64,000 bases of DNA from an uncultured Gammaproteobacteria bacterium (lineage in GTDB: Bacteria; Patescibacteriota; Patescibacteriia; Magasanikbacterales; JBBTQS01), in contig OZ246400.1 of assembly GCA_965230935.1 (NCBI GenBank), positions 87,222 through 151,221 of the forward strand, in the 5' to 3' direction. Positions 1-64,000 of this stretch are shown here, one piece after another; positions within the stretch are counted from its first letter, which is position 1; each line of letters opens with the position of its first letter. Under the pieces are notes generated by a model that was given only the letters and a program-made list of their open reading frames with translations, was not told the DNA's origin and searched no databases. Both the position numbers and the translations under genes were made by a program.

Positions 1-47
1 CGTTCATCGTTCTGGCGCTCTTCGGCAATCGGTCTGCGCTCAAGACC

Positions 48-1253
48 ATGGTGGACTTCACCACGATCCCGCGGGACGCCGAGCAGATCCGCGACATGCC
101 CTCCACGGCTGTTGCGGAGTACCGCCATTACAACAGGCGGCCCACGCCTCACTGGGTGTGGGAGCGTCAGCGTCGGCATGAGGGCGATCTGATCATGGAG
201 CAGCTCCTGATCTACGACGCCTTCGAACGCTTGAGCATCTGGACCAGCAAGCTGGCCGGCGCTACGGCGCTGCTCGTCGGTCTGCTTCTCGCGCCGTTCG
301 GGCTGTTCGTGCCCAAGGCGAGTGCCAAGACCGGTGGCGACCGAGCACATGCCACTGGGACCATGGGCGAGCAGGCGCAAGCCGGGCTCTACCCGCGGCT
401 CAAACTGGCCGGCGTGGTCATGACCTACACCGATGTGCTGTTGCCCACGGGCGACCTGAGCGCCGCCACCTACGGGGCCGGGGTGCGCAAGGCGCAACTG
501 GGGCTCACCGGTGAGGTCAACGGCCGACTCAGTGCCACGGCTGTGTTGGCCATGATGAGTATCGCTCGTGCTGCAGACCCGGTGTTCATGGCATACCTGC
601 AGTGGCAGCCGATCGATTCGTTGACCATCACCGGTGGCCGGATTCTCTCTCCGGTTGGCATCGGACGCAACCCGCCGCCGCACGGCATGATTCCGCTGGG
701 GTACCCTGACCATGGGATCACTTCATCGCTCAACGACCACGGTTTTATGGTCCGATGGGGTGCAACCGACTGGCTGGGAGTGAACATCGGGGCGCTGACA
801 GGCGAGGGGGTTGCCTCCACGCCGGATGCCTCGCCCGACGCGGTTTTCGAGCTGCTCTTTTTGCTTGCTGATGAGTTGACTCTCGGCGTGCACGGTCAAA
901 GCGGCAAGCAGGAGGAGGGGTGGCGACATAGCGTCGCAACTCATCTGGTGTATCAGACGCCAGGCTTCATCAGCCAGAGCGAGGTTTTGGCGACATGGGA
1001 CAGTGGGCAAGAGAAGCCGGCCATTTCGTGGTGGCACCTGGACGCGCTACACGTTGCGCCCTGGGTACAAGTCTACCTTCGGATCGAAGGCAGGCACCCA
1101 ACCGATCAATCGATCGATTGGCGCGATACCAAGCTGCTGGGCGGTGTGAACTTCTTCCCATGGACCACGGTGCAGCTGCGAGCTGCGCTCGGGCTGCCAA
1201 TACAGGAGGACCCGACGATCAGTCTGCGCTTCGCAGCGCAAGCAACCTTCTGA
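48..1253 (+). CDS. Hypothetical protein encoded in a markedly GC-rich segment; possible outer-membrane beta-barrel-like protein
   Basis: A 401-codon ORF with a very GC-rich third codon position, unlike the rest of the window. The C-terminus ...SLRFAAQATF ends in Phe after alternating hydrophobic residues, the pattern typical of the last beta-strand of an OMP. An N-terminal hydrophobic segment is present. No family recognised. Confidence 0.45.
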   Translation: MVDFTTIPRDAEQIRDMPSTAVAEYRHYNRRPTPHWVWERQRRHEGDLIMEQLLIYDAFERLSIWTSKLAGATALLVGLLLAPFGLFVPKASAKTGGDRAHATGTMGEQAQAGLYPRLKLAGVVMTYTDVLLPTGDLSAATYGAGVRKAQLGLTGEVNGRLSATAVLAMMSIARAADPVFMAYLQWQPIDSLTITGGRILSPVGIGRNPPPHGMIPLGYPDHGITSSLNDHGFMVRWGATDWLGVNIGALTGEGVASTPDASPDAVFELLFLLADELTLGVHGQSGKQEEGWRHSVATHLVYQTPGFISQSEVLATWDSGQEKPAISWWHLDALHVAPWVQVYLRIEGRHPTDQSIDWRDTKLLGGVNFFPWTTVQLRAALGLPIQEDPTISLRFAAQATF

Positions 1254-1281
1254 TCGCCGTATCAACCAATCACAACGGAAA

Positions 1282-1327
1282 CCGAGGTCTTGGCGCAATC
1301 GCCACGAACTCGGATTTCTTTTTTTAT
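1282..1327 (+). terminator. Putative intrinsic terminator at the 3-prime end of the GC-rich ORF
   Basis: Hairpin ccgagg...ggcgcaatcgcc...cctcgg followed by atttcttttttt. Confidence 0.45.
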
Positions 1328-1364
1328 TGCAATTTGGGCTTAAAACCGCTATCGTAGAGCTACT

Positions 1365-2204
1365 ATGGACATCTCAATCGTGACGGTTGGCTATAAAAGT
1401 CGTGATTTTTTACGTGAACAATTGCGTTCGGTGTTTGCGTCGACTGGTGATTTATCAATCGAAGTATTTGTAGTGGACAATAATTCAAATGACGGAACAG
1501 TAGAGATGGTGCGCACTGAATTTCCCCACGTGACCCTAATCGCGAACCAAGAAAATCTTGGGTTTGCCAAAGCAAACAATCAGGCAATTCGTCGGGCAAT
1601 CGGACGGTATGTATTGTTACTGAATCCTGATATGCGAGTGTTCGAAAATACATTGAGTGCTATGGTAGCATGGATGGATGCACATCCTAAAGCCGGTGTA
1701 TCTGGTTGTCGGTTGGTTACTCAGATTGGAGAGAATATGCCGCATGTGCGCCGATTTCCACGATTGTGGGACCAAGCAATGATTTTGCTTAAAATCCCAC
1801 ACCTATTTCCTGGTGTGCTCAATCAGTACCTCCAAAGAGATTTTGATTACTCACAAGATGCTGTGGTCGATTCAATCAGGGGTTCATTCTTTATGATCAG
1901 ACGCGATGTACTTGATCAACTTGGATCGCTTGATGAACGCTATTTTATTTGGTTTGAAGAAGTGGATTATTGTCGACAAGTTTCGCGTGCAGGTTGGGAT
2001 GTGATGTACACAGTGCAAGCGAAGTGTATTGATTATGTTGGACAAAGTTTTGCACTGGTGTCCGGAGTGCACAAGCAAAAAATGTTCACTAAAAGTATGG
2101 TGAGTTATTTTCGAAAATGGCATCCGATCAGTGCACCAGTCATTATCATGTTGCGTCCGATTGCAATCGCAATCTCATGGTTAGTATCAATTGGTAAACG
2201 ATGA
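1365..2204 (+). CDS. Family 2 glycosyltransferase
   Basis: N-terminal VVDNNSNDGT and DxD-like LLNPDM motifs of the GT-A/GT2 fold. First of four tandem GT2 genes. Confidence 0.8.
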   Translation: MDISIVTVGYKSRDFLREQLRSVFASTGDLSIEVFVVDNNSNDGTVEMVRTEFPHVTLIANQENLGFAKANNQAIRRAIGRYVLLLNPDMRVFENTLSAMVAWMDAHPKAGVSGCRLVTQIGENMPHVRRFPRLWDQAMILLKIPHLFPGVLNQYLQRDFDYSQDAVVDSIRGSFFMIRRDVLDQLGSLDERYFIWFEEVDYCRQVSRAGWDVMYTVQAKCIDYVGQSFALVSGVHKQKMFTKSMVSYFRKWHPISAPVIIMLRPIAIAISWLVSIGKR

Positions 2205-3274
2205 GTATGACCAAACTTACGATCCAACTGGTTACGTGGAATGGGAAGCGCTACATCCCATACTTATTTGCATCATTGCGCAAACAAACGTTTCAGGATT
2301 TTATTTTGCAAGTCCTTGATAATGGTTCAACTGATGGTACGGTGGCTGCTATTGAGCATGAACTTACCACGTGCACCTTTGCACACCAATTTATTCGCAA
2401 TCAAACTAATTCCGGATTTGTCGGTGGCCATAATCAGCTTTTTGCAGAAGGAGAAAGTGAGTATGTATTGTTGCTCAACCAAGATATGTATTTGATGCCC
2501 GAGTATGTTCGCAGACTGATGATGACGATGGAGCATCATGCTGATATTGGTGCAACAAGCGGACGGCTCATGCGGTGGGATTTTCATCTTTTAGCTGATC
2601 GAGGGGCTCACGGATTGCACCACAGTTTCACTCAATATATTGATACGTTAGGATTGAAAGTGTTTCGTTCTCGACGTGTAGTCGACTGGTATGCTGGTGC
2701 GCGGTGGCCAGAAGTGGCAAAAACCTTGCATGAAAGTAGTGGAGCTGAGCTCGAAGTATTTGGGATCTCCGGGGCCTTGCCAATGTACCGGAGATCTGCT
2801 ATTACAAAGGTGCTTGTCGATGGCCAACTTTTTGATCCGCTCTATTTTGCGTATAAAGAAGATGTTGATTTAGCGTGGCGTCTGCGGATTAGTGGTTCGC
2901 GTGCAGTGGTGGTGACTGATGCCGTTGCATACCACGATCGGAGTTCCTCAGGTACGGCGATCTCTGATGTGGGTGCTGCAAAAAATCGCAAGACCAAATC
3001 AGCATTAGCGAATTATCACTCGTATAAAAATCATCTGTACACCTTGATTAAAAACGAGTATGGGGCAAACTATGCTCGAGATTGGTTGTGGATTGAGCTG
3101 TATGAGTGGAAAAAGTTTTGGTACTTGTTGTTGTTTGAGTTCAAGAGTTGGCTCGCAATTACTCAAATAATTAAGCACCGGAAAACAGTATGCCGTACTC
3201 GTCGCCAACTCAAGCGCGCACGCAGTACTTCAGCGAAAGCCTTACGAAAGTGGTGGACTACCTACCAGCGATAA
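2201..3274 (+). CDS. Family 2 glycosyltransferase
   Basis: VLDNGSTDGT and LLNQDM motifs. The start overlaps the upstream stop (ATGA). Confidence 0.8.
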   Translation: MSMTKLTIQLVTWNGKRYIPYLFASLRKQTFQDFILQVLDNGSTDGTVAAIEHELTTCTFAHQFIRNQTNSGFVGGHNQLFAEGESEYVLLLNQDMYLMPEYVRRLMMTMEHHADIGATSGRLMRWDFHLLADRGAHGLHHSFTQYIDTLGLKVFRSRRVVDWYAGARWPEVAKTLHESSGAELEVFGISGALPMYRRSAITKVLVDGQLFDPLYFAYKEDVDLAWRLRISGSRAVVVTDAVAYHDRSSSGTAISDVGAAKNRKTKSALANYHSYKNHLYTLIKNEYGANYARDWLWIELYEWKKFWYLLLFEFKSWLAITQIIKHRKTVCRTRRQLKRARSTSAKALRKWWTTYQR

Positions 3275-3275
3275 T

Positions 3276-4106
3276 ATGCATGACATTGCAATTACTATTG
3301 TAAACTACAACATGCGAGATGCGATTCTCGCATGCTTACAAACACTGCGCGCAGATATTGCCAGCAGTAATCTTGATGTTGTGGTAACTATTGTTGATAA
3401 CGCATCATCAGATAATTTACAAAGAGTACTTGCGAATCAGTTCCCAGAAGTACGATTCATTGCCAATGATGCGAATGTGGGATTTGGACGAGGAAACAAT
3501 GTTGGTTTGCAATCGGTAAAAGCGAAGTACTACTTTGTGCTTAATCCAGACACCAGTTTTGTGCAGCCAAATACCTTGTCACGGTTGTACGATTGGATGG
3601 AGCGAGAACCAAAAGTGGGCATGATTGGCCCAAAGTTAATATATCCGGACGGTACATTGCAAAAAAGCTGTTTTCGGTTTCCCAAGTTTTCTGACAAAAT
3701 AATGCGACAATTAAAACTCGACAGGTTTTATCGAGTCAAAAAGCGCATTGACCATTTTTTGATGGAAGATTTTGATCATCGGAGTGCGCGAGCAGTGGAT
3801 TGGGTTCTGGGGAGCGCGATGTTTGTGCGTGCCAAGGCACTTGAACAGGTTGGAGGATTTGATGATCGGTTTTTTATGTATTTTGAAGATTGTGATTGGT
3901 GCCGTCGGTTTTGGGAAGCACACTGGCCAGTGTATTATGTACCAGAGATTACCATTGCGCATGTCTATGCGCGTGCTACAACCAAAACCGGAGGGGTAAT
4001 TAAATCACTCCTCACCAGTCGTTTGGCGCGCGAGCATGTGAAGAGTTGGTGGCGATATTACCATAAGTGGCGCAATCGTCATTCTGTAGTCAATACTCCA
4101 TCATGA
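3276..4106 (+). CDS. Family 2 glycosyltransferase
   Basis: TIVDNASSD, VLNPDT and YFEDCDWCRR motifs of GT2. Confidence 0.8.
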   Translation: MHDIAITIVNYNMRDAILACLQTLRADIASSNLDVVVTIVDNASSDNLQRVLANQFPEVRFIANDANVGFGRGNNVGLQSVKAKYYFVLNPDTSFVQPNTLSRLYDWMEREPKVGMIGPKLIYPDGTLQKSCFRFPKFSDKIMRQLKLDRFYRVKKRIDHFLMEDFDHRSARAVDWVLGSAMFVRAKALEQVGGFDDRFFMYFEDCDWCRRFWEAHWPVYYVPEITIAHVYARATTKTGGVIKSLLTSRLAREHVKSWWRYYHKWRNRHSVVNTPS

Positions 4107-5203
4107 AGACGTATCCCAAAATTGCTGTTGTCTATCTTTCGTTTCATTGTGAACCGTATATTCCTTTGGTGATGCCAGCAATGGAAAAACTCACCTATCC
4201 AAAAGATCGCATTGAGTGGGTCATTGTTGATAATCCGCATCCTAAGCACGGTGCATCAGTTGAGTTTTTGCAACATGAAGTCATGCCTCATTCTGGGCGA
4301 TCACTCCCAAAAGTTACCATCATTGCCAATGATGAAAACTTGGGATTTGCCGGAGGGAATAATATGGGGATTGAGTATGCTATTGCTCATGACTTTGATT
4401 ATGTATTTTTTCTGAACAACGATGCGTATCCAGTGTCCGATTGTTTTGAACGACTTGTCGAAGCATTTACGCAGGACAATACCATTGGAATTGCGCAATC
4501 ATTGATGCTCTTACATAAAGAACCAACAAAGATCAACTCATCAGGAAATGCAATCCACTTTTTAGGATTTGGGTATTGTAATGATTACAAGGAGTCTGTT
4601 ACCGATCATCAATACGCGCCGATTGAAGATATTGCCTATGCCACTGGGGCGGCATTTATGATTCCGGTTCCGCTGCTCAAGCGCATTGGTGGATGGAACC
4701 ATGATTTGTTTTTGTATCATGAAGACATGGAATTTTCTTTGCGCGCAAAAGCACTCGCCAGCAAGCGTGTAGTGCTGATTAGTACAAGTGTAGTGCATCA
4801 TGATTATTCATTTAGTCGAAGCATCACGAAATATTATTGGATGGAGCGGAATCGTTTTGCGGTTTGGTTGATGTATCTGAAGTGGCGAACACTGCTGCTT
4901 ATCTTTCCGGCGGTGCTGATAATGGAATTCGGCAGCTTCACGTTTTCTCTGTTGCGTGGATGGTGGAAAGAAAAGTGCAAAGTCTATTGGTATTGGCTTC
5001 AGCCAAAACATTGGCGTTTATGGCTGAGGGCACGCAAACGGATTCAATCTCAACGGGTTATCACCGATCGTGAGCTCATGAGCAGCTTTGTGGGTAAAGT
5101 GCTTTTTCAAGAAGAGGTGGTAGAACATCCACTCTTGCGCTATGTGGCAAATCCGGTATTTAACACCTATTGGAAGGTTGTTAAAAAACTTATTGTTTGG
5201 TAG
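4103..5203 (+). CDS. Family 2 glycosyltransferase
   Basis: In-frame ATG at 4103 overlapping the upstream TGA (ATGA). VIVDNPHP, FLNNDA and LYHEDMEF motifs. The ORF-track start at 4067 is probably too early. Confidence 0.75.
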   Translation: MKTYPKIAVVYLSFHCEPYIPLVMPAMEKLTYPKDRIEWVIVDNPHPKHGASVEFLQHEVMPHSGRSLPKVTIIANDENLGFAGGNNMGIEYAIAHDFDYVFFLNNDAYPVSDCFERLVEAFTQDNTIGIAQSLMLLHKEPTKINSSGNAIHFLGFGYCNDYKESVTDHQYAPIEDIAYATGAAFMIPVPLLKRIGGWNHDLFLYHEDMEFSLRAKALASKRVVLISTSVVHHDYSFSRSITKYYWMERNRFAVWLMYLKWRTLLLIFPAVLIMEFGSFTFSLLRGWWKEKCKVYWYWLQPKHWRLWLRARKRIQSQRVITDRELMSSFVGKVLFQEEVVEHPLLRYVANPVFNTYWKVVKKLIVW

Positions 5204-5214
5204 GGTAATTGAGT

Positions 5215-6291
5215 ATGAAAGCACTGCTGACCGGTGGAGGACATGCAACGCGATTGCGTCCGATTACCGAGACGATTAACAAGCACTTGATCCCATTGGC
5301 AAACAAGCCTATGATTGTTCGCGCTATTGAAAAAGTGCGTGCAGCAGGGATCACTGACATCATTATTAACACTAATCCAGGAGAGAAAACACTTCAGGAG
5401 TTTTTAGGTGATGGGAGTGCCTACGAGGTATCAATTACCTATCGCGAACAAATCGGTGGTCCACTTGGGTTGGCTCATGTGCCTACCTGTGCTCGGGATT
5501 TACTTGAAGGTGAAGATTTTTTGTTTTACTTGAGTGACAATATTATTTTGGGTGAAATCAATCATTTTGTTGAGGAGTTCACTGCTGGGCAGCGTAATGC
5601 TATGCTCGCGTTTTCGAAAGTTCCTGATCCGCAACGATTTGGTGTTCCGATTTTTGAAGGTGACACGTTGGTTCGTGTGGAAGAAAAGCCTGAGAAGCCA
5701 CAAAGTGATTTTGCGGTAACTGGAATTTATCTTTTTGATAAGCACTATTTTGATGCATTTGAAACACTCAAGCCAAGTGCGCGCGGAGAGTATGAGATTA
5801 CTGACATCCATACCTGGTATTTGCAAAACGGTCACAATGTTGGCTGGAAAGAGATTACTGGTTGGTGGAAAGATACAGGGAAAGCAGAAGATCTACTCGA
5901 AGGTAATCAGCTTTTGCTTCATGAGATGACTCGTGAGGCCACCTTTAATCATGCAAAGATCGGGGATCGTGTTCGGGTGCAAGGTCGGGTGCAAATTGGG
6001 GAAGGCACGGAGATTGATGAGAATGTGTTAGTGCGAGGTCCGGTGAGTATTGGAAAAAACTGCACCATTAAAAATAGCTACATTGGCCCGTACACATCAA
6101 TTGGAGACGATACTGAGATTTATAATACGGAGATGGAGAATTGTGTAGTATTAGAAAAAGCTGATATCAACTCTGGAGTTCGAATTGTTGATAGTTTGAT
6201 TGGAAAGAATGTTACCATTACTCCTGCGCACAGCTCTTTGCCGTCAGGACATAAAATGATTTTGGGAGACAACTCTATGATGGAGTTGTAA
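5215..6291 (+). CDS. Sugar-1-phosphate nucleotidyltransferase (long-form glucose-1-phosphate thymidylyltransferase-like) with C-terminal left-handed beta-helix
   Basis: LTGGGHATRLRPIT matches the GxGTRL nucleotidyltransferase signature. The C-terminal half has hexapeptide-like I/V-G repeats. It is adjacent to the GT2 cluster. Confidence 0.75.
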   Translation: MKALLTGGGHATRLRPITETINKHLIPLANKPMIVRAIEKVRAAGITDIIINTNPGEKTLQEFLGDGSAYEVSITYREQIGGPLGLAHVPTCARDLLEGEDFLFYLSDNIILGEINHFVEEFTAGQRNAMLAFSKVPDPQRFGVPIFEGDTLVRVEEKPEKPQSDFAVTGIYLFDKHYFDAFETLKPSARGEYEITDIHTWYLQNGHNVGWKEITGWWKDTGKAEDLLEGNQLLLHEMTREATFNHAKIGDRVRVQGRVQIGEGTEIDENVLVRGPVSIGKNCTIKNSYIGPYTSIGDDTEIYNTEMENCVVLEKADINSGVRIVDSLIGKNVTITPAHSSLPSGHKMILGDNSMMEL

Positions 6292-6297
6292 CGTTGG

Positions 6298-7611
6298 CTA
6301 TTGGATATCAAATGTAATAATTTGTTGCGCACCGTCCCATGTAATGAGGCCGGTGATTGTTTTGCCATCGTTTGAGATTGTTAGGTCTTGCCAGCTTAGT
6401 TCAGGGAGTAGAGAATAGGTATTACGAGTGTCTCGACCGTCATACTCGAGGAGGATTGCCTCATCATCAAGCAAAATTAGCACATACCCCGTATTCGTAA
6501 CTGGGTACACCCGAGAAATTTTTTTACTGCTGCGCGTTAAAAGTTGAAAGGCTCCTTCAGGAATATGTCGCCAAACCTCTGAATTGTTATACAGCAGCAG
6601 CTCACCATCGTCATGAGTGGCGTGAGTAAGTGTTTCAAACGAAAGTGTTTCAGTAGTCCCATCACGTACAGCAACTGTTGTTTGGGCACGGGTGTTTCGC
6701 AGATAGATTGTTCCATCGTGGTTGGTAAGATACTGATATGATCCTTGGGGAAGTGTGATTGGTTCGTCAGAACCAACGGTAAGGGTATAAGACAGTCCAG
6801 TATCTGCGCTCAACATAATGTCATTCGCAAAAAGCCGCTGCTTGTGATCGGTAATCCAGGTAATCTCTTTAGTAATTGTATGCATGTAGGCATCTAGACT
6901 GGATGCTTCCATTACGCGGATCATCCACGGACTCACCGGATCCCACCCGAAAAATTTAAATTCATAATCATCGGTATTAATGCTGGTAAGTCCATCAGGG
7001 CGAGCTCTTGAGAAAATAAATTCTTCAGATCGTACGGTATCAGCATAGGTCACCCCTACAATTGCTCGCTCACCATCTGGACTCCACGTGATGGAGTGAC
7101 CTTGCAGCGCAAGTGGTTCGTCAAAGTGAATCGTGTTGTGGGTATTGTCGTGATAGTACGTGAGGGTTGAGGAGCTTGGGTCAATATGCAGTCGAGTTGA
7201 TCCATCAGATGAGAGACCAATTACATGGTGATTCGGGATTCGCTCAGTCGCTTGAAACACTGGTTGTTTAAACAACGTTGTCGTAATAAATGTAGTCTCT
7301 TTTGAATGGACATCAACTCGCTTGGCATAGGAGAAATAGCCATCCTTAGTAATCTGGACATGCACAGTTGATGGCAGCAGGCGCGTAATACGCAATGGCG
7401 TATTGCTATGGTGCTGGTCATTCACTAAGACGCTCGTGGTAGTTGGTTCAGTTTTAATCAAAAGAGAGCCGGTTGAGATGATCGATCGGCTGGGCCAATG
7501 GATAGTATATCCGGAGCCATATGTAAGTACGGTAATCGTGGTAATCAAGAAGAATAGGACAAAAAATAGCCACACCACGAAGCGTAATTTGTAATTTTGG
7601 TATGCTTGCAT
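6298..7611 (-). CDS. Membrane-anchored PEGA-domain protein, function unknown
   Basis: An N-terminal TM helix, then a PEGA-like segment SVLVNDQ...VHVQITKDGYFSYAKRV, then a large beta-rich extracytoplasmic region. Confidence 0.55.
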   Translation of the reverse strand: MQAYQNYKLRFVVWLFFVLFFLITTITVLTYGSGYTIHWPSRSIISTGSLLIKTEPTTTSVLVNDQHHSNTPLRITRLLPSTVHVQITKDGYFSYAKRVDVHSKETTFITTTLFKQPVFQATERIPNHHVIGLSSDGSTRLHIDPSSSTLTYYHDNTHNTIHFDEPLALQGHSITWSPDGERAIVGVTYADTVRSEEFIFSRARPDGLTSINTDDYEFKFFGWDPVSPWMIRVMEASSLDAYMHTITKEITWITDHKQRLFANDIMLSADTGLSYTLTVGSDEPITLPQGSYQYLTNHDGTIYLRNTRAQTTVAVRDGTTETLSFETLTHATHDDGELLLYNNSEVWRHIPEGAFQLLTRSSKKISRVYPVTNTGYVLILLDDEAILLEYDGRDTRNTYSLLPELSWQDLTISNDGKTITGLITWDGAQQIITFDIQ

Positions 7612-7647
7612 AGCTTTCCTAAGTAGGGTACACTACGGATACAAACT

Positions 7648-8916
7648 ATGCAACGATACGTAATTACTGGGCCAACAGAGCTGCAGGGCTCAATTGCGGT
7701 TTCTGGTGCCAAGAATTTTGCCCTCAAGTGTTTTAGTGCCGCCCTGGTCATGGATGGCGCTCTTTTTGTATCGCGAATTCCAGAGATCGAAGATGTGCAT
7801 CGCATGTTGGAGATTATGGAAATTTTGCAGGTGAGTATTGATCATGATGCGCATGACCATACCGTGAATATTGATGCATCAACATGTACTACCGGTGATT
7901 TGCGTGATTCACGCGCCGGGAAATTGCGTGGTTCAGTGATGTTGATTGGTCCGCTTTTGCATCGGGTAGGGAGTGCGCAAATTCCTCATCCTGGTGGATG
8001 TGTGCTTGGTAAGCGGCCCATTGATTTATTTATTCGAGGATACAAAGCGTTTGGTGCTACGGTTATTGAGCATGATGACCATTTTGAGTTTCGTGCAGAC
8101 AAGCAACTAGAAGGCACCACGATTGTATTTCCTTTTATCTCCGTAACAGCAACCGAGGCGCTCATGATTACCGCCACTCGTGCAAAAGGTACTACCGTGT
8201 TAAAAAATGCTGCAGCAGAGCCAGAAGTTGCCGAGCTTGCCCAGATGTTGAATCGGTGTGGTGCCAAGATCAGTGGTGCCGGAACTTCGACTATTGTGAT
8301 CGAAGGCGTTGATGCAATGACCGGCACACAAGTTGAATGTATGCCAGACCGTCTGGAAACTGCGACGTTTGCGATCATGGCTGCAGCCACACGATCCGAG
8401 CTCACGATTACTCAGTGTAATCCAGAACATATCGAAGCACTACTCGCGCATTTTGACATTATGGGCGTCCCATATACGCGTACAGAAGACACATTGGCAA
8501 TCCATAAATACGAAGGGGCGCTCAAGGGAGTAAATGTCCGCACAAAAGAATACCCTGGATTTTCAACCGATTATCAAGCACCGATGACTGTGTTGCTTAC
8601 CCAGACCGAAGGGTTGAGTATGGTGCATGAAACCATTTTTGACGGTCGGCTGTTTTATACTGATTTGTTGAATCGCATGGGAGCCAATATCATCATGTGT
8701 GACCCACACCGAGTATTAGTCCAGGGACCAAAGACATTACGAGGGCGCGCACTTGAATCACCTGATATTCGTGCGGGCATTGCCATGGTTATTGCTGGGC
8801 TCATTGCAAAAGGAACCACGACCATTCATAATATTTATCAGATTGAGCGAGGGTATGAACGTATTGACGAACGATTACGGGCACTTGGTGCTGATATTGT
8901 TCGTATTGATGAATAA
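7648..8916 (+). CDS. murA: UDP-N-acetylglucosamine 1-carboxyvinyltransferase
   Basis: Full-length match to the MurA architecture, including the N-terminal ITGPTELQGSIAVSGAKN and the enolpyruvyl transferase repeats. Confidence 0.85.
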   Translation: MQRYVITGPTELQGSIAVSGAKNFALKCFSAALVMDGALFVSRIPEIEDVHRMLEIMEILQVSIDHDAHDHTVNIDASTCTTGDLRDSRAGKLRGSVMLIGPLLHRVGSAQIPHPGGCVLGKRPIDLFIRGYKAFGATVIEHDDHFEFRADKQLEGTTIVFPFISVTATEALMITATRAKGTTVLKNAAAEPEVAELAQMLNRCGAKISGAGTSTIVIEGVDAMTGTQVECMPDRLETATFAIMAAATRSELTITQCNPEHIEALLAHFDIMGVPYTRTEDTLAIHKYEGALKGVNVRTKEYPGFSTDYQAPMTVLLTQTEGLSMVHETIFDGRLFYTDLLNRMGANIIMCDPHRVLVQGPKTLRGRALESPDIRAGIAMVIAGLIAKGTTTIHNIYQIERGYERIDERLRALGADIVRIDE

Positions 8917-8918
8917 CT

Positions 8919-10196
8919 ATGGACGAATTTACCTACAAAACTGAACCACCGGCAAACCGACGAGCCAAGCAATATGTTGGTACGTATGTTAAGGGTATTC
9001 TTGTGGTTGTGGTATTTGCGCTTGGGATTTACCTTGGAGCGGTGGTCAACATCGGTTCAGTACAAGAACGCATCTTACAACAAAAAAATTCAGAGGTTGT
9101 TGGGATTAAGCAACTCACCGAAGGATTTTCTGAAGAAGTTAATACTGGATTATTTTGGGATATTTGGGATGCGGTGCAGAAAAAGTATGTAGAGGGTCCA
9201 AGTGAGGAAGCTGATTTATTTTATGGGGCGATCGAAGGGGTGGTGGCAGCGCTCAATGATCCGTATTCAGTCTTTTTACGTCCTGAGATTACCAAGCAGT
9301 TTGTCGCTGATTTGTCCGGCACCTTCGAAGGGATTGGTGCTGAGATTGGCAAACGCGAAGGTCGTCTCGTGGTTGTAGCACCACTTGCCAATTCACCTGC
9401 AGAGCAGGCCGGACTTGAGAGCGGAGATATTATTGTGTCAATTGATGGCGATGAAGCAGCACCATTACCGCTTGATAGTGCGGTCCGTAAGATTCGTGGT
9501 CCACGCGACTCAACCGTGGTACTTGAAATTTATCGCGAGTCTACTGACGAACTTATGGATATAAGTATTGTGCGAGCACCCATTGAATTAACCACGGTTG
9601 CATACGAACGACTTGAAAAAAATATTGCGTACGCACGTATTGCGCATTTTAATGAACAGACTATTCCTAAATTTGAGTCCGTCATTGCTGATGTGAATCA
9701 AGCGCAAAATCAACCAGCTGGTTTAATCATTGATTTGCGCAATAATCCTGGCGGCTTTTTAGATGTTGCTGTTGCGCTTACGAGTGAGTGGCTTGAGGAA
9801 GGTGCCCCAATTGTAAAAGAAGATTTCTACAATGGAGCAGGAGTAGATCAACAATACGATGCTCATGCACACCATCGATTGCCAACCATCCCAACGGTAG
9901 TGCTTATCAATGGTGGTTCAGCGTCAGCATCAGAGATTTTGGCCGGTGCACTGCAGGATCATGAGCGCGCAATCATTATTGGTGAGCAAACGTTTGGTAA
10001 AGGATCGGTGCAGGAGTTTCGCACATTTGCCGATGGGTCTGGTTTGAAGCTCACTATTGCCAAATGGTTAACACCATCCGGTCGATCTATTGATGACAAG
10101 GGAATTAGTCCTGATATTAAAGTAGAAGATGATCCGGAGACTGAGGAGGACGAAGTACTCCAAAAAGCAACCGAAGTGTTGATTGGTGAAGAATAA
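8919..10196 (+). CDS. ctpA: Carboxyl-terminal processing protease (S41 family) with PDZ domain
   Basis: An N-terminal TM segment, a PDZ segment (GLESGDIIVSIDGD), and the S41 motifs IIDLRNNPGG and GEQTFGKGSVQ. Confidence 0.8.
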   Translation: MDEFTYKTEPPANRRAKQYVGTYVKGILVVVVFALGIYLGAVVNIGSVQERILQQKNSEVVGIKQLTEGFSEEVNTGLFWDIWDAVQKKYVEGPSEEADLFYGAIEGVVAALNDPYSVFLRPEITKQFVADLSGTFEGIGAEIGKREGRLVVVAPLANSPAEQAGLESGDIIVSIDGDEAAPLPLDSAVRKIRGPRDSTVVLEIYRESTDELMDISIVRAPIELTTVAYERLEKNIAYARIAHFNEQTIPKFESVIADVNQAQNQPAGLIIDLRNNPGGFLDVAVALTSEWLEEGAPIVKEDFYNGAGVDQQYDAHAHHRLPTIPTVVLINGGSASASEILAGALQDHERAIIIGEQTFGKGSVQEFRTFADGSGLKLTIAKWLTPSGRSIDDKGISPDIKVEDDPETEEDEVLQKATEVLIGEE

Positions 10197-10199
10197 TCT

Positions 10200-10595
10200 A
10201 TGCATCCAACCACCGTTACCGGAGTGGTAACACAAGGACTTGGTGAGGGGGCGCAGTTGGGATATCCGACTGCGAATTTGTCCTACACACTCAAAGACGA
10301 TCAGTCGCTCTTGCCTGGAATTTATGCTGGGAAAGTTTTTTTTGAAGATGGCGGACAACAGCAAGAATATCATGGTGCTGTGGTGATTGGTGGTGACCAT
10401 AAAGAATCTACCCAGCCAAAGTTTGAGGTATATGTGATCAGCTATCACGGTGATCTGTATGGTAAGGAGTTGCGTGTGCACGTACTTGATAAAGTTCGCG
10501 ATATGCAACGCTTTGAAAGCACAGAAAAACTCATCGCACAGATCGAGGATGATTTACGAAAGATTGCAATGATTTTTGAGTCTCGAATTGACTAG
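10200..10595 (+). CDS. Riboflavin kinase (monofunctional, no FAD-synthetase domain)
   Basis: GxGxGxxLGYPTANL, PGIYAGKV and E...DLYGKELRVHVL motifs of the RibF C-terminal kinase domain. Only 131 aa. Confidence 0.7.
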   Translation: MHPTTVTGVVTQGLGEGAQLGYPTANLSYTLKDDQSLLPGIYAGKVFFEDGGQQQEYHGAVVIGGDHKESTQPKFEVYVISYHGDLYGKELRVHVLDKVRDMQRFESTEKLIAQIEDDLRKIAMIFESRID

Positions 10596-10596
10596 T

Positions 10597-11226
10597 ATGT
10601 TTACCGGAATCGTTGCTGGATTAGCACCAATTGAAGCAATAGAAGAAAAGTCCGGATTGATGCGTTTTGGCATGCGGATGTCTTCACAACTCGCGCATGG
10701 TCTTGAGCGCGGAGCAAGTGTTGCACTTGATGGGGTGTGCTTAACCGCACTTGAACAACAGGATGGATTGGTATTTTTTGAGGCGATGGGAGAAACGCTT
10801 TCGCGAACTACATTGGGCACTGCTGCAGTTGGTCGTCAAATTAATATCGAGCGATCACACACTGCTGATGCTGAGATTGGTGGACATGTTGTCTCCGGCC
10901 ATGTTGACGGCAAGGCAAAAATTGTTACCATTGATCAGCCAGAGAATAACTATGTCATTACGTTTAGTGCACCTGCAGCGTTGATGAAGTATGTCTTTAC
11001 CAAAGGATTTATTGCGCTTGATGGGGCAAGTTTGACCGTTGTTGATGTTGATTATAGTGCTTCCACATTCACCGTTTGGTTTATCCCGGAGACATTGCGT
11101 GTGACTACCTTTGGTATAAAACAAGTGGGGGATGAGGTAAATATTGAAGTGGAATCAAATACACGTGTGTTGGTTGAAACTGTTGAGCGACTCTTGCCAA
11201 CATTACTTGAACAGCAAAAGAAATAG
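10597..11226 (+). CDS. ribE: Riboflavin synthase alpha subunit
   Basis: Canonical MFTGIV start and a duplicated lumazine-binding half-domain architecture. The start was chosen at the MFTGIV Met, just after the upstream stop. Confidence 0.75.
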   Translation: MFTGIVAGLAPIEAIEEKSGLMRFGMRMSSQLAHGLERGASVALDGVCLTALEQQDGLVFFEAMGETLSRTTLGTAAVGRQINIERSHTADAEIGGHVVSGHVDGKAKIVTIDQPENNYVITFSAPAALMKYVFTKGFIALDGASLTVVDVDYSASTFTVWFIPETLRVTTFGIKQVGDEVNIEVESNTRVLVETVERLLPTLLEQQKK

Positions 11227-11227
11227 T

Positions 11228-11683
11228 ATGAACACTCCTCCGACAACATCAAAAAGGATTGTACTGGTGATCGGCGCATATCATGAAAAAGAAGCGCAGG
11301 AGATGCGTGATGAAGTGATGCAAACAGCAGCCCAATATTCTATCGAAATTATTGACGAGATTTGGGTGCATGGCTCACTGGAAAAACCATTAGCACTCAA
11401 GCGCGCACTCATGCGGGATGACGTGGATGGCGCAGTGGCGCTTGGAATTATTGAACGAGGTCAGACTAAGCACGGCTTGGTTATGGGGCAAGCTGTGATC
11501 AAATCGATTATTGATTTACAATTAGCGATCGACAAGCCGATCGGTGTTGGTATTTTAGGTCCGGAGATTTTGCAGGATCAAATTGCGCCACGTGTGCGGC
11601 CGTATGCGCGTCAGGCGCTTATTGCTACGGCGATGATGTTGGGGGTATGTTCAGCAGATCCTGCCAAATCAAAGCGTGATTAG
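11228..11683 (+). CDS. ribH: 6,7-dimethyl-8-ribityllumazine synthase (divergent)
   Basis: About 150 aa with a conserved core (VALGIIERGQTKHG) and position directly after ribE. The start was chosen at MNTPP after the ribE stop. Assignment is by context plus a weak motif. Confidence 0.55.
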   Translation: MNTPPTTSKRIVLVIGAYHEKEAQEMRDEVMQTAAQYSIEIIDEIWVHGSLEKPLALKRALMRDDVDGAVALGIIERGQTKHGLVMGQAVIKSIIDLQLAIDKPIGVGILGPEILQDQIAPRVRPYARQALIATAMMLGVCSADPAKSKRD

Positions 11684-12588
11684 TCGAGAAGCGCTTCCCA
11701 TTTTGGATTGGTCACAACCTCGAGTTCCAAATAAACTTTTTTATTGATCGGTTGTTCCAGCTCTTTGCGCGCCATTTGGCCGACCTGTTTAATCTTATGT
11801 GCTCGTTTGCCGATGAGCATTTTTTTATATCGATCAGCAGTGGTAATAATTTTGGCGTTGATGACCATGACATCAGGCTTATCCTCGATATTGGTAACTT
11901 CAACCGTGGTTGAGTAGGGAACTTCTTTTTCCATTGCCAAGAAGATTTTTTCTCGAATAATTTCCGCGACCCAGAATGATTGGTTTACATTGGTGATCTG
12001 GTTTTCAGGATAGGGGAGTTGTTCCCGTGGAATTTCCGGCAACACCTCAAGTACCGCCTGTTTGAGTGGGGTGATATGCCGTGCACGTAATGCTGAGAGT
12101 TCGATCACGGTGGTAAATCCTTCTTCTTGCGCTAAGAATCGGTAGTCATCAAGATATCGTCGATTTTTTTCTGGAAGATCAATTTTATTGATTACAAAAA
12201 TTTTTGGAATGTCTACTTTACGAATGAGTGAAATCGTAAAACGTTCTTCGTCCCCAATCTCACGAGTGGGATCAGCAACATATACCAAACAGTCGATGTC
12301 TTGAAGTGATCGTTTGACTCGTTCAAGCAGTTTTCCAGAAAGTACACTATGCTTTTCCTGCAGTACTCCAGGGGTATCCACAAAGACAATTTGTCCCAAA
12401 GGATCGTTTACCACGCCATGAATCACATCTCGAGTGGTCTGTGGTTTATTGGTCACACTGGCAATTTTTGTCCCAACTAAGGTGTTCAAAAGTGTGGATT
12501 TTCCAACATTTGAACGCCCTAACAAGACCACAAAGCCGCTTTTGACCGTAGTTGAATCAGGGGTTGATTGAGGGGTAGTTGCGCTCAT
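11680..12588 (-). CDS. era: GTPase Era
   Basis: G1 motif GRSNVGKST and the DTPG motif, with a C-terminal KH domain. Length 302 aa. Confidence 0.85.
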   Translation of the reverse strand: MSATTPQSTPDSTTVKSGFVVLLGRSNVGKSTLLNTLVGTKIASVTNKPQTTRDVIHGVVNDPLGQIVFVDTPGVLQEKHSVLSGKLLERVKRSLQDIDCLVYVADPTREIGDEERFTISLIRKVDIPKIFVINKIDLPEKNRRYLDDYRFLAQEEGFTTVIELSALRARHITPLKQAVLEVLPEIPREQLPYPENQITNVNQSFWVAEIIREKIFLAMEKEVPYSTTVEVTNIEDKPDVMVINAKIITTADRYKKMLIGKRAHKIKQVGQMARKELEQPINKKVYLELEVVTNPKWEALLD

Positions 12589-12627
12589 AACAGGCCTAGT
12601 GTACTCTAAAAATAGAGATTCGTCAAT

Positions 12628-13074
12628 ATGAAAGTGGTATTTTTACAGGACGTTAAAGGAGTGGCGAAACAAGGAGAGGTTAAAGAGGTTGCCGATGGGT
12701 ATGCTCAGAATTTTTTGCTTCCAAAAAAACTTGCCGCAATTGCAAGTGAATCTGCGATTAAGGAGCTGCAACGCGTGGCAGAGCAACGTCGTCGTGATTC
12801 AGAAAAGGAACTCCATAAGACCCAAGAACTTGCTGGTAAATTAGATGGACAAGAGGTGGTAATCGCGGTTAAGACTAATGCTGATGGGTTGCCATATGCC
12901 GCAATTCGAGAAGCGCAGATTGTCACGGCGCTCAAAAAACAAGGATACCAGATAAGTAAATCGCAAGTGGTGCTTGCCGAACCGATTAAAGAGGTCGGCA
13001 CGTTCGACGTGTCGCTCAAGTTCGATCACGGACTTGAAGCACAGATCCAGATCATTATCGAAGAATCCCCCTAA
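12628..13074 (+). CDS. rplI: 50S ribosomal protein L9
   Basis: MKVVFLQDVKG...GEVKEVADGYARNFL-type N-terminus and a 148 aa length. Confidence 0.85.
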   Translation: MKVVFLQDVKGVAKQGEVKEVADGYAQNFLLPKKLAAIASESAIKELQRVAEQRRRDSEKELHKTQELAGKLDGQEVVIAVKTNADGLPYAAIREAQIVTALKKQGYQISKSQVVLAEPIKEVGTFDVSLKFDHGLEAQIQIIIEESP

Positions 13075-13136
13075 GTCAGAGGGGTTTTTTGATACGGCTA
13101 TTTCTGCTATACTGGTGTCGGTTTTAGTTTTATATT

Positions 13137-14780
13137 ATGCCTACAAAACGTAATCGTAAGTTTATATTTGTTGTTGGGGGCGTTATGTCCTCTGTTGGAA
13201 AAGGAATCACCTCAGCGAGTGTGGGGCGGATTTTACAAGACAAGGGGTATCGGGTTACTGCAGTGAAAGCTGATCCGTACATCAACCTTGATGCCGGTAC
13301 CATGAATCCAACTGAGCATGGCGAAGTATTTGTGACTGATGATGGTGATGAGACTGATCAAGACATGGGAAACTACGAGCGATTTTTAGAAACGAATTTG
13401 ACCTCGACTAATTACATGACTACTGGTCGAGTGTATGAGACCGTAATTCATAAAGAACGCAACTTAGAGTATAAAGGCAAATGTGTTGAAGTGGTGCCAC
13501 ATATTCCAGAAGAGATTATTCGTCGTATTACCACTGCCGCCCGTCGAGCAAAAGCAGATGTTACGATTATTGAGATTGGGGGTACCGTGGGGGAGTATCA
13601 AAACCTCCTCTTTCTTGAGGCGGCACGTGAGATGAAGTTGCAAAATCCAGATGATGTCACGTTTATGTTGGTGAGTTACTTGCCAATTCCAGGGACGGTG
13701 GGCGAGATGAAAACCAAACCAACGCAACACGCATGTCGCACGCTTAACTCAACTGGAATCAATCCGGATTTTGTGATTTGTCGCTCTGAGCGTGAGATTG
13801 ATAAACCGCGTCGATATAAGATATCAAGGGCATGTGCGGTTCGTCCGCGAAATGTTATTTCTGCTCCTGATGTTTCATCAGTATATGAAATACCAGTGCT
13901 GCTTGAAAAAGAAAAGGTAGGGGACAAGCTCTGCGATGTGTTGAGTTTGTCAAAGCGCAAAACCAAGATGGACGATTGGAAAAAGTTCTTTACCAAGATT
14001 AAAAAGGCAGAAACCGGGAAAAAGCGGGTAAAAGTAGCAGTAGTTGGGAAATATTTTGGCACCGGTGCCTTTACCTTAGCTGATTCGTATATTTCGGTGA
14101 TTGAAGCAATCAAACATGCGGCATGGGCACATACGGCCAAACCGGAGTTGACTTGGGTGGATTCAGAGGAGTTTGAGCAAGATCCAAAATCAGTACGAAT
14201 GCTTTCTAAATTTGATGGAGTAATTGTGCCAGGTGGGTTTGGTACGCGTGGTATCGAGGGAATTATCACAGCGATTAAATATGCGCGTGAAAAAAAGATT
14301 CCATATTTTGGATTGTGCTATGGAATGCAATTGGCGTGTATTGAATATGCACGGCACGTGGCTAAACTGAAACAATCGCATACGCAAGAGGTTGATGAAG
14401 CAACATCTGAGCCAATCATTATTATCAATCCTCATCAGCAAAAAAATGTAAAAAATAATCGCTATGGAGGGACGATGCGTTTGGGAGCATATGATTGTAC
14501 CCTGAGTAAGGGTACCAAAGCATACCGTGCGTACAAAAAAGCAAAGATTTCAGAGCGTCATCGTCATCGCTATGAGTTTAACAATGACTATAGAAAAGCG
14601 CTTGAGAAGGCGGGATTGGTCTTTTCTGGAGTAAATACAAAACAGAATCTAGTAGAGATTATTGAGGTGAAAGATCATCCGTGGATGGTCGGGGTGCAGT
14701 TTCATCCTGAGTTTAAATCTCGTCCACTTACCCCACATCCGTTGTTTAATGATTTTGTAGAAGCGTGTTTGAAGGGGTAA
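13137..14780 (+). CDS. pyrG: CTP synthase
   Basis: N-terminal FVVGGVMSSVGKGITSAS and a C-terminal glutamine amidotransferase domain (GLCYGMQ). Length 547 aa. Confidence 0.9.
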   Translation: MPTKRNRKFIFVVGGVMSSVGKGITSASVGRILQDKGYRVTAVKADPYINLDAGTMNPTEHGEVFVTDDGDETDQDMGNYERFLETNLTSTNYMTTGRVYETVIHKERNLEYKGKCVEVVPHIPEEIIRRITTAARRAKADVTIIEIGGTVGEYQNLLFLEAAREMKLQNPDDVTFMLVSYLPIPGTVGEMKTKPTQHACRTLNSTGINPDFVICRSEREIDKPRRYKISRACAVRPRNVISAPDVSSVYEIPVLLEKEKVGDKLCDVLSLSKRKTKMDDWKKFFTKIKKAETGKKRVKVAVVGKYFGTGAFTLADSYISVIEAIKHAAWAHTAKPELTWVDSEEFEQDPKSVRMLSKFDGVIVPGGFGTRGIEGIITAIKYAREKKIPYFGLCYGMQLACIEYARHVAKLKQSHTQEVDEATSEPIIIINPHQQKNVKNNRYGGTMRLGAYDCTLSKGTKAYRAYKKAKISERHRHRYEFNNDYRKALEKAGLVFSGVNTKQNLVEIIEVKDHPWMVGVQFHPEFKSRPLTPHPLFNDFVEACLKG

Positions 14781-14790
14781 AAGTAGCGGT

Positions 14791-15345
14791 ATGTACTTGT
14801 CTGACAAGAGCATCCAAGAATATATTCAATTAGGCAAAATCATCATTCAACCTGAGTATAATCTTGATGATATACAGGCCGCAGGTATTCGAGTCCATCT
14901 TGACGATAAGGTACTTGTTCCAAAACCTGATCAGACTATCGATTTACAACATCCGTCAAATATAGAATACGACGAGCATTCTCTAAAAGAACAACCATAC
15001 ACCATCACTCCAGGAAAATTTATTCTCGCGTCAACCATTGAGCGTGTACAACTCGATCGTTCATTAGTCGGATTCATCGACGGCAGATCAACAATGGCAC
15101 GACTCGGACTTACCATGCATCTCTCGTCGACTATTATAGATGGCAATTATACTGAACCAAGAGCTACTACATTAGAGATAAAAAATTTGGGTAACTTTTC
15201 AATAGTGCTCAATTACAAAGATCCGGTTGGGATGATGGCCTTTGCGCAAATGAAAGATTTGGTAGCGCAGGATCCTCGTAGTCAATATCAAGGACAAGAC
15301 GGTGCTACACCTCCGAATTTGATAGATTCAAAACCCCAGGCCTAG
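14791..15345 (+). CDS. dcd: dCTP deaminase
   Basis: MYLSDKSI...IQP start and dUTPase-fold motifs. Length 184 aa. Confidence 0.75.
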   Translation: MYLSDKSIQEYIQLGKIIIQPEYNLDDIQAAGIRVHLDDKVLVPKPDQTIDLQHPSNIEYDEHSLKEQPYTITPGKFILASTIERVQLDRSLVGFIDGRSTMARLGLTMHLSSTIIDGNYTEPRATTLEIKNLGNFSIVLNYKDPVGMMAFAQMKDLVAQDPRSQYQGQDGATPPNLIDSKPQA

Positions 15346-15378
15346 GCCTGGGGTTTTGTCATCCCTTTGCGAGATATC

Positions 15379-17136
15379 TTATTCAGCGAGTGGATTCCCG
15401 TTTTCATCTACTGGATTCCCATCCTCATCATGAGGGTGGTCATACTCATCTTCTGAGTATGGGTCGTGCTCTGGGTCATAGTCATCATACGCTTTGTCAT
15501 GGTTTGGATCGTATTCACCAAACTCATCATCATGACGACGACGATCCTGCTCATCTGGTCCATCATATCCATCCTCTTCGTCATAGTAGTCACCCTCATA
15601 ATCATCATCAATTGGATATCCGCCTTCTTCAAGCATGCGATCACGCTGCTCATGCCATTGCTCACACAACTCATCACATGGGCGGTCAAAGGCATCCCAA
15701 ATTGGGTCGTCCGGACCGGGACAGTCCTTTTCACCAATACAATCTACTTCACCGTCACCATCTTTATCGTATTGTGCTTTGAGTGCTTCAAACTCTTCAT
15801 CAACTTGATGTTCACCGTAGTAGTATGGATCATCTTTTTCAAAATCGTAGTCCTCTGGATATTCTGGGAAATCAAATCGTGGTGCATCGTCATCATCTCC
15901 ACCTTCATTGTAACGGTACTCACCAACCGGTAGAATGCTTTGCTCAAATTCAGCTTTATCATACCGATTCCATGAACCATCCTCATAACATTCTACAGTA
16001 TTCTCATCTTCATATAGAGAGTGGCATTCGCCCTCAATTGCCCATGGATCAACAAAGTTTTCTCCTTCGTGATTTTCATCTTCGCCGTAGCGATCATCAT
16101 ACATGTCACTTTCAATCCACGGACCATCGTACTCGAGTTCTTCGTATGCAGTACCTTCACCAAAGTGCGCTTCCATGCGGTCCATGAGCTCGTGGATATC
16201 TGGCAATGATGGATCATCAATTACTGCAAACACCGCATCAAGATTCACTGATGGTTTGTTCAGCTCTGCTTCAACACGTGTAATTGCAGCAGTAATTTTA
16301 GCTACTTGCGCCTCAAGTTCTGCCAAGAAAGAACGCGTATCTGCTTTGGCATGCTGTTTACCAAATGCAATGGCTTGGGTCAACATGCGTACATGTTCTT
16401 TCGCTTCACGAGCTTCTTCAGTAATCTCTTTTTCCATTGCAAATCCAAGGCTATCATCTGTTGGATTTTGCGCCAGTGCATCACCCATGAGCGCTAACAT
16501 TTCACTGTTATTGTCTCGCGCATGATCAATAGCGTCTTGTAGTACATCGAGTAAATCATCGCGATGTTCTTGTGGCACGGTTTGAAGCGCATCGATAAAC
16601 GCATCTTCAAACTCATCAGCACGAAGTGCTAATCGAACAGCGGCTTCGCGGTCTTGTGAATAAATGTCATCTCGAATAGTTTCCACCGAAGCAATTGCTT
16701 CATCAAGACCGGCTTTGGTCTTTTTCGCAAGCTCAGGGGTAATCTCCTCTTGTGAAATCAATGCCTCAAGTTCTTCGCGGCGACGTTGAGCGTACTTCAG
16801 CTCAAGTGCTGCCTTATCCTCAAGGTCTGGTTCAATAAATACTCGCACTTCCTCTGACGCGGTTTTTACCGGATACAGAAAATCATTCGGAAGCGCATCT
16901 TGTGATGCGTAGGTTACTCCGCCTCCGGCTGAAAGCAGAACAACTACAGCAATAAGTGCTGCTGTCATAGGTTTTTGGGTTAGCATGAGTAATTGAGCAA
17001 ACATGCTCGGTGTATGAGTTGCAGATTCCGTCACCGGATGTTGCGCCATAAACTGCACAAGATCTTTTCGAATCTGTGTTTTGCGAGTACGGGACAACCC
17101 CTCTTTTTTAATGCGATCAAACGGATTGGTTTTCAT
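15379..17136 (-). CDS. Putative membrane anti-sigma factor with a hyper-acidic Asp/Glu/Tyr-rich C-terminal tail
   Basis: It sits immediately downstream of the ECF sigma gene and overlaps it by 20 nt. A short cytoplasmic N-terminus is followed by one TM helix (AALIAVVVLLSAGGGV), a coiled-coil region, and then about 250 aa of D/E/Y/P-rich low complexity with paired Cys and DxDxDG-like motifs. Confidence 0.55.
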   Translation of the reverse strand: MKTNPFDRIKKEGLSRTRKTQIRKDLVQFMAQHPVTESATHTPSMFAQLLMLTQKPMTAALIAVVVLLSAGGGVTYASQDALPNDFLYPVKTASEEVRVFIEPDLEDKAALELKYAQRRREELEALISQEEITPELAKKTKAGLDEAIASVETIRDDIYSQDREAAVRLALRADEFEDAFIDALQTVPQEHRDDLLDVLQDAIDHARDNNSEMLALMGDALAQNPTDDSLGFAMEKEITEEAREAKEHVRMLTQAIAFGKQHAKADTRSFLAELEAQVAKITAAITRVEAELNKPSVNLDAVFAVIDDPSLPDIHELMDRMEAHFGEGTAYEELEYDGPWIESDMYDDRYGEDENHEGENFVDPWAIEGECHSLYEDENTVECYEDGSWNRYDKAEFEQSILPVGEYRYNEGGDDDDAPRFDFPEYPEDYDFEKDDPYYYGEHQVDEEFEALKAQYDKDGDGEVDCIGEKDCPGPDDPIWDAFDRPCDELCEQWHEQRDRMLEEGGYPIDDDYEGDYYDEEDGYDGPDEQDRRRHDDEFGEYDPNHDKAYDDYDPEHDPYSEDEYDHPHDEDGNPVDENGNPLAE

Positions 17137-17650
17137 ACGATGATTTAAGAGCCTTTAGGCTACGATGGATTTTGACCGATACAGCATTCGGATTACTATC
17201 CAGGATCTGAGCAATTTCTTTGATACTCATCTCCTCGGTAAAGCGTAAGTGGATGATTTCGGCGTATTGTGGGGCGAGTGTATTCATGAGTTCCTTAAGA
17301 CGTTTGGTTGAGAGTGCAATATCAATGGACTGCTCAAGTGGTGTGTTGTCTGGGATTCTCTCAAGTATTTCGTCCTCAACGCCAATCTCGTATTTTTGTT
17401 TGCCGCTTCGCGCATAATCTATTGCAAGATTGCGTGCGGTGCGGTAACAAAAGGCTTGCAAATGCTCGATCTCCCCCTTTCGAGTAATTGCCAGCCACAC
17501 ATTGCAAAACGTTTGCGCAAGAAGATCCTCGGCAACTGCCTTGTTTTGCTTTACGCGGTAGAATAGAAATCGAAAGAGCGCATCGGCATATTGGTCATAA
17601 GCATGCAAAAAGTGCTTATGTAATTGTTGAGTTTTTCGATCCATTGCCAT
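17117..17650 (-). CDS. ECF-type RNA polymerase sigma factor (sigma-70 family)
   Basis: Region 2 (FLFYRVKQNKAVAEDLLAQTF) and region 4 (MSIKEIAQILDSNPNAVSVKIHR) signatures. Length 177 aa. Confidence 0.8.
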   Translation of the reverse strand: MAMDRKTQQLHKHFLHAYDQYADALFRFLFYRVKQNKAVAEDLLAQTFCNVWLAITRKGEIEHLQAFCYRTARNLAIDYARSGKQKYEIGVEDEILERIPDNTPLEQSIDIALSTKRLKELMNTLAPQYAEIIHLRFTEEMSIKEIAQILDSNPNAVSVKIHRSLKALKSSYENQSV

Positions 17651-17724
17651 GGCTTCACTGTATATAACGGGGGAGTATCAAAAAGCTTACAGTTGACAGT
17701 GTATCTTGATTTTTGTCTTTTTCC

Positions 17725-17750
17725 AAATAAAAAACCGCCTTTCGGCGGTC
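17725..17750 (-). terminator. Intrinsic terminator downstream of rpmA
   Basis: On the minus strand: gaccgccgaaaggcggt followed by a U-run. Confidence 0.6.
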
Positions 17751-17764
17751 TTTGCGCGTAATAC

Positions 17765-18124
17765 TTATGATTTTTCCACTTTTACTTTTGTCTTGGTAGG
17801 AGCAGCCTTTGCGGTGGGTTTTTCAGCAGCTTTCTTGGTTTTTGGCGCCTCAGGGTCTACATTTACGTATTTAGCGGTTTTAAGGCTTCCGTCAAAAGTT
17901 CGGCGTTTTTTGGTACTAAAGTTGACGACTCCGTCAGCAGTAGCAAAAATTGTATAATCATTGCCCAGCATTACATTGCGACCAGGATGAAACTTGGTGC
18001 CGCGTTGGCGAACAATAATATTCCCGGCAATTGCTTTTTGTCCACCAAAAAGCTTGACACCCAGGCGCTGTGCATTTGAATCTTTTAAGTTTTTAACTGA
18101 ACCTCCTTGTTTCTTATGTGCCAT
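17765..18124 (-). CDS. rpmA: 50S ribosomal protein L27 with a Lys/Ala/Pro/Thr-rich C-terminal extension
   Basis: [29 protein letters not shown]... is the canonical L27 N-terminus. An extra tail of about 35 aa reads [25 protein letters not shown]. Confidence 0.85.
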
Positions 18125-18156
18125 AACAGACAAGTTTGATAGATTTGAGTGGCTAT

Positions 18157-18185
18157 AGTATAGTATGAACGTTATTCGTTGTCAA
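18157..18185 (-). promoter_or_regulatory. Sigma70-like promoter upstream of rpmA
   Basis: Minus strand TTGACA, a 17-bp spacer, then TATACT. Confidence 0.5.
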
Positions 18186-18230
18186 TATCTGGCAAAAATG
18201 AGCTAAATTTCCTGTTTTACTGACCTCCTT

Positions 18231-18581
18231 ATGTATCCTTTGCGCAACTTTTTTGGCGATCGGCTGGTCAGTATTTTTGTCGCAGTTCAGCTCGGTGCCG
18301 TGCTGATTCTCTGGTTAATTGCCGCAAGTTTTGTCCGTCCGCAAGATGCGCAAGCGCTCCTACATTATACCGTCGATTTCGGGGTGAACTTTTCAGGGCC
18401 ATGGAGTTATATTTATCGCATTCCACTCATTGGCTTGGTAATCGTCGGCGTAAATATGGTACTAGCATATTTACTGTTTTATATCGAGCGTGTATATACG
18501 TATGTGTTGTTGGCCGGCGCAAGTGGTGTAATGGGAATTTTGATTATTGATCTTATCGTGCTGTATTTACTGAACTCATAA
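18231..18581 (+). CDS. Small hypothetical membrane protein
   Basis: Three or four predicted TM helices. No obvious Shine-Dalgarno sequence. Confidence 0.4.
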   Translation: MYPLRNFFGDRLVSIFVAVQLGAVLILWLIAASFVRPQDAQALLHYTVDFGVNFSGPWSYIYRIPLIGLVIVGVNMVLAYLLFYIERVYTYVLLAGASGVMGILIIDLIVLYLLNS

Positions 18582-18585
18582 TGGT

Positions 18586-19662
18586 ATGGAATATCAAGGA
18601 TATACTACGCTGCTGACAATGTTTATTCTGGGGACACTCAGTTTTTTGTTTGCGCTTGCTTGGACACCACTCCTTTCTCGGTTATTGATTAAATACAAAT
18701 GTTGGAAAAAACGTGTTCGTACGGTGGCGCCAGATGGTTCATCCACTAAGATTTTTGCCAAACTCCACAAAGACAAAGAGGTGAGCACCCCACGCATGGC
18801 AGGGATATTGATTTGGGGAACCGTGACGTTTATTACGTTGTTTTTTGCCATGCTTGATGCGGCAACTGATTGGACATGGGTCGAACCGCTTAACTTTTTA
18901 AGTCGGTCGCAAACCTGGATTCCATTGTTTACCTTAGTCTCCGCGTCAATCCTTGGTTTTTTTGATGACTTGTTTGTTATTCAAAAAAAAGGGGATGGAG
19001 CTAAAGGTGGGGGAATCACGTTTCGTCGCCGGTTGATTTTGGTGATCTTGATTGGGTTGGTTGGTGCATACTGGTTTTTCTTTAAGTTAGGATGGAACAG
19101 TATTTATGTGCCATTTTTGGGCGAGCTCTTTATTGGGTGGTGGTACATTCCAATTTTTGTAACCGTGGTACTTGGGGTATTTAGCACCAGTGTAGTTGAT
19201 GGTCTGGATGGTCTTGCTGGAGGATTATTTACCATGATGTTTGCTGCATATGCAGTTTTGGCATTCATGCGTGACCAAAACGATCTTGCGATCTTTTGTG
19301 CCGTAGTCGCTGGTGCGATCTTGGCGTTTTTGTGGTTTAACATTCCGCCCGCCAGATTTTACATGGGTGAGACCGGTATTCTTGGGTTGACTAGCACGTT
19401 AGCGGTGGTTGCCTTTTTTACTGATGCGGTGTTGTTGCTGCCAATCATTGGATCGATTTTGGTTTTAGAGGCTGCCTCAGTAATTATCCAACTGAGTTCA
19501 AAAAAGATTCGCAAGAAAAAAGTATTTTTAGTAGCCCCGATCCATCATCATTTTGAAGCCAAAGGCTGGCCCGCGCACCAGGTGACCATGCGATTTTGGC
19601 TTATTGGTGGGATGAGTGCGCTGTTGGGAATTATTATCGCCATGCTTGACGTGCGCTTTTAA
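18586..19662 (+). CDS. mraY: Phospho-N-acetylmuramoyl-pentapeptide transferase
   Basis: DDxxD, VDGLDGLAGG and PIHHHFE motifs of MraY. About 10 TM segments. Confidence 0.8.
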   Translation: MEYQGYTTLLTMFILGTLSFLFALAWTPLLSRLLIKYKCWKKRVRTVAPDGSSTKIFAKLHKDKEVSTPRMAGILIWGTVTFITLFFAMLDAATDWTWVEPLNFLSRSQTWIPLFTLVSASILGFFDDLFVIQKKGDGAKGGGITFRRRLILVILIGLVGAYWFFFKLGWNSIYVPFLGELFIGWWYIPIFVTVVLGVFSTSVVDGLDGLAGGLFTMMFAAYAVLAFMRDQNDLAIFCAVVAGAILAFLWFNIPPARFYMGETGILGLTSTLAVVAFFTDAVLLLPIIGSILVLEAASVIIQLSSKKIRKKKVFLVAPIHHHFEAKGWPAHQVTMRFWLIGGMSALLGIIIAMLDVRF

Positions 19663-19667
19663 TATCT

Positions 19668-20780
19668 ATGGCACGCAAGTATCACAAACCTGATGTTCTC
19701 TTTATCAGCGCAGTGGTACTCTTAGCAGTGATTGGACTCATGGTATTGGCAAGCGCCAGTGCGCCGGTAGGCTTTGATCGCTTTGGTGATAAAGTCTTTT
19801 TTGTTAAGCGACAATTGTTGTTTGGTTTTGTGCCAGGTCTTGTTGGTCTTGCAGTGATGTACATGGTGGATTACAAATGGCTCCGCACGTTTCGATGGAT
19901 CTATTATGGCGTGACGCTTGCATTGTTGCTCGTGGTATTTATCCCAGGACTTGCTGCTGATTTTGGAACAGCGCAAAGTTGGATTTCCTTTGCTGGGATT
20001 AGTGTACAGCCGGCAGAGTTGGCCAAGTTATCGTTTATCTTGTTTTTAGCGAGTTGGTTGGATAGTCGTGGGCGACAGGGAATGACGCGATTTTGGCAGG
20101 ATTTTGTGCCGTTTGTGGTGTTGCTTGCCATTCCACTATTTTTGTTAGTGAAACAGCCAGACACCGGAACCATGTCAATTTTCTTGGCAGTCGCATTGGT
20201 CATGGTGTTTGTAGCACGCGTGAAGTGGAAACATTTGCTCTCACTCGGCTTGGTGTTGATACTTGGGCTTTGGATTTTGGTTGCATCAGCACCATATCGT
20301 GCTGATCGCATTATGACCTTTCTACACCCTGAACTTGACCCACAAGGGGTTGGGTATCATATTAATCAGGCGTTTTTGGCTATTGGCTCCGGTGGATTAT
20401 TTGGTCAAGGGTATGGAAACTCACGGCAGAAGTTTCAGTATTTGCCTGAAGTGAGTTCAGATTCTATTTTTGCGGTGGTTGCTGAGGAACTTGGATTTTT
20501 CTTGAGCGCACTTATTATTTTGCTTATTGTGTTTATTTTCTTACGTGGATTGCGTATTGCGCGTGCCACTAGTGATCAGTTTGGTATGTATTTAGGAGTT
20601 GGGCTGGCGAGCTGGTTTGGATTGCAGGCTTTGATTAATATTGGTGCTATGTTGGGATTGTTGCCACTTACCGGCGTTCCGCTGCCACTGGTGTCCCACG
20701 GTGGATCAGCGTTGGTTGCCATGTTGCTTGGGTTTGGTATTGTATTAAATGTCTCAAGACAAACGCGAGAGCTTGAATAA
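19668..20780 (+). CDS. ftsW: SEDS-family peptidoglycan glycosyltransferase FtsW/RodA
   Basis: Polytopic protein with conserved SEDS segments (SDSIFAVVAEELGF, PLTGVPLPLVSHGGS). Confidence 0.8.
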   Translation: MARKYHKPDVLFISAVVLLAVIGLMVLASASAPVGFDRFGDKVFFVKRQLLFGFVPGLVGLAVMYMVDYKWLRTFRWIYYGVTLALLLVVFIPGLAADFGTAQSWISFAGISVQPAELAKLSFILFLASWLDSRGRQGMTRFWQDFVPFVVLLAIPLFLLVKQPDTGTMSIFLAVALVMVFVARVKWKHLLSLGLVLILGLWILVASAPYRADRIMTFLHPELDPQGVGYHINQAFLAIGSGGLFGQGYGNSRQKFQYLPEVSSDSIFAVVAEELGFFLSALIILLIVFIFLRGLRIARATSDQFGMYLGVGLASWFGLQALINIGAMLGLLPLTGVPLPLVSHGGSALVAMLLGFGIVLNVSRQTRELE

Positions 20781-20781
20781 T

Positions 20782-21876
20782 ATGGCTGAAAAATCACTGA
20801 AAGTGCTATTTTCTGGAGGAGGAACACTGGGGCCGGTGGTTCCACTGTTAGCGGTGTGGGATGATTTAAGCGATCGTATTCCAGTACCACTTGAAGGCAT
20901 ATGGGTTGGTACGCCAGATGGTCCAGAGCGCGAAGTGGTGGAACAAACCAAGCTGCGTTTTGTTTCATTTCCTGCTCCAAAGTTGCGCCGGTATTTTTCT
21001 TGGAAAACATTTTGGTTACCTTTTGCGCTTTTTGGTGCAATTGTGCGCGCGTTTCGCTTGCTTGCTCATGAACGTCCTCGGGTAGTGATTTCGGTCGGTG
21101 GCTATACATCAGTGCCGATTCATGTTGCGGCGTGGTTATTGCGCATTACCGCATTGGTGCATCAGCAGGATGTTTGTGTTGGACTTACCAATAAAATCAT
21201 TGCTCCGCTTGCTTCATCTATCACGTGTGCTTTTGAGCAATCAAAAAAAGCGTTCAAGCGCAAAGCTATGGTCATTGGGAATCCGGTTCGTTCCGATGTG
21301 TTGCAAGGAGATGTGGCAATTGCCCACAAACGTTTTGATTTAGAAGCTGACATACCGGTGGTATTGGTGCTTGGTGGAGGAACAGGGGCGATTCAGCTCA
21401 ATACTCTTGTGTGGGATCATCTTCCGGAGATTACGCAGTTTGTCCAGATTATTCATAGTACTGGAGATGGCAAGGGTCGAACACTCGAGGCTAAGCGTTA
21501 TCGTCAATATCCATTTATCAATCGAGAGGATTTGGCTCACGCGTATGCCGTGGCTGACGTTGTGGTTGCTCGTGCCGGTATGGGGACATTAACCGAGATT
21601 TCTGCACTGAAGAAACCATCTATACTCGTGCCAATGCCTAACTCACATCAAGAGGATAATGCAAAAGTATTTGCTGAGTCTGGTGCCGGGCTTGTGCTTA
21701 ATGCAACGACCAAAGACAGATTTGTGGATATGCTCCGCGAGTTGATTACTGATCGTAATGCACAACAGCGCATGCAAGAAGCACTTCCGCACGCGCTGCG
21801 GACCGATGCGGCAAATCGTTTGTCACAGATGGCGCTGTATGTGTTGGCCAAAAAGCGCACAGCACCAAAAGGATAA
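20782..21876 (+). CDS. murG: Undecaprenyldiphospho-muramoylpentapeptide beta-N-acetylglucosaminyltransferase
   Basis: GT28 architecture with a Gly-rich N-terminus and the C-terminal ARAGMGTLTEI...VPMP...HQEDNA motif. It follows ftsW in a dcw-like order. The start was chosen at MAEKS after the ftsW stop. Confidence 0.7.
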   Translation: MAEKSLKVLFSGGGTLGPVVPLLAVWDDLSDRIPVPLEGIWVGTPDGPEREVVEQTKLRFVSFPAPKLRRYFSWKTFWLPFALFGAIVRAFRLLAHERPRVVISVGGYTSVPIHVAAWLLRITALVHQQDVCVGLTNKIIAPLASSITCAFEQSKKAFKRKAMVIGNPVRSDVLQGDVAIAHKRFDLEADIPVVLVLGGGTGAIQLNTLVWDHLPEITQFVQIIHSTGDGKGRTLEAKRYRQYPFINREDLAHAYAVADVVVARAGMGTLTEISALKKPSILVPMPNSHQEDNAKVFAESGAGLVLNATTKDRFVDMLRELITDRNAQQRMQEALPHALRTDAANRLSQMALYVLAKKRTAPKG

Positions 21877-21888
21877 TGAAATACAAAA

Positions 21889-21914
21889 GACCTCCCGCAA
21901 GCGGGAGGTCTTTG
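21889..21914 (+). terminator. Intrinsic terminator after murG
   Basis: gacctcccgc-aa-gcgggaggtc followed by tttg. Confidence 0.6.
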
Positions 21915-21929
21915 ATAATCGCTACAAAA

Positions 21930-22094
21930 TTATTCAGCAGCTGGGGCGTCACCACCTTCTGCCGGAGCAGCGTCACCACCCTCAGCAGGTGCTTCAGGAG
22001 CTGGAGCTGCAGGCATGTCACCACCTTCAGCTGGTGCTGCAGGAGCAGCACATGTGCAAGGCTCTGCGCTGCACGTTGAACATGTATCCATCAT
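21930..22094 (-). CDS. Small Cys-rich protein with PAEGGDA repeats (hypothetical)
   Basis: MMDTCSTCSAEPCTCAAPAAP then three copies of PAEGGDA. The start is ambiguous: the ORF track extends it to 22202. Weak Shine-Dalgarno sequence. Confidence 0.3.
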   Translation of the reverse strand: MMDTCSTCSAEPCTCAAPAAPAEGGDMPAAPAPEAPAEGGDAAPAEGGDAPAAE

Positions 22095-22195
22095 ATTTTG
22101 TATGATTATTTTTCCAAAACGAATCTTGGAATGACTTACAACCCCATGATACCACAGATCGTCTTGTGTGTCAAAATTGGTCATGCGCATACCTC

Positions 22196-22224
22196 TTGTC
22201 AAAAAATTGACTTTCGTCTATACT
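22196..22224 (+). promoter_or_regulatory. Sigma70-like promoter upstream of the rimK-like gene
   Basis: TTGTCA, a 17-bp spacer, then TATACT. Confidence 0.45.
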
Positions 22225-22254
22225 CCCCAAGCTTTTACGGTATAATTAATTCCT

Positions 22255-23166
22255 ATGAAAATTCATTTATTGAGTTTTACCAAACCACCAAAAGAGTCAA
22301 CTGCCACGATGGAGAGCATCCAGATGTTAATGGATGCTGCGCAAAAACAAGGACATGAGCTGGTGCCACTGTATGCGAGAGACTGTCAGTTAGAGTTTGT
22401 AAAAAAGCCTCGTATTTTGCATAAGAACAAAGTCGTGCGTGGGGTTAAGATGTTGATTGTTAAGCCGACATTTGGTGGGGGAGATTTAGATTATCACATT
22501 ACTACTATTAAGCAGTTCGAACTTGCTGGTGTGCCGGTGATTAATCCGCATGGACCGGTGACGCGTGCCAAGAATAAAATTCGTACCATGCAGGTGCTCA
22601 AGCGCAAAAATATTCCCATGCCAAAAAGTTATGTGGTGCGCAGTGCTGAGTATATTGAGGATGTGATGGATGATATTGGATCCCATCCGGTAATTTTAAA
22701 ATCCGCAATTGGGAGTAAGGGTGTCGGAGTGTCAATTATTGAGAGTAAGCGCGGTTTGCGATCAATTGTTGATATGTTGGTTGAAGATGAAAATTCTGCA
22801 CCAATCATTTTGCAAGAATATGTTAAAGAGAGTCGCGGTCGAGATTTGCGCGTATTTATTGTGGGAAATAAAATTGTGGCAGCAATGGAACGTATTGCGC
22901 GCAAACGCGGTGAGTTTCGATCAAATTTTTCATTGGGTGGCAAAGTGAAAGTCGCCGAGTTGAGTAGTAAGGAAAAACGCATTGCCATCGCTGCGGCAAA
23001 GGCGTTAGGGCTTGATATTGCCGGTGTTGATTTGATTCGTAGCAAAGATGGGCCAAAGGTTTTGGAAGTAAACTCAAATCCTGGTTTACAGGGGATTACT
23101 GAAGCCACAGGAATTGATGTGGCTGGTAAGATTATCAAATACGCAGTGAAGCGGGCGCAGGAGTAG
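22255..23166 (+). CDS. RimK-family ATP-grasp ligase (alpha-L-glutamate ligase-like)
   Basis: ATP-grasp motifs: VVRSAEYIEDV...HPVILKSAIGSKGVGV, EYVKESRGRDLRVFIVG and SNFSLGGK. Length 303 aa. Confidence 0.75.
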   Translation: MKIHLLSFTKPPKESTATMESIQMLMDAAQKQGHELVPLYARDCQLEFVKKPRILHKNKVVRGVKMLIVKPTFGGGDLDYHITTIKQFELAGVPVINPHGPVTRAKNKIRTMQVLKRKNIPMPKSYVVRSAEYIEDVMDDIGSHPVILKSAIGSKGVGVSIIESKRGLRSIVDMLVEDENSAPIILQEYVKESRGRDLRVFIVGNKIVAAMERIARKRGEFRSNFSLGGKVKVAELSSKEKRIAIAAAKALGLDIAGVDLIRSKDGPKVLEVNSNPGLQGITEATGIDVAGKIIKYAVKRAQE

Positions 23167-23231
23167 GGGGGTGTTTCTTAGGACTTGACAAAAAAGATAT
23201 ATCTCTTACCCTACAGGTAGGTCGATTTTTT

Positions 23232-23990
23232 GTGTGTGCCCATAACGGGTTGTCAACAACAAGTGCAGAAGCGGCAGACCGAGTGTGGTTACCGCAAGGA
23301 GTCGACAGAGTGAAATCAAGCACCGTGTTCGCGTTGGATTCCCTGGTTGAGGGAGGGATGGAATTCGGTCAGGCGGCACAAACTCTTTGGAGTAAGCTGA
23401 GCGAGAAAGAAAAACGCCAGTTCACCACGGGTCAGTGGCTTGCTGTGTATAAAGCAAGTGATGGTTGGGGCAGATCAGGGGCGGCGGCACTTGAGGCACT
23501 CGTCACTTGCGTGCGAGGAAAACAGGAGTGTCTGGAGTTCTTACTGACTGTAAGTCCTAGAGTGGATAGATCCCATCCATGTTTGCGTGCCAGCTTGATT
23601 GAGCGCGTCTTTGGGTTTGCCACTGACCGTGAGGAGTGCAGAAAGACGGGGATACACCTACAGCTGAATTTAAAGGTGCATCTGGGGCTTATAAATAGAA
23701 AGCGCGCGGAGGTGCGCCTTAGAGAAAAGATACTGTACGCTCAATTCTCCAGGTATCTGCAACTTGCGCTGACTGTTGGTGACTGTGTTGAGATACATTG
23801 TGAGGTGATGCGTAGCGGAGCTTCGGAAAGCCATGGCGAGTACCTTTCCGTTGAAAAGTTCAAGGTGTGGGAGCGTGCGCTGTCATTGGCAAAAACTCCT
23901 AAGGACCTTGCTGACGTACTGCCAATTTGTTGCGCTGACAAAACGGCCCTTTCCTCGTTGGGTGATCGAACTCTTGAGTTGATTGCCTAG
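23232..23990 (+). CDS. Hypothetical protein (moderately GC-enriched segment)
   Basis: A 252-codon ORF with no recognisable motif and composition shifted relative to its neighbours. The start is uncertain. Confidence 0.35.
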   Translation: MCAHNGLSTTSAEAADRVWLPQGVDRVKSSTVFALDSLVEGGMEFGQAAQTLWSKLSEKEKRQFTTGQWLAVYKASDGWGRSGAAALEALVTCVRGKQECLEFLLTVSPRVDRSHPCLRASLIERVFGFATDREECRKTGIHLQLNLKVHLGLINRKRAEVRLREKILYAQFSRYLQLALTVGDCVEIHCEVMRSGASESHGEYLSVEKFKVWERALSLAKTPKDLADVLPICCADKTALSSLGDRTLELIA

Positions 23991-24098
23991 AAAGCTCGTA
24001 GAAAACACAACCACAACCACCGTAACCTCTCGGTGGTTTTGTGATTCTAAAAGAGTTTTTGTTATACTGTATACATAAATCATAACCACGCATTAACT

Positions 24099-24293
24099 AT
24101 GCGCATTTTTTTAGAGGTCGCTGGTTCAGTATTTTTAACTGTGGCTGTGCTTCATTTTTTGCGTGCAGCACTGGATATCCAATTGGTGATCGGGAGTTGG
24201 ATGGTGCCGAATTGGGTGAGTCTGCTCGCATCAGCGCTTATTGGTCTTTTGGCCTATTGGGCGTTTAATTCATTACGTAAGACAAAAAAGTAA
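24099..24293 (+). CDS. Small hypothetical membrane protein
   Basis: 64 aa, two hydrophobic helices. Confidence 0.4.
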   Translation: MRIFLEVAGSVFLTVAVLHFLRAALDIQLVIGSWMVPNWVSLLASALIGLLAYWAFNSLRKTKK

Positions 24294-24295
24294 GT

Positions 24296-24553
24296 ATGCT
24301 TAATGCAAAAAGTTTTGGGTTGGCTGGTGGAATTTTGTGGGCACTTGGCTTGATCATTCTCACCATCATTGGGATGAACGGTAGTTATGCGCCGTCATTT
24401 TTTAGTTTTATGGCCGAGGTATATCCTGGGTATGCATTGACCGGGTCAGGATTGGTTTTTGGTGCGATCTGGGCATTTGTTGATGCCTTTATTGGATTGT
24501 ATTTATTTGCATGGTTGTACAACTGGTTGTGCAAGAAGTGTGGGAAGAAATAG
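24296..24553 (+). CDS. Small hypothetical membrane protein
   Basis: 85 aa, two or three hydrophobic helices. Tightly packed after the previous ORF. Confidence 0.45.
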   Translation: MLNAKSFGLAGGILWALGLIILTIIGMNGSYAPSFFSFMAEVYPGYALTGSGLVFGAIWAFVDAFIGLYLFAWLYNWLCKKCGKK

Positions 24554-24584
24554 GAAAAAATAAAATAGTATCCCAATCAGTAGC

Positions 24585-24610
24585 CCCACCTTTGCAATTG
24601 CGAGGTGGGG
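24585..24610. terminator. Hairpin between convergent genes (possible bidirectional terminator)
   Basis: ccccacct-ttgcaattgcg-aggtgggg perfect stem. T-rich runs follow within 15-20 nt on both strands. Confidence 0.35.
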
Positions 24611-24637
24611 CTATGGTTGTGTGTTGTTTTTGAAGTC

Positions 24638-25219
24638 TCAGTCGCGCTTAAGCTGGATGATCAGCGCGATGCTGCCGTTGCCGACGATGCCGTTGGCGAT
24701 GGGATGAACCAGCTCGAGCCAGCTCCCCTCACCCCAGTCGATGATGATGGCGATCACCACGAGCGTGTAGGCCAGAACCGCGAGGTTCCACGGCGGCGCT
24801 TTCTCCTTCGCGTCCTTGAACAGGAGCCCGAATGCGGTCGGGATGAAGGAAATCACGTAGATCACCTGTAGTAGGATGTTCGCCGTGATGGCATCACCCG
24901 TGATCTTCCATACCACACCCACTAGCAGGCAGAGGGTGCCACACACGATCTCGGTCCAGCCGAGATCCCCGAACTTACCCTTTCGCAGGGCGTAGAAGAT
25001 CGCGGAAAGACCAACTGCGGCAAAACCTGTGATTGCCCACTCGAAGTAGTTGCCACGCACCACAACGAAGTACGAAACTGCGTTCATGATACCCAGCACC
25101 AGCCAGATGAGCCACGTGGCAGGGTTGGGTGTCGAGTGGCCTTTGGCCACCTGACGGTAGTACATGACGATGACCGCGCAGATGCACAGACTCGCCAGAA
25201 TGGAAAGAACGTGTGCCAT
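24638..25219 (-). CDS. Hypothetical polytopic membrane protein (GC-rich island)
   Basis: 193 aa with five or six TM helices. GC-rich codon usage distinct from the surrounding genes. Confidence 0.55.
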   Translation of the reverse strand: MAHVLSILASLCICAVIVMYYRQVAKGHSTPNPATWLIWLVLGIMNAVSYFVVVRGNYFEWAITGFAAVGLSAIFYALRKGKFGDLGWTEIVCGTLCLLVGVVWKITGDAITANILLQVIYVISFIPTAFGLLFKDAKEKAPPWNLAVLAYTLVVIAIIIDWGEGSWLELVHPIANGIVGNGSIALIIQLKRD

Positions 25220-25232
25220 TGTCGGCCTCCTT

Positions 25233-25520
25233 CTACGTACCGTACCTGAAGTACAGAATCAGTGAGATCACGATGAGGTTGATCAGTGCGCTCAGTCCCA
25301 GGCACACCAGCAGCACGTTGTTGCGCTTGAAGAACCCGTCGAGTGCGAACGCGATTTGCGTGCTGAGGTAGATCAGGAACATGGGCACCGAGAGCCCCTC
25401 GGTCACTTGCGTGGTGATGAGCTTCCAGAGCTGCGGTAGCATGGCAGTCACGTTGACAAAGCCGAAACTCCAGATTACCCATGGCCATCGTATTTTCGCC
25501 GCAAATTCTTCACGTGTCAT
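25233..25520 (-). CDS. PQ-loop / SemiSWEET-like small membrane transporter
   Basis: About 95 aa with 3 TM helices and a PQ-loop signature (MLPQLWKLITTQ). GGAGG sits 6 nt upstream of the ATG at 25520. The ORF-track start at 25694 is too early and would overlap the tRNA flank. Confidence 0.6.
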   Translation of the reverse strand: MTREEFAAKIRWPWVIWSFGFVNVTAMLPQLWKLITTQVTEGLSVPMFLIYLSTQIAFALDGFFKRNNVLLVCLGLSALINLIVISLILYFRYGT

Positions 25521-25697
25521 GGTAACCCTCCTCGGCCAGACGTGAGGCTTTAATGTAGTAAATATTAGGGATTTTGTCAATGATATTAAGTCGGCTGGGG
25601 CAACGCTCGTTTCACTCGCTAGATGCTCACTTCGTTCGCAAGCGAACCCAATCCAGCTTTGCTGGATGTGGGTTCTCGCCAAACAGACTAACAAAAG

Positions 25698-25722
25698 AAA
25701 ACACCCCTAATGGGGTGTTTTC
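25698..25722 (-). terminator. Hairpin terminator downstream of tRNA-Lys
   Basis: aaaacacccc-taat-ggggtgtttt perfect stem flanked by A/T runs on both sides. Confidence 0.5.
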
Positions 25723-25727
25723 TTTTG

Positions 25728-25800
25728 TGGGTCGGCTGGGGCTCGAACCCAGGACCGTCAGCTTAAAAGGCTGCTGCTCTACCAGCTGAGCTACCGACCC
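25728..25800 (-). tRNA. tRNA-Lys (anticodon TTT)
   Basis: Reverse complement GGGTCGGTAGCTCAGCTGGTAGAGCAGCAGCCTTTTAAGCTGACGGTCCTGGGTTCGAGCCCCAGCCGACCCA folds as a cloverleaf with anticodon loop CTTTTAA. Confidence 0.9.
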
Positions 25801-25965
25801 GGAGGGAGGAAAGAAAAATGCTTGCATTTTTCTTTTCGACCGGAGGGGAGGGGCAACGAAGTTGCTACCGACCCGCCAACCAGGCAATTTAGCATATTTT
25901 GGCTAGATTCTGCCCAGAGCACCCATATGATATACTATTGCTGTCAATGACACAAGTATTTTGCC

Positions 25966-28632
25966 ATGGATGTAACCAAGATCCAATATCCTTATAGTCT
26001 CTCAGTTGCGCAGATTGAGAGATATTTGGTAACCAAAAAATCCACCGGGTTAAGTCAACAAGAAGTCGATGAACGGCAAAAAGAATTTGGACTTAATGTC
26101 TTGCCACAAGAAAAAGTTGGCACCGTACGTTGGAAGATTTTTCTTTCCCAATGGAAAAGTCCATTACTCTATTTACTTCTCTTTGCTTCGGCAATAAGTT
26201 TTTTACTTGGTGAACATCTTGATGCCGCGGTTGTTTTGTTTACTGCAGTTGCCAATGCAGTCGTTGGGTTTTTCCAAGAGAATAAAGCAAACCAAGCACT
26301 TAACGAATTGGCACAGTACGCACCGCACTATACCCAGGTTCGTCGTCATGGCATGATCCTTGAAGTGCTTAATCAAGAGATTGTTCCTGGTGACATCATC
26401 ATTCTTCGTGAAGGAAATAAGGTTCCGGCAGATGCTCGGTTATTTGATACGCAAGATTTTTTTGTTTCAGAAGCTGCACTTACCGGAGAATCAACAAGTG
26501 TTGAAAAACACACCCGAGCGCTCAACAAATCAACTACGTTGGCAGATCGTAAAAATATGGTGTTTGCCGGAACGCAGGTTGCGCGAGGTAAAGCATATGC
26601 CATGGTAACGGCGACCGGTCTTCATACCGAACTTGGTCAGATTGCAACTATGGTTAAAGAGACCAAGGAAATTCGCACACCACTCCAAGAACAAGTGATT
26701 CGTATCGGACGCTATGTCACTATTCTGGTGATACTTGCCGCAGCCCTAATCTTTACCATTGGCTTGTTGCAGTCGCGCGGACTTAGTGAAGTCTTCCTTA
26801 TTGCCGTGGCAGTGGGTGTTGCCGCCATTCCTGAAGGGCTTGTCGTTTCGATTACCGTGATTCTTACCGTCGGCATGCGACGCATCTTGGCTAATCAAGC
26901 ATTGGCGCGCAAGCTTGTAGCGACCGAGACGCTTGGATCGGTAAGTGTGATGTGTGTTGATAAAACCGGAACTATCACGCAAGGTCGTATGCGTGTGGTA
27001 GAAGAGTTGCTCGCGCCAGCAATTTTTGGCGATGCTACTACCATTAAACATCAAGCGCTCTTGTCTTCTGCCGCAGCGCTGTGTACGGAGGCGGAGATTA
27101 TTCGTTCAAACACCAGCCCTGAACTTGGATATAGTGGTGAACCTACTGAAGTTGCGCTGCTGCAACACGCGGTCAAGTACAAACTCCATAAAGATACACT
27201 CGAGAAAAAACAACCGCGATTGGCAACGGTTGGGTTTGAGCATTCTCGCATGTACATGGCAACATTGCATCGCACGCGGGCAAGCAACATGGTGTATGTC
27301 AAAGGCGCACCAGAAAAAGTTCTTGAGCTTTGTGGTAGCCGAATCATTGGCACCCGCACCAAGGCGTTAACCGCATCAGCACGAGAGGACATTTTGCTTC
27401 ATGAAGAGCATATGACTCGCCGGGGGTTACGAGTATTAGCAATTGCATATGCCAAAGTGCCTAAAACCACCAAGACGCTCACGCCAAAGAACATGCCCAA
27501 GCTTACGTTTGTTGGGTTTGTTGGCTTAAAAGATCCGGTTCGTCCGCATGTTGAAGAGGTGGTTGCAAAAGCAAAACGCGCAGGAGTTCGCACGGTGATG
27601 ATCACCGGAGATCATATTTTGACGGCACAGAGTATTGCAAAATCAGTTGGGCTGCTGGGCAAAAATATGCAAGCACTCACCGGCGCGCAAGTTGATGATA
27701 TGACCAAAGCGCAGCTCAAAAAAGCGGTGCGCAGTGCTGCAGTGTTTGCCCGTGTTGAACCAAAACACAAAATTCGTATTGTGCAAGCCTTGCAAAGCAA
27801 TGGGGAAGTGGTTGCCATGACCGGAGATGGAGTTAATGATGCGCCGGCAATCAAAGCAGCAGACATTGGTATTGCGGTTGGTTCGGGAACTGACGTGGCG
27901 CGTGGTGTTGCTGATCTCGTGTTACTTGATGACGATGTCTCTACCATTGTTGCCGCGATCGAGCAGGGGAGGATCATTTTCCAAAACATCCGCAAAGTGG
28001 TGTTGTATTTGTTTAGCAATATGTTTACTGAGGTGATTTTGATTACCGGAAGTTTGTTACTCTTTTTGCCGCTTCCAATCACTGCAGTGCAAATTTTGTG
28101 GATCAACTTTGTGACTGATGCGTTTCCCAATATCGCATTGGCGTTTGATCCCGGAGATCCACAAGCCATGCAGCGCCCACCACGCAAACGTAAGACCCCG
28201 ATTATTGATCGTGAGATGAAGTTTATTATCTTTTTAATCAGTGTTGTTGCCGATGCAATTCTGTTTCTCTTTTTCTTTAGTATTCAAAACACAAACCTTT
28301 CACTTGAATTTATCCAAACCATGATGTTCTTAACGGTTGGTATGGGCACGATCATGTACATTTATTCCGTGCGAAGTTTGCGTGTTCCGGTGTGGAGAAC
28401 CAATCCATTTGCCAATCGTACGTTACTACTTGCACAAGCATTCGGTGTATTGGCATTGGTAGCGACCGTGTATGTACCGGTGTTGCAGCAATTTTTAGGC
28501 ACGGTGGCGATTGGTCCGGTTGATTGGTTAATCGTACTGATGGTTGCCTTAGTAAAACTGGCATTGATTGAGTTGGTGAAATGGGCGTTTACGTTTTGGC
28601 GCAAGCGAAATCATAGTACAGCTATTGCATAA
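25966..28632 (+). CDS. P-type cation-transporting ATPase (type IIA-like)
   Basis: CVDKTGTITQG phosphorylation motif, MITGDHILTA, and the GDGVNDAPAIKAADIGIAVG hinge. Length 888 aa with 8-10 TM helices. Confidence 0.85.
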   Translation: MDVTKIQYPYSLSVAQIERYLVTKKSTGLSQQEVDERQKEFGLNVLPQEKVGTVRWKIFLSQWKSPLLYLLLFASAISFLLGEHLDAAVVLFTAVANAVVGFFQENKANQALNELAQYAPHYTQVRRHGMILEVLNQEIVPGDIIILREGNKVPADARLFDTQDFFVSEAALTGESTSVEKHTRALNKSTTLADRKNMVFAGTQVARGKAYAMVTATGLHTELGQIATMVKETKEIRTPLQEQVIRIGRYVTILVILAAALIFTIGLLQSRGLSEVFLIAVAVGVAAIPEGLVVSITVILTVGMRRILANQALARKLVATETLGSVSVMCVDKTGTITQGRMRVVEELLAPAIFGDATTIKHQALLSSAAALCTEAEIIRSNTSPELGYSGEPTEVALLQHAVKYKLHKDTLEKKQPRLATVGFEHSRMYMATLHRTRASNMVYVKGAPEKVLELCGSRIIGTRTKALTASAREDILLHEEHMTRRGLRVLAIAYAKVPKTTKTLTPKNMPKLTFVGFVGLKDPVRPHVEEVVAKAKRAGVRTVMITGDHILTAQSIAKSVGLLGKNMQALTGAQVDDMTKAQLKKAVRSAAVFARVEPKHKIRIVQALQSNGEVVAMTGDGVNDAPAIKAADIGIAVGSGTDVARGVADLVLLDDDVSTIVAAIEQGRIIFQNIRKVVLYLFSNMFTEVILITGSLLLFLPLPITAVQILWINFVTDAFPNIALAFDPGDPQAMQRPPRKRKTPIIDREMKFIIFLISVVADAILFLFFFSIQNTNLSLEFIQTMMFLTVGMGTIMYIYSVRSLRVPVWRTNPFANRTLLLAQAFGVLALVATVYVPVLQQFLGTVAIGPVDWLIVLMVALVKLALIELVKWAFTFWRKRNHSTAIA

Positions 28633-28633
28633 T

Positions 28634-29296
28634 ATGCCGATTCATAATTACATCCGACTTCGCGAAGAAGAAAAAATTGTCATGATTGTACGACGATGGT
28701 TGCCGACGTACCTGATGTGGTATGTGTTAATTTTTGTACTGTTGGTTGGGCCGTTTTTCTTTTTCTTTCCTTTGATGCGTGCCGGAACATTTGGCAAAAT
28801 CCTCTTTGGGATTTCCGTTATTTTTGGGGTCGTGCTATGGGCACGGATCTGGTATACCTGGCGACGTGATTGTTTGGTGATTACCAACGTACGTATTATT
28901 GATATTAATCAACTTGGGTTTGCCAAGCGTACAATCTCCGAGGCGTCGTACGAACGAGTTGCTGATGTTTCGCATCTTGTGCATGGGGTGTTTCATTCAT
29001 TATTTAATTTTGGTTCAGTGAAGATTACCTGTGGCGACGGTTCAGTAGTATTAGCAATTGATCGCGTTAAAAATCCAAAAGAAGTGCATCATGTTATCTC
29101 TGAGATGATGGAGCGCTTTTTCGAGCAGTTGCATAGTCGTCGACGTCGAAAAGGCTCGCGTGCCATGATTGATCAGGTGCAAGGCATGAGCACTGAAGAG
29201 CTCGAAGCAGTTGCATCCCTGGTACTTGATCGTTTGGAGAACATGGAAAGCAGCACGTCAGAAGATGAATCTCCCGAAATATCGGAAGAAGTTTGA
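28634..29296 (+). CDS. Membrane protein with bacterial PH (bPH_2/YdbS-like) domain
   Basis: Two N-terminal TM helices followed by a soluble domain resembling bPH. The start was chosen at MPIHN after the upstream stop. Confidence 0.45.
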   Translation: MPIHNYIRLREEEKIVMIVRRWLPTYLMWYVLIFVLLVGPFFFFFPLMRAGTFGKILFGISVIFGVVLWARIWYTWRRDCLVITNVRIIDINQLGFAKRTISEASYERVADVSHLVHGVFHSLFNFGSVKITCGDGSVVLAIDRVKNPKEVHHVISEMMERFFEQLHSRRRRKGSRAMIDQVQGMSTEELEAVASLVLDRLENMESSTSEDESPEISEEV

Positions 29297-29308
29297 TATA
29301 CTAGTATC

Positions 29309-29698
29309 ATGCGAGCTAAAAAAAAGAGCACAAAATCGTTTTGGCAATCCAATCAGTTTTTGATTGGTGCATTAGTGGTCGCGATAGTGTTGGCGGTTGG
29401 TTTTGCTCGAGCCTATTTTAGAGATCATGCAAGTATTAAAGAAATTAAACAGTTACAAGAAGAAGCGCAAAGACTTGAGACCGAACAAATTTCTTTGCTT
29501 GAGTTGTTAGACTATGTGCAATCTGATGCTTATGTCGAGCAAGAAGCGCGGACAAATTTACAATATAAAGATCCAGAAGAGGAAGTGGTCATTTTTACTG
29601 ATTCACTTGCGCCACTAGCACAACAGGACATCCAAGAGATTGCGCCAAACTGGAAACGATGGTGGCAGTACTTTTTTGATCATGCGCGTACACTATGA
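29309..29698 (+). CDS. FtsB/DivIC-like septum formation initiator
   Basis: A short cytoplasmic tail, one TM helix, then a coiled-coil (IKEIKQLQEEAQRLETEQISLLELL). Length 129 aa. Confidence 0.5.
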   Translation: MRAKKKSTKSFWQSNQFLIGALVVAIVLAVGFARAYFRDHASIKEIKQLQEEAQRLETEQISLLELLDYVQSDAYVEQEARTNLQYKDPEEEVVIFTDSLAPLAQQDIQEIAPNWKRWWQYFFDHARTL

Positions 29699-30615
29699 GT
29701 AAATCAATCAACATGCAACCGGTCAAAAGAGGCGCATTGGTAAGTATTATCTTTTTTCTGTTTATTCTGATAGTGGTGTGGCTCTACGGGGTATATCGTG
29801 GTGGGTGGCAGCACCGTCTAATCACTGGTCCGGCAACGTTTTTACATTTGCCGGTTGCGTATGTGGACGGTGATTGGATCACCTATCCATCGTTTGCGCA
29901 AGATTTAGAATTGGTAGCTGCGATTGAGGCAACACAACCGGATACATCGCTTGCAACGCTTTCGTATGCAACACGGGCCCAAAACATTATTGATCGTCAT
30001 ATTCAAGCTGTGGTGATTAATCGACTTGCGCACCAGTACAATGTCGAGTATCCACTTGAGTATGTGATGCAGCTTCTTGATGCTGGCTTGCTATTTCCAG
30101 GGGTCGAGAATTTGGATAATGACACCTTTTTGACATCAGTGGGTATGGATAAGCAGACGTATGTACGCAAGATTATCTATCCGATGTTGTTAGCGCAACA
30201 AATTGATGTGGTGATTCAGAATAATCAAGAGGTTCAGCAGTCAGTGTATGATCGGGCACAGACCGTGATGCAAGAATTAAATGATGGCGCACTCTTTGAA
30301 GAGTTGGCGCGTAACAATAGTGATGATCAGACCAGTGCAATTGATGGGGGAGATTTAGGGTGGTTTAGTCGTGGGCAGATGGTTACTGAGTTTGAAGAAG
30401 CAGTGTTTGCGCTTGAGCCAGGACAGGTGAGTGAGCTTGTTAGTTCACCATTTGGATTGCACATTATTCGGCTTGAAGAGATCCGTGCAGATGAACAGGG
30501 GAAGCAAGAACGCCACGCTCGTCATATTCTGTTTTCTTGGAATGATTCAGAGCCGCTCGCTGAGCAATTAGCCCAAGAGCTCACCACCTTGCGTTTTATC
30601 CAGTGGAAGGAGTAA
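29695..30615 (+). CDS. Parvulin-type peptidyl-prolyl cis-trans isomerase (PrsA/SurA-like), membrane anchored
   Basis: An N-terminal TM helix and a C-terminal PpiC domain (DLGWFSRGQMVTEFEEAVFAL...SPFGLHII). Confidence 0.7.
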   Translation: MSKSINMQPVKRGALVSIIFFLFILIVVWLYGVYRGGWQHRLITGPATFLHLPVAYVDGDWITYPSFAQDLELVAAIEATQPDTSLATLSYATRAQNIIDRHIQAVVINRLAHQYNVEYPLEYVMQLLDAGLLFPGVENLDNDTFLTSVGMDKQTYVRKIIYPMLLAQQIDVVIQNNQEVQQSVYDRAQTVMQELNDGALFEELARNNSDDQTSAIDGGDLGWFSRGQMVTEFEEAVFALEPGQVSELVSSPFGLHIIRLEEIRADEQGKQERHARHILFSWNDSEPLAEQLAQELTTLRFIQWKE

Positions 30616-30628
30616 GCTATAGGCACTT

Positions 30629-30700
30629 GCGGGATTAGTATAGTGGTAGTACGCCAGCTTCCCAAGCTGAAAGCGCGAGTTCGATTCTCGTATCCCGCTC
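30629..30700 (+). tRNA. tRNA-Gly (anticodon CCC)
   Basis: GCGGGATTAGTATAGTGGTAGTACGCCAGCTTCCCAAGCTGAAAGCGCGAGTTCGATTCTCGTATCCCGCT folds as a cloverleaf with anticodon loop TTCCCAA. Confidence 0.85.
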
Positions 30701-30717
30701 ACAGCGTATGTCGATAT

Positions 30718-31836
30718 ATGAAACAAACCCTTCTCCGGATCTCATATCAATATTGTTTGAAGCCGCTCCTGTTTCGTATTGATCCAGAGCGCGTCCATGA
30801 TCGTTTTTTGGGATTGGGTGAATGGTTAAGTAAGCGTTCATGGACTAAGGCCATCGTCAGATGGCTTTTTGCATATCAAAATCCGCAGTTAGAGCAAAAA
30901 ATCGCAGGGCTTACTTTTCCAAACCCGATCGGGCTTTCCGCTGGATTTGATAAAGATGGACGGCTGGTCAACTTACTTCAAGATATTGGATTTGGTTTTG
31001 CGCAAATCGGTACCATGACGTTTGGTGCCTATGCTGGCAATCCCAAGCCGCGTTTGGTTCGACTGCCAAAGTCCAAAGGTCTGATTGTGAATTATGGATT
31101 AAAAAACGAAGGTGTGGGAGTTATTTTGCCTCGGGTAGCTGCAGCTAAGGCACAGATTCCTATTGGTCTTTCTGTTGGGTACACCAATTCACCCCAGATG
31201 AAAGATCCTGCCATTGCTACTGCAGATTTTATCCAAGGATTTGAGGCTGCTATTACGAGTTCCACTGGTGATCTGTATGTGATCAACATCTCATGCCCTA
31301 ATTTATTTGGTGGAGAACCGTTTACAACTCCAGATAAGTTGAGACAACTCTTAGATTCGCTCTGTAAGAAAAAAATGAGTAAACCGGTGTTTTTGAAGAT
31401 GCCTATTAATCTTGTATGGTCTGAATTTGCTCAATTGCTTGATGTTGCGGCAGAGTATCCGTCTATTACCGGAGTGATTATCGGAAATCTAAATAAAGAT
31501 CGTGAGGATCCAACAGTGGTTGAGCCAATTGAAGATTCAATCTGCGGTAGTATCAGTGGTCGTCCTACAGCAAAACGATCTGACGAACGTATTGCAAAAA
31601 CATACCAAGCACATGGCGATCGTTTTGTGATTATAGGCTGTGGTGGCATATTTAGCGCACAAGATGCCTATGCCAAAATTAAAAAAGGTGCATCATTGGT
31701 GCAGCTGATCACCGGAATGATCTATCAAGGACCGCAATTAATTGGACAGATGAACAAAGAACTTGTTGAGTTGCTTTCTCAAGATGGATTCAGCAATATC
31801 TGTGAAGCCATTGGCAGTGATCATAGAAGGTGGTAG
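30718..31836 (+). CDS. pyrD: Dihydroorotate dehydrogenase (quinone-type, class 2-like)
   Basis: PNPIGLSAGFDKDG and GFGFAQIGTMT motifs. The start was moved to the ATG at 30718, because the ORF-track start at 30643 lies inside tRNA-Gly. Confidence 0.8.
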   Translation: MKQTLLRISYQYCLKPLLFRIDPERVHDRFLGLGEWLSKRSWTKAIVRWLFAYQNPQLEQKIAGLTFPNPIGLSAGFDKDGRLVNLLQDIGFGFAQIGTMTFGAYAGNPKPRLVRLPKSKGLIVNYGLKNEGVGVILPRVAAAKAQIPIGLSVGYTNSPQMKDPAIATADFIQGFEAAITSSTGDLYVINISCPNLFGGEPFTTPDKLRQLLDSLCKKKMSKPVFLKMPINLVWSEFAQLLDVAAEYPSITGVIIGNLNKDREDPTVVEPIEDSICGSISGRPTAKRSDERIAKTYQAHGDRFVIIGCGGIFSAQDAYAKIKKGASLVQLITGMIYQGPQLIGQMNKELVELLSQDGFSNICEAIGSDHRRW

Positions 31837-31856
31837 CATAATGAGCAAGTAATTGT

Positions 31857-32534
31857 ATGGAACATCAAGAAGGATTTAATGGCCACAAAAAAGACGAGAA
31901 TTTTTTTCTGCAACATCTTGAGCGCAGATTTAAATATTGGCTTCTTCCACACTTTCCCAAATGGATTGAGACGTATCATTTAACGTACATGACGCTCATT
32001 TGGTGTGTCGGTATTTTATTAGGAAGTTACTTTGCTGCTCGATACGATATGAATTGGCTGTGGCTTGTCTCGATCATGATTGTATTACAGTGGTTCACAG
32101 ATCTGTTTGATGGTGCCATTGGTCGGTATCGTAATACCGGTTTGGTGCGGTGGGGGTTTTACATGGATCATTTTCTTGATTATGTATTTTTAGCCAGTAT
32201 TATTATTGGGTATGCGTTTATCCTCCCGCCACGGTTTGATTATGCGCTGTTTTTCTTGTTGGTGATTGCCACCGGGTACATGGTCAGTTCGTTCTTAGAA
32301 TTCGGCGCACGCAACAAGTTTCGAGTAAATTTTTTGAAAATCGGGCCAACAGAGGTCCGATTGGTGTTTATTGTTATCAATGTCCTGTTGGTAATCTTTG
32401 GCAAAACCGGCATGGCAGCAGCGTTTCCATATGTTTTGGTTGCTGGATTTTTGGGCTTAATTTACGTGGTATATGTCACACAGAAGGAATTGTGGGAGAT
32501 CGACATGAAAAATAAGCGTAAAAACATGTATTAA
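31857..32534 (+). CDS. CDP-alcohol phosphatidyltransferase family protein
   Basis: DLFDGAIGRYRNTGLVRWGFYMDHFLDYV matches the D-G-x2-A-R-x8-G-x3-D-x3-D signature. Polytopic. Confidence 0.7.
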   Translation: MEHQEGFNGHKKDENFFLQHLERRFKYWLLPHFPKWIETYHLTYMTLIWCVGILLGSYFAARYDMNWLWLVSIMIVLQWFTDLFDGAIGRYRNTGLVRWGFYMDHFLDYVFLASIIIGYAFILPPRFDYALFFLLVIATGYMVSSFLEFGARNKFRVNFLKIGPTEVRLVFIVINVLLVIFGKTGMAAAFPYVLVAGFLGLIYVVYVTQKELWEIDMKNKRKNMY

Positions 32535-32613
32535 AGGGGTCGGTGGATAACCTATCTTTACAATTTGGCGTTTGGACACTATACTATTGCCGTTATAAAT
32601 TGAATCGTAATCT

Positions 32614-34014
32614 ATGGCGCTTATCCATACGCTGAAAAAACATGCAGTAGCACTGATCGTGCTCTTTGGTGCAGTAGCACTGTTTGCCTCACAACATAGT
32701 CTTGCTTCAGGAGGATCATCTGGTGGCCATGGAGAATTTGCCGTAACCTTTCTCTGGATTGCGGTTATTTTAATTTTGGCAAAAGTTTCCAGCCTCATTG
32801 AGCGGTGGGGGCAGCCGGCAGTACTTGGCGAGCTAATCATGGGTGTGGTGCTTGGAAACCTCGCACTGCTCGGGTGGCATTTGTTTGAGCCAATTAAAAC
32901 CAATGAGATTATTAAGTTTCTCTCAGAGCTCGGTGTGGTGATTTTGCTGTTCCAGATTGGACTAGAGTCAAATATTCAAGAAATGAAGCGTGTTGGTGCG
33001 CGAGCGTTTTCTGTTGCGATCATTGGTGTGGTAGCACCATTTGTGCTAGGGGCGTATGTTGTTGGCCCATGGCTTTTGCCTGATTTGAGCACCACGGCGC
33101 ATCTGTTCTTGGGTGCAGCGCTTACCGCAACCTCAGTTGGTATCACCGCACGCGTGTTTCAAGATTTGGGCAAGTTGAAAATGAAAGAAGCACAGATTGT
33201 GCTGGGAGCGGCCGTGATTGATGATGTGCTTGGTTTGATTATCTTGGCAGTGGTTTCGGCAATCGCAACAGTAGGTGCAGTGAGTTTGGGAATGATTGGT
33301 TGGATTACTGCTAAGGCGATTTTGTTCCTGGTTGGTGCGATTGTGCTCGGGCAGTTGTTTGCAAAGGTAATCAGCAAGTTTTTCTCCAAGATTCACACTG
33401 GCGTTGCCATGAAGTTTACCATTGTGGTGAGTTTTGGATTGATCTTTGCATTTTTGGCGGCGCTCATCGGTTTGGCACCAATTATTGGTGCGTTTGCTGC
33501 AGGGTTAATTCTCGATCCGGTGCATTTTCGCTACTTTAAAGATCCGCATGTGGTTAATGATGTGAAAGAAGCAGTTAAGGAGCTGGGTGAGGAGTCACGG
33601 AAAAAGGTTCAGCATGCGATTAATCACCATGCGCATCGTCATATTGAGGATTTGATCGAGCCACTTGGTCATTTCTTGATCCCAATCTTTTTTATTGTCA
33701 CCGGTATGGCAGTACAGCTTGAGACCATGTTTGACCCATCCATTTTGTTGATCGCACTTATTATTACGGTGATTGCATTTATTGGTAAGTATATTTCCGG
33801 CTGGGGAGCAGGAAAGGGGGTCAACAAATCGTTGATTGGTTTTGGAATGGTGCCACGTGGAGAAGTTGGATTAATTTTTGCCGCAATTGGAAAAGAGCTT
33901 GGTGTGGTGAATGAACAGGTATTCTCAATTATTATCGTCATGGTGATTCTCACCACCTTATTGACCCCACCGGTTTTGACGTGGCTTTTGAAGCGCGTAA
34001 AAAGTGCAGCGTAG
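32614..34014 (+). CDS. Monovalent cation:proton antiporter (CPA/Na+-H+ exchanger family)
   Basis: 466 aa with about 12 TM helices and typical Na_H_Exchanger segments (GELIMGVVLG, FLLFQIGLE). Confidence 0.75.
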   Translation: MALIHTLKKHAVALIVLFGAVALFASQHSLASGGSSGGHGEFAVTFLWIAVILILAKVSSLIERWGQPAVLGELIMGVVLGNLALLGWHLFEPIKTNEIIKFLSELGVVILLFQIGLESNIQEMKRVGARAFSVAIIGVVAPFVLGAYVVGPWLLPDLSTTAHLFLGAALTATSVGITARVFQDLGKLKMKEAQIVLGAAVIDDVLGLIILAVVSAIATVGAVSLGMIGWITAKAILFLVGAIVLGQLFAKVISKFFSKIHTGVAMKFTIVVSFGLIFAFLAALIGLAPIIGAFAAGLILDPVHFRYFKDPHVVNDVKEAVKELGEESRKKVQHAINHHAHRHIEDLIEPLGHFLIPIFFIVTGMAVQLETMFDPSILLIALIITVIAFIGKYISGWGAGKGVNKSLIGFGMVPRGEVGLIFAAIGKELGVVNEQVFSIIIVMVILTTLLTPPVLTWLLKRVKSAA

Positions 34015-34071
34015 GGGAATGTCCCGAGCTGTGGTACAATACTGGTGATGTAAATCACCAGTATTTTTGTT

Positions 34072-34536
34072 ATGCCGCAAGAAGCTCAAGTGAATCAAGT
34101 ACAAAATCCAACACCAATCAAGTCGGATTCCACAAGGCCGCCGCTGATTACCTTTATTGGAATACTTGGAATTTTGTATTCTGCATTTGGTATTTTTTCA
34201 TTAATCATGACATTGCTTTCATCTTTTCAAGAGGTGAAAGCTGCTCTTCCAGAAGGAACAGACGCCACAACAGTAGCGCAGGTAGTACTCCTGGCAGCTG
34301 GAGGAGTGATTGTGGTAATTTTGGCTTCAGCAATTTTGCGGCTTGTTACGGCAATTGGACTACTTAAAATGCGTAAATGGGCGTTTAAGTTGTTTATTGC
34401 AATCTTAGTTGTCTCAGTGCTCACCACGATTTCTTCATTTATTCTCAAAGCAAATTTGACACTCAATCTCTCGTTCCTTATTATCGAGGTGGTCGTATTT
34501 AGTTATTTGTATTCGGTGAGGGGGCAGTTGAAATAG
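34072..34536 (+). CDS. Hypothetical membrane protein
   Basis: 154 aa with four predicted TM helices. Confidence 0.45.
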   Translation: MPQEAQVNQVQNPTPIKSDSTRPPLITFIGILGILYSAFGIFSLIMTLLSSFQEVKAALPEGTDATTVAQVVLLAAGGVIVVILASAILRLVTAIGLLKMRKWAFKLFIAILVVSVLTTISSFILKANLTLNLSFLIIEVVVFSYLYSVRGQLK

Positions 34537-34651
34537 GAGTCCTTTTAGCTACGCAACCTTAGCAACTTCGTCGCTAAACAAAGTCACCATAGCGGTTCGG
34601 CCCGAAGGCCTCACGGCTAAGGTGGCTCATTCATTGCTTCGCAATTCATTC

Positions 34652-34728
34652 GCCACCTTAGCTCAGTTGGTCAGAGCGGCGCACTCGTAACGCGCAGGCC
34701 GTCGGTTCGATCCCGACAGGTGGCTCCA
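34652..34728 (+). tRNA. tRNA-Thr (anticodon CGT)
   Basis: GCCACCTTAGCTCAGTTGGTCAGAGCGGCGCACTCGTAACGCGCAGGCCGTCGGTTCGATCCCGACAGGTGGCTCCA. The CCA end is encoded. Confidence 0.85.
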
Positions 34729-34756
34729 TTATTTTGAGTCGTGCTATACTATCCCC

Positions 34757-35437
34757 ATGATTCGCCTTAAAGAAGTGACCAAAATGTACCCACTAAACAC
34801 GGTGGGAGTTAAGGATATTCATCTGCATGTTAAACCAGGTGAATTTGTTTCTATAGTTGGGATGAGTGGGACAGGGAAGAGTACGTTGATCAAGCTTTTG
34901 ATTGCAGAGGAAAAAGCCACTCGAGGCCAGATCATTATTGGTGGGTGGGATATCACCAAGATTTCTCAACGCGAAGTGCCACTTTTGCGTCGCCAGATTG
35001 GCGTTATCTTTCAGGATTTTAAACTTCTCCCGAAAAAGACGGTTTTCGAAAACGTAGCCTTTGCCCTTGAGGTTTCTGGAGAGCGCGCAAAGCGCATCAA
35101 AGAGATTGTCCCACAAGTCCTCGAAATCGTAGGACTTGAGAAAGAAATGCATCGGTATCCACATCAAATCTCAGGTGGAGAAGCACAGCGGGTAGCAATT
35201 GCGCGGGCATTAGTTCATCGGCCAAAAATTTTAGTCGCTGATGAACCTACCGGAAACCTCGATACCCTCAACACCTCAGAGATCATCTCAATTCTGAAAA
35301 AGATCAATGAGTTTGGCACCACCATTGTTTTGGTGACGCATAATAGGGAGGTGGTAAACAAGCTGAAAAAGCGGGTGATCACTTTAGATGATGGCAGGAT
35401 TATCTCAGATCAAAAATCAGGTAAATACGTACTGTAA
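34757..35437 (+). CDS. ftsE: Cell division ATP-binding protein FtsE
   Basis: ABC ATPase with Walker A GMSGTGKST, signature SGGEAQR, and Walker B ILVADEPTGNLD. It is followed by ftsX. Confidence 0.85.
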   Translation: MIRLKEVTKMYPLNTVGVKDIHLHVKPGEFVSIVGMSGTGKSTLIKLLIAEEKATRGQIIIGGWDITKISQREVPLLRRQIGVIFQDFKLLPKKTVFENVAFALEVSGERAKRIKEIVPQVLEIVGLEKEMHRYPHQISGGEAQRVAIARALVHRPKILVADEPTGNLDTLNTSEIISILKKINEFGTTIVLVTHNREVVNKLKKRVITLDDGRIISDQKSGKYVL

Positions 35438-35438
35438 T

Positions 35439-36350
35439 ATGGTAACTCTTTTGCGAAGTATTAAATTTGGATTGCAAAACGCATGGCGTAATTTTGGCCT
35501 CAGTGCAATTACTGTCACGATCTTAGTACTAATGGTGCTCAGTGTTAACACAGTGATCGGCATTGGAGCGATTACCAATGCTGCAGTTGATTCGGTCAAA
35601 AGCCAAGTAGACATTAGTATCTTTTTCGAAGCCGATGCATCGCAAGAAACAGTGGACGAGGTAGTAAATGTGATTAACACCTTTCCTGATGTCAAAGAGA
35701 TAACCGTCAAAAGTAGTGCACAAGTGATGGAAGAGTTTCGCGCACTGCATGCAGATGACGAAGCGATTCAATTTTCAGTGCAAGAGATTGGTGATGGCTT
35801 ATTTGGACCTACCGTGATTGTACGCACCAATGAGCCTGGACAATATGCACCAATCATCGCGGCACTCGACATCCCGGAATACGAGAACATCATTGAATCT
35901 CGAACCTTTGATGATAGCTCAGATATTATTGGACAAATTGATCTGGTCACTTCGCGCGCGAAAACAATCGCGTGGGTAGTAACGATCCTTTTTGGTGTTG
36001 TTGCTTTTCTGATCGTTGCTTCGTCAATCCGCGTGGCAATCTTTACCCAACGTGAAGAGATTAGTATTCAAAAGCTGGTTGGTGCTGGAAATTGGTTTAT
36101 CAAAGCGCCATTTATTGTTGAAGTCATCCTTTACTCGACCCTTGCCATGATCATATCGCTTGTGATACTCTATTTTGGCACTACACTCAGTGATCCGTAT
36201 ATTCGTCGCATTTTTGGCAGTTATCCGTTTAGCTTATACGAATTTTTCCTGAGTAATGGCGCCTGGATCTTTATTACAGAATTTTTCGCGTTAATTATCA
36301 TGAGTTTGATCAGTGGGTTGATTTCCATGCGAAGATTTCTCAAGGTCTAA
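35439..36350 (+). CDS. ftsX: Cell division permease FtsX
   Basis: Four TM helices with a large first periplasmic loop. The start was chosen after the ftsE stop. Confidence 0.75.
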   Translation: MVTLLRSIKFGLQNAWRNFGLSAITVTILVLMVLSVNTVIGIGAITNAAVDSVKSQVDISIFFEADASQETVDEVVNVINTFPDVKEITVKSSAQVMEEFRALHADDEAIQFSVQEIGDGLFGPTVIVRTNEPGQYAPIIAALDIPEYENIIESRTFDDSSDIIGQIDLVTSRAKTIAWVVTILFGVVAFLIVASSIRVAIFTQREEISIQKLVGAGNWFIKAPFIVEVILYSTLAMIISLVILYFGTTLSDPYIRRIFGSYPFSLYEFFLSNGAWIFITEFFALIIMSLISGLISMRRFLKV

Positions 36351-36352
36351 TC

Positions 36353-36423
36353 TCCGAGATCGTCTAATGGTAGGACGCCAGGTTTTGGTCCTGGATATCG
36401 GGGTTCGAATCCCTGTCTCGGAA
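36353..36423 (+). tRNA. tRNA-Gln (anticodon TTG)
   Basis: TCCGAGATCGTCTAATGGTAGGACGCCAGGTTTTGGTCCTGGATATCGGGGTTCGAATCCCTGTCTCGGAA folds with anticodon loop TTTTGGT. Confidence 0.8.
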
Positions 36424-36425
36424 CT

Positions 36426-36989
36426 ATGAAGTCTATCTCTGTTCTTGCTATCGTGTTGGTTTCCCTTACTTTTTTTGGATTTGGATGTGACACAAATGAA
36501 CCAAAAATCGTCACGTATCACGAGGTATTGCTCAAGAAAATCAGCTTTGCAGTACAGCTCCCAGATCACTGGGAAGAAAATCCAATTACTGCAGATCCAC
36601 ATGGTCCTGCTGATTACCATGAGTTTGTGATTCCACGTCATGCACAGAGCGAAGACAAAGTCGCTGGGACAATTGGATTTCGGTTAGTTCCGCGGATTGA
36701 ACAAAATGCACTGGAAGACGAAGTCGAAGAGCTTAAGCCGTTTATTCAAGATTCAGCCGGAACCGAAGGGATATTTGACCCTACTGTTCCGGTAGCTATG
36801 GCAGGGAACTCAGCATTGCAATTACGTTGGCAAGGCGTGACTAAAAACGATGTAGAAGAGGTGTGGTACTACACCTTTGCATTTGTAGAGGATGATCTGC
36901 TCGTTGGATATTATTTTGACGAAGTTACCGATGGCGCGTTATTTAAAGAAGTTTACGATCAGGCGTTGACCAGTTTAGAGAAGCGGTGA
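36426..36989 (+). CDS. Hypothetical lipoprotein
   Basis: Signal peptide with lipobox LTFFGFGC. Length 187 aa. Confidence 0.55.
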   Translation: MKSISVLAIVLVSLTFFGFGCDTNEPKIVTYHEVLLKKISFAVQLPDHWEENPITADPHGPADYHEFVIPRHAQSEDKVAGTIGFRLVPRIEQNALEDEVEELKPFIQDSAGTEGIFDPTVPVAMAGNSALQLRWQGVTKNDVEEVWYYTFAFVEDDLLVGYYFDEVTDGALFKEVYDQALTSLEKR

Positions 36990-37046
36990 TTGCAGTTGGA
37001 TCAATTGTTTGTTACCATACCAATATCTTAGTATTAATATTACGAT

Positions 37047-37622
37047 ATGCAACAACTGCGTAAATTATTGATTGTATTAGGAGCTGTCGCACTTCTTGGT
37101 GCCGGATGTGGCTCTAGTGGCCCAGCTACTGAAACCGTCACATTACCTGATCGTCCAGAAACACCAGCAGGATTTTCTAATCATAGTACTGATGAGTGGA
37201 CCATTGCGTACCCAAGTGATTGGGAGCCGGTGCGTAATCCAGATGATCTATTGCAATACTTTTTCGCGACACCGTATGTGGAGAGTCCAGATGAGTTTGA
37301 GCATAGTGTAAATATCACCATTTCTCCTGATCAAGCAGAGGTATTACCACTTGATGAGTTGCGCTCACAGGTCGAATCACTCCTATTGCAAGTTGGGGCA
37401 AGTGAGATTACCGATAGCCGAACTGTATTGTTGCCACAAGCACAAGCGGTACGAATCGAGTATAAGGCTACCTCACCAGATGGCGAAGAGCTTTTTGGTA
37501 CCCAGGTTGGTTTGTACGACGAAGATGACTTGTATGTCCTGACCTTTACTGCGTCTCAAATTGGCCAAGAAGCGTTTTTGGCTGATTTTGAAGACATGAT
37601 CATGAGCTTTCAAGTCAACTAA
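37047..37622 (+). CDS. Hypothetical lipoprotein (possible paralogue of the upstream one)
   Basis: Signal peptide with lipobox LLGAGC. Length 191 aa, similar size and composition to the upstream lipoprotein. Confidence 0.55.
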   Translation: MQQLRKLLIVLGAVALLGAGCGSSGPATETVTLPDRPETPAGFSNHSTDEWTIAYPSDWEPVRNPDDLLQYFFATPYVESPDEFEHSVNITISPDQAEVLPLDELRSQVESLLLQVGASEITDSRTVLLPQAQAVRIEYKATSPDGEELFGTQVGLYDEDDLYVLTFTASQIGQEAFLADFEDMIMSFQVN

Positions 37623-37730
37623 GTAATTGTAGAAATAGCTGAAAAACCCAGTGTTTTACTGGGTTTTTCTTATTTTAGGTAAATTTTTGTATCTGTGTTT
37701 TTTCTTACTATTTAGAGTGTTTTGAAGGAC

Positions 37731-37759
37731 TTGACAAAACCATTCATATGTGCTATAGT
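37731..37759 (+). promoter_or_regulatory. Near-consensus sigma70 promoter driving the non-coding GC-rich unit
   Basis: TTGACA, a 17-bp spacer (aaaccattcatatgtgc), then TATAGT. Predicted transcription start near 37766. Confidence 0.6.
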
Positions 37760-37765
37760 ACGTCA

Positions 37766-38759
37766 GTTCGAGGATCGGTGGGATGCAGGTGTGGCCCGAA
37801 GGGGGCAGCCTGATGACCGATTGCTCGAAGATCCCTGCTGTTCATGGCGGGCTGACCATTGCGGAACGAGTGCGAAATTTCAACGAGGCGCCGAAAGGAG
37901 CCACCAAGCACTTCACCGCGTGCGTGCAGTTTCCGTCCCCCGAGCAGGGAAAACGATGTCTTGCCAAGTGACCCCTTCTGGGCGTTGGTATGGATCGGGG
38001 CATCGTTCTGGTAGGCCGTTTCCGTACAGAAAATCCAGCTGGTGACGGTTGTCGGTCGGACCACGCAGATCCAGAGTAAGGTGAAGTAAGAGGTTAAACA
38101 CTGCCCCTCAAACTTCAGACCAGCTTTACTCGTTGAGAGCGCAGGGGTTCACCCGTGGAACGGTGATCGGCCTTGCTTCCTAGCGGCCTCCGGGGCGCGA
38201 CAATGGACTCAATAAATGCAGAATGGGAAACCTACGGAGAGTTGGCGCTGGTCACTGCTAGTCAACCCAACCGTAGGGGACTCCTCCTGTAAAAGTGATG
38301 TATCTTGATTGGTTGCGGCGCGGAAATAAGCACCCCGTGCGAGCCAGGACGGATAGAACGATGAATCCAGAAATCTCCACTGTGCTGCCGCCGGGTAGCT
38401 CGCGCAAGCGAAAAAGCAGTTATGGGATCGTTCGCATCACAGCAGTAGTACCCAATGCAAGGTTGAGAGACCCTATGGGATGCTGTAAAGAGAGGTTGGG
38501 GTCGAAGGTGTGTCCTCGCGGATCCAACTTTGACCGTGTTCGCCATTTTCTAAAGGGAGTTTCATCTTGTTTTCAAGACAGGGTGTAACTCCTAGCTGGG
38601 GGGGGATCAATGAAGCGCCGCGACACCGCTTCTCCCCCAATCCCAGTGTCAACGATTACTGACCAAGCCCGAAACAGACGGGAGGTCGGCGACCAGCAGA
38701 TTACCATATAGTTTCGCGAGGGCGGAGTTATCACTGGACAACCAATCTGCTGGTCGTTT
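37766..38759 (+). ncRNA. Candidate large (about 1 kb) structured non-coding RNA of unknown family
   Basis: GC-rich (well above the flanking DNA). No ORF longer than 107 codons on either strand, and the longest ORFs are Arg-rich with no Shine-Dalgarno sequence. Many GNRA-like tetraloops on short stems (cgcGCAAgcg, ccGAAAgg, cccGAAGggg). Nested helices such as ctggggggggatcaatGAAGCGccgcgacacCGCTTCtcccccaatcccag. A 12-bp long-range stem gaccagcagatt/aatctgctggtc is followed by gtttt as a terminator. Confidence 0.5.
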
Positions 38760-38806
38760 TAATTTTGTCCAATTTTCCTTGACAAGTTTTTAAAAGTGCG
38801 TCATGC

Positions 38807-39034
38807 TTGATATATACAAGCTTTTCTTGTTTTGTATTTGGTATGCCTATTCCAAAACTCCATGCAAAACAGGACGATTTGCTCCGTCGTGAGCGTATAG
38901 AGAAAGAGATGATCGATCAGTATTTACGTCGTGATGATGTAAAACCGGCTCGATATCGGTTTAGTGTGCGTGGCGCTCGCCAGGCGATTGCAGATAGTTC
39001 TCCTACTGAATATTTCCGCACCCATGGGGATTAG
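38807..39034 (+). CDS. Small hypothetical protein
   Basis: A 63-75 codon ORF between the ncRNA terminator and dusB. Charged and helical. Weak support. Confidence 0.25.
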   Translation: MIYTSFSCFVFGMPIPKLHAKQDDLLRRERIEKEMIDQYLRRDDVKPARYRFSVRGARQAIADSSPTEYFRTHGD

Positions 39035-39112
39035 CTTTAGGTTGCCTGATTCGTCTTTTGTAATAGACAAGTATTGAAAATCTGTTATCATAGCCCGAAA
39101 GGGCTTATTGTT

Positions 39113-40093
39113 ATGGAGCAATTTTCTTGGCAAAATCAATTGCGACCAATTATCGCACTTTCTCCAATGGCTGACATGACCGACAGCCCGTTTTGTTTGA
39201 TTGCCAAAGAGTTGGGCGCCAAAATTGTATTTCGAGAAATGGTCTCATCTGAAGCACTGATTCGTGGGAGTGAGAAGACCATGGCAATGGCTGAGTTTGA
39301 CCAAAAAGAGCGGCCAATTATTCAGCAAATTTTTGGAGCAGATCCAGATCATATGGCGCAAGCTGCTCAGATTGTTGAAGAAAATTTTCACCCGGATGGC
39401 ATCGATATTAACATGGGTTGTCCAGTGTATAAGATTGTGAGTAATTTTAATGGCGCAAGTCTTATGCGAGATAAGGATTTGGCTGTGGCGATTGTAAAAA
39501 AAATGAAAGCGGCCATTACCGTTCCGTTATCCGTTAAAATCCGTCTGGGATGGGCTGAGAAAATCGAGGCCATTGAATTTGTAAAGTACCTCGAGGATGC
39601 CGGTGCTGATCTTATCACGGTACATGGACGTACAAAAAAACAAGGATACTCTGGAACTTCTGATTGGGAAATGATTGGAAAAGTGGTTGATCAAGTCAGC
39701 ATTCCTGTTTTAGCAAATGGTGATATTCACAAACCAGAGCAAGTAAAAGAGGCGCTTGAAGTGACCGGTGCTGCTGGTGCACTGATTGCACGTGGTGCGC
39801 TTGGGAATCCGTGGTTTTTCGCTCATGCACAAGAGATTCTTGAAACTGGAGCAATTCAAACACCAATTAACCTTGAGCAACGATTTGCGATTGCACTTAA
39901 GCACGCAAAAACGCATGTTGATCATTACGGAGAACGTGGTATTGTGACATTTCGCAAACACATGAGCTGGTATCTTAAAGGGTTGCCGCATGTAAAAGAG
40001 GTGCGACAAAAAGCAGTCCGTGCTAACTCGCTCGGAGAACTTGAGCAAATTGTTGCTGAGTTTTTGTCCAATCAAGTAGTTTTCAGCTCGTAA
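39113..40093 (+). CDS. dusB: tRNA-dihydrouridine synthase
   Basis: LSPMADMTDSPF, GADIDINMGCP and VHGRTKKQGYSG motifs of the Dus family (TIM barrel, FMN). The start was chosen at MEQFSW. Confidence 0.8.
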   Translation: MEQFSWQNQLRPIIALSPMADMTDSPFCLIAKELGAKIVFREMVSSEALIRGSEKTMAMAEFDQKERPIIQQIFGADPDHMAQAAQIVEENFHPDGIDINMGCPVYKIVSNFNGASLMRDKDLAVAIVKKMKAAITVPLSVKIRLGWAEKIEAIEFVKYLEDAGADLITVHGRTKKQGYSGTSDWEMIGKVVDQVSIPVLANGDIHKPEQVKEALEVTGAAGALIARGALGNPWFFAHAQEILETGAIQTPINLEQRFAIALKHAKTHVDHYGERGIVTFRKHMSWYLKGLPHVKEVRQKAVRANSLGELEQIVAEFLSNQVVFSS

Positions 40094-40767
40094 ACCACAT
40101 CTTTTCGCTCGACCACAATTTTCCATCCTTGACGTTTGGCCTCGTCGTACAGTTCTCGGTTTGGGTTAAAGGCAATAGGAGTATCTACTATTTCTAAAAA
40201 TGAAACATCAGAATACGTATCGCCCACACCGATTGAACCATCAAGGCTGAGGTTGCGTTTGGTGCAGAATTCAGTAAGAATTTCTTTCTTGAGATCCCAC
40301 GTTGGTAATGTGATGGTATCACCGTATCGCTCTTCGTCCTGACTGTACTGACAGCCAATCGCATGATCAAAGTTCCATTCTTTGACAAATTCATTCACAA
40401 TAAAATGTGGCGAACCGGAGATGGCGAGCAGAAGGTAATCTTTACGGATACTAACAATCAAATCACGGGTATAGGTGTATACGCGATTTTTTTGATTTTT
40501 TACTACCTCATGACTGATTTTTTCAACGTCTGTAATTTTACTTCCCACAATATAGCGATGATACGTTTCTGAAAAGGCAATTTCAAAATCATGATACGAG
40601 GTCAATCGATTTCGCCAGCCACTGTGATGCTCTTCAAATTCATGCAGCGCTTCTGTTGGGAAATGTCCTTTTTCTACGAGGGCATATACCAGTTGGAGCA
40701 TAAGGGCTGAGCGAAAAATCGTGCCATCAATATCAAATACTGCTAATTTTTGCTTTGATTTATCCAT
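40072..40767 (-). CDS. HAD-superfamily hydrolase (subfamily IB, phosphoserine-phosphatase-like)
   Basis: Motif I AVFDIDGTI and the later conserved GDTYSD Asp. Confidence 0.65.
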   Translation of the reverse strand: MDKSKQKLAVFDIDGTIFRSALMLQLVYALVEKGHFPTEALHEFEEHHSGWRNRLTSYHDFEIAFSETYHRYIVGSKITDVEKISHEVVKNQKNRVYTYTRDLIVSIRKDYLLLAISGSPHFIVNEFVKEWNFDHAIGCQYSQDEERYGDTITLPTWDLKKEILTEFCTKRNLSLDGSIGVGDTYSDVSFLEIVDTPIAFNPNRELYDEAKRQGWKIVVERKDVVYELKTT

Positions 40768-40821
40768 AGTGTTTTTCGTATACAGACATGGTACACTCTA
40801 TGTGCAAACTCGCAAAGTCGT

Positions 40822-41370
40822 ATGAATTTACACGTTATTTTAGGGCCAATGAAAAGTGGGAAGTCCCATGAGTTGATTAGTCATTTTGCGCCGCTTGGAT
40901 TTACTGATATTTCGCATGGTTTGTTTCAATCGGTTCGAAATGTGCGTGATCAAAGTGTGTGGTCTCGTAATGGTACTGAGTTGGCAGCGCAAAAAGTACA
41001 GACACTTGAGCCGGTGTATAATCAGCACTTAAATGTAGTAGGGATAGATGAGTTTCATATGTTTGCCCCAGAGGACGCGCACTGGATTGAGATGATGTTG
41101 CGCGAGGGGACAAAGGTGGTGGTGTCTTCGCTCGATACTGATTATCAAGGAAAGCTGTTTGAAACCGTCAGTAATTTATTGCAGCTCGGACCGGCTGAAG
41201 TTAAGTTTAAACGCTCGGTATGTGAGAATTGCAAAGCTCCGCACGCAATTTATTCTCAAATTTTTAAAGAGGGCGAACCACTCCTTGATGGTATGCCTCC
41301 GGTAATCCCAGATGACGGTACATTTACGTACAAACCAGTGTGTCGTAAATGTTTTATTAAAATTTGGTGA
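40822..41370 (+). CDS. tdk: Thymidine kinase
   Basis: P-loop GPMKSGKS and a C-terminal zinc ribbon (CENC...CRKCF). Length 182 aa. Confidence 0.8.
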   Translation: MNLHVILGPMKSGKSHELISHFAPLGFTDISHGLFQSVRNVRDQSVWSRNGTELAAQKVQTLEPVYNQHLNVVGIDEFHMFAPEDAHWIEMMLREGTKVVVSSLDTDYQGKLFETVSNLLQLGPAEVKFKRSVCENCKAPHAIYSQIFKEGEPLLDGMPPVIPDDGTFTYKPVCRKCFIKIW

Positions 41371-41372
41371 AA

Positions 41373-41942
41373 CTATTCAACGTAGTTCACGATCACGTGA
41401 TCTTTAAAGCCAACCCCAGAAAGTGGGATGCTATAGAATGTTCCTTCTTTGGTGTCGTCAATGACGCTGTAGAGCGGTCCTGGGATAACTCCAAATTTTG
41501 TACCGTTGAGTTTTACCAGCCCTGCTTTTACGCGTAAGAACATCAGAAATGTTCCACCTTGTCCTGGAATTGGGGCACGAATTGGTGTGGTAAAATCGTA
41601 TTTTTCTGGTTTGCCGGTGTGTTTTTCAACGGGTAGAGAAGAAAGGTTTTGCATGCCTTTATTTTTTGATGCGCGCATCTTAAAGCCATATACCACAAAA
41701 ACAATAAACACAATTAATAAACTCAGCATGATCCAAAACGCAGTTTGATCACCCTGTGCACTGTCGAGCGCAAACAACCCGATGGCGGTTGGTATCGCGA
41801 CAACTAGTCCGCAGATAATGAGAATCCAAGCGGTTACACCACGTGCGTTCATCATTTTGGTTAACACCATAATCTGCGCAGCAGAGAGTTTGCCGGATTT
41901 GTTTTCTGACAATGCGTCAGTAAGATATTGAAGATGTTCCAT
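41373..41942 (-). CDS. Hypothetical membrane protein
   Basis: 189 aa with two TM helices and a C-terminal soluble domain. Confidence 0.45.
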   Translation of the reverse strand: MEHLQYLTDALSENKSGKLSAAQIMVLTKMMNARGVTAWILIICGLVVAIPTAIGLFALDSAQGDQTAFWIMLSLLIVFIVFVVYGFKMRASKNKGMQNLSSLPVEKHTGKPEKYDFTTPIRAPIPGQGGTFLMFLRVKAGLVKLNGTKFGVIPGPLYSVIDDTKEGTFYSIPLSGVGFKDHVIVNYVE

Positions 41943-42017
41943 AGAATTATTTTGTTCTAGTATACCAAATCTGATATACTTTACCCATACGAATACTAAT
42001 TTTTTATTTCATCTTTT

Positions 42018-42434
42018 ATGAAAAAAGGGATGTGTTGTAATAACCAATCGCTCGGGTTACTCCTACTGCGTGTTGGTTTGGGTGCTGTGTTTCTTACACA
42101 TGGAATTTTGAAGTTCCAAAACATGGGAGAGACGGTTGAATGGTTTGCCTCTATTGGCTTGGCAAGCTTTTTTGCCTATCTTGTGGCTTTGATTGAGACG
42201 CTTGGTGGTATCGCACTTATTTTAGGAACCTATGTTGGTCCATTTGGCTACTTGCTGGCAATTGTGATGCTTGGAGTATTTGTTAAGATGTGGGATGTAC
42301 CATGGGTTGGAAAACACGAGTTTCATCTGTTATTGTTGCTTGGCAGCTTGAGTGTGGCAATGGCAGGTCCTGGAAAATACACCTTTGGACCGCGTTGTTG
42401 TAAGAAAAAAGGGGGTGGAAAGTGCTGTAAGTAG
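42018..42434 (+). CDS. DoxX-family membrane protein with Cys/Lys-rich C-terminal tail
   Basis: LLLRVGLGAVFLTHGILKF is typical of DoxX. The C-terminus reads CCKKKGGGKCCK. Confidence 0.6.
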   Translation: MKKGMCCNNQSLGLLLLRVGLGAVFLTHGILKFQNMGETVEWFASIGLASFFAYLVALIETLGGIALILGTYVGPFGYLLAIVMLGVFVKMWDVPWVGKHEFHLLLLLGSLSVAMAGPGKYTFGPRCCKKKGGGKCCK

Positions 42435-42492
42435 TATTTGCTGAAAACCTCGCATTATCGGCGGGGTTTTTTGATTTTTATGGTATACTGGG

Positions 42493-43185
42493 GTGTGTAT
42501 GAGTACACCCAAGAAGAAAAAGAAAGGGCTTTTGACCATGGCGCGCTGGGAACAGTACCGCACCGTTGATGAGCTCATTGAGCGCAGTCAAGCCAACTCA
42601 CTGTATTATACATTATTGGTGCTATCCTCCTTTATTGTAGCTTCAGGGTTACTGCTTAGTAACTCAGCTATTGTTATTGGAGGAATGTTAGTAACGCCGC
42701 TACTCACACCAATTCTGTTGGTGGCATTGGGCTTGGCAATTGGAGAGGTGCGGCCAATCAAGCGTGCGTTTTATTTGATTATAAAATCTGCTGCCATTGT
42801 GGTGGTAGGTTCAGCAGCTCTGGCATTTATTTTTGGAACCGCAAGAGGATCGTTTGTGTTTGATGATAGTGCACAAACTGCGGTTTTGTACTTTATTGTG
42901 GCAATTGCTTCAGGTGTGGCCGCGACATTAGCGTGGGCACGAAAAGAGATTGCAGAGGTGTTACCAGGAGTTGCCATTGCGGTTTCTTTGGTGCCACCGC
43001 TTGGTATTGTGGGAATCGCATTAGCATCGTGGGATATTGCAGTGGTGCGGTTTCATGTGTTGATTTTCTTGTTTAACTTGCTTGGTATTTTGGTGGGGAG
43101 TTTGGTAGTGTTCTCACTCCTTAAATTCTATCGTAGTAGTGATGAGATGCAGAAAAAAGCGCACGAGATTGAGAAGCAAAGCTAA
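42493..43185 (+). CDS. DUF389-like polytopic membrane protein
   Basis: Six or more TM helices with a Lys-rich N-terminus. The start is uncertain (42499 or 42538). Confidence 0.4.
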   Translation: MCMSTPKKKKKGLLTMARWEQYRTVDELIERSQANSLYYTLLVLSSFIVASGLLLSNSAIVIGGMLVTPLLTPILLVALGLAIGEVRPIKRAFYLIIKSAAIVVVGSAALAFIFGTARGSFVFDDSAQTAVLYFIVAIASGVAATLAWARKEIAEVLPGVAIAVSLVPPLGIVGIALASWDIAVVRFHVLIFLFNLLGILVGSLVVFSLLKFYRSSDEMQKKAHEIEKQS

Positions 43186-43190
43186 TCAAT

Positions 43191-43853
43191 ATGCAACAGT
43201 CAGTGCGTGAGTACATTCGATTGGCCATTGGTGCCATCCTTTTTTTAATTGTGGTTGCATTATTGTATTGGTTTGATGTATTCACCTGGTTTACTCCATC
43301 GCACATTCAATCATTTGTTGCTGGATATGGTCCATGGGGTCCAGTTTTGTTTATTGGATTGTACGCTGGTGCTGCAACAGTATTTGTACCCGCAACACCA
43401 CTTAATATCTCAGCAGGACTACTTTTTGGGGCATGGTTTGGAATTGCATATGCACTTCTTGGGGCATTTCTTGGGGCGATCATCTCATTTGGCCTTGCGC
43501 GCTTTTTTGGTCGAGGATTTGTATATCGAATGGCAAAGTCCCATATTAAGCGTTTTTCAACATTTGAAAAACGCTTGGACGAAAATGCGCTTTTTACTAT
43601 TTTTTTGCTTCGCGTGATACCGGTCTTCCCCTTTTTTGTTATTAATTACGCTCTTGGGCTCAGTAGTATTTCGTTTCGAAAATACGCAATTGCCACGGCA
43701 ATTGGGATTATACCTGCAACAACTGTGTACGCATTTTTTGGAGGTTCGCTTGCAACGTTACATCCTTGGCAAATTGCATTTTCAGTACTTTTGATTTTGA
43801 TATTAGTTGTGCTGGTTCGTTGGTTTCAGCGCAGGCAATCATATGAAACGTAA
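43191..43853 (+). CDS. DedA/TVP38/TMEM64-family membrane protein
   Basis: Conserved F/YLLRVIPVFPFFVINYALGL and GIIPATTVYAFFG segments. Confidence 0.7.
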   Translation: MQQSVREYIRLAIGAILFLIVVALLYWFDVFTWFTPSHIQSFVAGYGPWGPVLFIGLYAGAATVFVPATPLNISAGLLFGAWFGIAYALLGAFLGAIISFGLARFFGRGFVYRMAKSHIKRFSTFEKRLDENALFTIFLLRVIPVFPFFVINYALGLSSISFRKYAIATAIGIIPATTVYAFFGGSLATLHPWQIAFSVLLILILVVLVRWFQRRQSYET

Positions 43854-45315
43854 CTGTACGGTAGCCTTTCTATTTGTTGGGTTTGCGACGTTTATCTTCG
43901 TTGTACCAGCTCATGCACAGAGTCTAGATGCTGCTGATCCTCTAGAGCTTTCGGCAGAAGTTGAACAAGTTAATGCCTGTGCATTTGCAACTCAGGAACA
44001 ATATTCACATGGTGAATTTGAAACCATTGAACAGTTTCAAGAAGCATATTACGAGTGTTATCGTGGAACGAGTTTGGAGCAATACGTTGAGATTCCTCAA
44101 TATGAACAACCAAAGGTGGTAATTCCAGAGGTTCCTGAAGTGTTCACCGACCCGCGGGCACAGTTACAGGTACAAGAGGCTTTTGATGCAATTGATCAGC
44201 CGCTAACTCTTGTTGAGTCACAGCGCATTGCAGAGTGTTTTACGCAATTGAATCAGGTGTATGATTTGAGTGGCCCTCCATCTTCAGAAGTCCAGCTCGC
44301 AATTGCAGCGTGTTATGACAACACTGCTTATGCACCGATTGCACAAGTATATCGCAAAATGGCCACACGGATTGATTGTGCAACTGATACCCTTGGCACA
44401 TCGCGTTTACTTGAGATCGTCAAGGTGGGTTCAGGATCTGATCGTGAAATGGCGATTGTGCAACAGTGTATTATTGAGCGTAGTGCACAGGTGGCCACAG
44501 GGATTGGTGCCGTCAATGTAATCGCAGGAATGGGGACAAAAAATAGTTTGGTGTTTTTCTATTTTTTGTTGACGCACCCATTTTTTCTATTGTTTTCCCG
44601 ACGCAAAACAACGCAGTGGGGGACAGTTCGTAATAGTTTAAATCAGTTGCCGGTTGATTTAGGTATTACTCGTCTTCTCAAAGAAGGAAAAGTATTTCGA
44701 ACAAAAGTTACCGATAAACAAGGACGGTATTTGTTTTTTGCTCCTTCAGCATCGTATACGCTTTCTGTTACAAAACCCCAGTTTGTTAATCAAGAAGTGG
44801 ATGTGCGCGCACCACAAGGAGTGGTAAACACTGACATTACCATTGAGCCGGTCGTGAAAGAGCGATCTGCGCAACAGCTGTGGTGGAAAAAGTTGCAACT
44901 TTCGGGTCATGGTGTGTTTGCTGTAGCAACTACTGCAGTAGGTGTAGGTGCAAGCATTATTGATCCCAAACCATGGATGATTGCACTAGCTGTGGGAAAT
45001 GTGTTGATATATACAGTATATCGTTCGCGAGTCTTAAAGAGTAAGCCAACAAGATTTGGTCAGGTGCGCGATACCAATGGCAAAGCAATCTCTGGTGCAG
45101 TTGTCCGATTGTTTTCTTTGCCACGAAACAAATTGGTAGAGAGTGTATTAACTGATCGACATGGGAGGTACGGGTTTTTAGTTGGGGACGGCACGTACCA
45201 AATTTTGGTTGAAAAAGATGGCTATCAAAAGGTTCAGACTGCATCACTATCTATGCAAAAAGGTTCACCAGGATGGGTTGGTGAGGATGTGGTAATTGGC
45301 ACTAAGAATCTTTAA
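43843..45315 (+). CDS. Secreted/membrane protein with carboxypeptidase-regulatory-like (Ig-like) repeats
   Basis: Signal peptide (FVVPAHA), two internal TM helices, and two TDxxGRY...Y beta-sandwich-like modules near the C-terminus. Confidence 0.45.
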   Translation: MKRNCTVAFLFVGFATFIFVVPAHAQSLDAADPLELSAEVEQVNACAFATQEQYSHGEFETIEQFQEAYYECYRGTSLEQYVEIPQYEQPKVVIPEVPEVFTDPRAQLQVQEAFDAIDQPLTLVESQRIAECFTQLNQVYDLSGPPSSEVQLAIAACYDNTAYAPIAQVYRKMATRIDCATDTLGTSRLLEIVKVGSGSDREMAIVQQCIIERSAQVATGIGAVNVIAGMGTKNSLVFFYFLLTHPFFLLFSRRKTTQWGTVRNSLNQLPVDLGITRLLKEGKVFRTKVTDKQGRYLFFAPSASYTLSVTKPQFVNQEVDVRAPQGVVNTDITIEPVVKERSAQQLWWKKLQLSGHGVFAVATTAVGVGASIIDPKPWMIALAVGNVLIYTVYRSRVLKSKPTRFGQVRDTNGKAISGAVVRLFSLPRNKLVESVLTDRHGRYGFLVGDGTYQILVEKDGYQKVQTASLSMQKGSPGWVGEDVVIGTKNL

Positions 45316-46267
45316 TTATTTTCTTATTAAAGAAGGTAATAATATTTTGAGATGCTTGTGTCGAGAGGCGCTTGAGTCCTTCAACAGTTGATCCGCCAAT
45401 GTGTGGTGTTGCTATGATGGTATCAAATGCAGCAAGTTCAGCATCAATACCTCGTGTTTCATTATAGAATACATCAAGTGCTGCTCCTGCAATCTGCTGA
45501 GTAGTGAGTGCTTTATGGAGGGCATCGCGATTAATTAGTTCAGCACGCGCAGTGTTAATGAGCATAACATTGGGTTTCATTTGAGCAAAAGCATTATCGT
45601 CGATCAGGTTTATGGTTTCAGGAGTTTTTGGGACGTGCAACGTGATGATATCGGCATGGGTATAGATATGATCAAGTGGGTGGTGTTGTACACCAAATAC
45701 TGCAGCCTGTTTTGGAGTGACAAATGGATCATACCCAAGGCAATGCATGCCAAATCCTTGTAGTCGAGTAGCAACTAATCGGCCAATTCTACCAAGCCCG
45801 ATAATGCCAACTGTTTTTTGGTATGCCTCAGTCCCACGAAGTTGATTTTTTTGCCATCTTCCTTCCTTAGCGCTGGCAAATGCTTGTGGAAGTCTGCGTA
45901 GAGCACAAAGGATAAGAGCAATGGTGTGTTCTGCAGTGGCTACACAATTGGCAAACTCTTCAGGAGCAAGTGACGTGTCTGGTGTGGCACGTAACAGAGT
46001 AATCTGCTTTTCCTCGAGCGTCTTATGATCAATGTGATCTTCACCTACAGAACATAGTGCGATGCATTTGAGTTTAGACGCACGTTCAAGGAGTTGAGCG
46101 GTGATTTTTGTGCGAGTACGTATGATTAACCCATCATAGTTGTGTATGTGTTCCATCAATGCGTCGGGGTGTATTTCTGGCTGAAGATCAACAGCAAATC
46201 CGGCCGATTCAAGTTGGGCAACAGCCTCCTGGTCTATTGGGTCAGTGATGAGGATTTTTTGTTTCAT
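45302..46267 (-). CDS. D-isomer-specific 2-hydroxyacid dehydrogenase (SerA/PGDH-like)
   Basis: NAD-binding GIIGLGRIGRLVA and a catalytic R...E...H pattern. The start was set at MKQKIL (46267) rather than the upstream extension. Confidence 0.75.
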   Translation of the reverse strand: MKQKILITDPIDQEAVAQLESAGFAVDLQPEIHPDALMEHIHNYDGLIIRTRTKITAQLLERASKLKCIALCSVGEDHIDHKTLEEKQITLLRATPDTSLAPEEFANCVATAEHTIALILCALRRLPQAFASAKEGRWQKNQLRGTEAYQKTVGIIGLGRIGRLVATRLQGFGMHCLGYDPFVTPKQAAVFGVQHHPLDHIYTHADIITLHVPKTPETINLIDDNAFAQMKPNVMLINTARAELINRDALHKALTTQQIAGAALDVFYNETRGIDAELAAFDTIIATPHIGGSTVEGLKRLSTQASQNIITFFNKKIIKDS

Positions 46268-46331
46268 AGTGCGCTCATCATAACATAGAATCGTGATGAG
46301 GTGTGGTATACTGCATATCCAGCCATGTCTC

Positions 46332-48092
46332 ATGAAAAAATACGCCAAACAGACAATTAAATTGTATTGGGGATATGTCTTACGCCACAAATTTGTGGTG
46401 TTTGTTATGTTTGCTGCTTCAACGGTTACCTCGGTAATTGCGGTATATCTTCCATTTTTGTACAAGCGGTTCTTTAATGTTGCTACGGACGCTTCAACCG
46501 AAGCACGCAAAATGGAGTCGTTAGTCGCGGTTTTGGTGCTGATCGTAGGGTGGCAAGCAGGACAGTGGGTAAGTCGTCGAGCAGGAAGATATCTGAGTAA
46601 TTACTTTCATGCTAAATCACATGTTGAGATTCTTTTTGAGTGTTTTGCGTATTTACATCTGCATTCATTTCGGTTCTTCACCAATAGCTTTGTTGGATCA
46701 TTAGTAACTCGGACACGGCGTTTTGTTCGTGCATTTGATACGCTTGTAGGCAAAATCTATTGGAATATTTGGCCGCTGGTGATTCAACTTGGATTTATCA
46801 TCGTGATTTTGACAATCATGTTTCCAATACTTGGGTTGGGGATGATGGTATGGACGGTATTGTTTACCATTGCACAAGTAATTTTTTCGCGATGGAAATG
46901 GAAATATGATATTGAGCGAGCTGCCGCGCAAACACGAACCACTGCCTATTTGGCTGATACCATTACTAACAACATCAACATCAAGTTGTTTACCAGTACC
47001 ACAGAAGAGAAAGTTGGTTTTCAAAAAGTATTAGACACCTATTATCGGTTACGAAAGTTTACCTTTGATTTAAATGCTACTGCAGATGCGGTTCGTGCGA
47101 TATTTACCATTGCACTTGAATTTGGCGTGTTGTATTTCGGTGCCAAGATGTGGGCGCAAGGCGTACTGACCGTAGGTGATTTTGCATTGTTTCAAGCCTA
47201 TATTTTTATTGTGATTCATCGGATTTGGGATTTGGGAAACATTTTACAAGACATGTATGAGGCAGTTGCCGACGCAGAAGAGATGACGATTATTTTGAAT
47301 ACCAAACACGAAGTGCGTGACGTTCGGCAAGCGAAGGAGCTTGTGGTGAAGAAGGGTGCGGTTTCGTTTAAAGCTGTTGATTTTAATTATCATAAAACGC
47401 GTTCAGTACTGAAAAAGTTTTCATTAAAGATCGCACCAGGGGAGCGTATAGCACTAGTTGGTCCTTCAGGAGCAGGGAAGAGTACTATTATAAAGCTATT
47501 GTTTAGATTTTTTGATTTGACCGCAGGGAAAATTACTATTGATGGGCAAGTGATTAAGCAAGTGACGCAACACAGTTTGCGTGAGGCAATTAGTTTGGTG
47601 CCGCAAGATCCGATTCTATTTCATCGATCACTTATGGAAAATATTCGCTATGGGCGTCGAGATGCAACTGACGAGGAAGTTATAGAAGCGGCAAAATTGG
47701 CACATTGTCATGAATTTATTATTCAGACAGCGCAAGGATACGATACGTTAGTTGGTGAGCGGGGTATTAAACTTTCAGGTGGTGAGCGTCAGCGCGTTGC
47801 CATTGCACGAGCTATTTTAAAAAATGCACCGATTATTGTGCTGGATGAGGCCACCAGTAGTCTTGACTCGCATTCGGAGATGTTGATTCAAGATGCGCTC
47901 AAAGCACTAATGAAAGGAAAGACTACGATTGTCATTGCACACCGATTGTCCACGATTATGCAAATGGACCGGATTATTGTTCTGGAAGATGGCAAGATTG
48001 TTGAGGAAGGGTCGCACAAGGTGTTGTTGCGCAAAAAAGCTGGACTATACAAAAAATTGTGGGATCTCCAAGCGGGAGGTTTCATCGCCTGA
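46332..48092 (+). CDS. ABC transporter, fused permease/ATP-binding exporter (MsbA-like)
   Basis: Six TM helices plus an NBD with GPSGAGKST, LSGGERQR and IVLDEATSSLD. Confidence 0.8.
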   Translation: MKKYAKQTIKLYWGYVLRHKFVVFVMFAASTVTSVIAVYLPFLYKRFFNVATDASTEARKMESLVAVLVLIVGWQAGQWVSRRAGRYLSNYFHAKSHVEILFECFAYLHLHSFRFFTNSFVGSLVTRTRRFVRAFDTLVGKIYWNIWPLVIQLGFIIVILTIMFPILGLGMMVWTVLFTIAQVIFSRWKWKYDIERAAAQTRTTAYLADTITNNINIKLFTSTTEEKVGFQKVLDTYYRLRKFTFDLNATADAVRAIFTIALEFGVLYFGAKMWAQGVLTVGDFALFQAYIFIVIHRIWDLGNILQDMYEAVADAEEMTIILNTKHEVRDVRQAKELVVKKGAVSFKAVDFNYHKTRSVLKKFSLKIAPGERIALVGPSGAGKSTIIKLLFRFFDLTAGKITIDGQVIKQVTQHSLREAISLVPQDPILFHRSLMENIRYGRRDATDEEVIEAAKLAHCHEFIIQTAQGYDTLVGERGIKLSGGERQRVAIARAILKNAPIIVLDEATSSLDSHSEMLIQDALKALMKGKTTIVIAHRLSTIMQMDRIIVLEDGKIVEEGSHKVLLRKKAGLYKKLWDLQAGGFIA

Positions 48093-48126
48093 GGAGGTGT
48101 GAACAGGTGTTGCAGCTATCTTTAGA

Positions 48127-49425
48127 TTATTTACCAAACTCCATCACCTTTGGATCCATAATAATACTGGATCGAGTCATCATTTTTTTGAGCACTATCC
48201 CATCAAGCGAAGTGCAGCGACTTAGCGCCACATAGGTTTGTCCATGAGCAAAACTTCCACGGCCTAAATCAATAATCACTTTTTCAAACGTTTTCCCTTG
48301 GCTTTTGTGAATGGTAATTGCCCAAGCGAGCTTGAGTGGGAGTTGAGTAAATGATCCCATGATTTCCCGCTCAAAATTGCCATCTTGCAAAACATACCGA
48401 GAAATTTCCCAGGTGTGTTTCGAAACCTCAACAATTTTTCCATCAGCTTTTTCAACTGATAATGTGACACTCGCATCTTCGTTTTGTATATCAACAATCG
48501 TACCAATGGTTCCATTGACCCATCGTCGCTCACTATCATTAGAAATAAACATGACCTGCGCCCCGGCACATACCGTGACCTCAGCGTCATTGGGATAAAG
48601 GTTTTTTGCCACTTTCCCTTCAATGTCGGCGCTAAACGTGATTTGTGGTGTGCCGAGTTTTTCCATTTCTTTCTCATTCACCGTGCGCGCATTGGCATTG
48701 GTCGTCATGAGGTAGATATATGTATCATCCTCATCAGGGGTGAAGTTGCTTTTGTATTGTGCATTCAAAGTGCGCAATTGTGAATTGGTAATACTATTGT
48801 CACGAATTCCATTTAAGATAGTGATAAATTCTTCGTCTCGTTGGCGGTAGATTTCGTTGAGTTCAATGACGTTTAGTTCAAACCCGGTGGCAAAGAATTC
48901 GTCTTGTCCTCCAAATACTTGTGCACTGAAAAAGTATGGTGAGCCATACTCTGCATAAAATTTGTCTCGATCTGCTGCAGTAACGACCGGCGGGAGTTGA
49001 TAGAGATCACCAAAAAAAATCATCTGCACCCCGCCAAATGGCGCAGTGCTTTTTCGTGCTCGACGCAACACAATATCAATTGCATCAAGCAAGTCTGCAC
49101 GCACCATGGAAATTTCATCAATAGCAATTTTTTTCAGGCGGCCAAATTTTTTTTCTTTCTTTTTATCAATGCGCATTTTTTGTGCCTCGTCTTTTTCGTA
49201 TCCCGGTTTGAGACCAAAAAATGAATGAATGGTATCTCCATCAACGTTGATTGCTGCAATACCGGTTGGCGCGACAACAATTACTTTATCCTTTGAACTA
49301 TTACGGATGTATTGCAAAAGAGTGGATTTTCCAGTTCCTGCTTTTCCGGTGACGAATACGTTGTCGGTTGTGTGGTTGATGGTATCAATTGCGCGTTGTG
49401 CTTGGTCGCTAAATGTAATGTCCAT
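48127..49425 (-). CDS. Pif1/RecD-family ATP-dependent DNA helicase
   Basis: Walker A VTGKAGTGKST, motif Ia VVAPTGIAA, and a C-terminal SH3-like/2B region. Length 432 aa. Confidence 0.7.
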   Translation of the reverse strand: MDITFSDQAQRAIDTINHTTDNVFVTGKAGTGKSTLLQYIRNSSKDKVIVVAPTGIAAINVDGDTIHSFFGLKPGYEKDEAQKMRIDKKKEKKFGRLKKIAIDEISMVRADLLDAIDIVLRRARKSTAPFGGVQMIFFGDLYQLPPVVTAADRDKFYAEYGSPYFFSAQVFGGQDEFFATGFELNVIELNEIYRQRDEEFITILNGIRDNSITNSQLRTLNAQYKSNFTPDEDDTYIYLMTTNANARTVNEKEMEKLGTPQITFSADIEGKVAKNLYPNDAEVTVCAGAQVMFISNDSERRWVNGTIGTIVDIQNEDASVTLSVEKADGKIVEVSKHTWEISRYVLQDGNFEREIMGSFTQLPLKLAWAITIHKSQGKTFEKVIIDLGRGSFAHGQTYVALSRCTSLDGIVLKKMMTRSSIIMDPKVMEFGK

Positions 49426-49435
49426 GATATTTTAT

Positions 49436-49996
49436 TTATGTTTTTGAAAGAAGTAGTTTTTTTCTGATCCAATAGCTGATGAGGATGCTCAGTGCAAGTA
49501 TTACAAAATACACCAACATGATAGAGACATAACTGTAGGGGATTGATTTAATAAACCCAAGTACAAATGCCGCAGTCCATGATGTTAATGATATTGCTCC
49601 ACTAACAAATAAAGAGGCACTTTCTGTTTTGAATTTATTCGAACGGGTCAATGAACGACCTTCATGTCGATGCAGGTGGGGGATATGTTTTCGATGAAAA
49701 ATATACCCATTGATAATGATAATTCCCACAATGGTCATTTTGGCCAAAAATTTAGTTGAATGAAGATAGCCGCTTATGTTTTGCGCAAACAAAAGTATTC
49801 CGGTGAGCACCATGATTGCAAGTCCGGCCCACACGAGTTTGTGGCCAAGACGCAAAAATCGAAGTTCGGTGTGAGTGATTACTTTGTCTTTAATTGAGCT
49901 AAAGAAGATGAAGTCGCTGGTAATAGCACCGCCCATACCAATGACTACACCAAAAACATGAAGGATAATGAGAAGGAGTTTATAAGTAATGATCAT
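49436..49996 (-). CDS. Hypothetical membrane protein
   Basis: 186 aa with five TM helices. It shares an apparent operon with the helicase. Confidence 0.45.
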   Translation of the reverse strand: MIITYKLLLIILHVFGVVIGMGGAITSDFIFFSSIKDKVITHTELRFLRLGHKLVWAGLAIMVLTGILLFAQNISGYLHSTKFLAKMTIVGIIIINGYIFHRKHIPHLHRHEGRSLTRSNKFKTESASLFVSGAISLTSWTAAFVLGFIKSIPYSYVSIMLVYFVILALSILISYWIRKKLLLSKT

Positions 49997-50114
49997 ATGG
50001 TATTTTGAATATGCGATTAGTATACCAGAGAGCCGCCGCAGATTGTAATGCTGGGCGGCTTTTCGAATATCTGAACGTGTATTACACTATGGATAGTCTC
50101 CACGGTAAATTATT

Positions 50115-51404
50115 ATGAGTATTCAAGTATTACGCAACATTAGGCAGTGTGTTGATGCATGGGAAATCCGGTGGTATCACCATGTATTTATTTTTGTAAT
50201 CGCATTTGTGCTGATTGTCTCACGACGCCCAGATGTAATACTTCATGCCCAATTTTGGGCAGAAGATGGTCGGGTATGGTTTCAACAAGCGTACAATAGT
50301 GGATTTTTTGAAGCACTCCTCACTCCACACACCGGATACTTCCAGACCTTTTCACGAATCTCAGCTGGGGTAGCGCAATTGGTTCCTTTGGTGTTTGCTC
50401 CCTTGGTATTTAATCTTCTTGCAATCGTGATCAAGATTCTCCCAATTCATTTACTCTTTTCAAAACGATTTTCCAAACTCATCCCAAGTGTTTCGACTCA
50501 ATTGTTGATTAGCTTGCTTTATATCGGTTTGCCAAATACTACAGAAGTTTTTGTAAATGTTACTAACACACATTGGTATCTTGCACTCATTGCATTTATG
50601 ATCATTGTTGCCGAGGTGTCAAAGACAATTTGGGGGAAGATTGGTGACGTTGTGTTGCTTGCCCTTTCAGGATTAAGTGGTCCATTTGTGATTTTATTGT
50701 TTCCAGTTGCGCTGGTGCGCTGGTTGGTAAAGAAAGATAGGGCATTTTTGTGGTCTTTTGTCATTATTGTGCTGTGTGCTGTTATCCAAGGGTATTTTAT
50801 TGTACAGACTGCTGTAGATACGCGATCGTCTATGACACTTGGTGCCTCAGTGGGATGGTTTGTAAAAATTGTTTCTGGACAAATCATGATCGCAGCACTC
50901 GTTGGGAAAAAGGGATTTGAATATCTTTATCGCCATGGGGCACTCACTAATCTAGTGTATACTTTGGTATTTTTGTTTGGATTGATTCCTGTTGCGTATA
51001 CGATGCTCAAAGCACGATGGGAGGCGAAGATGTTTGTTGTGTTTGGCACTCTTGTTTTAATAGTATCACTTGCGAAACCGATGGTAAGTCTTACCGAACC
51101 GCAATGGCCAATTATGAGTATTCCAGGAGCTGCAACGCGGTATTGGTTTATTCCAATAGTTGCATTCGTTGGTTCTGTATTGGTTATGGCACATCTTGTG
51201 CGAAAACGATATCTCAAAATACTCTTAACTATCAGTGTGACTGTAATGCTAGGGGTTGGTGTGTTGTGGGACTGGCGTCACGCACCATGGGAAGATCTGC
51301 AATATCGATCACATATTCAACAGTTTGAACAGGCTCACTCTGGGGAGGTATTTCATGTCCCAATCCACCCCAAAGGGTGGAATATGAGTTTAATACGACG
51401 ATAG
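50115..51404 (+). CDS. Large polytopic membrane protein (possible GT-C-like glycosyl/mannosyltransferase)
   Basis: 429 aa with more than 10 TM helices. Assignment is by architecture only. Confidence 0.4.
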   Translation: MSIQVLRNIRQCVDAWEIRWYHHVFIFVIAFVLIVSRRPDVILHAQFWAEDGRVWFQQAYNSGFFEALLTPHTGYFQTFSRISAGVAQLVPLVFAPLVFNLLAIVIKILPIHLLFSKRFSKLIPSVSTQLLISLLYIGLPNTTEVFVNVTNTHWYLALIAFMIIVAEVSKTIWGKIGDVVLLALSGLSGPFVILLFPVALVRWLVKKDRAFLWSFVIIVLCAVIQGYFIVQTAVDTRSSMTLGASVGWFVKIVSGQIMIAALVGKKGFEYLYRHGALTNLVYTLVFLFGLIPVAYTMLKARWEAKMFVVFGTLVLIVSLAKPMVSLTEPQWPIMSIPGAATRYWFIPIVAFVGSVLVMAHLVRKRYLKILLTISVTVMLGVGVLWDWRHAPWEDLQYRSHIQQFEQAHSGEVFHVPIHPKGWNMSLIRR

Positions 51405-51423
51405 AACCCTCTTTACTTAATTA

Positions 51424-51501
51424 ATATAACCAAAACCTCCCACAAGGGGAGGATTTTGGTTATTGCTCACTATCGTGAAGGTTGTTCGAACAGGGTTTTA
51501 C
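51424..51501 (+). repeat. Repeat family copy 1 (hairpin plus U-tract, then conserved 35-bp core)
   Basis: atataaccaaaacctcccacaaggggaggattttggttatTGCTCACTATCGTGAAGGTTGTTCGAACAGGGTTTTAC. It is about 90% identical over roughly 80 bp to copy 2. Confidence 0.8.
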
Positions 51502-51698
51502 TTAGAAAGCAGCTGAAAAGTTGTATTTTTTATATCTAAAATTAAGTTATGACACTCTTGACAAAAAAGCGCTTTTGTGGTAGTTTAATTAGTTCTCCAG
51601 CCAGGAAGAGCAGATGAATGACGCACCTCCTTAACGTGCAAAAAAACAAAAAATCATTCAACTGTTTCTTTAACCCACATGGACTAAGGAGGTCTGCG

Positions 51699-52121
51699 AT
51701 GGGGTATGTTCCTGGTAGGAGTTACACGGGTGTTTCTGTGGTCGTTGATTCGAAGGGGTTGCGTTTCATCTTGCTTTCGAGCAAGGAGGATGCGTGGCAC
51801 TTCCAGCGGCAGTGGTTTGCGCGTAGAGAGGATTATGGCTGCTGCCGTAACCTCTGTTACGACATTAGTGTCAGAGCTGTCGATGGGGAGGAGCGAACTG
51901 ACGATTTGGTGGGTTCTGAGTTCATGCTCAGAGAGTGCCATAGCGATTCGCCTATTCGATTTTCTGATGTCCGAGTCAATCTCAATGCCAATGGGGAGCT
52001 CTTCCTCGTGGTGGTGGGATCGCAGGCTCGAGCGTTCTCTTCTCTGGATCGAGATGGTCATGGGCAGCTGCTTCCTGGTAGGGACGGCAGCCCGGACATC
52101 GCGGTTCTTCACTACTACTAA
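51699..52121 (+). CDS. Hypothetical protein (GC-enriched cassette gene)
   Basis: Strong Shine-Dalgarno AAGGAGG 6 nt upstream of the ATG at 51699. A TTGACA-17-TAGTTT promoter lies upstream (51558). Length 140 aa, no recognised domain. Confidence 0.55.
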   Translation: MGYVPGRSYTGVSVVVDSKGLRFILLSSKEDAWHFQRQWFARREDYGCCRNLCYDISVRAVDGEERTDDLVGSEFMLRECHSDSPIRFSDVRVNLNANGELFLVVVGSQARAFSSLDRDGHGQLLPGRDGSPDIAVLHYY

Positions 52122-52258
52122 CTACTTAAAGGCTCTGGTGCAACGGACGTTGTGTCGGGGCCTTTCGATTTGTGACAAATATGAAAGAGAGGATAAGCAA
52201 AACCTCGATAGGTGATTATCGAGGCTGCGTGGTAAGTTGGTTGAATCCGCGGCGCACG

Positions 52259-52972
52259 TTAGGTGGTATCTTCGGGAAAGATGGTTCCGTACACCTCCAG
52301 ACAGCTCTCTCTAACCTCCCTGTACATCGGATTTTCTCCCGTGAGATCATCCTGAAAAGGTGGTTCAAACGCACCCATGAAGAGCTCTGCTTTACGTTGG
52401 CCAGAGCGCAGCAGCGCCGACAAGTAATCGTAATCTTCCAGCCCAAATGTGGACATGTCATCATGGATCTGTGCGAGCGTCGTACCGATCTCTATGTGAA
52501 GTCCTCGAAGCCCTTCGATTGTACAGCGCATGACACATGCAGGATGTGCGCGATGGTAGTAGTTGTGGACAATCAGGCTCCAGAGCATGTCTTTCCCATC
52601 GATTGGTGCAGAGCTTTCACGCGCAGCCACCTCGCAGCTGATGGGTTCCGGGGGCAAATCATTCCCGTAGATGATCGTGGTGAGGTGGGTGAGAGCATCA
52701 TGGAACGGATAGTTTGCCGGCTCAACGCTCGCATCGTCCTCGTGCAGGTTGCCAAACACAGCATTGATACAGTCGTTCAGATTTTCAGCTACCAGACTGC
52801 GAATGTGTGGGGACGACAAGCGAGACAGGGCATCCCTGCACGCACGAACTCGGCGGTGGTAGTACTGATGTGCCAAAGCCGCAACGCACAGGTGAATTTT
52901 ACTGTTGTGGTTTTGGAAGATCATGCGCGCTCCTGCGCATGAAAGACGTTGGATGTCTTTTTCGATACGCAA
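52259..52972 (-). CDS. Hypothetical protein with internally duplicated H-x-YYHR motif (GC-enriched cassette gene)
   Basis: 237 aa. AHQYYHRRVRAC and VHNYYHRAHPAC suggest an internal duplication. Convergent with the previous gene. Confidence 0.45.
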   Translation of the reverse strand: MRIEKDIQRLSCAGARMIFQNHNSKIHLCVAALAHQYYHRRVRACRDALSRLSSPHIRSLVAENLNDCINAVFGNLHEDDASVEPANYPFHDALTHLTTIIYGNDLPPEPISCEVAARESSAPIDGKDMLWSLIVHNYYHRAHPACVMRCTIEGLRGLHIEIGTTLAQIHDDMSTFGLEDYDYLSALLRSGQRKAELFMGAFEPPFQDDLTGENPMYREVRESCLEVYGTIFPEDTT

Positions 52973-53097
52973 GTCGCGCCTCCTTTACTGGGAGTAGGGA
53001 ATCATCTTTATAGATGTGTGTCAAATTTTAATTAGTGGAAAATAAATAATTTGAACAGACGTTCGCTTTGTTCGCTAGGATTCAAATCAGCTCTCAA

Positions 53098-53176
53098 ATA
53101 TAACCAAAACCCTCCCACAAGGGGAGGATTTTTGGTGTATGCTCACTATCGTGAAGGATGTTAGAACTGGATTTTC
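53098..53176 (+). repeat. Repeat family copy 2
   Basis: aatataaccaaaaccctcccacaaggggaggatttttggtgtaTGCTCACTATCGTGAAGGATGTTAGAACTGGATTTTC. Confidence 0.8.
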
Positions 53177-53222
53177 TCTTGCGTGATGATCATGCTAAAC
53201 TATCCTTAGTTTATTTTGTCAT

Positions 53223-54326
53223 ATGAAAGAAAAATACATACCATCAGCAGCAGAAATTGAAAGAGCTGAGAGCATGATGACTCCTCAGCAGCGTGAAATG
53301 TCAGAAAAGCGGGCCAGATTTAAATTCCAAGAGCGGGATGCTTTTGATGATTTTATGGTACATATTAGTCAGTCAGGAGAGCGGCGAGAGGCGACCGACC
53401 AGGAAAAGGCACGGATGGACAAGAATTTTGCAAAGCTGTGGGAAGTATTAGGTGATTCTGAGATCACGTGGTCTGTGGATGGTGCGCTCAATATATCAGT
53501 ACTACAAGGAGATTATATTGGCATTCATAAAGATGTGGACATCAGCATTGGCATGGATGAAATTGATACGTTAGATGGTGTGTTGCTCAAAGGTGGGTAT
53601 GGTTTGTTTTTGTCCACTCGCCACGAAGTGGGTGGTGAGATGAAAACAATCATGGAACGCGTTGACAGTGATAGATTTCGAGCCGCAGATGTTGATAAGC
53701 GACTTATTGCTGCGATAGATAAGGATGGAAAAATACAAGAGGAAGAAACGTTAAACTTTTTAGACATTCATGTAATTGAAAAAAATGAGGGTGGTAATAT
53801 TGTGGGTTCTGCAGGGGTTGAGTTACCTGAGGAGTGGTTTGTGCCAAGACCTTTGGAATTTAGAGGTACTATGGTTAATACGTCTCATCCTGCAAAAGTG
53901 GCGTATTATAAGCTCCATGATACTCGCAATTACGATCGGACAGATCTTAACAAACTTGCTGAGATTGGCGCACTCGGTGTCGACGATGTGGATACGATAG
54001 GCCGACTTATTGAAGAAGAAATTGCTAATCGAGAGCAAAAAGCAGATGGGGTTTTGGATGATGTGGTACAAAGACTAGATCCAAAAATGGACGCAGAGCA
54101 GATTTTCGCATCAGTAATGCAACATCCTATTTTTGTCCAAGCGGTTGAGCGAAATGAAGATGCAACGAGACAGATTCGTGAGTTTTGTAAACAACTTTCA
54201 GCATTAGATGAGTTGACTTTGCCAAATGTAAAAATGGCAGCAAGCGATGTGTTTAGTATGGATGATATGCATAATACCCTCCGAGCAAATGTTGAGGAGT
54301 TAAGAGGGTGGGTTGAGCAGAAATAA
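53223..54326 (+). CDS. Pol-beta-superfamily nucleotidyltransferase related to ANT(2'')/LinB-type enzymes, with N- and C-terminal extensions
   Basis: TWSVDGALNISVLQGDYIGIHKDVDISIG resembles the GGWAIDA...H-DIDL active-site motif of aminoglycoside-2''/lincosamide nucleotidyltransferases, recalled from memory. 367 aa, longer than the resistance enzymes. Confidence 0.5.
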   Translation: MKEKYIPSAAEIERAESMMTPQQREMSEKRARFKFQERDAFDDFMVHISQSGERREATDQEKARMDKNFAKLWEVLGDSEITWSVDGALNISVLQGDYIGIHKDVDISIGMDEIDTLDGVLLKGGYGLFLSTRHEVGGEMKTIMERVDSDRFRAADVDKRLIAAIDKDGKIQEEETLNFLDIHVIEKNEGGNIVGSAGVELPEEWFVPRPLEFRGTMVNTSHPAKVAYYKLHDTRNYDRTDLNKLAEIGALGVDDVDTIGRLIEEEIANREQKADGVLDDVVQRLDPKMDAEQIFASVMQHPIFVQAVERNEDATRQIREFCKQLSALDELTLPNVKMAASDVFSMDDMHNTLRANVEELRGWVEQK

Positions 54327-54338
54327 TACAAAGCGCAC

Positions 54339-54398
54339 CACAGGAGGTGCATTTTTGCATCAGCTCACTATCTGAAGGATGTTAGAACCGGGTTTTGT
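54339..54398 (+). repeat. Repeat family copy 3 (different hairpin, same core)
   Basis: gcaccacaggaggtgcatttttg, then catcaGCTCACTATCTGAAGGATGTTAGAACCGGGTTTTG. Confidence 0.75.
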
Positions 54399-54425
54399 TC
54401 AATTGGTTGAGTTTGGACTGCATTT

Positions 54426-54965
54426 TTATCTTCTGGAGTTTCTATTAATCATCTCGTCTACACGTTTTGGTTCGAGACCAGCTTCGTATGCCTCCTCCTC
54501 AATTTTTGTAATTTCTTTTCTATAGTCTTTTCCAGTGTGTTCGTTCATTTCTCTGTTAAGTGCTGCTTCTGCTTCATTCTCTAGTCTTTTGACTCTTTCT
54601 AGTTTATGTTCTATAAACGTTTCAATAACATTGTAAAGCTCATCTTTTTCGTCTTGTTCAATCTTTCCCTTGGTACCACCAATACGCTCAAAGATTGATC
54701 GAGCCTCATCTATAAGTGTAAAATACTTTTCATTTATTTGAGCTATTTGTCCAGTTAAATAAGATGCATTACCAGGAGTTTTAATTTTGTACTCCTTAAA
54801 ATCATTCATCGTTGGAAATTCCATAACAATGTCATTTATGATTGGCTCTATTTCCAATTCAAATGCGGTAGTAAATTTTTTAAGTTTTTCTTCTATCAAC
54901 CCTCTTTTCTCGTTAGAGAATTTTGATGGTTCGTATTCAGGGATTGTATCAATTAAATTTGTCAT
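54426..54965 (-). CDS. Hypothetical charged helical protein
   Basis: About 180 aa, Glu/Lys-rich, no recognised motif. The start was chosen at MTNLID. Confidence 0.45.
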   Translation of the reverse strand: MTNLIDTIPEYEPSKFSNEKRGLIEEKLKKFTTAFELEIEPIINDIVMEFPTMNDFKEYKIKTPGNASYLTGQIAQINEKYFTLIDEARSIFERIGGTKGKIEQDEKDELYNVIETFIEHKLERVKRLENEAEAALNREMNEHTGKDYRKEITKIEEEAYEAGLEPKRVDEMINRNSRR

Positions 54966-55046
54966 ATTTTTGTAATTCCATCTCTTAAGAGAGTAACACA
55001 AAAATTCTGATACCCATATTTCTTACTTCAAATATTCTTTAAATTT

Positions 55047-55090
55047 ACCAAAAATGCTCACTATTGTGAAGGATGTTCGAACTGTATTTT
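55047..55090 (+). repeat. Repeat family copy 4 (core only, hairpin absent)
   Basis: accaaaaaTGCTCACTATTGTGAAGGATGTTCGAACTGTATTTTG. Confidence 0.75.
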
Positions 55091-55097
55091 GCGGAGT

Positions 55098-55844
55098 TTA
55101 ATCTCTTTTTATCAACGGAATCATGTTAGCAAATATAGATGGCATATCTGTTTTCTTAACAAGGATCAGAAAATTATTCTCATGCATTTGATCATAAACT
55201 GATGGAAACAGCCAGTTTTTTCCATCAACTTTTATCATGAAAACAAATCCTCTTGGCAAGACTATTTCATAGTAACTAGCCTCATCTTTACTTTCTATTA
55301 AGCCACTTATTTGACTAATTCCTCTGACAACCTGGTTTATTTTTTTATCTGTTGACTCTTGCCTATAAACAAAGACTTGTATCTGTCTTGCGGCATCCAA
55401 GTCGTTGTCTCTTATCGCTTTTAAAAAAGTACTTTCATGGTCGCCCAAATCAACACCCCTCGCTTCTTCTCTGGCTGATATGTGAAACCTCCACAATAGC
55501 GATAGAGCGAATAGCTGAAGGTGGTCTAGGTTAGCATTTGGTAAGATTAGATACTCATTGTCTCTTACAGTTGTTCTGGTTGGCTTAGTGGATATCAAAA
55601 TATTTTTCACCGACTCATCATAGACACCGATTTTTGCATCACACTCTCTACACAATATCTTAGCATCATATGAACCATCAGGGCGTTTTTTATTCAGGGT
55701 GTCTTTGCCTACCAAAAGTACGTGGTCGTTACTTGCTTGCTTTTTTTGCTCTTTAATTACCCACTTCGGGAATAGGTGAGATTTGCATCTATTTTTTTCG
55801 TTAATCTTTACATGACACATGCGACAATAAATATCTTCTTCCAT
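55098..55844 (-). CDS. Protein with N-terminal HNH-like zinc-finger nuclease motif
   Basis: CRMCHVKINEKNRCKSHLFPKW...ILCRECDAKIG fits the Cys pair, H-h-h-P, then LCxxC-xxxG pattern of HNH endonucleases. A C-terminal domain of about 170 aa is unknown. Confidence 0.45.
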   Translation of the reverse strand: MEEDIYCRMCHVKINEKNRCKSHLFPKWVIKEQKKQASNDHVLLVGKDTLNKKRPDGSYDAKILCRECDAKIGVYDESVKNILISTKPTRTTVRDNEYLILPNANLDHLQLFALSLLWRFHISAREEARGVDLGDHESTFLKAIRDNDLDAARQIQVFVYRQESTDKKINQVVRGISQISGLIESKDEASYYEIVLPRGFVFMIKVDGKNWLFPSVYDQMHENNFLILVKKTDMPSIFANMIPLIKRD

Positions 55845-55861
55845 ATTTTTTTGTACTAGAG

Positions 55862-56488
55862 TTATGGTAGTGACTCACATGCCATACCATCTGTGTCACG
55901 ATCAAGTCCATGTATATCATGTGCGACATTGCTCAAACAACACTCATAGAGATCCTGTGCTTGTTGTTGCGTAGAAAAATCTTTGCAGTTGTAGATGTTG
56001 TTTGAGCAATTACAACTTGGCACAGGTACTTTTGTGGGAGGGGTAATAACAGGCTCATCCACTGGATCTTCGATTTCTTTCTCGATTGTAGGTAACTCTT
56101 CATTTGGTGTCTTTGTAGACTTAGTACTTTCTAGAACCTCTTTCCCAGCTTCTGTATTTAACGACTTATTATTGCTAGTTACCAGATCTTCCAATTCTAT
56201 AATTTCCTGTACGATATTTTCGATGGAGAGGGTCTTATCAGAGGTATTTTCAATTTGAATTACTTCATCGCCTAATGAAGTTTCCTTCTCCTGAATCGTA
56301 GTAAATTCTTCGTCTATTTGCTGTGCTTCTTGGATGGTACCTTCATCAATTTCTGCAACAGGTGTTTCTACCATCACTGATTTCTCAAATTGTTGAACTT
56401 CGGGTAGCGGTAGACTTCCTTGTTCACAACCAGCACCTATTAGCGAAATTGTTAGCACTATGAGTAGAATTTTTATCTTCGCAAACAT
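55862..56488 (-). CDS. Lipoprotein with C-terminal Excalibur calcium-binding domain
   Basis: Lipobox LIGAGC, then an acidic low-complexity linker, then a C-terminal [13 protein letters not shown]...[10 protein letters not shown] Excalibur-type motif. Confidence 0.6.
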
Positions 56489-56546
56489 AATCTTGATGTT
56501 TGAGTATTGTCACTGTGAACGGTCGATGGTGATTGGTGGGGTTTTA

Positions 56547-57938
56547 CTACCAGAATTTTAGTTTTCTAAACAGTATCTCAATAAAAGATTCTGGCTCTTC
56601 AATTTTTGTCACACGCTCGCGTGGCTTTGCTTTTGGTCTTATCCACTCACAGGTATTACCGACTTCTTTATAGTTTTCGTCACACAACCAAACATCTGTG
56701 GTACTTTCTACAGCATGAGCGTGTTCTGGTATCATTACACAGAATTTTTTATTAAGAGATGGTGCGTATCCGTCTTCACAATTCAATGTTGTCGGTTTAT
56801 TAAAAGGCTTTGCTGCTGGCCTCTCCTTCAAGACATTTGTGTCTTTAACAACTTCCTCGATTTTTATTTGTGGATTCTGCAGTTCAATTACTGACTCTGT
56901 AATTGTATTATCATAATTGATTAAATCAATAACAATATCATTTTCTTCCTCCTCCTCAACACAATAATCGTTCTTAAATATATATCCATCACGACAGACA
57001 CACTCTTTTAACCAGGAGTCATATTCTGAATGATATCCATACCGATCACTACAGTAATCGCTAGCACCGATACATTTTTGTGAAGTGCTGTCAAATAAAT
57101 ATTCACTTTTACACCCGCATGTATCTCCAAGTACCGTAGCTTCAGAATAATAACCGTAAAGATTTTGGCAGTAATCGTCGTTGCTTATGCATTTCGTAAC
57201 ACTCTCATTAAATCTATACCCGTACTTACATTCACATTTGTCTCCTGCGAGATTCGATTTTGCATTGTAACCGTATGTATTTTTACATGAATCATCAACA
57301 CTGATGCACTTTGTTCCGTGGCTATTGAACACGTAACCATAGTTACATTCACAAGTTTTGTCTACTGAGTTGAAATTGGATCCGTAACCATACTCTTGCG
57401 TGCAATAGCTACTACCTAGAATACAAGATTCACCACCGAAAGTGCCTGTATCGACGACGTAGCCATAGTTGCACTTGCAATCCCCACTCAGAGAGTTATA
57501 TGTCGAATTGAGGGGGCAGTTAGGTTGCTGGTCTAGGTAGAAGTTTCCGAAATTATAGTTTGAGTAAGTATCGTAATTATTACCAGGTTGGTTAGATTCG
57601 TAGAGACTCTTACCAGTGTAATAATCAGGGTCTGTTATGTATGTTGGTGTATCCCAATAGGTATCTCTTGTCCCGTAGGAATCGTTGTAAAGTCCCTGGC
57701 TGGGCTTCCATCCGTAGTTATCGTACTTTAAGCCATTTGGGTTGCTCCTGACGTGTGGTTTGACATATGTTCCATCACTTCTGTAGTAACCCTTTACAGA
57801 GACATATGCATCTGCTGTAAGTGGTGAGAATATGGTGGATGTCGCTACGATTAGGACGACGACTGTGAATTTTAATATGTTGCTATTCATAATTTCTCTA
57901 TCAATCATAGTATCTAATAGTAATGCAATTCGAGTCAA
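56547..57938 (-). CDS. Secreted Cys-rich tandem-repeat protein
   Basis: Signal peptide, a Tyr/Asn/Asp-rich region, then five tandem modules of about 37 aa (C-x-C-x-YGY-x-F...KCI-x-DD-x-C-x-N-x-YGY). The C-terminus has additional Cys pairs. Confidence 0.6.
   Translation of the reverse strand: MTRIALLLDTMIDREIMNSNILKFTVVVLIVATSTIFSPLTADAYVSVKGYYRSDGTYVKPHVRSNPNGLKYDNYGWKPSQGLYNDSYGTRDTYWDTPTYITDPDYYTGKSLYESNQPGNNYDTYSNYNFGNFYLDQQPNCPLNSTYNSLSGDCKCNYGYVVDTGTFGGESCILGSSYCTQEYGYGSNFNSVDKTCECNYGYVFNSHGTKCISVDDSCKNTYGYNAKSNLAGDKCECKYGYRFNESVTKCISNDDYCQNLYGYYSEATVLGDTCGCKSEYLFDSTSQKCIGASDYCSDRYGYHSEYDSWLKECVCRDGYIFKNDYCVEEEEENDIVIDLINYDNTITESVIELQNPQIKIEEVVKDTNVLKERPAAKPFNKPTTLNCEDGYAPSLNKKFCVMIPEHAHAVESTTDVWLCDENYKEVGNTCEWIRPKAKPRERVTKIEEPESFIEILFRKLKFW
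56963..57500 (-). repeat. Tandem repeats of about 111 bp encoding the Cys-rich modules
   Basis: Recurring gtaaccgta/gtaaccata and acattcaca blocks at the nucleotide level. Five copies at the protein level. Confidence 0.55.
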
Positions 57939-57982
57939 TATCTATATCAGAATATCCAAGAGCTTCATCTACAAAATTTTGA

Positions 57983-59392
57983 CTAAAACCTACCTAAGGC
58001 TGTGGCATTTTCAAAAAATGTATCATGGACGACCGCTTTAATTAGTAGGTCGATCTTGTTTGTGATCTCTCCTTCCTCTATCTTTTGCGTTGCATACTCT
58101 TTATCATTCTCACTAAAAATGAAGTGGCCACTTAGTGAGAATGAATTAGTAGGAATAAGAAAGAAATTTTCAATCAAATTATCACCGTCTTTATCTACAC
58201 CAACTCCGAGTATATAGTCATATTTCCTTGCAGAATCGGGTATTGAAAAACACCAGTGCTTATTCCGTGAATTTTCGGCACTATAAAATGCAACACTCGA
58301 ATATACAGGTAAGTTTTTCAATACAAAATAGATACCTTCCTCATCAATTCGTTTCTCAAGTAAATATTCCTCTAGATCTTTTCTTAGTTGCTTTTCGGCT
58401 TTTCTGATTTTGTATACCCCCTTGTTTGAGCGTGAAGGTAGTAGCCAATACAGTTTTTCCTGTACTCTATAAAACATTTCGTCATTGATGATTGGTTCAA
58501 ATGCCTTCTCTACGATTACCCAATCTTTTCTTTGATTTCGTCTGTAGCCACGTTTTAGTTTGTTACTAGTTTTGTTATACAAAAGAGTGCCTCTGTACGT
58601 TTCATTTGAGAGTACGTGAACTATTTTGGAGCTATTCCATTCTCCGCCACCAGGAGATTTAATGCCTTGGTTATCTAGACCACGTGCGATTTCGTTAGGT
58701 GAGGTGTTATCTAAGTCAAAAAGTTTAAAAATCTTTTTAACAGTTTCTGTAGATTCATCATTGGCAGGAACAAAGACTATTCTCCCATTTGCCAGAGCTT
58801 TTCTTTGCCCTTTTTTTAGAATGCGTTCAGGTTGTTTTTGTTCGTCCAAGAGGAGTCTTGCGTAACCATAAGGCGCAATTCCACCGACAGAGTAACCTTT
58901 TGATGTTATCTTGATACATCCATTAAAAACTTTTTTACTCAAATCTCTACTATATTCTGATGCAGATGCACGCTTAAGACTTCTAATCACTCCTGAAAAT
59001 GTCTGGTTGTCATCTTCTTTGGGAAACGGTTCCGAAGTATACAGAACTTTCTTTCCATGCTCTTTACATACAAATTCATAATGACCAGCTTCATTACTGT
59101 CGTCGAATCTGCCCCAACGAGAATCGTCGTATACTAACACATAATCAAACTCAGGTGCGTTGGGATTCTTTACCCAATCATTTATGAGTGATTGAAAACC
59201 AGGTCTGTCAGCCACAAGCCCAGTGTGCTTATCTTCTAAAGAATGGATGATCTCAACGTTATTTTGGTCGGCGTACTCTTTGGCAGCATCTTGCTGAATC
59301 TCAATCGAGTACTCTTGCATATCACGAGTCGACCTGCGACTATATGAAATTGCCTTTTTGGATTGACTCTCTCTAAACAACTGCCTAGCCAT
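57983..59392 (-). CDS. Large serine recombinase (resolvase/integrase family)
   Basis: N-terminal resolvase catalytic motif AISYSRRSTRDMQEYSIEIQ, then a recombinase domain (GYSVGGIAPYGY) and a long C-terminal region. Length 469 aa. Confidence 0.75.
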   Translation of the reverse strand: MARQLFRESQSKKAISYSRRSTRDMQEYSIEIQQDAAKEYADQNNVEIIHSLEDKHTGLVADRPGFQSLINDWVKNPNAPEFDYVLVYDDSRWGRFDDSNEAGHYEFVCKEHGKKVLYTSEPFPKEDDNQTFSGVIRSLKRASASEYSRDLSKKVFNGCIKITSKGYSVGGIAPYGYARLLLDEQKQPERILKKGQRKALANGRIVFVPANDESTETVKKIFKLFDLDNTSPNEIARGLDNQGIKSPGGGEWNSSKIVHVLSNETYRGTLLYNKTSNKLKRGYRRNQRKDWVIVEKAFEPIINDEMFYRVQEKLYWLLPSRSNKGVYKIRKAEKQLRKDLEEYLLEKRIDEEGIYFVLKNLPVYSSVAFYSAENSRNKHWCFSIPDSARKYDYILGVGVDKDGDNLIENFFLIPTNSFSLSGHFIFSENDKEYATQKIEEGEITNKIDLLIKAVVHDTFFENATALGRF

Positions 59393-59396
59393 ACTC

Positions 59397-60341
59397 TTAC
59401 AGCACTGTGTCGGTTACTTCTTTCAACTCAGAGAGGGCAACTTTCTCTTTTTCCTCGAAGCCCTTACCTTTTTGGAGTCTTTTTGCTATGGATCGGGTCA
59501 ATTCCTCAATTTGCAATGAGAGACCTGACAAGATAGTATTTTCAGCGAGTTGCTTAACTCCCATGTCGTCATTTTTCAAGAACTGTAATAGCTCTTTCTT
59601 GTTGGCTTCTGTGCGCTTCACAACGCGGCTGATCGTTCGATATTCCTTTGCTGAGTTAATTACCTCATGTCGTGTTTTGTAAAAAATGCGATCTACGACA
59701 TCTTTAATCTTAAACTCGTCTATGTCTCGAATTTTCGGGTATAGTTTTACGAATTCAACTATGTAGGATTCCTCATCGAGAAGTTCGTATTTCCTTAGAA
59801 GGTTCATGTACCTCTCTTCAATCTTTTTTAGATTAAGTGAATTCGTAACAACAGTGCTGGACATGTTAAGTGCTTTTGCTATTTCCTTAGGCTTCATGCC
59901 TGTTTCTTCGCGGATAGTGTTTAGTGCAGCAGAACGCTCTAAAGGTTTCCAAGAGCGTCTGTTGTTCTGTGCTTCATATCTGATCAATTCCAAATCACCC
60001 TTACTTGTATTTTTAGGTAAGACCTTACATGCAAGTTCTTCAATTTTTAGCTTCTTGGCAGAGCGAAATCTGCGATGACCATCTAAGATGAGGTAGGTAT
60101 CATTGCCTCTATCCAGTACCAGCAAATCTCGAAGAACACCCCATTTTTTGATGGATTCCAAAATTCTATTTTTATCTCCGTCAAGACCGAAGTCTCTTCG
60201 TGGTTGCTTCTTGTCTTCCACTAACTGCGAAGTTTTGAGTATTTTTTGCTTGATAACTTTTTCATTCATAGAAAACTCTTTTGAACGTAACTTCCTTCTT
60301 GGATTAGGAAAAACCCTATCATAAGGGTTCAAAAAAGTCAA
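59397..60341 (-). CDS. ParB-like nuclease/partition domain protein
   Basis: LILDGHRRFRSA matches the ParB/Srx GxxR-DGHHR-type motif. Possible HTH in the middle. The start is ambiguous (TTG at 60341 or ATG at 60269). Confidence 0.6.
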   Translation of the reverse strand: MTFLNPYDRVFPNPRRKLRSKEFSMNEKVIKQKILKTSQLVEDKKQPRRDFGLDGDKNRILESIKKWGVLRDLLVLDRGNDTYLILDGHRRFRSAKKLKIEELACKVLPKNTSKGDLELIRYEAQNNRRSWKPLERSAALNTIREETGMKPKEIAKALNMSSTVVTNSLNLKKIEERYMNLLRKYELLDEESYIVEFVKLYPKIRDIDEFKIKDVVDRIFYKTRHEVINSAKEYRTISRVVKRTEANKKELLQFLKNDDMGVKQLAENTILSGLSLQIEELTRSIAKRLQKGKGFEEKEKVALSELKEVTDTVL

Positions 60342-60355
60342 CTCATTGAGTTGAC
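60337..60355. promoter_or_regulatory. Perfect 9-1-9 palindrome at the parB-like 5-prime end (candidate operator or parS-like site)
   Basis: GTCAACTCA-T-TGAGTTGAC. Confidence 0.35.
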
Positions 60356-60480
60356 GTACTATGAATAATAGTCAATTTTGACTAAAATTAGTTTTTTCTA
60401 GTAAAGAGAGAGTTTATTTTTATGAGTTGGTAATCCTAATTACATCTTCCACAACTGATAATTTTTGCAAGCACACATCT

Positions 60481-61122
60481 TTATTTTCCCCATGTTATCT
60501 CATATTCTTTCATCATCCTCTTTTGTTCTTTTTTTGCTCTTGGATCTACAATCAATACCACTTCGTCGTCACATGTTCTTACTTTGTCGAGTTTTTGCTG
60601 GGCTAACTTTCTTCCGTGGTCTATTTGGTATTTACCATTCAATACATTCATATAAATCTGCTTCATTATATCCAAGTTGTTGTAAAGAATGCTTCTTAAA
60701 AGTTTACCTCTAGCCAGGTCTTCTATAGCTTCTACTAGATTCTTGCTGGGTTCAAATTTACCCTCTTTATCACTGTCTATAAATTCATTCAATTCCTTAG
60801 CTTCTAAATTTCTCGCTAACTTTAAGCGCTCAATATGTTCCCGCTCTGATATTTCATAATCTCTAACCATGTTTTGTAGGTCCAAATTTTTCGTGCCAGA
60901 AGTTGAGTTTATATCATTGTAAAAAATGTTTAACAAAAATAGTGGCGCAGATAGGTTTTTTATCTCAAAAATAATTTCTCTCAGGCTTTGGTATCCGTCT
61001 TTATGTCTTCGGTTACTGTCCATCCTGTTGAGTTTCTTTTCTAATCGTCCAATACTTGTAAAGACAAAACGATATAGGAGGTAAAGAAACATAATGATAA
61101 TTAGGAATTGTAGTGTACTCAT
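60481..61122 (-). CDS. Hypothetical N-terminally membrane-anchored protein
   Basis: One TM helix, then a charged helical domain. It is the first gene of the minus-strand operon. Length 213 aa. Confidence 0.45.
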   Translation of the reverse strand: MSTLQFLIIIMFLYLLYRFVFTSIGRLEKKLNRMDSNRRHKDGYQSLREIIFEIKNLSAPLFLLNIFYNDINSTSGTKNLDLQNMVRDYEISEREHIERLKLARNLEAKELNEFIDSDKEGKFEPSKNLVEAIEDLARGKLLRSILYNNLDIMKQIYMNVLNGKYQIDHGRKLAQQKLDKVRTCDDEVVLIVDPRAKKEQKRMMKEYEITWGK

Positions 61123-61327
61123 AATTGTCCTGTGTTAGTTATTCTGTCTGCTTATTTGAGTTTTGCTGCCTAATCAAAAAAGGACAGCCACGGTCTAGCC
61201 ACAAATTTGTCTGCACAGGGCATCCAATTGTGGACGTGACTGCCCATCTTTACGCACAATTGCGAAAATAAGGACAGATCCCTGTGGTTTAAATTTGTAG
61301 CTAGACATTGCAGTTATAACAGAAAAC
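61123..61327. promoter_or_regulatory. Divergent control region of the mobile/replicon module
   Basis: It separates a leftward and a rightward operon. It holds several GGACAG/CTGTCC half-sites and three ACAATTGT-like palindromic motifs (ccacaaatttgt, ccaattgtgg, gcacaattgcg). Confidence 0.4.
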
Positions 61328-61345
61328 TTGCAAAAAATCAAAGAA

Positions 61346-62101
61346 ATGCAATACTGGATTCGTATGCATAAAGATGATGATACAAAAATAAGGCAGGAGG
61401 CCTATACTATTTTGAGGAAGATGGTTGATATCGTCGAGAATGAACAGTGGTCTCTGGTTTTACTTCCAGAAGCGAATGGTGTGGTTGTCACTGGCGATAG
61501 TTTGGTCCTACAGCATGGCTATACAATTCAGCATGAATTTGATAGTGCAGGAGTCGTAAGCTATGTGAATGATTACGTGGATGGGATCAGTAAGCTAAAT
61601 GAGCTTTCATTTGTTACAACAACATTGGTGGATATTAGTGATCGTCCGATGACTTCCCCGACCCTCAAGTACAATTGCAATTTCCAGATTTCCGATATGA
61701 GAAAAGCAAAAGAGAAGTTAAGGGGTTTAAGCAGAGAGTACATTTCAAAAATATCTGATGAGAGCGGAGATGGTAATCGGGCTATTGAAGTCTATTACAT
61801 TCCAAAAAAACGTAATGGGTATGTTCATTTCAAAGGTGAAGAGATTATGCGTTTCGGTGGTCGCAGAGGGTTAATCCTTGAATTCTTTTTCCAGAGAAGA
61901 GAAACTAATAGATATTATTCTGCATACGATATGGCGGCAGCGAGCATAAACATAACACCTGGAAGGCTCAGCGATGAGATAAAGGAAATTAACAGGCTGT
62001 TTTGGCGTGAAACAGATATTGAGATGTTGATTCAAAGTAGGCGCTATTGCGAGGGTCGAGAGTTGCCGAAAAAATTGGACGAGTATCGTTGGGCGCTTTA
62101 A
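61346..62101 (+). CDS. Hypothetical protein
   Basis: About 250 aa, no recognised motif. The ATG at 61346 is preferred over the TTG at 61328. Confidence 0.45.
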   Translation: MQYWIRMHKDDDTKIRQEAYTILRKMVDIVENEQWSLVLLPEANGVVVTGDSLVLQHGYTIQHEFDSAGVVSYVNDYVDGISKLNELSFVTTTLVDISDRPMTSPTLKYNCNFQISDMRKAKEKLRGLSREYISKISDESGDGNRAIEVYYIPKKRNGYVHFKGEEIMRFGGRRGLILEFFFQRRETNRYYSAYDMAAASINITPGRLSDEIKEINRLFWRETDIEMLIQSRRYCEGRELPKKLDEYRWAL

Positions 62102-62241
62102 GCGCTATCGTGTCAGTATCCTGTTAATAAGTAGTTAAAACCAGTTATTTTACTGGTCTTTTTTGTATGGAGAACGATGACAAGACGATGAAAAAATTTG
62201 TGTAAAGATAAAGACATCGGAATTGCAAATAGTGCAATGTT

Positions 62242-62397
62242 CAAATGTTGATCCAGATGTCAATACCTCCAAAGTTAATTCAAGAATTTCAAAAATTGTA
62301 TGAGGCAAGATTTGGTATTGAGCTCTCAGAGAAGGAAGCTTTGGAGAAAGGAACACAGCTGATCTTGCTGATGCGTGCCGTTTACAAACCTACTAAA
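62242..62397 (+). CDS. Small helical protein (unannotated ORF, possible regulator)
   Basis: 51 codons MLIQMSIPPKLIQEFQKLYEARFGIELSEKEALEKGTQLILLMRAVYKPTK. Helical and amphipathic. It sits directly upstream of the primase-like gene. Confidence 0.25.
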
Positions 62398-62402
62398 TAA
62401 GT

Positions 62403-63113
62403 ATGGTACAGGAAACTCACACAATTCAAGATCCAAGGACACGCAGTGCACGGAGAAAATTGCCAGAGACAGAATTCCTTTGGTCGTGGCGCTTGTCACG
62501 TGGATATTTGTACGAGACTGATCAGGAAATTGAGCAGTCGGAGAATACAGTGGGGCATTTGGAAAAAATACGAAAAAAGAATCGGCGCAGATTCACAGAC
62601 AGGGAATTATTTGCCTTGTTTCCTGAGGCAAAGGACATGATTTTGGAACTTATAACCACAATGTTGGTGGAGCGGAAGTCAGTTGTTGCAAGGATCAAGG
62701 TTGCACTTAGAAACGCTACTACGGAGGATCAGCGTTCGAGAGTAAGGCTTGAGGGAGAGAGGAAGTTAAAAGAGGTGGATGGTCATCTAAATCGACTAAG
62801 GAGGCAATGGCGTTTCATCAAATATGAGAAGCCTGACAAAACTGGGTCTGATCGCATTGATCAGGCGGCCATAGAGCAAGCAAAAGAGGTACCAATACAA
62901 GATTTCTTGGACGTTGAGTTCAAGCAAGTTGGAAATAAGCTTCTCGCGTCTTGTCCACTGCATAATGAACGGACACCCTCTTTCTATGTGTATCAAGATA
63001 CAAATACCGCGTGGTGTTATGGGTGCCAGCAAGGTGGTGATTCAATCACAATTGCAAAGTTGACACATGGGTATTCATTTCAGGAGGCCGTGGCCTTCCT
63101 AATAAACAAGTAA
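62403..63113 (+). CDS. Protein with C-terminal CHC2 primase-type zinc finger
   Basis: CPLHNERTPSFYVYQDTNTAWCYGCQQGGDSI matches the DnaG/P4-alpha CHC2 zinc-ribbon pattern CP.H.E.TPSF...C.GC..GGD. No TOPRIM domain within the 236 aa. Confidence 0.55.
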   Translation: MVQETHTIQDPRTRSARRKLPETEFLWSWRLSRGYLYETDQEIEQSENTVGHLEKIRKKNRRRFTDRELFALFPEAKDMILELITTMLVERKSVVARIKVALRNATTEDQRSRVRLEGERKLKEVDGHLNRLRRQWRFIKYEKPDKTGSDRIDQAAIEQAKEVPIQDFLDVEFKQVGNKLLASCPLHNERTPSFYVYQDTNTAWCYGCQQGGDSITIAKLTHGYSFQEAVAFLINK

Positions 63114-63117
63114 GTGT

Positions 63118-64000
63118 ATGTATCAAGATGAAATTGACAAAATTGAAGCTGAGGTCACAGAGGAGGTTGCATTGAGGCCGATTACAATATCAGAACTGTT
63201 GACTCAGACTTTTGATGATGTAGAGTGGATTGTCGATGGTCTAATCCCAGCAGAGAGTATTGTGATTCTGTCAGGGCAGCCAGCTTGTTACAAGACTTGG
63301 ATCCTGCTTGAATTTGCAATTCAAATCGCGCAAGGTCTGCCAGTATTCAAGCATTTCGATTCAGAGAAAACAGGAGTGCTCATAGTTGACGAAGAGTCTG
63401 GTGCACGATTACTACAGAAGAGGATAAAAAGTATGTGGACCTCTGTTTGTGGAGATGTGCCAATACATATTTTGAGTTACGCAAATTTTTCCGTGAAAGA
63501 AAATACTATTGAGCACCTAATTCGGTATTCTCAGGAAAAAGGAATAGGGTTAGTAATATTTGATTCATTAGTACGCATACACAAATCAGATGAAAATGAC
63601 GCTTCTGGGATGTCCAGAGTCTTCAGCGAACTAAGACGATTCAACAAGGCCAATATTTCCGTATTGCTGGCACACCACCACAGGAAAAGAAGCAAAGACG
63701 GTATAAAAATGGATCAATCCCAGGAGATGCGTGGTAGCTCTGATATCTTGGCAGCCGTGGACAGTCATGTGGCTGTAACAAAAAGAGATGGACATGTTGT
63801 TATGCAGCAAACAAAGATGAGGTATAGAGAGGAGGTTTCACCATTTAAGGTGAATATCATAAGTGAGAACGAATCATTTGCTTTCGAATATGGTGGCGAA
63901 ATAGATGAAATCAATGATAAGAAAAGTGACTTTAAGGCAGCGATAATGGCTTTTCTCGAAGGATCTGAGAATCTTTTGTATAAGGGGGAGCTATATGCGT
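63118..64000 (+). CDS. RepA/AAA_25-like RecA-fold ATPase (partial, runs off window)
   Basis: DGLIPAESIVILSGQPACYKTWILLEFAIQIAQG resembles the AAA_25 Walker-A context of plasmid/phage RepA-like helicase loaders. Walker B-like LVIFDSL. No stop codon before the window end. Confidence 0.5.
   Translation, partial: MYQDEIDKIEAEVTEEVALRPITISELLTQTFDDVEWIVDGLIPAESIVILSGQPACYKTWILLEFAIQIAQGLPVFKHFDSEKTGVLIVDEESGARLLQKRIKSMWTSVCGDVPIHILSYANFSVKENTIEHLIRYSQEKGIGLVIFDSLVRIHKSDENDASGMSRVFSELRRFNKANISVLLAHHHRKRSKDGIKMDQSQEMRGSSDILAAVDSHVAVTKRDGHVVMQQTKMRYREEVSPFKVNIISENESFAFEYGGEIDEINDKKSDFKAAIMAFLEGSENLLYKGELYA

Follow-up and report, generated by a model that had tools for sequence, protein, structure and literature searches.

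Comparison with known mobile elements

The two recombinases of SCC elements differ in size (CcrA, about 450 amino acids; CcrB, about 540 amino acids). They also form composite arrays, in which recombinase-less pseudo-SCC units are bounded by repeated att sequences. SCC elements have a helicase/primase operon immediately 5' of the recombinase gene, with a putative origin nearby (PMC7581432). Tycheposons, from Prochlorococcus, are small integrative elements that target tRNAs and carry a recombinase, a primase/helicase, and cargo (10.1101/2020.12.28.424599). They stack up as one tRNA site is used again and again, leaving degraded remnants; 910 of 937 tycheposons have tyrosine recombinases, and direct repeats of part of the tRNA lie at their flanks (10.1101/2020.12.28.424599).

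SCCmec elements and tycheposons seem to be the closest analogues of an element that we describe from the chromosome of an ultra-small member of the Patescibacteria (CPR). We analyzed a stretch of 64,000 nucleotides (the window) and an extension of its contig, and the element has two serine recombinases: LSR#1 within the window and LSR#2 beyond it. Like SCC/SCCmec, it appears to be a capsid-less island with large serine recombinases at the 3' end of a conserved housekeeping gene, and it shares the layout in which the helicase/primase genes precede the recombinase gene. But the target is a tRNA instead of rlmH, and the helicase is of the RepA/AAA_25 type instead of Cch/Cch2. Both recombinases fall far short of the NCBIfam Ccr cut-offs of 700–900 bits, with scores given as 49–83 or 25–83 bits. 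A distance of 5.5 kb separates the two recombinase genes, which are paired differently, with a ParB beside LSR#1, and the host is a CPR bacterium rather than a staphylococcus. Like tycheposons, the element targets a tRNA, combines a recombinase with a helicase and cargo, and shows stacking at one tRNA site. However, its enzyme is a serine recombinase, merely about 4–6 nt of the tRNA are shared, and the repeated unit is a P'-type half-site instead of a tRNA fragment.

Prophages with serine integrases (phiC31, Bxb1, A118, SPbeta) are also similar in that LSR#2 has their full NTD-RD-zinc-ribbon architecture and in the predicted logic of the att sites (imperfect inverted arms around a central dinucleotide). 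In contrast to these prophages, the element has no virion genes, its target is the tip of a tRNA, and it has an extra recombinase that lacks the zinc ribbon and has a ParB partner.

Predicted extent and gene content of the element

We think that the locus is probably one mobile element, integrated and non-viral, some 11.46 kb long, placed by LSR#2 into the 3' tip of tRNA-Gln(CTG). Composition favors this reading as well, with GC dropping from about 44% to 34–42% over the element. Its predicted ends are at 55059 in the window and at extended coordinate 66521, so that it would be bounded by a P'-type half-site (R4, see below) and by tRNA-Gln. (Extended coordinates are L001 positions plus 52402.) The features of the element and its right flank are:

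55098..55844 (-): 248-aa protein with no assigned function; two CxxC pairs; PHROG matches only to families without an assigned function
55862..56488 (-): lipoprotein (cargo), Excalibur calcium-binding domain at its C terminus; lipobox LIGAGC
56547..57938 (-): cargo protein, secreted or anchored; EGF-like Cys repeats (D6, D13); signal/TM segment
57983..59392 (-): LSR#1, serine recombinase; Resolvase and Recombinase domains (Pfam) and its own alpha/beta C-terminal domain
59397..60341 (-): ParB-like protein; ParB_N and HTH_ParB (Pfam); GHRRFRSA arginine patch
60481..61122 (-): 213-aa protein of no known family; membrane helix at the N terminus
61123..61327: divergent control region, 205 bp, intergenic
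61328..62101 (+): 257-aa protein of no known family; absent from related elements
62245..62400 (+): 51-aa helical protein; conserved 5' of the CHC2 gene among related elements
62403..63113 (+): CHC2 protein; CHC2 zinc finger at residues 171–235 only (Pfam)
63118..64000, continuing to extended 64167 (+): RepA-like AAA_25 helicase, 349 aa; AAA_25 E 3e-32 (Pfam)
extended 64307–64675: 122-aa ORF, 3' of the helicase gene
extended 64712–64885: 57-aa ORF, between the 122-aa ORF and LSR#2
extended 64903–66579: LSR#2, canonical large serine recombinase, 558 aa; Resolvase, Recombinase, and Zn_ribbon domains
extended 66521–66522: predicted crossover dinucleotide TC
extended 66517–66590 (-): tRNA-Gln(CTG)
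extended 66593–68224 (-): dnaX

Across their 11,598-nt overlap, the window and the contig extension do not differ, and three assemblies (samples) of this organism have identical sequence. A first-pass annotation of the window had placed ten ORFs, all correctly, and had proposed an integrated replicon (an integrative plasmid, ICE, or satellite) rather than a tailed prophage. The contig extension, the cargo of a relative, and the absence of structural genes all support this proposal, and so do the putative att sites (R4 and the tRNA-proximal arm around TC). The ICE label does not fit: by Pfam, there is neither a relaxase nor a T4SS between 55059 and 66521. (A VirD4-like gene lies outside the element, beyond dnaX, in conserved CPR chromosomal synteny.) The statement that capsid and tail genes are missing from the window extends to the whole element. 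Across its 16 ORFs, Pfam and PHROGs gave no capsid, portal, terminase, packaging, tail, or helper-interference genes, and no conjugation or structural genes were found inside the element with the same two databases. Nor did Pfam identify a tyrosine recombinase within it. We rejected a defense-system reading, as the PADLOC matches were to trivial domains only.

LSR#2 and the tRNA-Gln locus

The right boundary, which was to be sought by extending the contig, is marked by the second serine recombinase, which abuts tRNA-Gln and dnaX. Beyond the window, the order is AAA_25, the 122-aa ORF, the 57-aa ORF, LSR#2, tRNA-Gln(CTG) on the minus strand, and dnaX. LSR#2 has all three expected domains (PF00239, E 4e-20; PF07508, E 5e-9; PF13408, E 2e-9), its translation contains the motif YARKSS with the nucleophilic serine, and it matches an integrase family in PHROGs (phrog_95, E 3e-75). 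Its reading frame stops inside the antisense tRNA-Gln(CTG) gene, adjoining dnaX. The integrase of the element is LSR#2, outside the window, rather than the recombinase in the window.

The arrangement of dnaX followed by tRNA-Gln is kept in many CPR genomes, and homologues of LSR#2 are convergent on tRNA-Gln downstream of dnaX in L023, L028, L032, and L091. In L091, the chromosomal synteny is the same, the same tRNA is used, and the counterpart of LSR#2 is about 81–82% identical, yet nearly all of the cargo is different; the sole match is between a 58-aa ORF and the window's 51-aa ORF. (Aligned segments of dnaX are about 40–65% identical between L091 and this genome.) Among GTDB species genomes, the best DnaX match reaches just about 40% identity, so there is no close relative in which to look for an empty site.

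Predicted attachment sites and stacked cassettes

To the left of the element, at 51.5–55.1 kb, are three stacked cassettes without recombinases, each of which begins with the same P'-type half-site:

51465..51499 (+): R1, outermost attL-type junction; native tRNA-Gln tip TTGC, TC at 51467–51468, P'-type arm ACTATCGTGAAGGTTGTTCGAAC
51500..53140: cassette 1; no recombinase, GC 53%
51618–52121 (+) and 52259–52972 (-): ORFs of cassette 1; neither in a known family
53141..53175 (+): R2 junction; TC at 53143–53144
53223..54326 (+): cassette 2, nucleotidyltransferase-like protein; Aminoglyc_resit, E 4e-7
54363..54396 (+): R3 junction; TC at 54365–54366
54426..55001 (-): cassette 3, 191-aa protein (called as 179-aa) with no assigned function
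55056..55090 (+): R4, predicted left junction (attL) of the 11.46-kb element; TC at 55058–55059, arm ACTATTGTGAAGGATGTTCGAAC

These repeats occur just four times in 73 kb, all on the same strand, and their cores are 85–92% alike. In each, the 4 nt to the left of TC are those of native CPR tRNA-Gln tips. A terminator hairpin lies 14 nt left of R1, and the left arm of R2, hairpin included, is nearly identical to that of R1; the arm of R3 is one base shorter and its upstream hairpin is unlike those of R1 and R2. The arm of R4 and the tRNA-proximal arm form inverted repeats around TC that match at 12 of 16 positions, which is reached by 9 of about 146,000 16-mers in the 73 kb.

The position of the crossover is predicted from this short-motif symmetry and from two outside examples. 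In L105, a 59%-identical LSR is followed by a contiguous attP-like site, whose left arm can be aligned with our tRNA-side arm (z = 10.7) and whose right arm shares 14 of 18 positions with R2 without a change of offset; R4 is also in register. In L052, a unit of roughly 0.6 kb lies between inverted copies of the R-type arm, beside dnaX-tRNA-Gln. The predicted circle junction is ...TTCACAGTGGT-TC-ACTATTGTGAAGG... and the predicted empty site is ...AAAAATGC-TC-GGAGACC...

No direct repeats of part of the tRNA were found at the left end, here or at 19 other loci, with up to 3 mismatches or with blastn-short. An R-type left arm was not found in the 10 kb that we searched in L091, and a blind symmetry scan, which was not discriminating, did not recover left ends in other loci. 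The R repeats are not general to loci with ParB and a recombinase (they are absent from L175 and L177), nor do they look like RNA genes, as the only Rfam matches in the window are four tRNAs.

In the mechanism that we propose, LSR#2 would have inserted the element at the 3' tip of tRNA-Gln(CTG), downstream of dnaX, by a crossover at TC, corresponding to acceptor-stem positions 71–72. The element would supply A73 and CCA, so tRNA-Gln would stay intact. (ARAGORN folds this tRNA with U1-A72, A73, and CCA.) The reading frame of LSR#2 would then cross the junction into the antisense tRNA. The three left cassettes may be older or hitch-hiking units at the same target. Canonical serine integrases are not known to insert again at an occupied site, so a simple model does not account for the stack of four half-sites. 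The stack is also unlike an integron (IntI tyrosine recombinase, attI, and hairpin-forming attC), as there is no tyrosine recombinase here and R1–R4 have no evident internal dyad of the attC type. A speculative reading, to which we give only a modest chance, is that R1–R4, the recombinase-less cassettes, and the mini-unit in L052 represent a gene-capture platform run by a serine recombinase, with the pair of ParB and zinc-ribbon-less recombinase as a new accessory module that controls this traffic in CPR. The tRNA-proximal junction could still be targeted if the element-side arm lacks an outer recognition motif; cassettes and whole elements would then pile up, and might leave together with an LSR-bearing unit.

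Putative replication module and control region

The AAA_25 ATPase that was seen running off the window is confirmed, and it ends at 64167. Residues K59, T60, D91, E92, and E93 (Walker A and B) are invariant in its family, and the family profile matches the RSF1010 RepA helicase (1g8y, E 1.3e-10). With its RecA-fold ATPase domain and Walker motifs, the protein appears to be a RepA/DnaB-like hexameric helicase. Its partner, which had been described as primase-like, does have the zinc finger, but it lacks a primase catalytic domain. It consists of a coiled-coil helical hairpin and a DnaG-type zinc-binding domain (rmsd 1.4 A to 1d0q over 88 columns), and neither a TOPRIM nor an AEP catalytic domain was found in it. 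Thus, of a DnaG-type primase (zinc-binding domain plus TOPRIM RNA-polymerase domain), it shares the zinc-binding part only. Its relatives are all short (at most 279 aa among the best 150 representatives). A fusion to Prim-Pol is present in 36 of 120 helicase homologues among the matches listed. The term "split primase-helicase" holds for the RepA-like helicase and not for the CHC2 protein, which has no polymerase domain. As in IncQ-type RSF1010 (RepA helicase, separate RepB' primase, RepC initiator), helicase and priming functions would be on separate polypeptides. Unlike RSF1010, no RepB'-like primase or RepC-like initiator is recognizable, the helicase's partner is a DnaG zinc-binding domain on a coiled coil, and the element is integrative.

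We propose that the excised circle would be copied by its own module, the RepA-type hexameric helicase and its zinc-finger/coiled-coil partner, with priming probably by a host protein or an unrecognized one. Autonomous replication and excision are putative, since we identified no primase catalytic domain, initiator, or directionality factor. The 51-aa protein is a candidate regulator or directionality factor. The origin or operators are probably in the repeat-rich divergent region. This 205-bp region lies where the first-pass annotation put it and contains a 16-nt inverted repeat (61193–61208 / 61291–61306, 94% complementary), two copies of the direct repeat AAAWAAGGACAG, and CAATTGTG/CACAATTG; operators, a ParB site, or an origin may lie in it. 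We rejected iterons in the stretch from the helicase gene to the 122-aa ORF, where there is just one weak 24-nt repeat. A terminator-like hairpin (62140–62157) follows the 257-aa gene.

Leftward genes and the ParB-LSR#1 pair

The leftward genes had been described as one operon. The genes are present, but a terminator-like hairpin (60355–60337) lies downstream of the 213-aa gene and before parB, so they may not form a single operon. Most of their descriptions hold up: the 213-aa protein has an N-terminal hydrophobic helix, as expected of a membrane-anchored protein; the Cys-repeat secreted protein has at least 5 repeats (C-x-C-x2-GY-x-F...C) and a signal/TM segment in its translation; and the lipoprotein has its lipobox and an Excalibur match just above the cut-off (Pfam, E 1.3e-4). 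"HNH-like" for the 248-aa protein does not, as Pfam's HNH_5 has an E-value of just 1.8. That protein has one homologue (31%) in another element, L149. Apart from parB and LSR#1, these genes may be surface-protein cargo.

The ParB-like label is borne out by the ParB_N and HTH_ParB domains. Although these and the GHRRFRSA patch are present, Pfam identified no ParA gene in the element, and no parS site was recognized. LSR#1 had been called a large serine recombinase; it has the Resolvase and Recombinase domains but not the zinc ribbon of canonical LSRs. PF13408 is missing from LSR#1 and from all 120 homologues among the matches listed. The catalytic residues (R19, S21, R92, R95) are invariant. 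In an AF2 model (pLDDT 86), integrases match the first ~320 residues only (those of SPbeta, Bxb1, and phiC31 superpose there), and the C-terminal alpha/beta domain is unmatched.

ParB and LSR#1 form a separate conserved gene pair, or module, which also occurs without the helicase module. In 6 of 6 independent contexts that we examined, a canonical zinc-ribbon LSR lies 0–8 kb from the pair, and in 4 of 6 both recombinase genes face the same att site in circular permutation. This fits the pair being a module that is carried inside LSR elements. It may be an accessory pair for maintenance, multimer resolution, or control of recombination.

A family of elements in CPR metagenomes

The backbone of the element (small ORF, CHC2 zinc-finger protein, RepA-like helicase, LSR, and tRNA) recurs in many CPR metagenome contigs and at a dozen different tRNAs. 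Among 80 metagenome loci from a search with the helicase profile, 33 have an LSR#2-type match, nearly always just downstream of the helicase, and 16 have the CHC2 gene just upstream of it. In an automatic tally, 23 of the 27 LSR frames whose 3' end is inside the contig stop close to the 3' end of an antisense tRNA (about 100 nt away or less). In 21 of these 23, the frame overlaps the listed tRNA by 10–91 nt; for L100 and L172 the tally gave a neighboring tRNA, and it is tRNA-Asp or tRNA-Tyr that the frame overlaps. The family's targets are tRNAs for Asp, Gly, Asn, Ser, Leu, Arg, Lys, Gln, Tyr, and His. In narrow literature searches, we found no description of this family of tRNA-targeting elements and no paper that joins "large serine recombinase" with "Candidate Phyla Radiation."

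Alternative explanations

The locus could instead be two elements side by side, each moving alone: an island with ParB, the short recombinase, and cargo (55.1–61.1 kb) and a 5.2-kb helicase-LSR backbone (61.3–66.5 kb). The ParB, LSR#1, and membrane proteins, and also the 257-aa protein, are found in 0 of the 80 backbone loci. GC content is 34–39% at 54–61 kb, as compared to about 44% elsewhere in the window, and within the element it is 34–39% in the left half versus 39–42% in the right half. Together, the absence of the pair from the backbone loci and the AT-richer left half imply that this half could be a separate module. The occurrence of the pair without the helicase module fits as well, as do breaks in several assemblies at 61899–61914. 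(An inversion switch at the break was rejected: there is only a 14-nt inverted match, E 0.02, which is too short to break a k = 127 assembly.) Yet no R-type half-site or att-like repeat lies between the halves, the sole partner of the tRNA-side arm is R4 at 55058, and in all six contexts the pair keeps company with a canonical LSR, often with the shared att orientation. We consider two elements unlikely.

A phage satellite (PICI/SaPI-like) or prophage remnant, spreading in the capsids of a helper virus, strikes us as quite improbable. PICIs are laid out in this way, with an integrase, a primase/helicase-type replication module, and small regulators; 465 phage records contain distant relatives of the helicase (23–33% identity); the 248-aa, CHC2, ParB, and recombinase proteins match PHROG families; and one ParB-LSR#1 context (L175) has a terminase-like gene nearby. 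About half of the element's proteins are unannotated, so packaging functions could be hidden among them. Nevertheless, none of the viral or helper-interference genes listed above is present in the 11.5 kb, and the backbone family is nearly absent from IMG/VR, a viral catalogue of 2.9 million viral contigs: the helicase profile has more than 304 relatives in metagenome contigs versus 1 in IMG/VR, and LSR#2, the helicase, and LSR#1, each scanned as a single protein, had zero matches there. It is very improbable that this is a fixed island, no longer mobile, in which the recombinases and the helicase are in decay or have been domesticated. The three samples do not differ in sequence, no excised form was seen, and the neighboring cassettes already lack recombinases, but the backbone ORFs are all intact with invariant catalytic residues, LSR#2 shares 81% identity with its counterpart in L091 whereas dnaX has diverged much further, and the cargo differs almost totally between two genomes at the same site.

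Implications

CPR bacteria have tiny genomes and few recognized mobile elements. In the reading that we favor, a compact and common family of elements moves surface-protein and other cargo among CPR via conserved tRNA tips. The family would also supply numerous natural serine integrases whose targets, in different tRNAs, are predictable and highly conserved, which is of interest for genome engineering. It raises the questions of what the ParB-partnered, zinc-ribbon-less recombinase does and how the site of a serine integrase is reused for cassette stacking. This family could explain part of the gene flow in CPR without phages or conjugation.

A probable integrated element between R4 and tRNA-Gln

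The first-pass annotation had described the right end of the window as an integrated replicon and had proposed extending the contig rightward. An exact-protein look-up led us to a 102.8-kb contig in ENA (L001), which is identical to the window across an 11,598-nt overlap. The extension reveals a canonical large serine recombinase (LSR#2) at a tRNA-Gln gene, and then dnaX. This supports the reading as an integrated replicon, whose boundaries, target and family can now be given.

Main features, from left to right (coordinates beyond 64000 continue the window's numbering)
51500-53140: cassette 1, two unknown ORFs, GC 53% in a 44% genome
cassette 2: nucleotidyltransferase-like gene
cassette 3: 191-aa protein, function unknown
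57983-59392 (-): serine recombinase LSR#1
AAA_25 helicase gene, 349 aa, followed on its right by a 122-aa ORF and a 57-aa ORF
64903-66579: LSR#2, 558 aa, with Resolvase, Recombinase and Zn_ribbon_recom domains
66517-66590, strand opposite to LSR#2: tRNA-Gln(CTG), found by ARAGORN
beyond the tRNA: dnaX, a VirD4-like gene, corA and cysS, in that order

Within the window, our ORF map of 50-64 kb contains every gene that had been listed, and Pfam finds the domains that had been named (Excalibur, Resolvase and Recombinase, ParB_N and HTH_ParB, a CHC2 zinc finger, and AAA_25). An HNH identity for the 248-aa protein labelled "HNH-like" is not demonstrable. Two gene sets do face apart from a 205-bp gap (61123-61327). 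Within the gap are a 16-nt inverted repeat whose arms are 82 nt apart, a direct repeat of 12 nt and an inverted pair of 8 nt. GC content is 34-39% over 54-61 kb, as compared to about 44% elsewhere. Contigs from two other samples (MEGAHIT assemblies ERZ930065 and ERZ930069; Logan ERR2281800) end at 61898/61899, and the next contig begins at 61914 (ERZ930065) or 62086 (ERZ930069), within a 257-aa gene; identity is otherwise about 100%. The break at 61899-61914 might stem from differences between strains, a junction of modules or a dip in coverage.

Homologues of DnaX were found only in Patescibacteria-type MAGs, at about 35-47% identity, so the host belongs to the CPR and none of its close relatives has been sequenced. 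Many of these genomes repeat the order dnaX, tRNA-Gln, which makes tRNA-Gln a chromosomal landmark. In three of these CPR genomes, and also in the related locus L091, homologues of LSR#2 are convergent on the dnaX-side tRNA-Gln. In L091, the recombinase is 82% identical to LSR#2 and the flanking host genes are the same; its cargo has a single small ORF in common with our element. This is the opposite of what would have refuted the first-pass reading: the dnaX-tRNA-Gln site is variable rather than invariant. (The VirD4/TraG-like coupling protein next to dnaX, with 846 aa and a DUF8128 domain, lies at 68921-71461, or 16519-19059 in L001. It is kept beside dnaX in many CPR genomes, with amino-acid identity of up to about 75%, and is a host gene outside the element.)

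Putative attachment sites

To the left, four direct repeats of 35-46 nt (R1-R4) occur in the same orientation at 51465, 53141, 54363 and 55056, with no further copies anywhere else in 73 kb. R4 ends 8 nt left of where the first-pass annotation had placed the start of the module. Each repeat has the form (T/A)GC-TC-ACTATCGTGAAGGATGTTMGAAC, with the arm motif TC-ACTAT-N-GTGAA-N4-GTTMGAAC. Its GC-TC matches the 3' tip that tRNA-Gln natively has in CPR genomes without the element. The plus-strand sequence beside the tRNA is ...TTCACAGTGGT-TC-GGAGACC.... Reading outward from TC, the arm on the element side of the tRNA junction (ACCACTGTGAACGAAG) and the arm of R4 (ACTATTGTGAAGGATG) agree at 12/16 positions; among about 146,000 16-mers in the region, only 9 score as high. 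Joined together, the two arms form an imperfect palindrome centred on TC, as expected for the attP of a serine integrase.

With R4 as the putative attL and TC as the putative crossover dinucleotide, the reconstructed attP at the predicted circle junction is ...CGCTTCGTTCACAGTGGT-TC-ACTATTGTGAAGGATGTTCGAAC..., and the empty site predicted after loss of unit 4 is ...TTTACCAAAAATGC-TC-GGAGACCAGGATTTGAACC.... TC corresponds to positions G71-A72 of the tRNA; A73-CCA is provided by the element, and the tRNA fold is still normal. The LSR#2 frame shares its final 63 nt with the antisense tRNA. In the excised circle, this frame would stay open and would terminate 13 codons beyond the crossover. From these sequences, we infer an element that spans 55059-66521 (11.46 kb), with both divergent gene sets inside.

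Sites in two other loci agree with this model. In L105, an LSR that is 59% identical to LSR#2 is followed by a contiguous attP-like site. The left half of this site aligns to the tRNA-side arm of our element (z = 10.7), and 14/18 positions of its right half are the same as in R2, at the same offset from TC. (The L105 contig encodes two LSRs, at 683-2140 and 11625-13223: a Gln-type one before the attP-like site and another that overlaps tRNA-Asn. This suggests an element that has two integrases and could therefore use either of two targets.) In L052 (Saccharibacteria MAG CAZNYQ010000005.1, 11150-11800), a recombinase-less unit of about 0.6 kb adjoins dnaX-tRNA-Gln(TTG). It encodes a small membrane protein and has the R-type arm (GTGAA-N-GTTAGAAC) on both flanks, in inverted copies. 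It resembles a miniature, trans-mobilised form of the element.

Stacked cassettes

The interval from R1 to R4 comprises three units of 1.68, 1.22 and 0.69 kb, none with a recombinase. Both strands of cassette 1 carry long ORFs that overlap (51618-52121+, 52172-52942+ and 52259-52972-), none from a known family, and there is a near-consensus promoter (TTGACA-17-TAGTTT) at about 51559-51587. A terminator hairpin lies 14-15 nt left of TC at R1-R3, and the spacing of the tRNA-side hairpin is similar (16 nt); R4 has no terminator hairpin left of TC. A canonical serine integrase is not expected to act again where a site is already occupied, so the stack is not accounted for. As a speculation, the tRNA-side junction may have an element arm that lacks the outer GTTMGAAC motif and is still acceptable as a target. 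L154 is a second case of stacking or decay at tRNA-Gln(CTG): at 8751-14691, the tRNA is adjoined only by a 113-aa C-terminal remnant of an LSR, with a complete unit of helicase and LSR 4 kb farther out.

Just left of R1 are a PIF1-like helicase gene (48127-49425) and two unknown genes (49436-49996 and 50115-51404). In relatives, none of the three has a counterpart near dnaX-tRNA-Gln; the island may thus include an older part that reaches this far left. Two other stretches of the window were noted. The 1.45 kb at 37622-39074, between a PsbP-like gene and dus, has a GC content of about 51% and no ORF above 107 aa, and it matches nothing in Rfam, even with the E threshold relaxed to 0.1. The first kilobase (within 1-1253) is 64% GC, as compared to about 44% in the rest, and its 401-aa ORF (48-1253) matches no Pfam family.

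The ParB/LSR#1 pair

LSR#1 had been annotated as a large serine recombinase. It is a serine recombinase, but not of the canonical large type, as Pfam shows no zinc ribbon. It has about 470 relatives, of 440-490 aa, in CPR bacteria and Bacteroidota, and none of the 120 listed has a zinc ribbon. The structural model of LSR#1 (pLDDT 86) matches the integrases of SPbeta, Bxb1 and phiC31 across the catalytic and recombinase domains only, and its catalytic residues are invariant. In all five other independent contexts that we examined, a ParB_N gene is directly upstream of the LSR#1-type gene on the same strand, and a canonical zinc-ribbon LSR lies 0-8 kb from the pair. In the predicted circles of our element and of L175, L177 and L179, the two recombinase genes would face each other across attP. 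The canonical LSR of L177 also overlaps a tRNA (His). (As cargo, this LSR/ParB-recombinase island at tRNA-His carries a diversity-generating retroelement at 6144-8160, with RVT_1, bAvd and a 120-nt template/variable repeat pair.) The pair is missing from all 80 backbone loci described below, so it is an optional module rather than core. The pair might resolve multimers, act in maintenance or control the main integrase.

Predicted replication module

In the helicase, the Walker A and B residues are invariant, and its family profile matches the RepA helicase of RSF1010. Relatives from phages and plasmids are distant, at 23-33% identity; their annotations are RepA-like helicase or primase-helicase. 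The CHC2 protein, from a family with sizes of 180-280 aa, had been called primase-like. Its zinc-binding domain is real, but primase is not supported, as the remainder is only a helical hairpin. The AlphaFold model (pLDDT 87) has long helices and a domain that superposes on the zinc-binding domain of DnaG (1.4 Å), with no structural match outside that domain. No primase catalytic domain or initiator was recognisable among the element's genes. Together, the profiles and models suggest a helicase and a template-binding accessory without a recognisable primase catalytic domain.

A family of probable integrative elements

SCC/SCCmec elements and tycheposons are the closest functional counterparts. 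SCC/SCCmec elements share serine recombinases, an adjoining replication operon, a housekeeping-gene target and composite arrays. The gene order of SCCmec is the same as here (priming accessory, helicase, recombinase), and biochemical work established that its module is a primase-helicase system (PMC7581432). Tycheposons share tRNA targeting, replication and stacking. Membership in either group fails on the defining genes (Ccr model scores; no tyrosine recombinase). A narrow literature search turned up no account of CPR elements with serine recombinases, and the family may be described elsewhere.

LSR#2 has thousands of relatives, the best 120 at 55-60% identity; the few of these with source names are from CPR bacteria. 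The helicase has 476 relatives; among the 120 listed, 36 are fusions with a Prim-Pol primase. Scanning metagenome contigs with the helicase profile gave 80 loci. An LSR#2-type match is present in 33 of these, nearly always directly downstream of the helicase; the CHC2 gene is directly upstream in 16, and 6 also have the 51-aa ORF. By an automatic tally, 23 of the 27 LSR frames with a 3' end inside their own contig end less than about 100 nt from the 3' end of an antisense tRNA. In 21 of these 23, the frame extends 10-91 nt into the listed tRNA; for L100 and L172, the tally took a neighbouring tRNA, and the tRNAs truly overlapped are tRNA-Asp and tRNA-Tyr. The family's targets are tRNAs for Asp, Gly, Asn, Ser, Leu, Arg, Lys, Gln, Tyr and His. 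The survey thus defines a conserved backbone: the small ORF, the CHC2 protein, the RepA-like helicase, the LSR and the tRNA. Among 2.9 million viral contigs, the helicase profile found one locus and single-protein scans found none. The backbone behaves as a non-viral integrative element.
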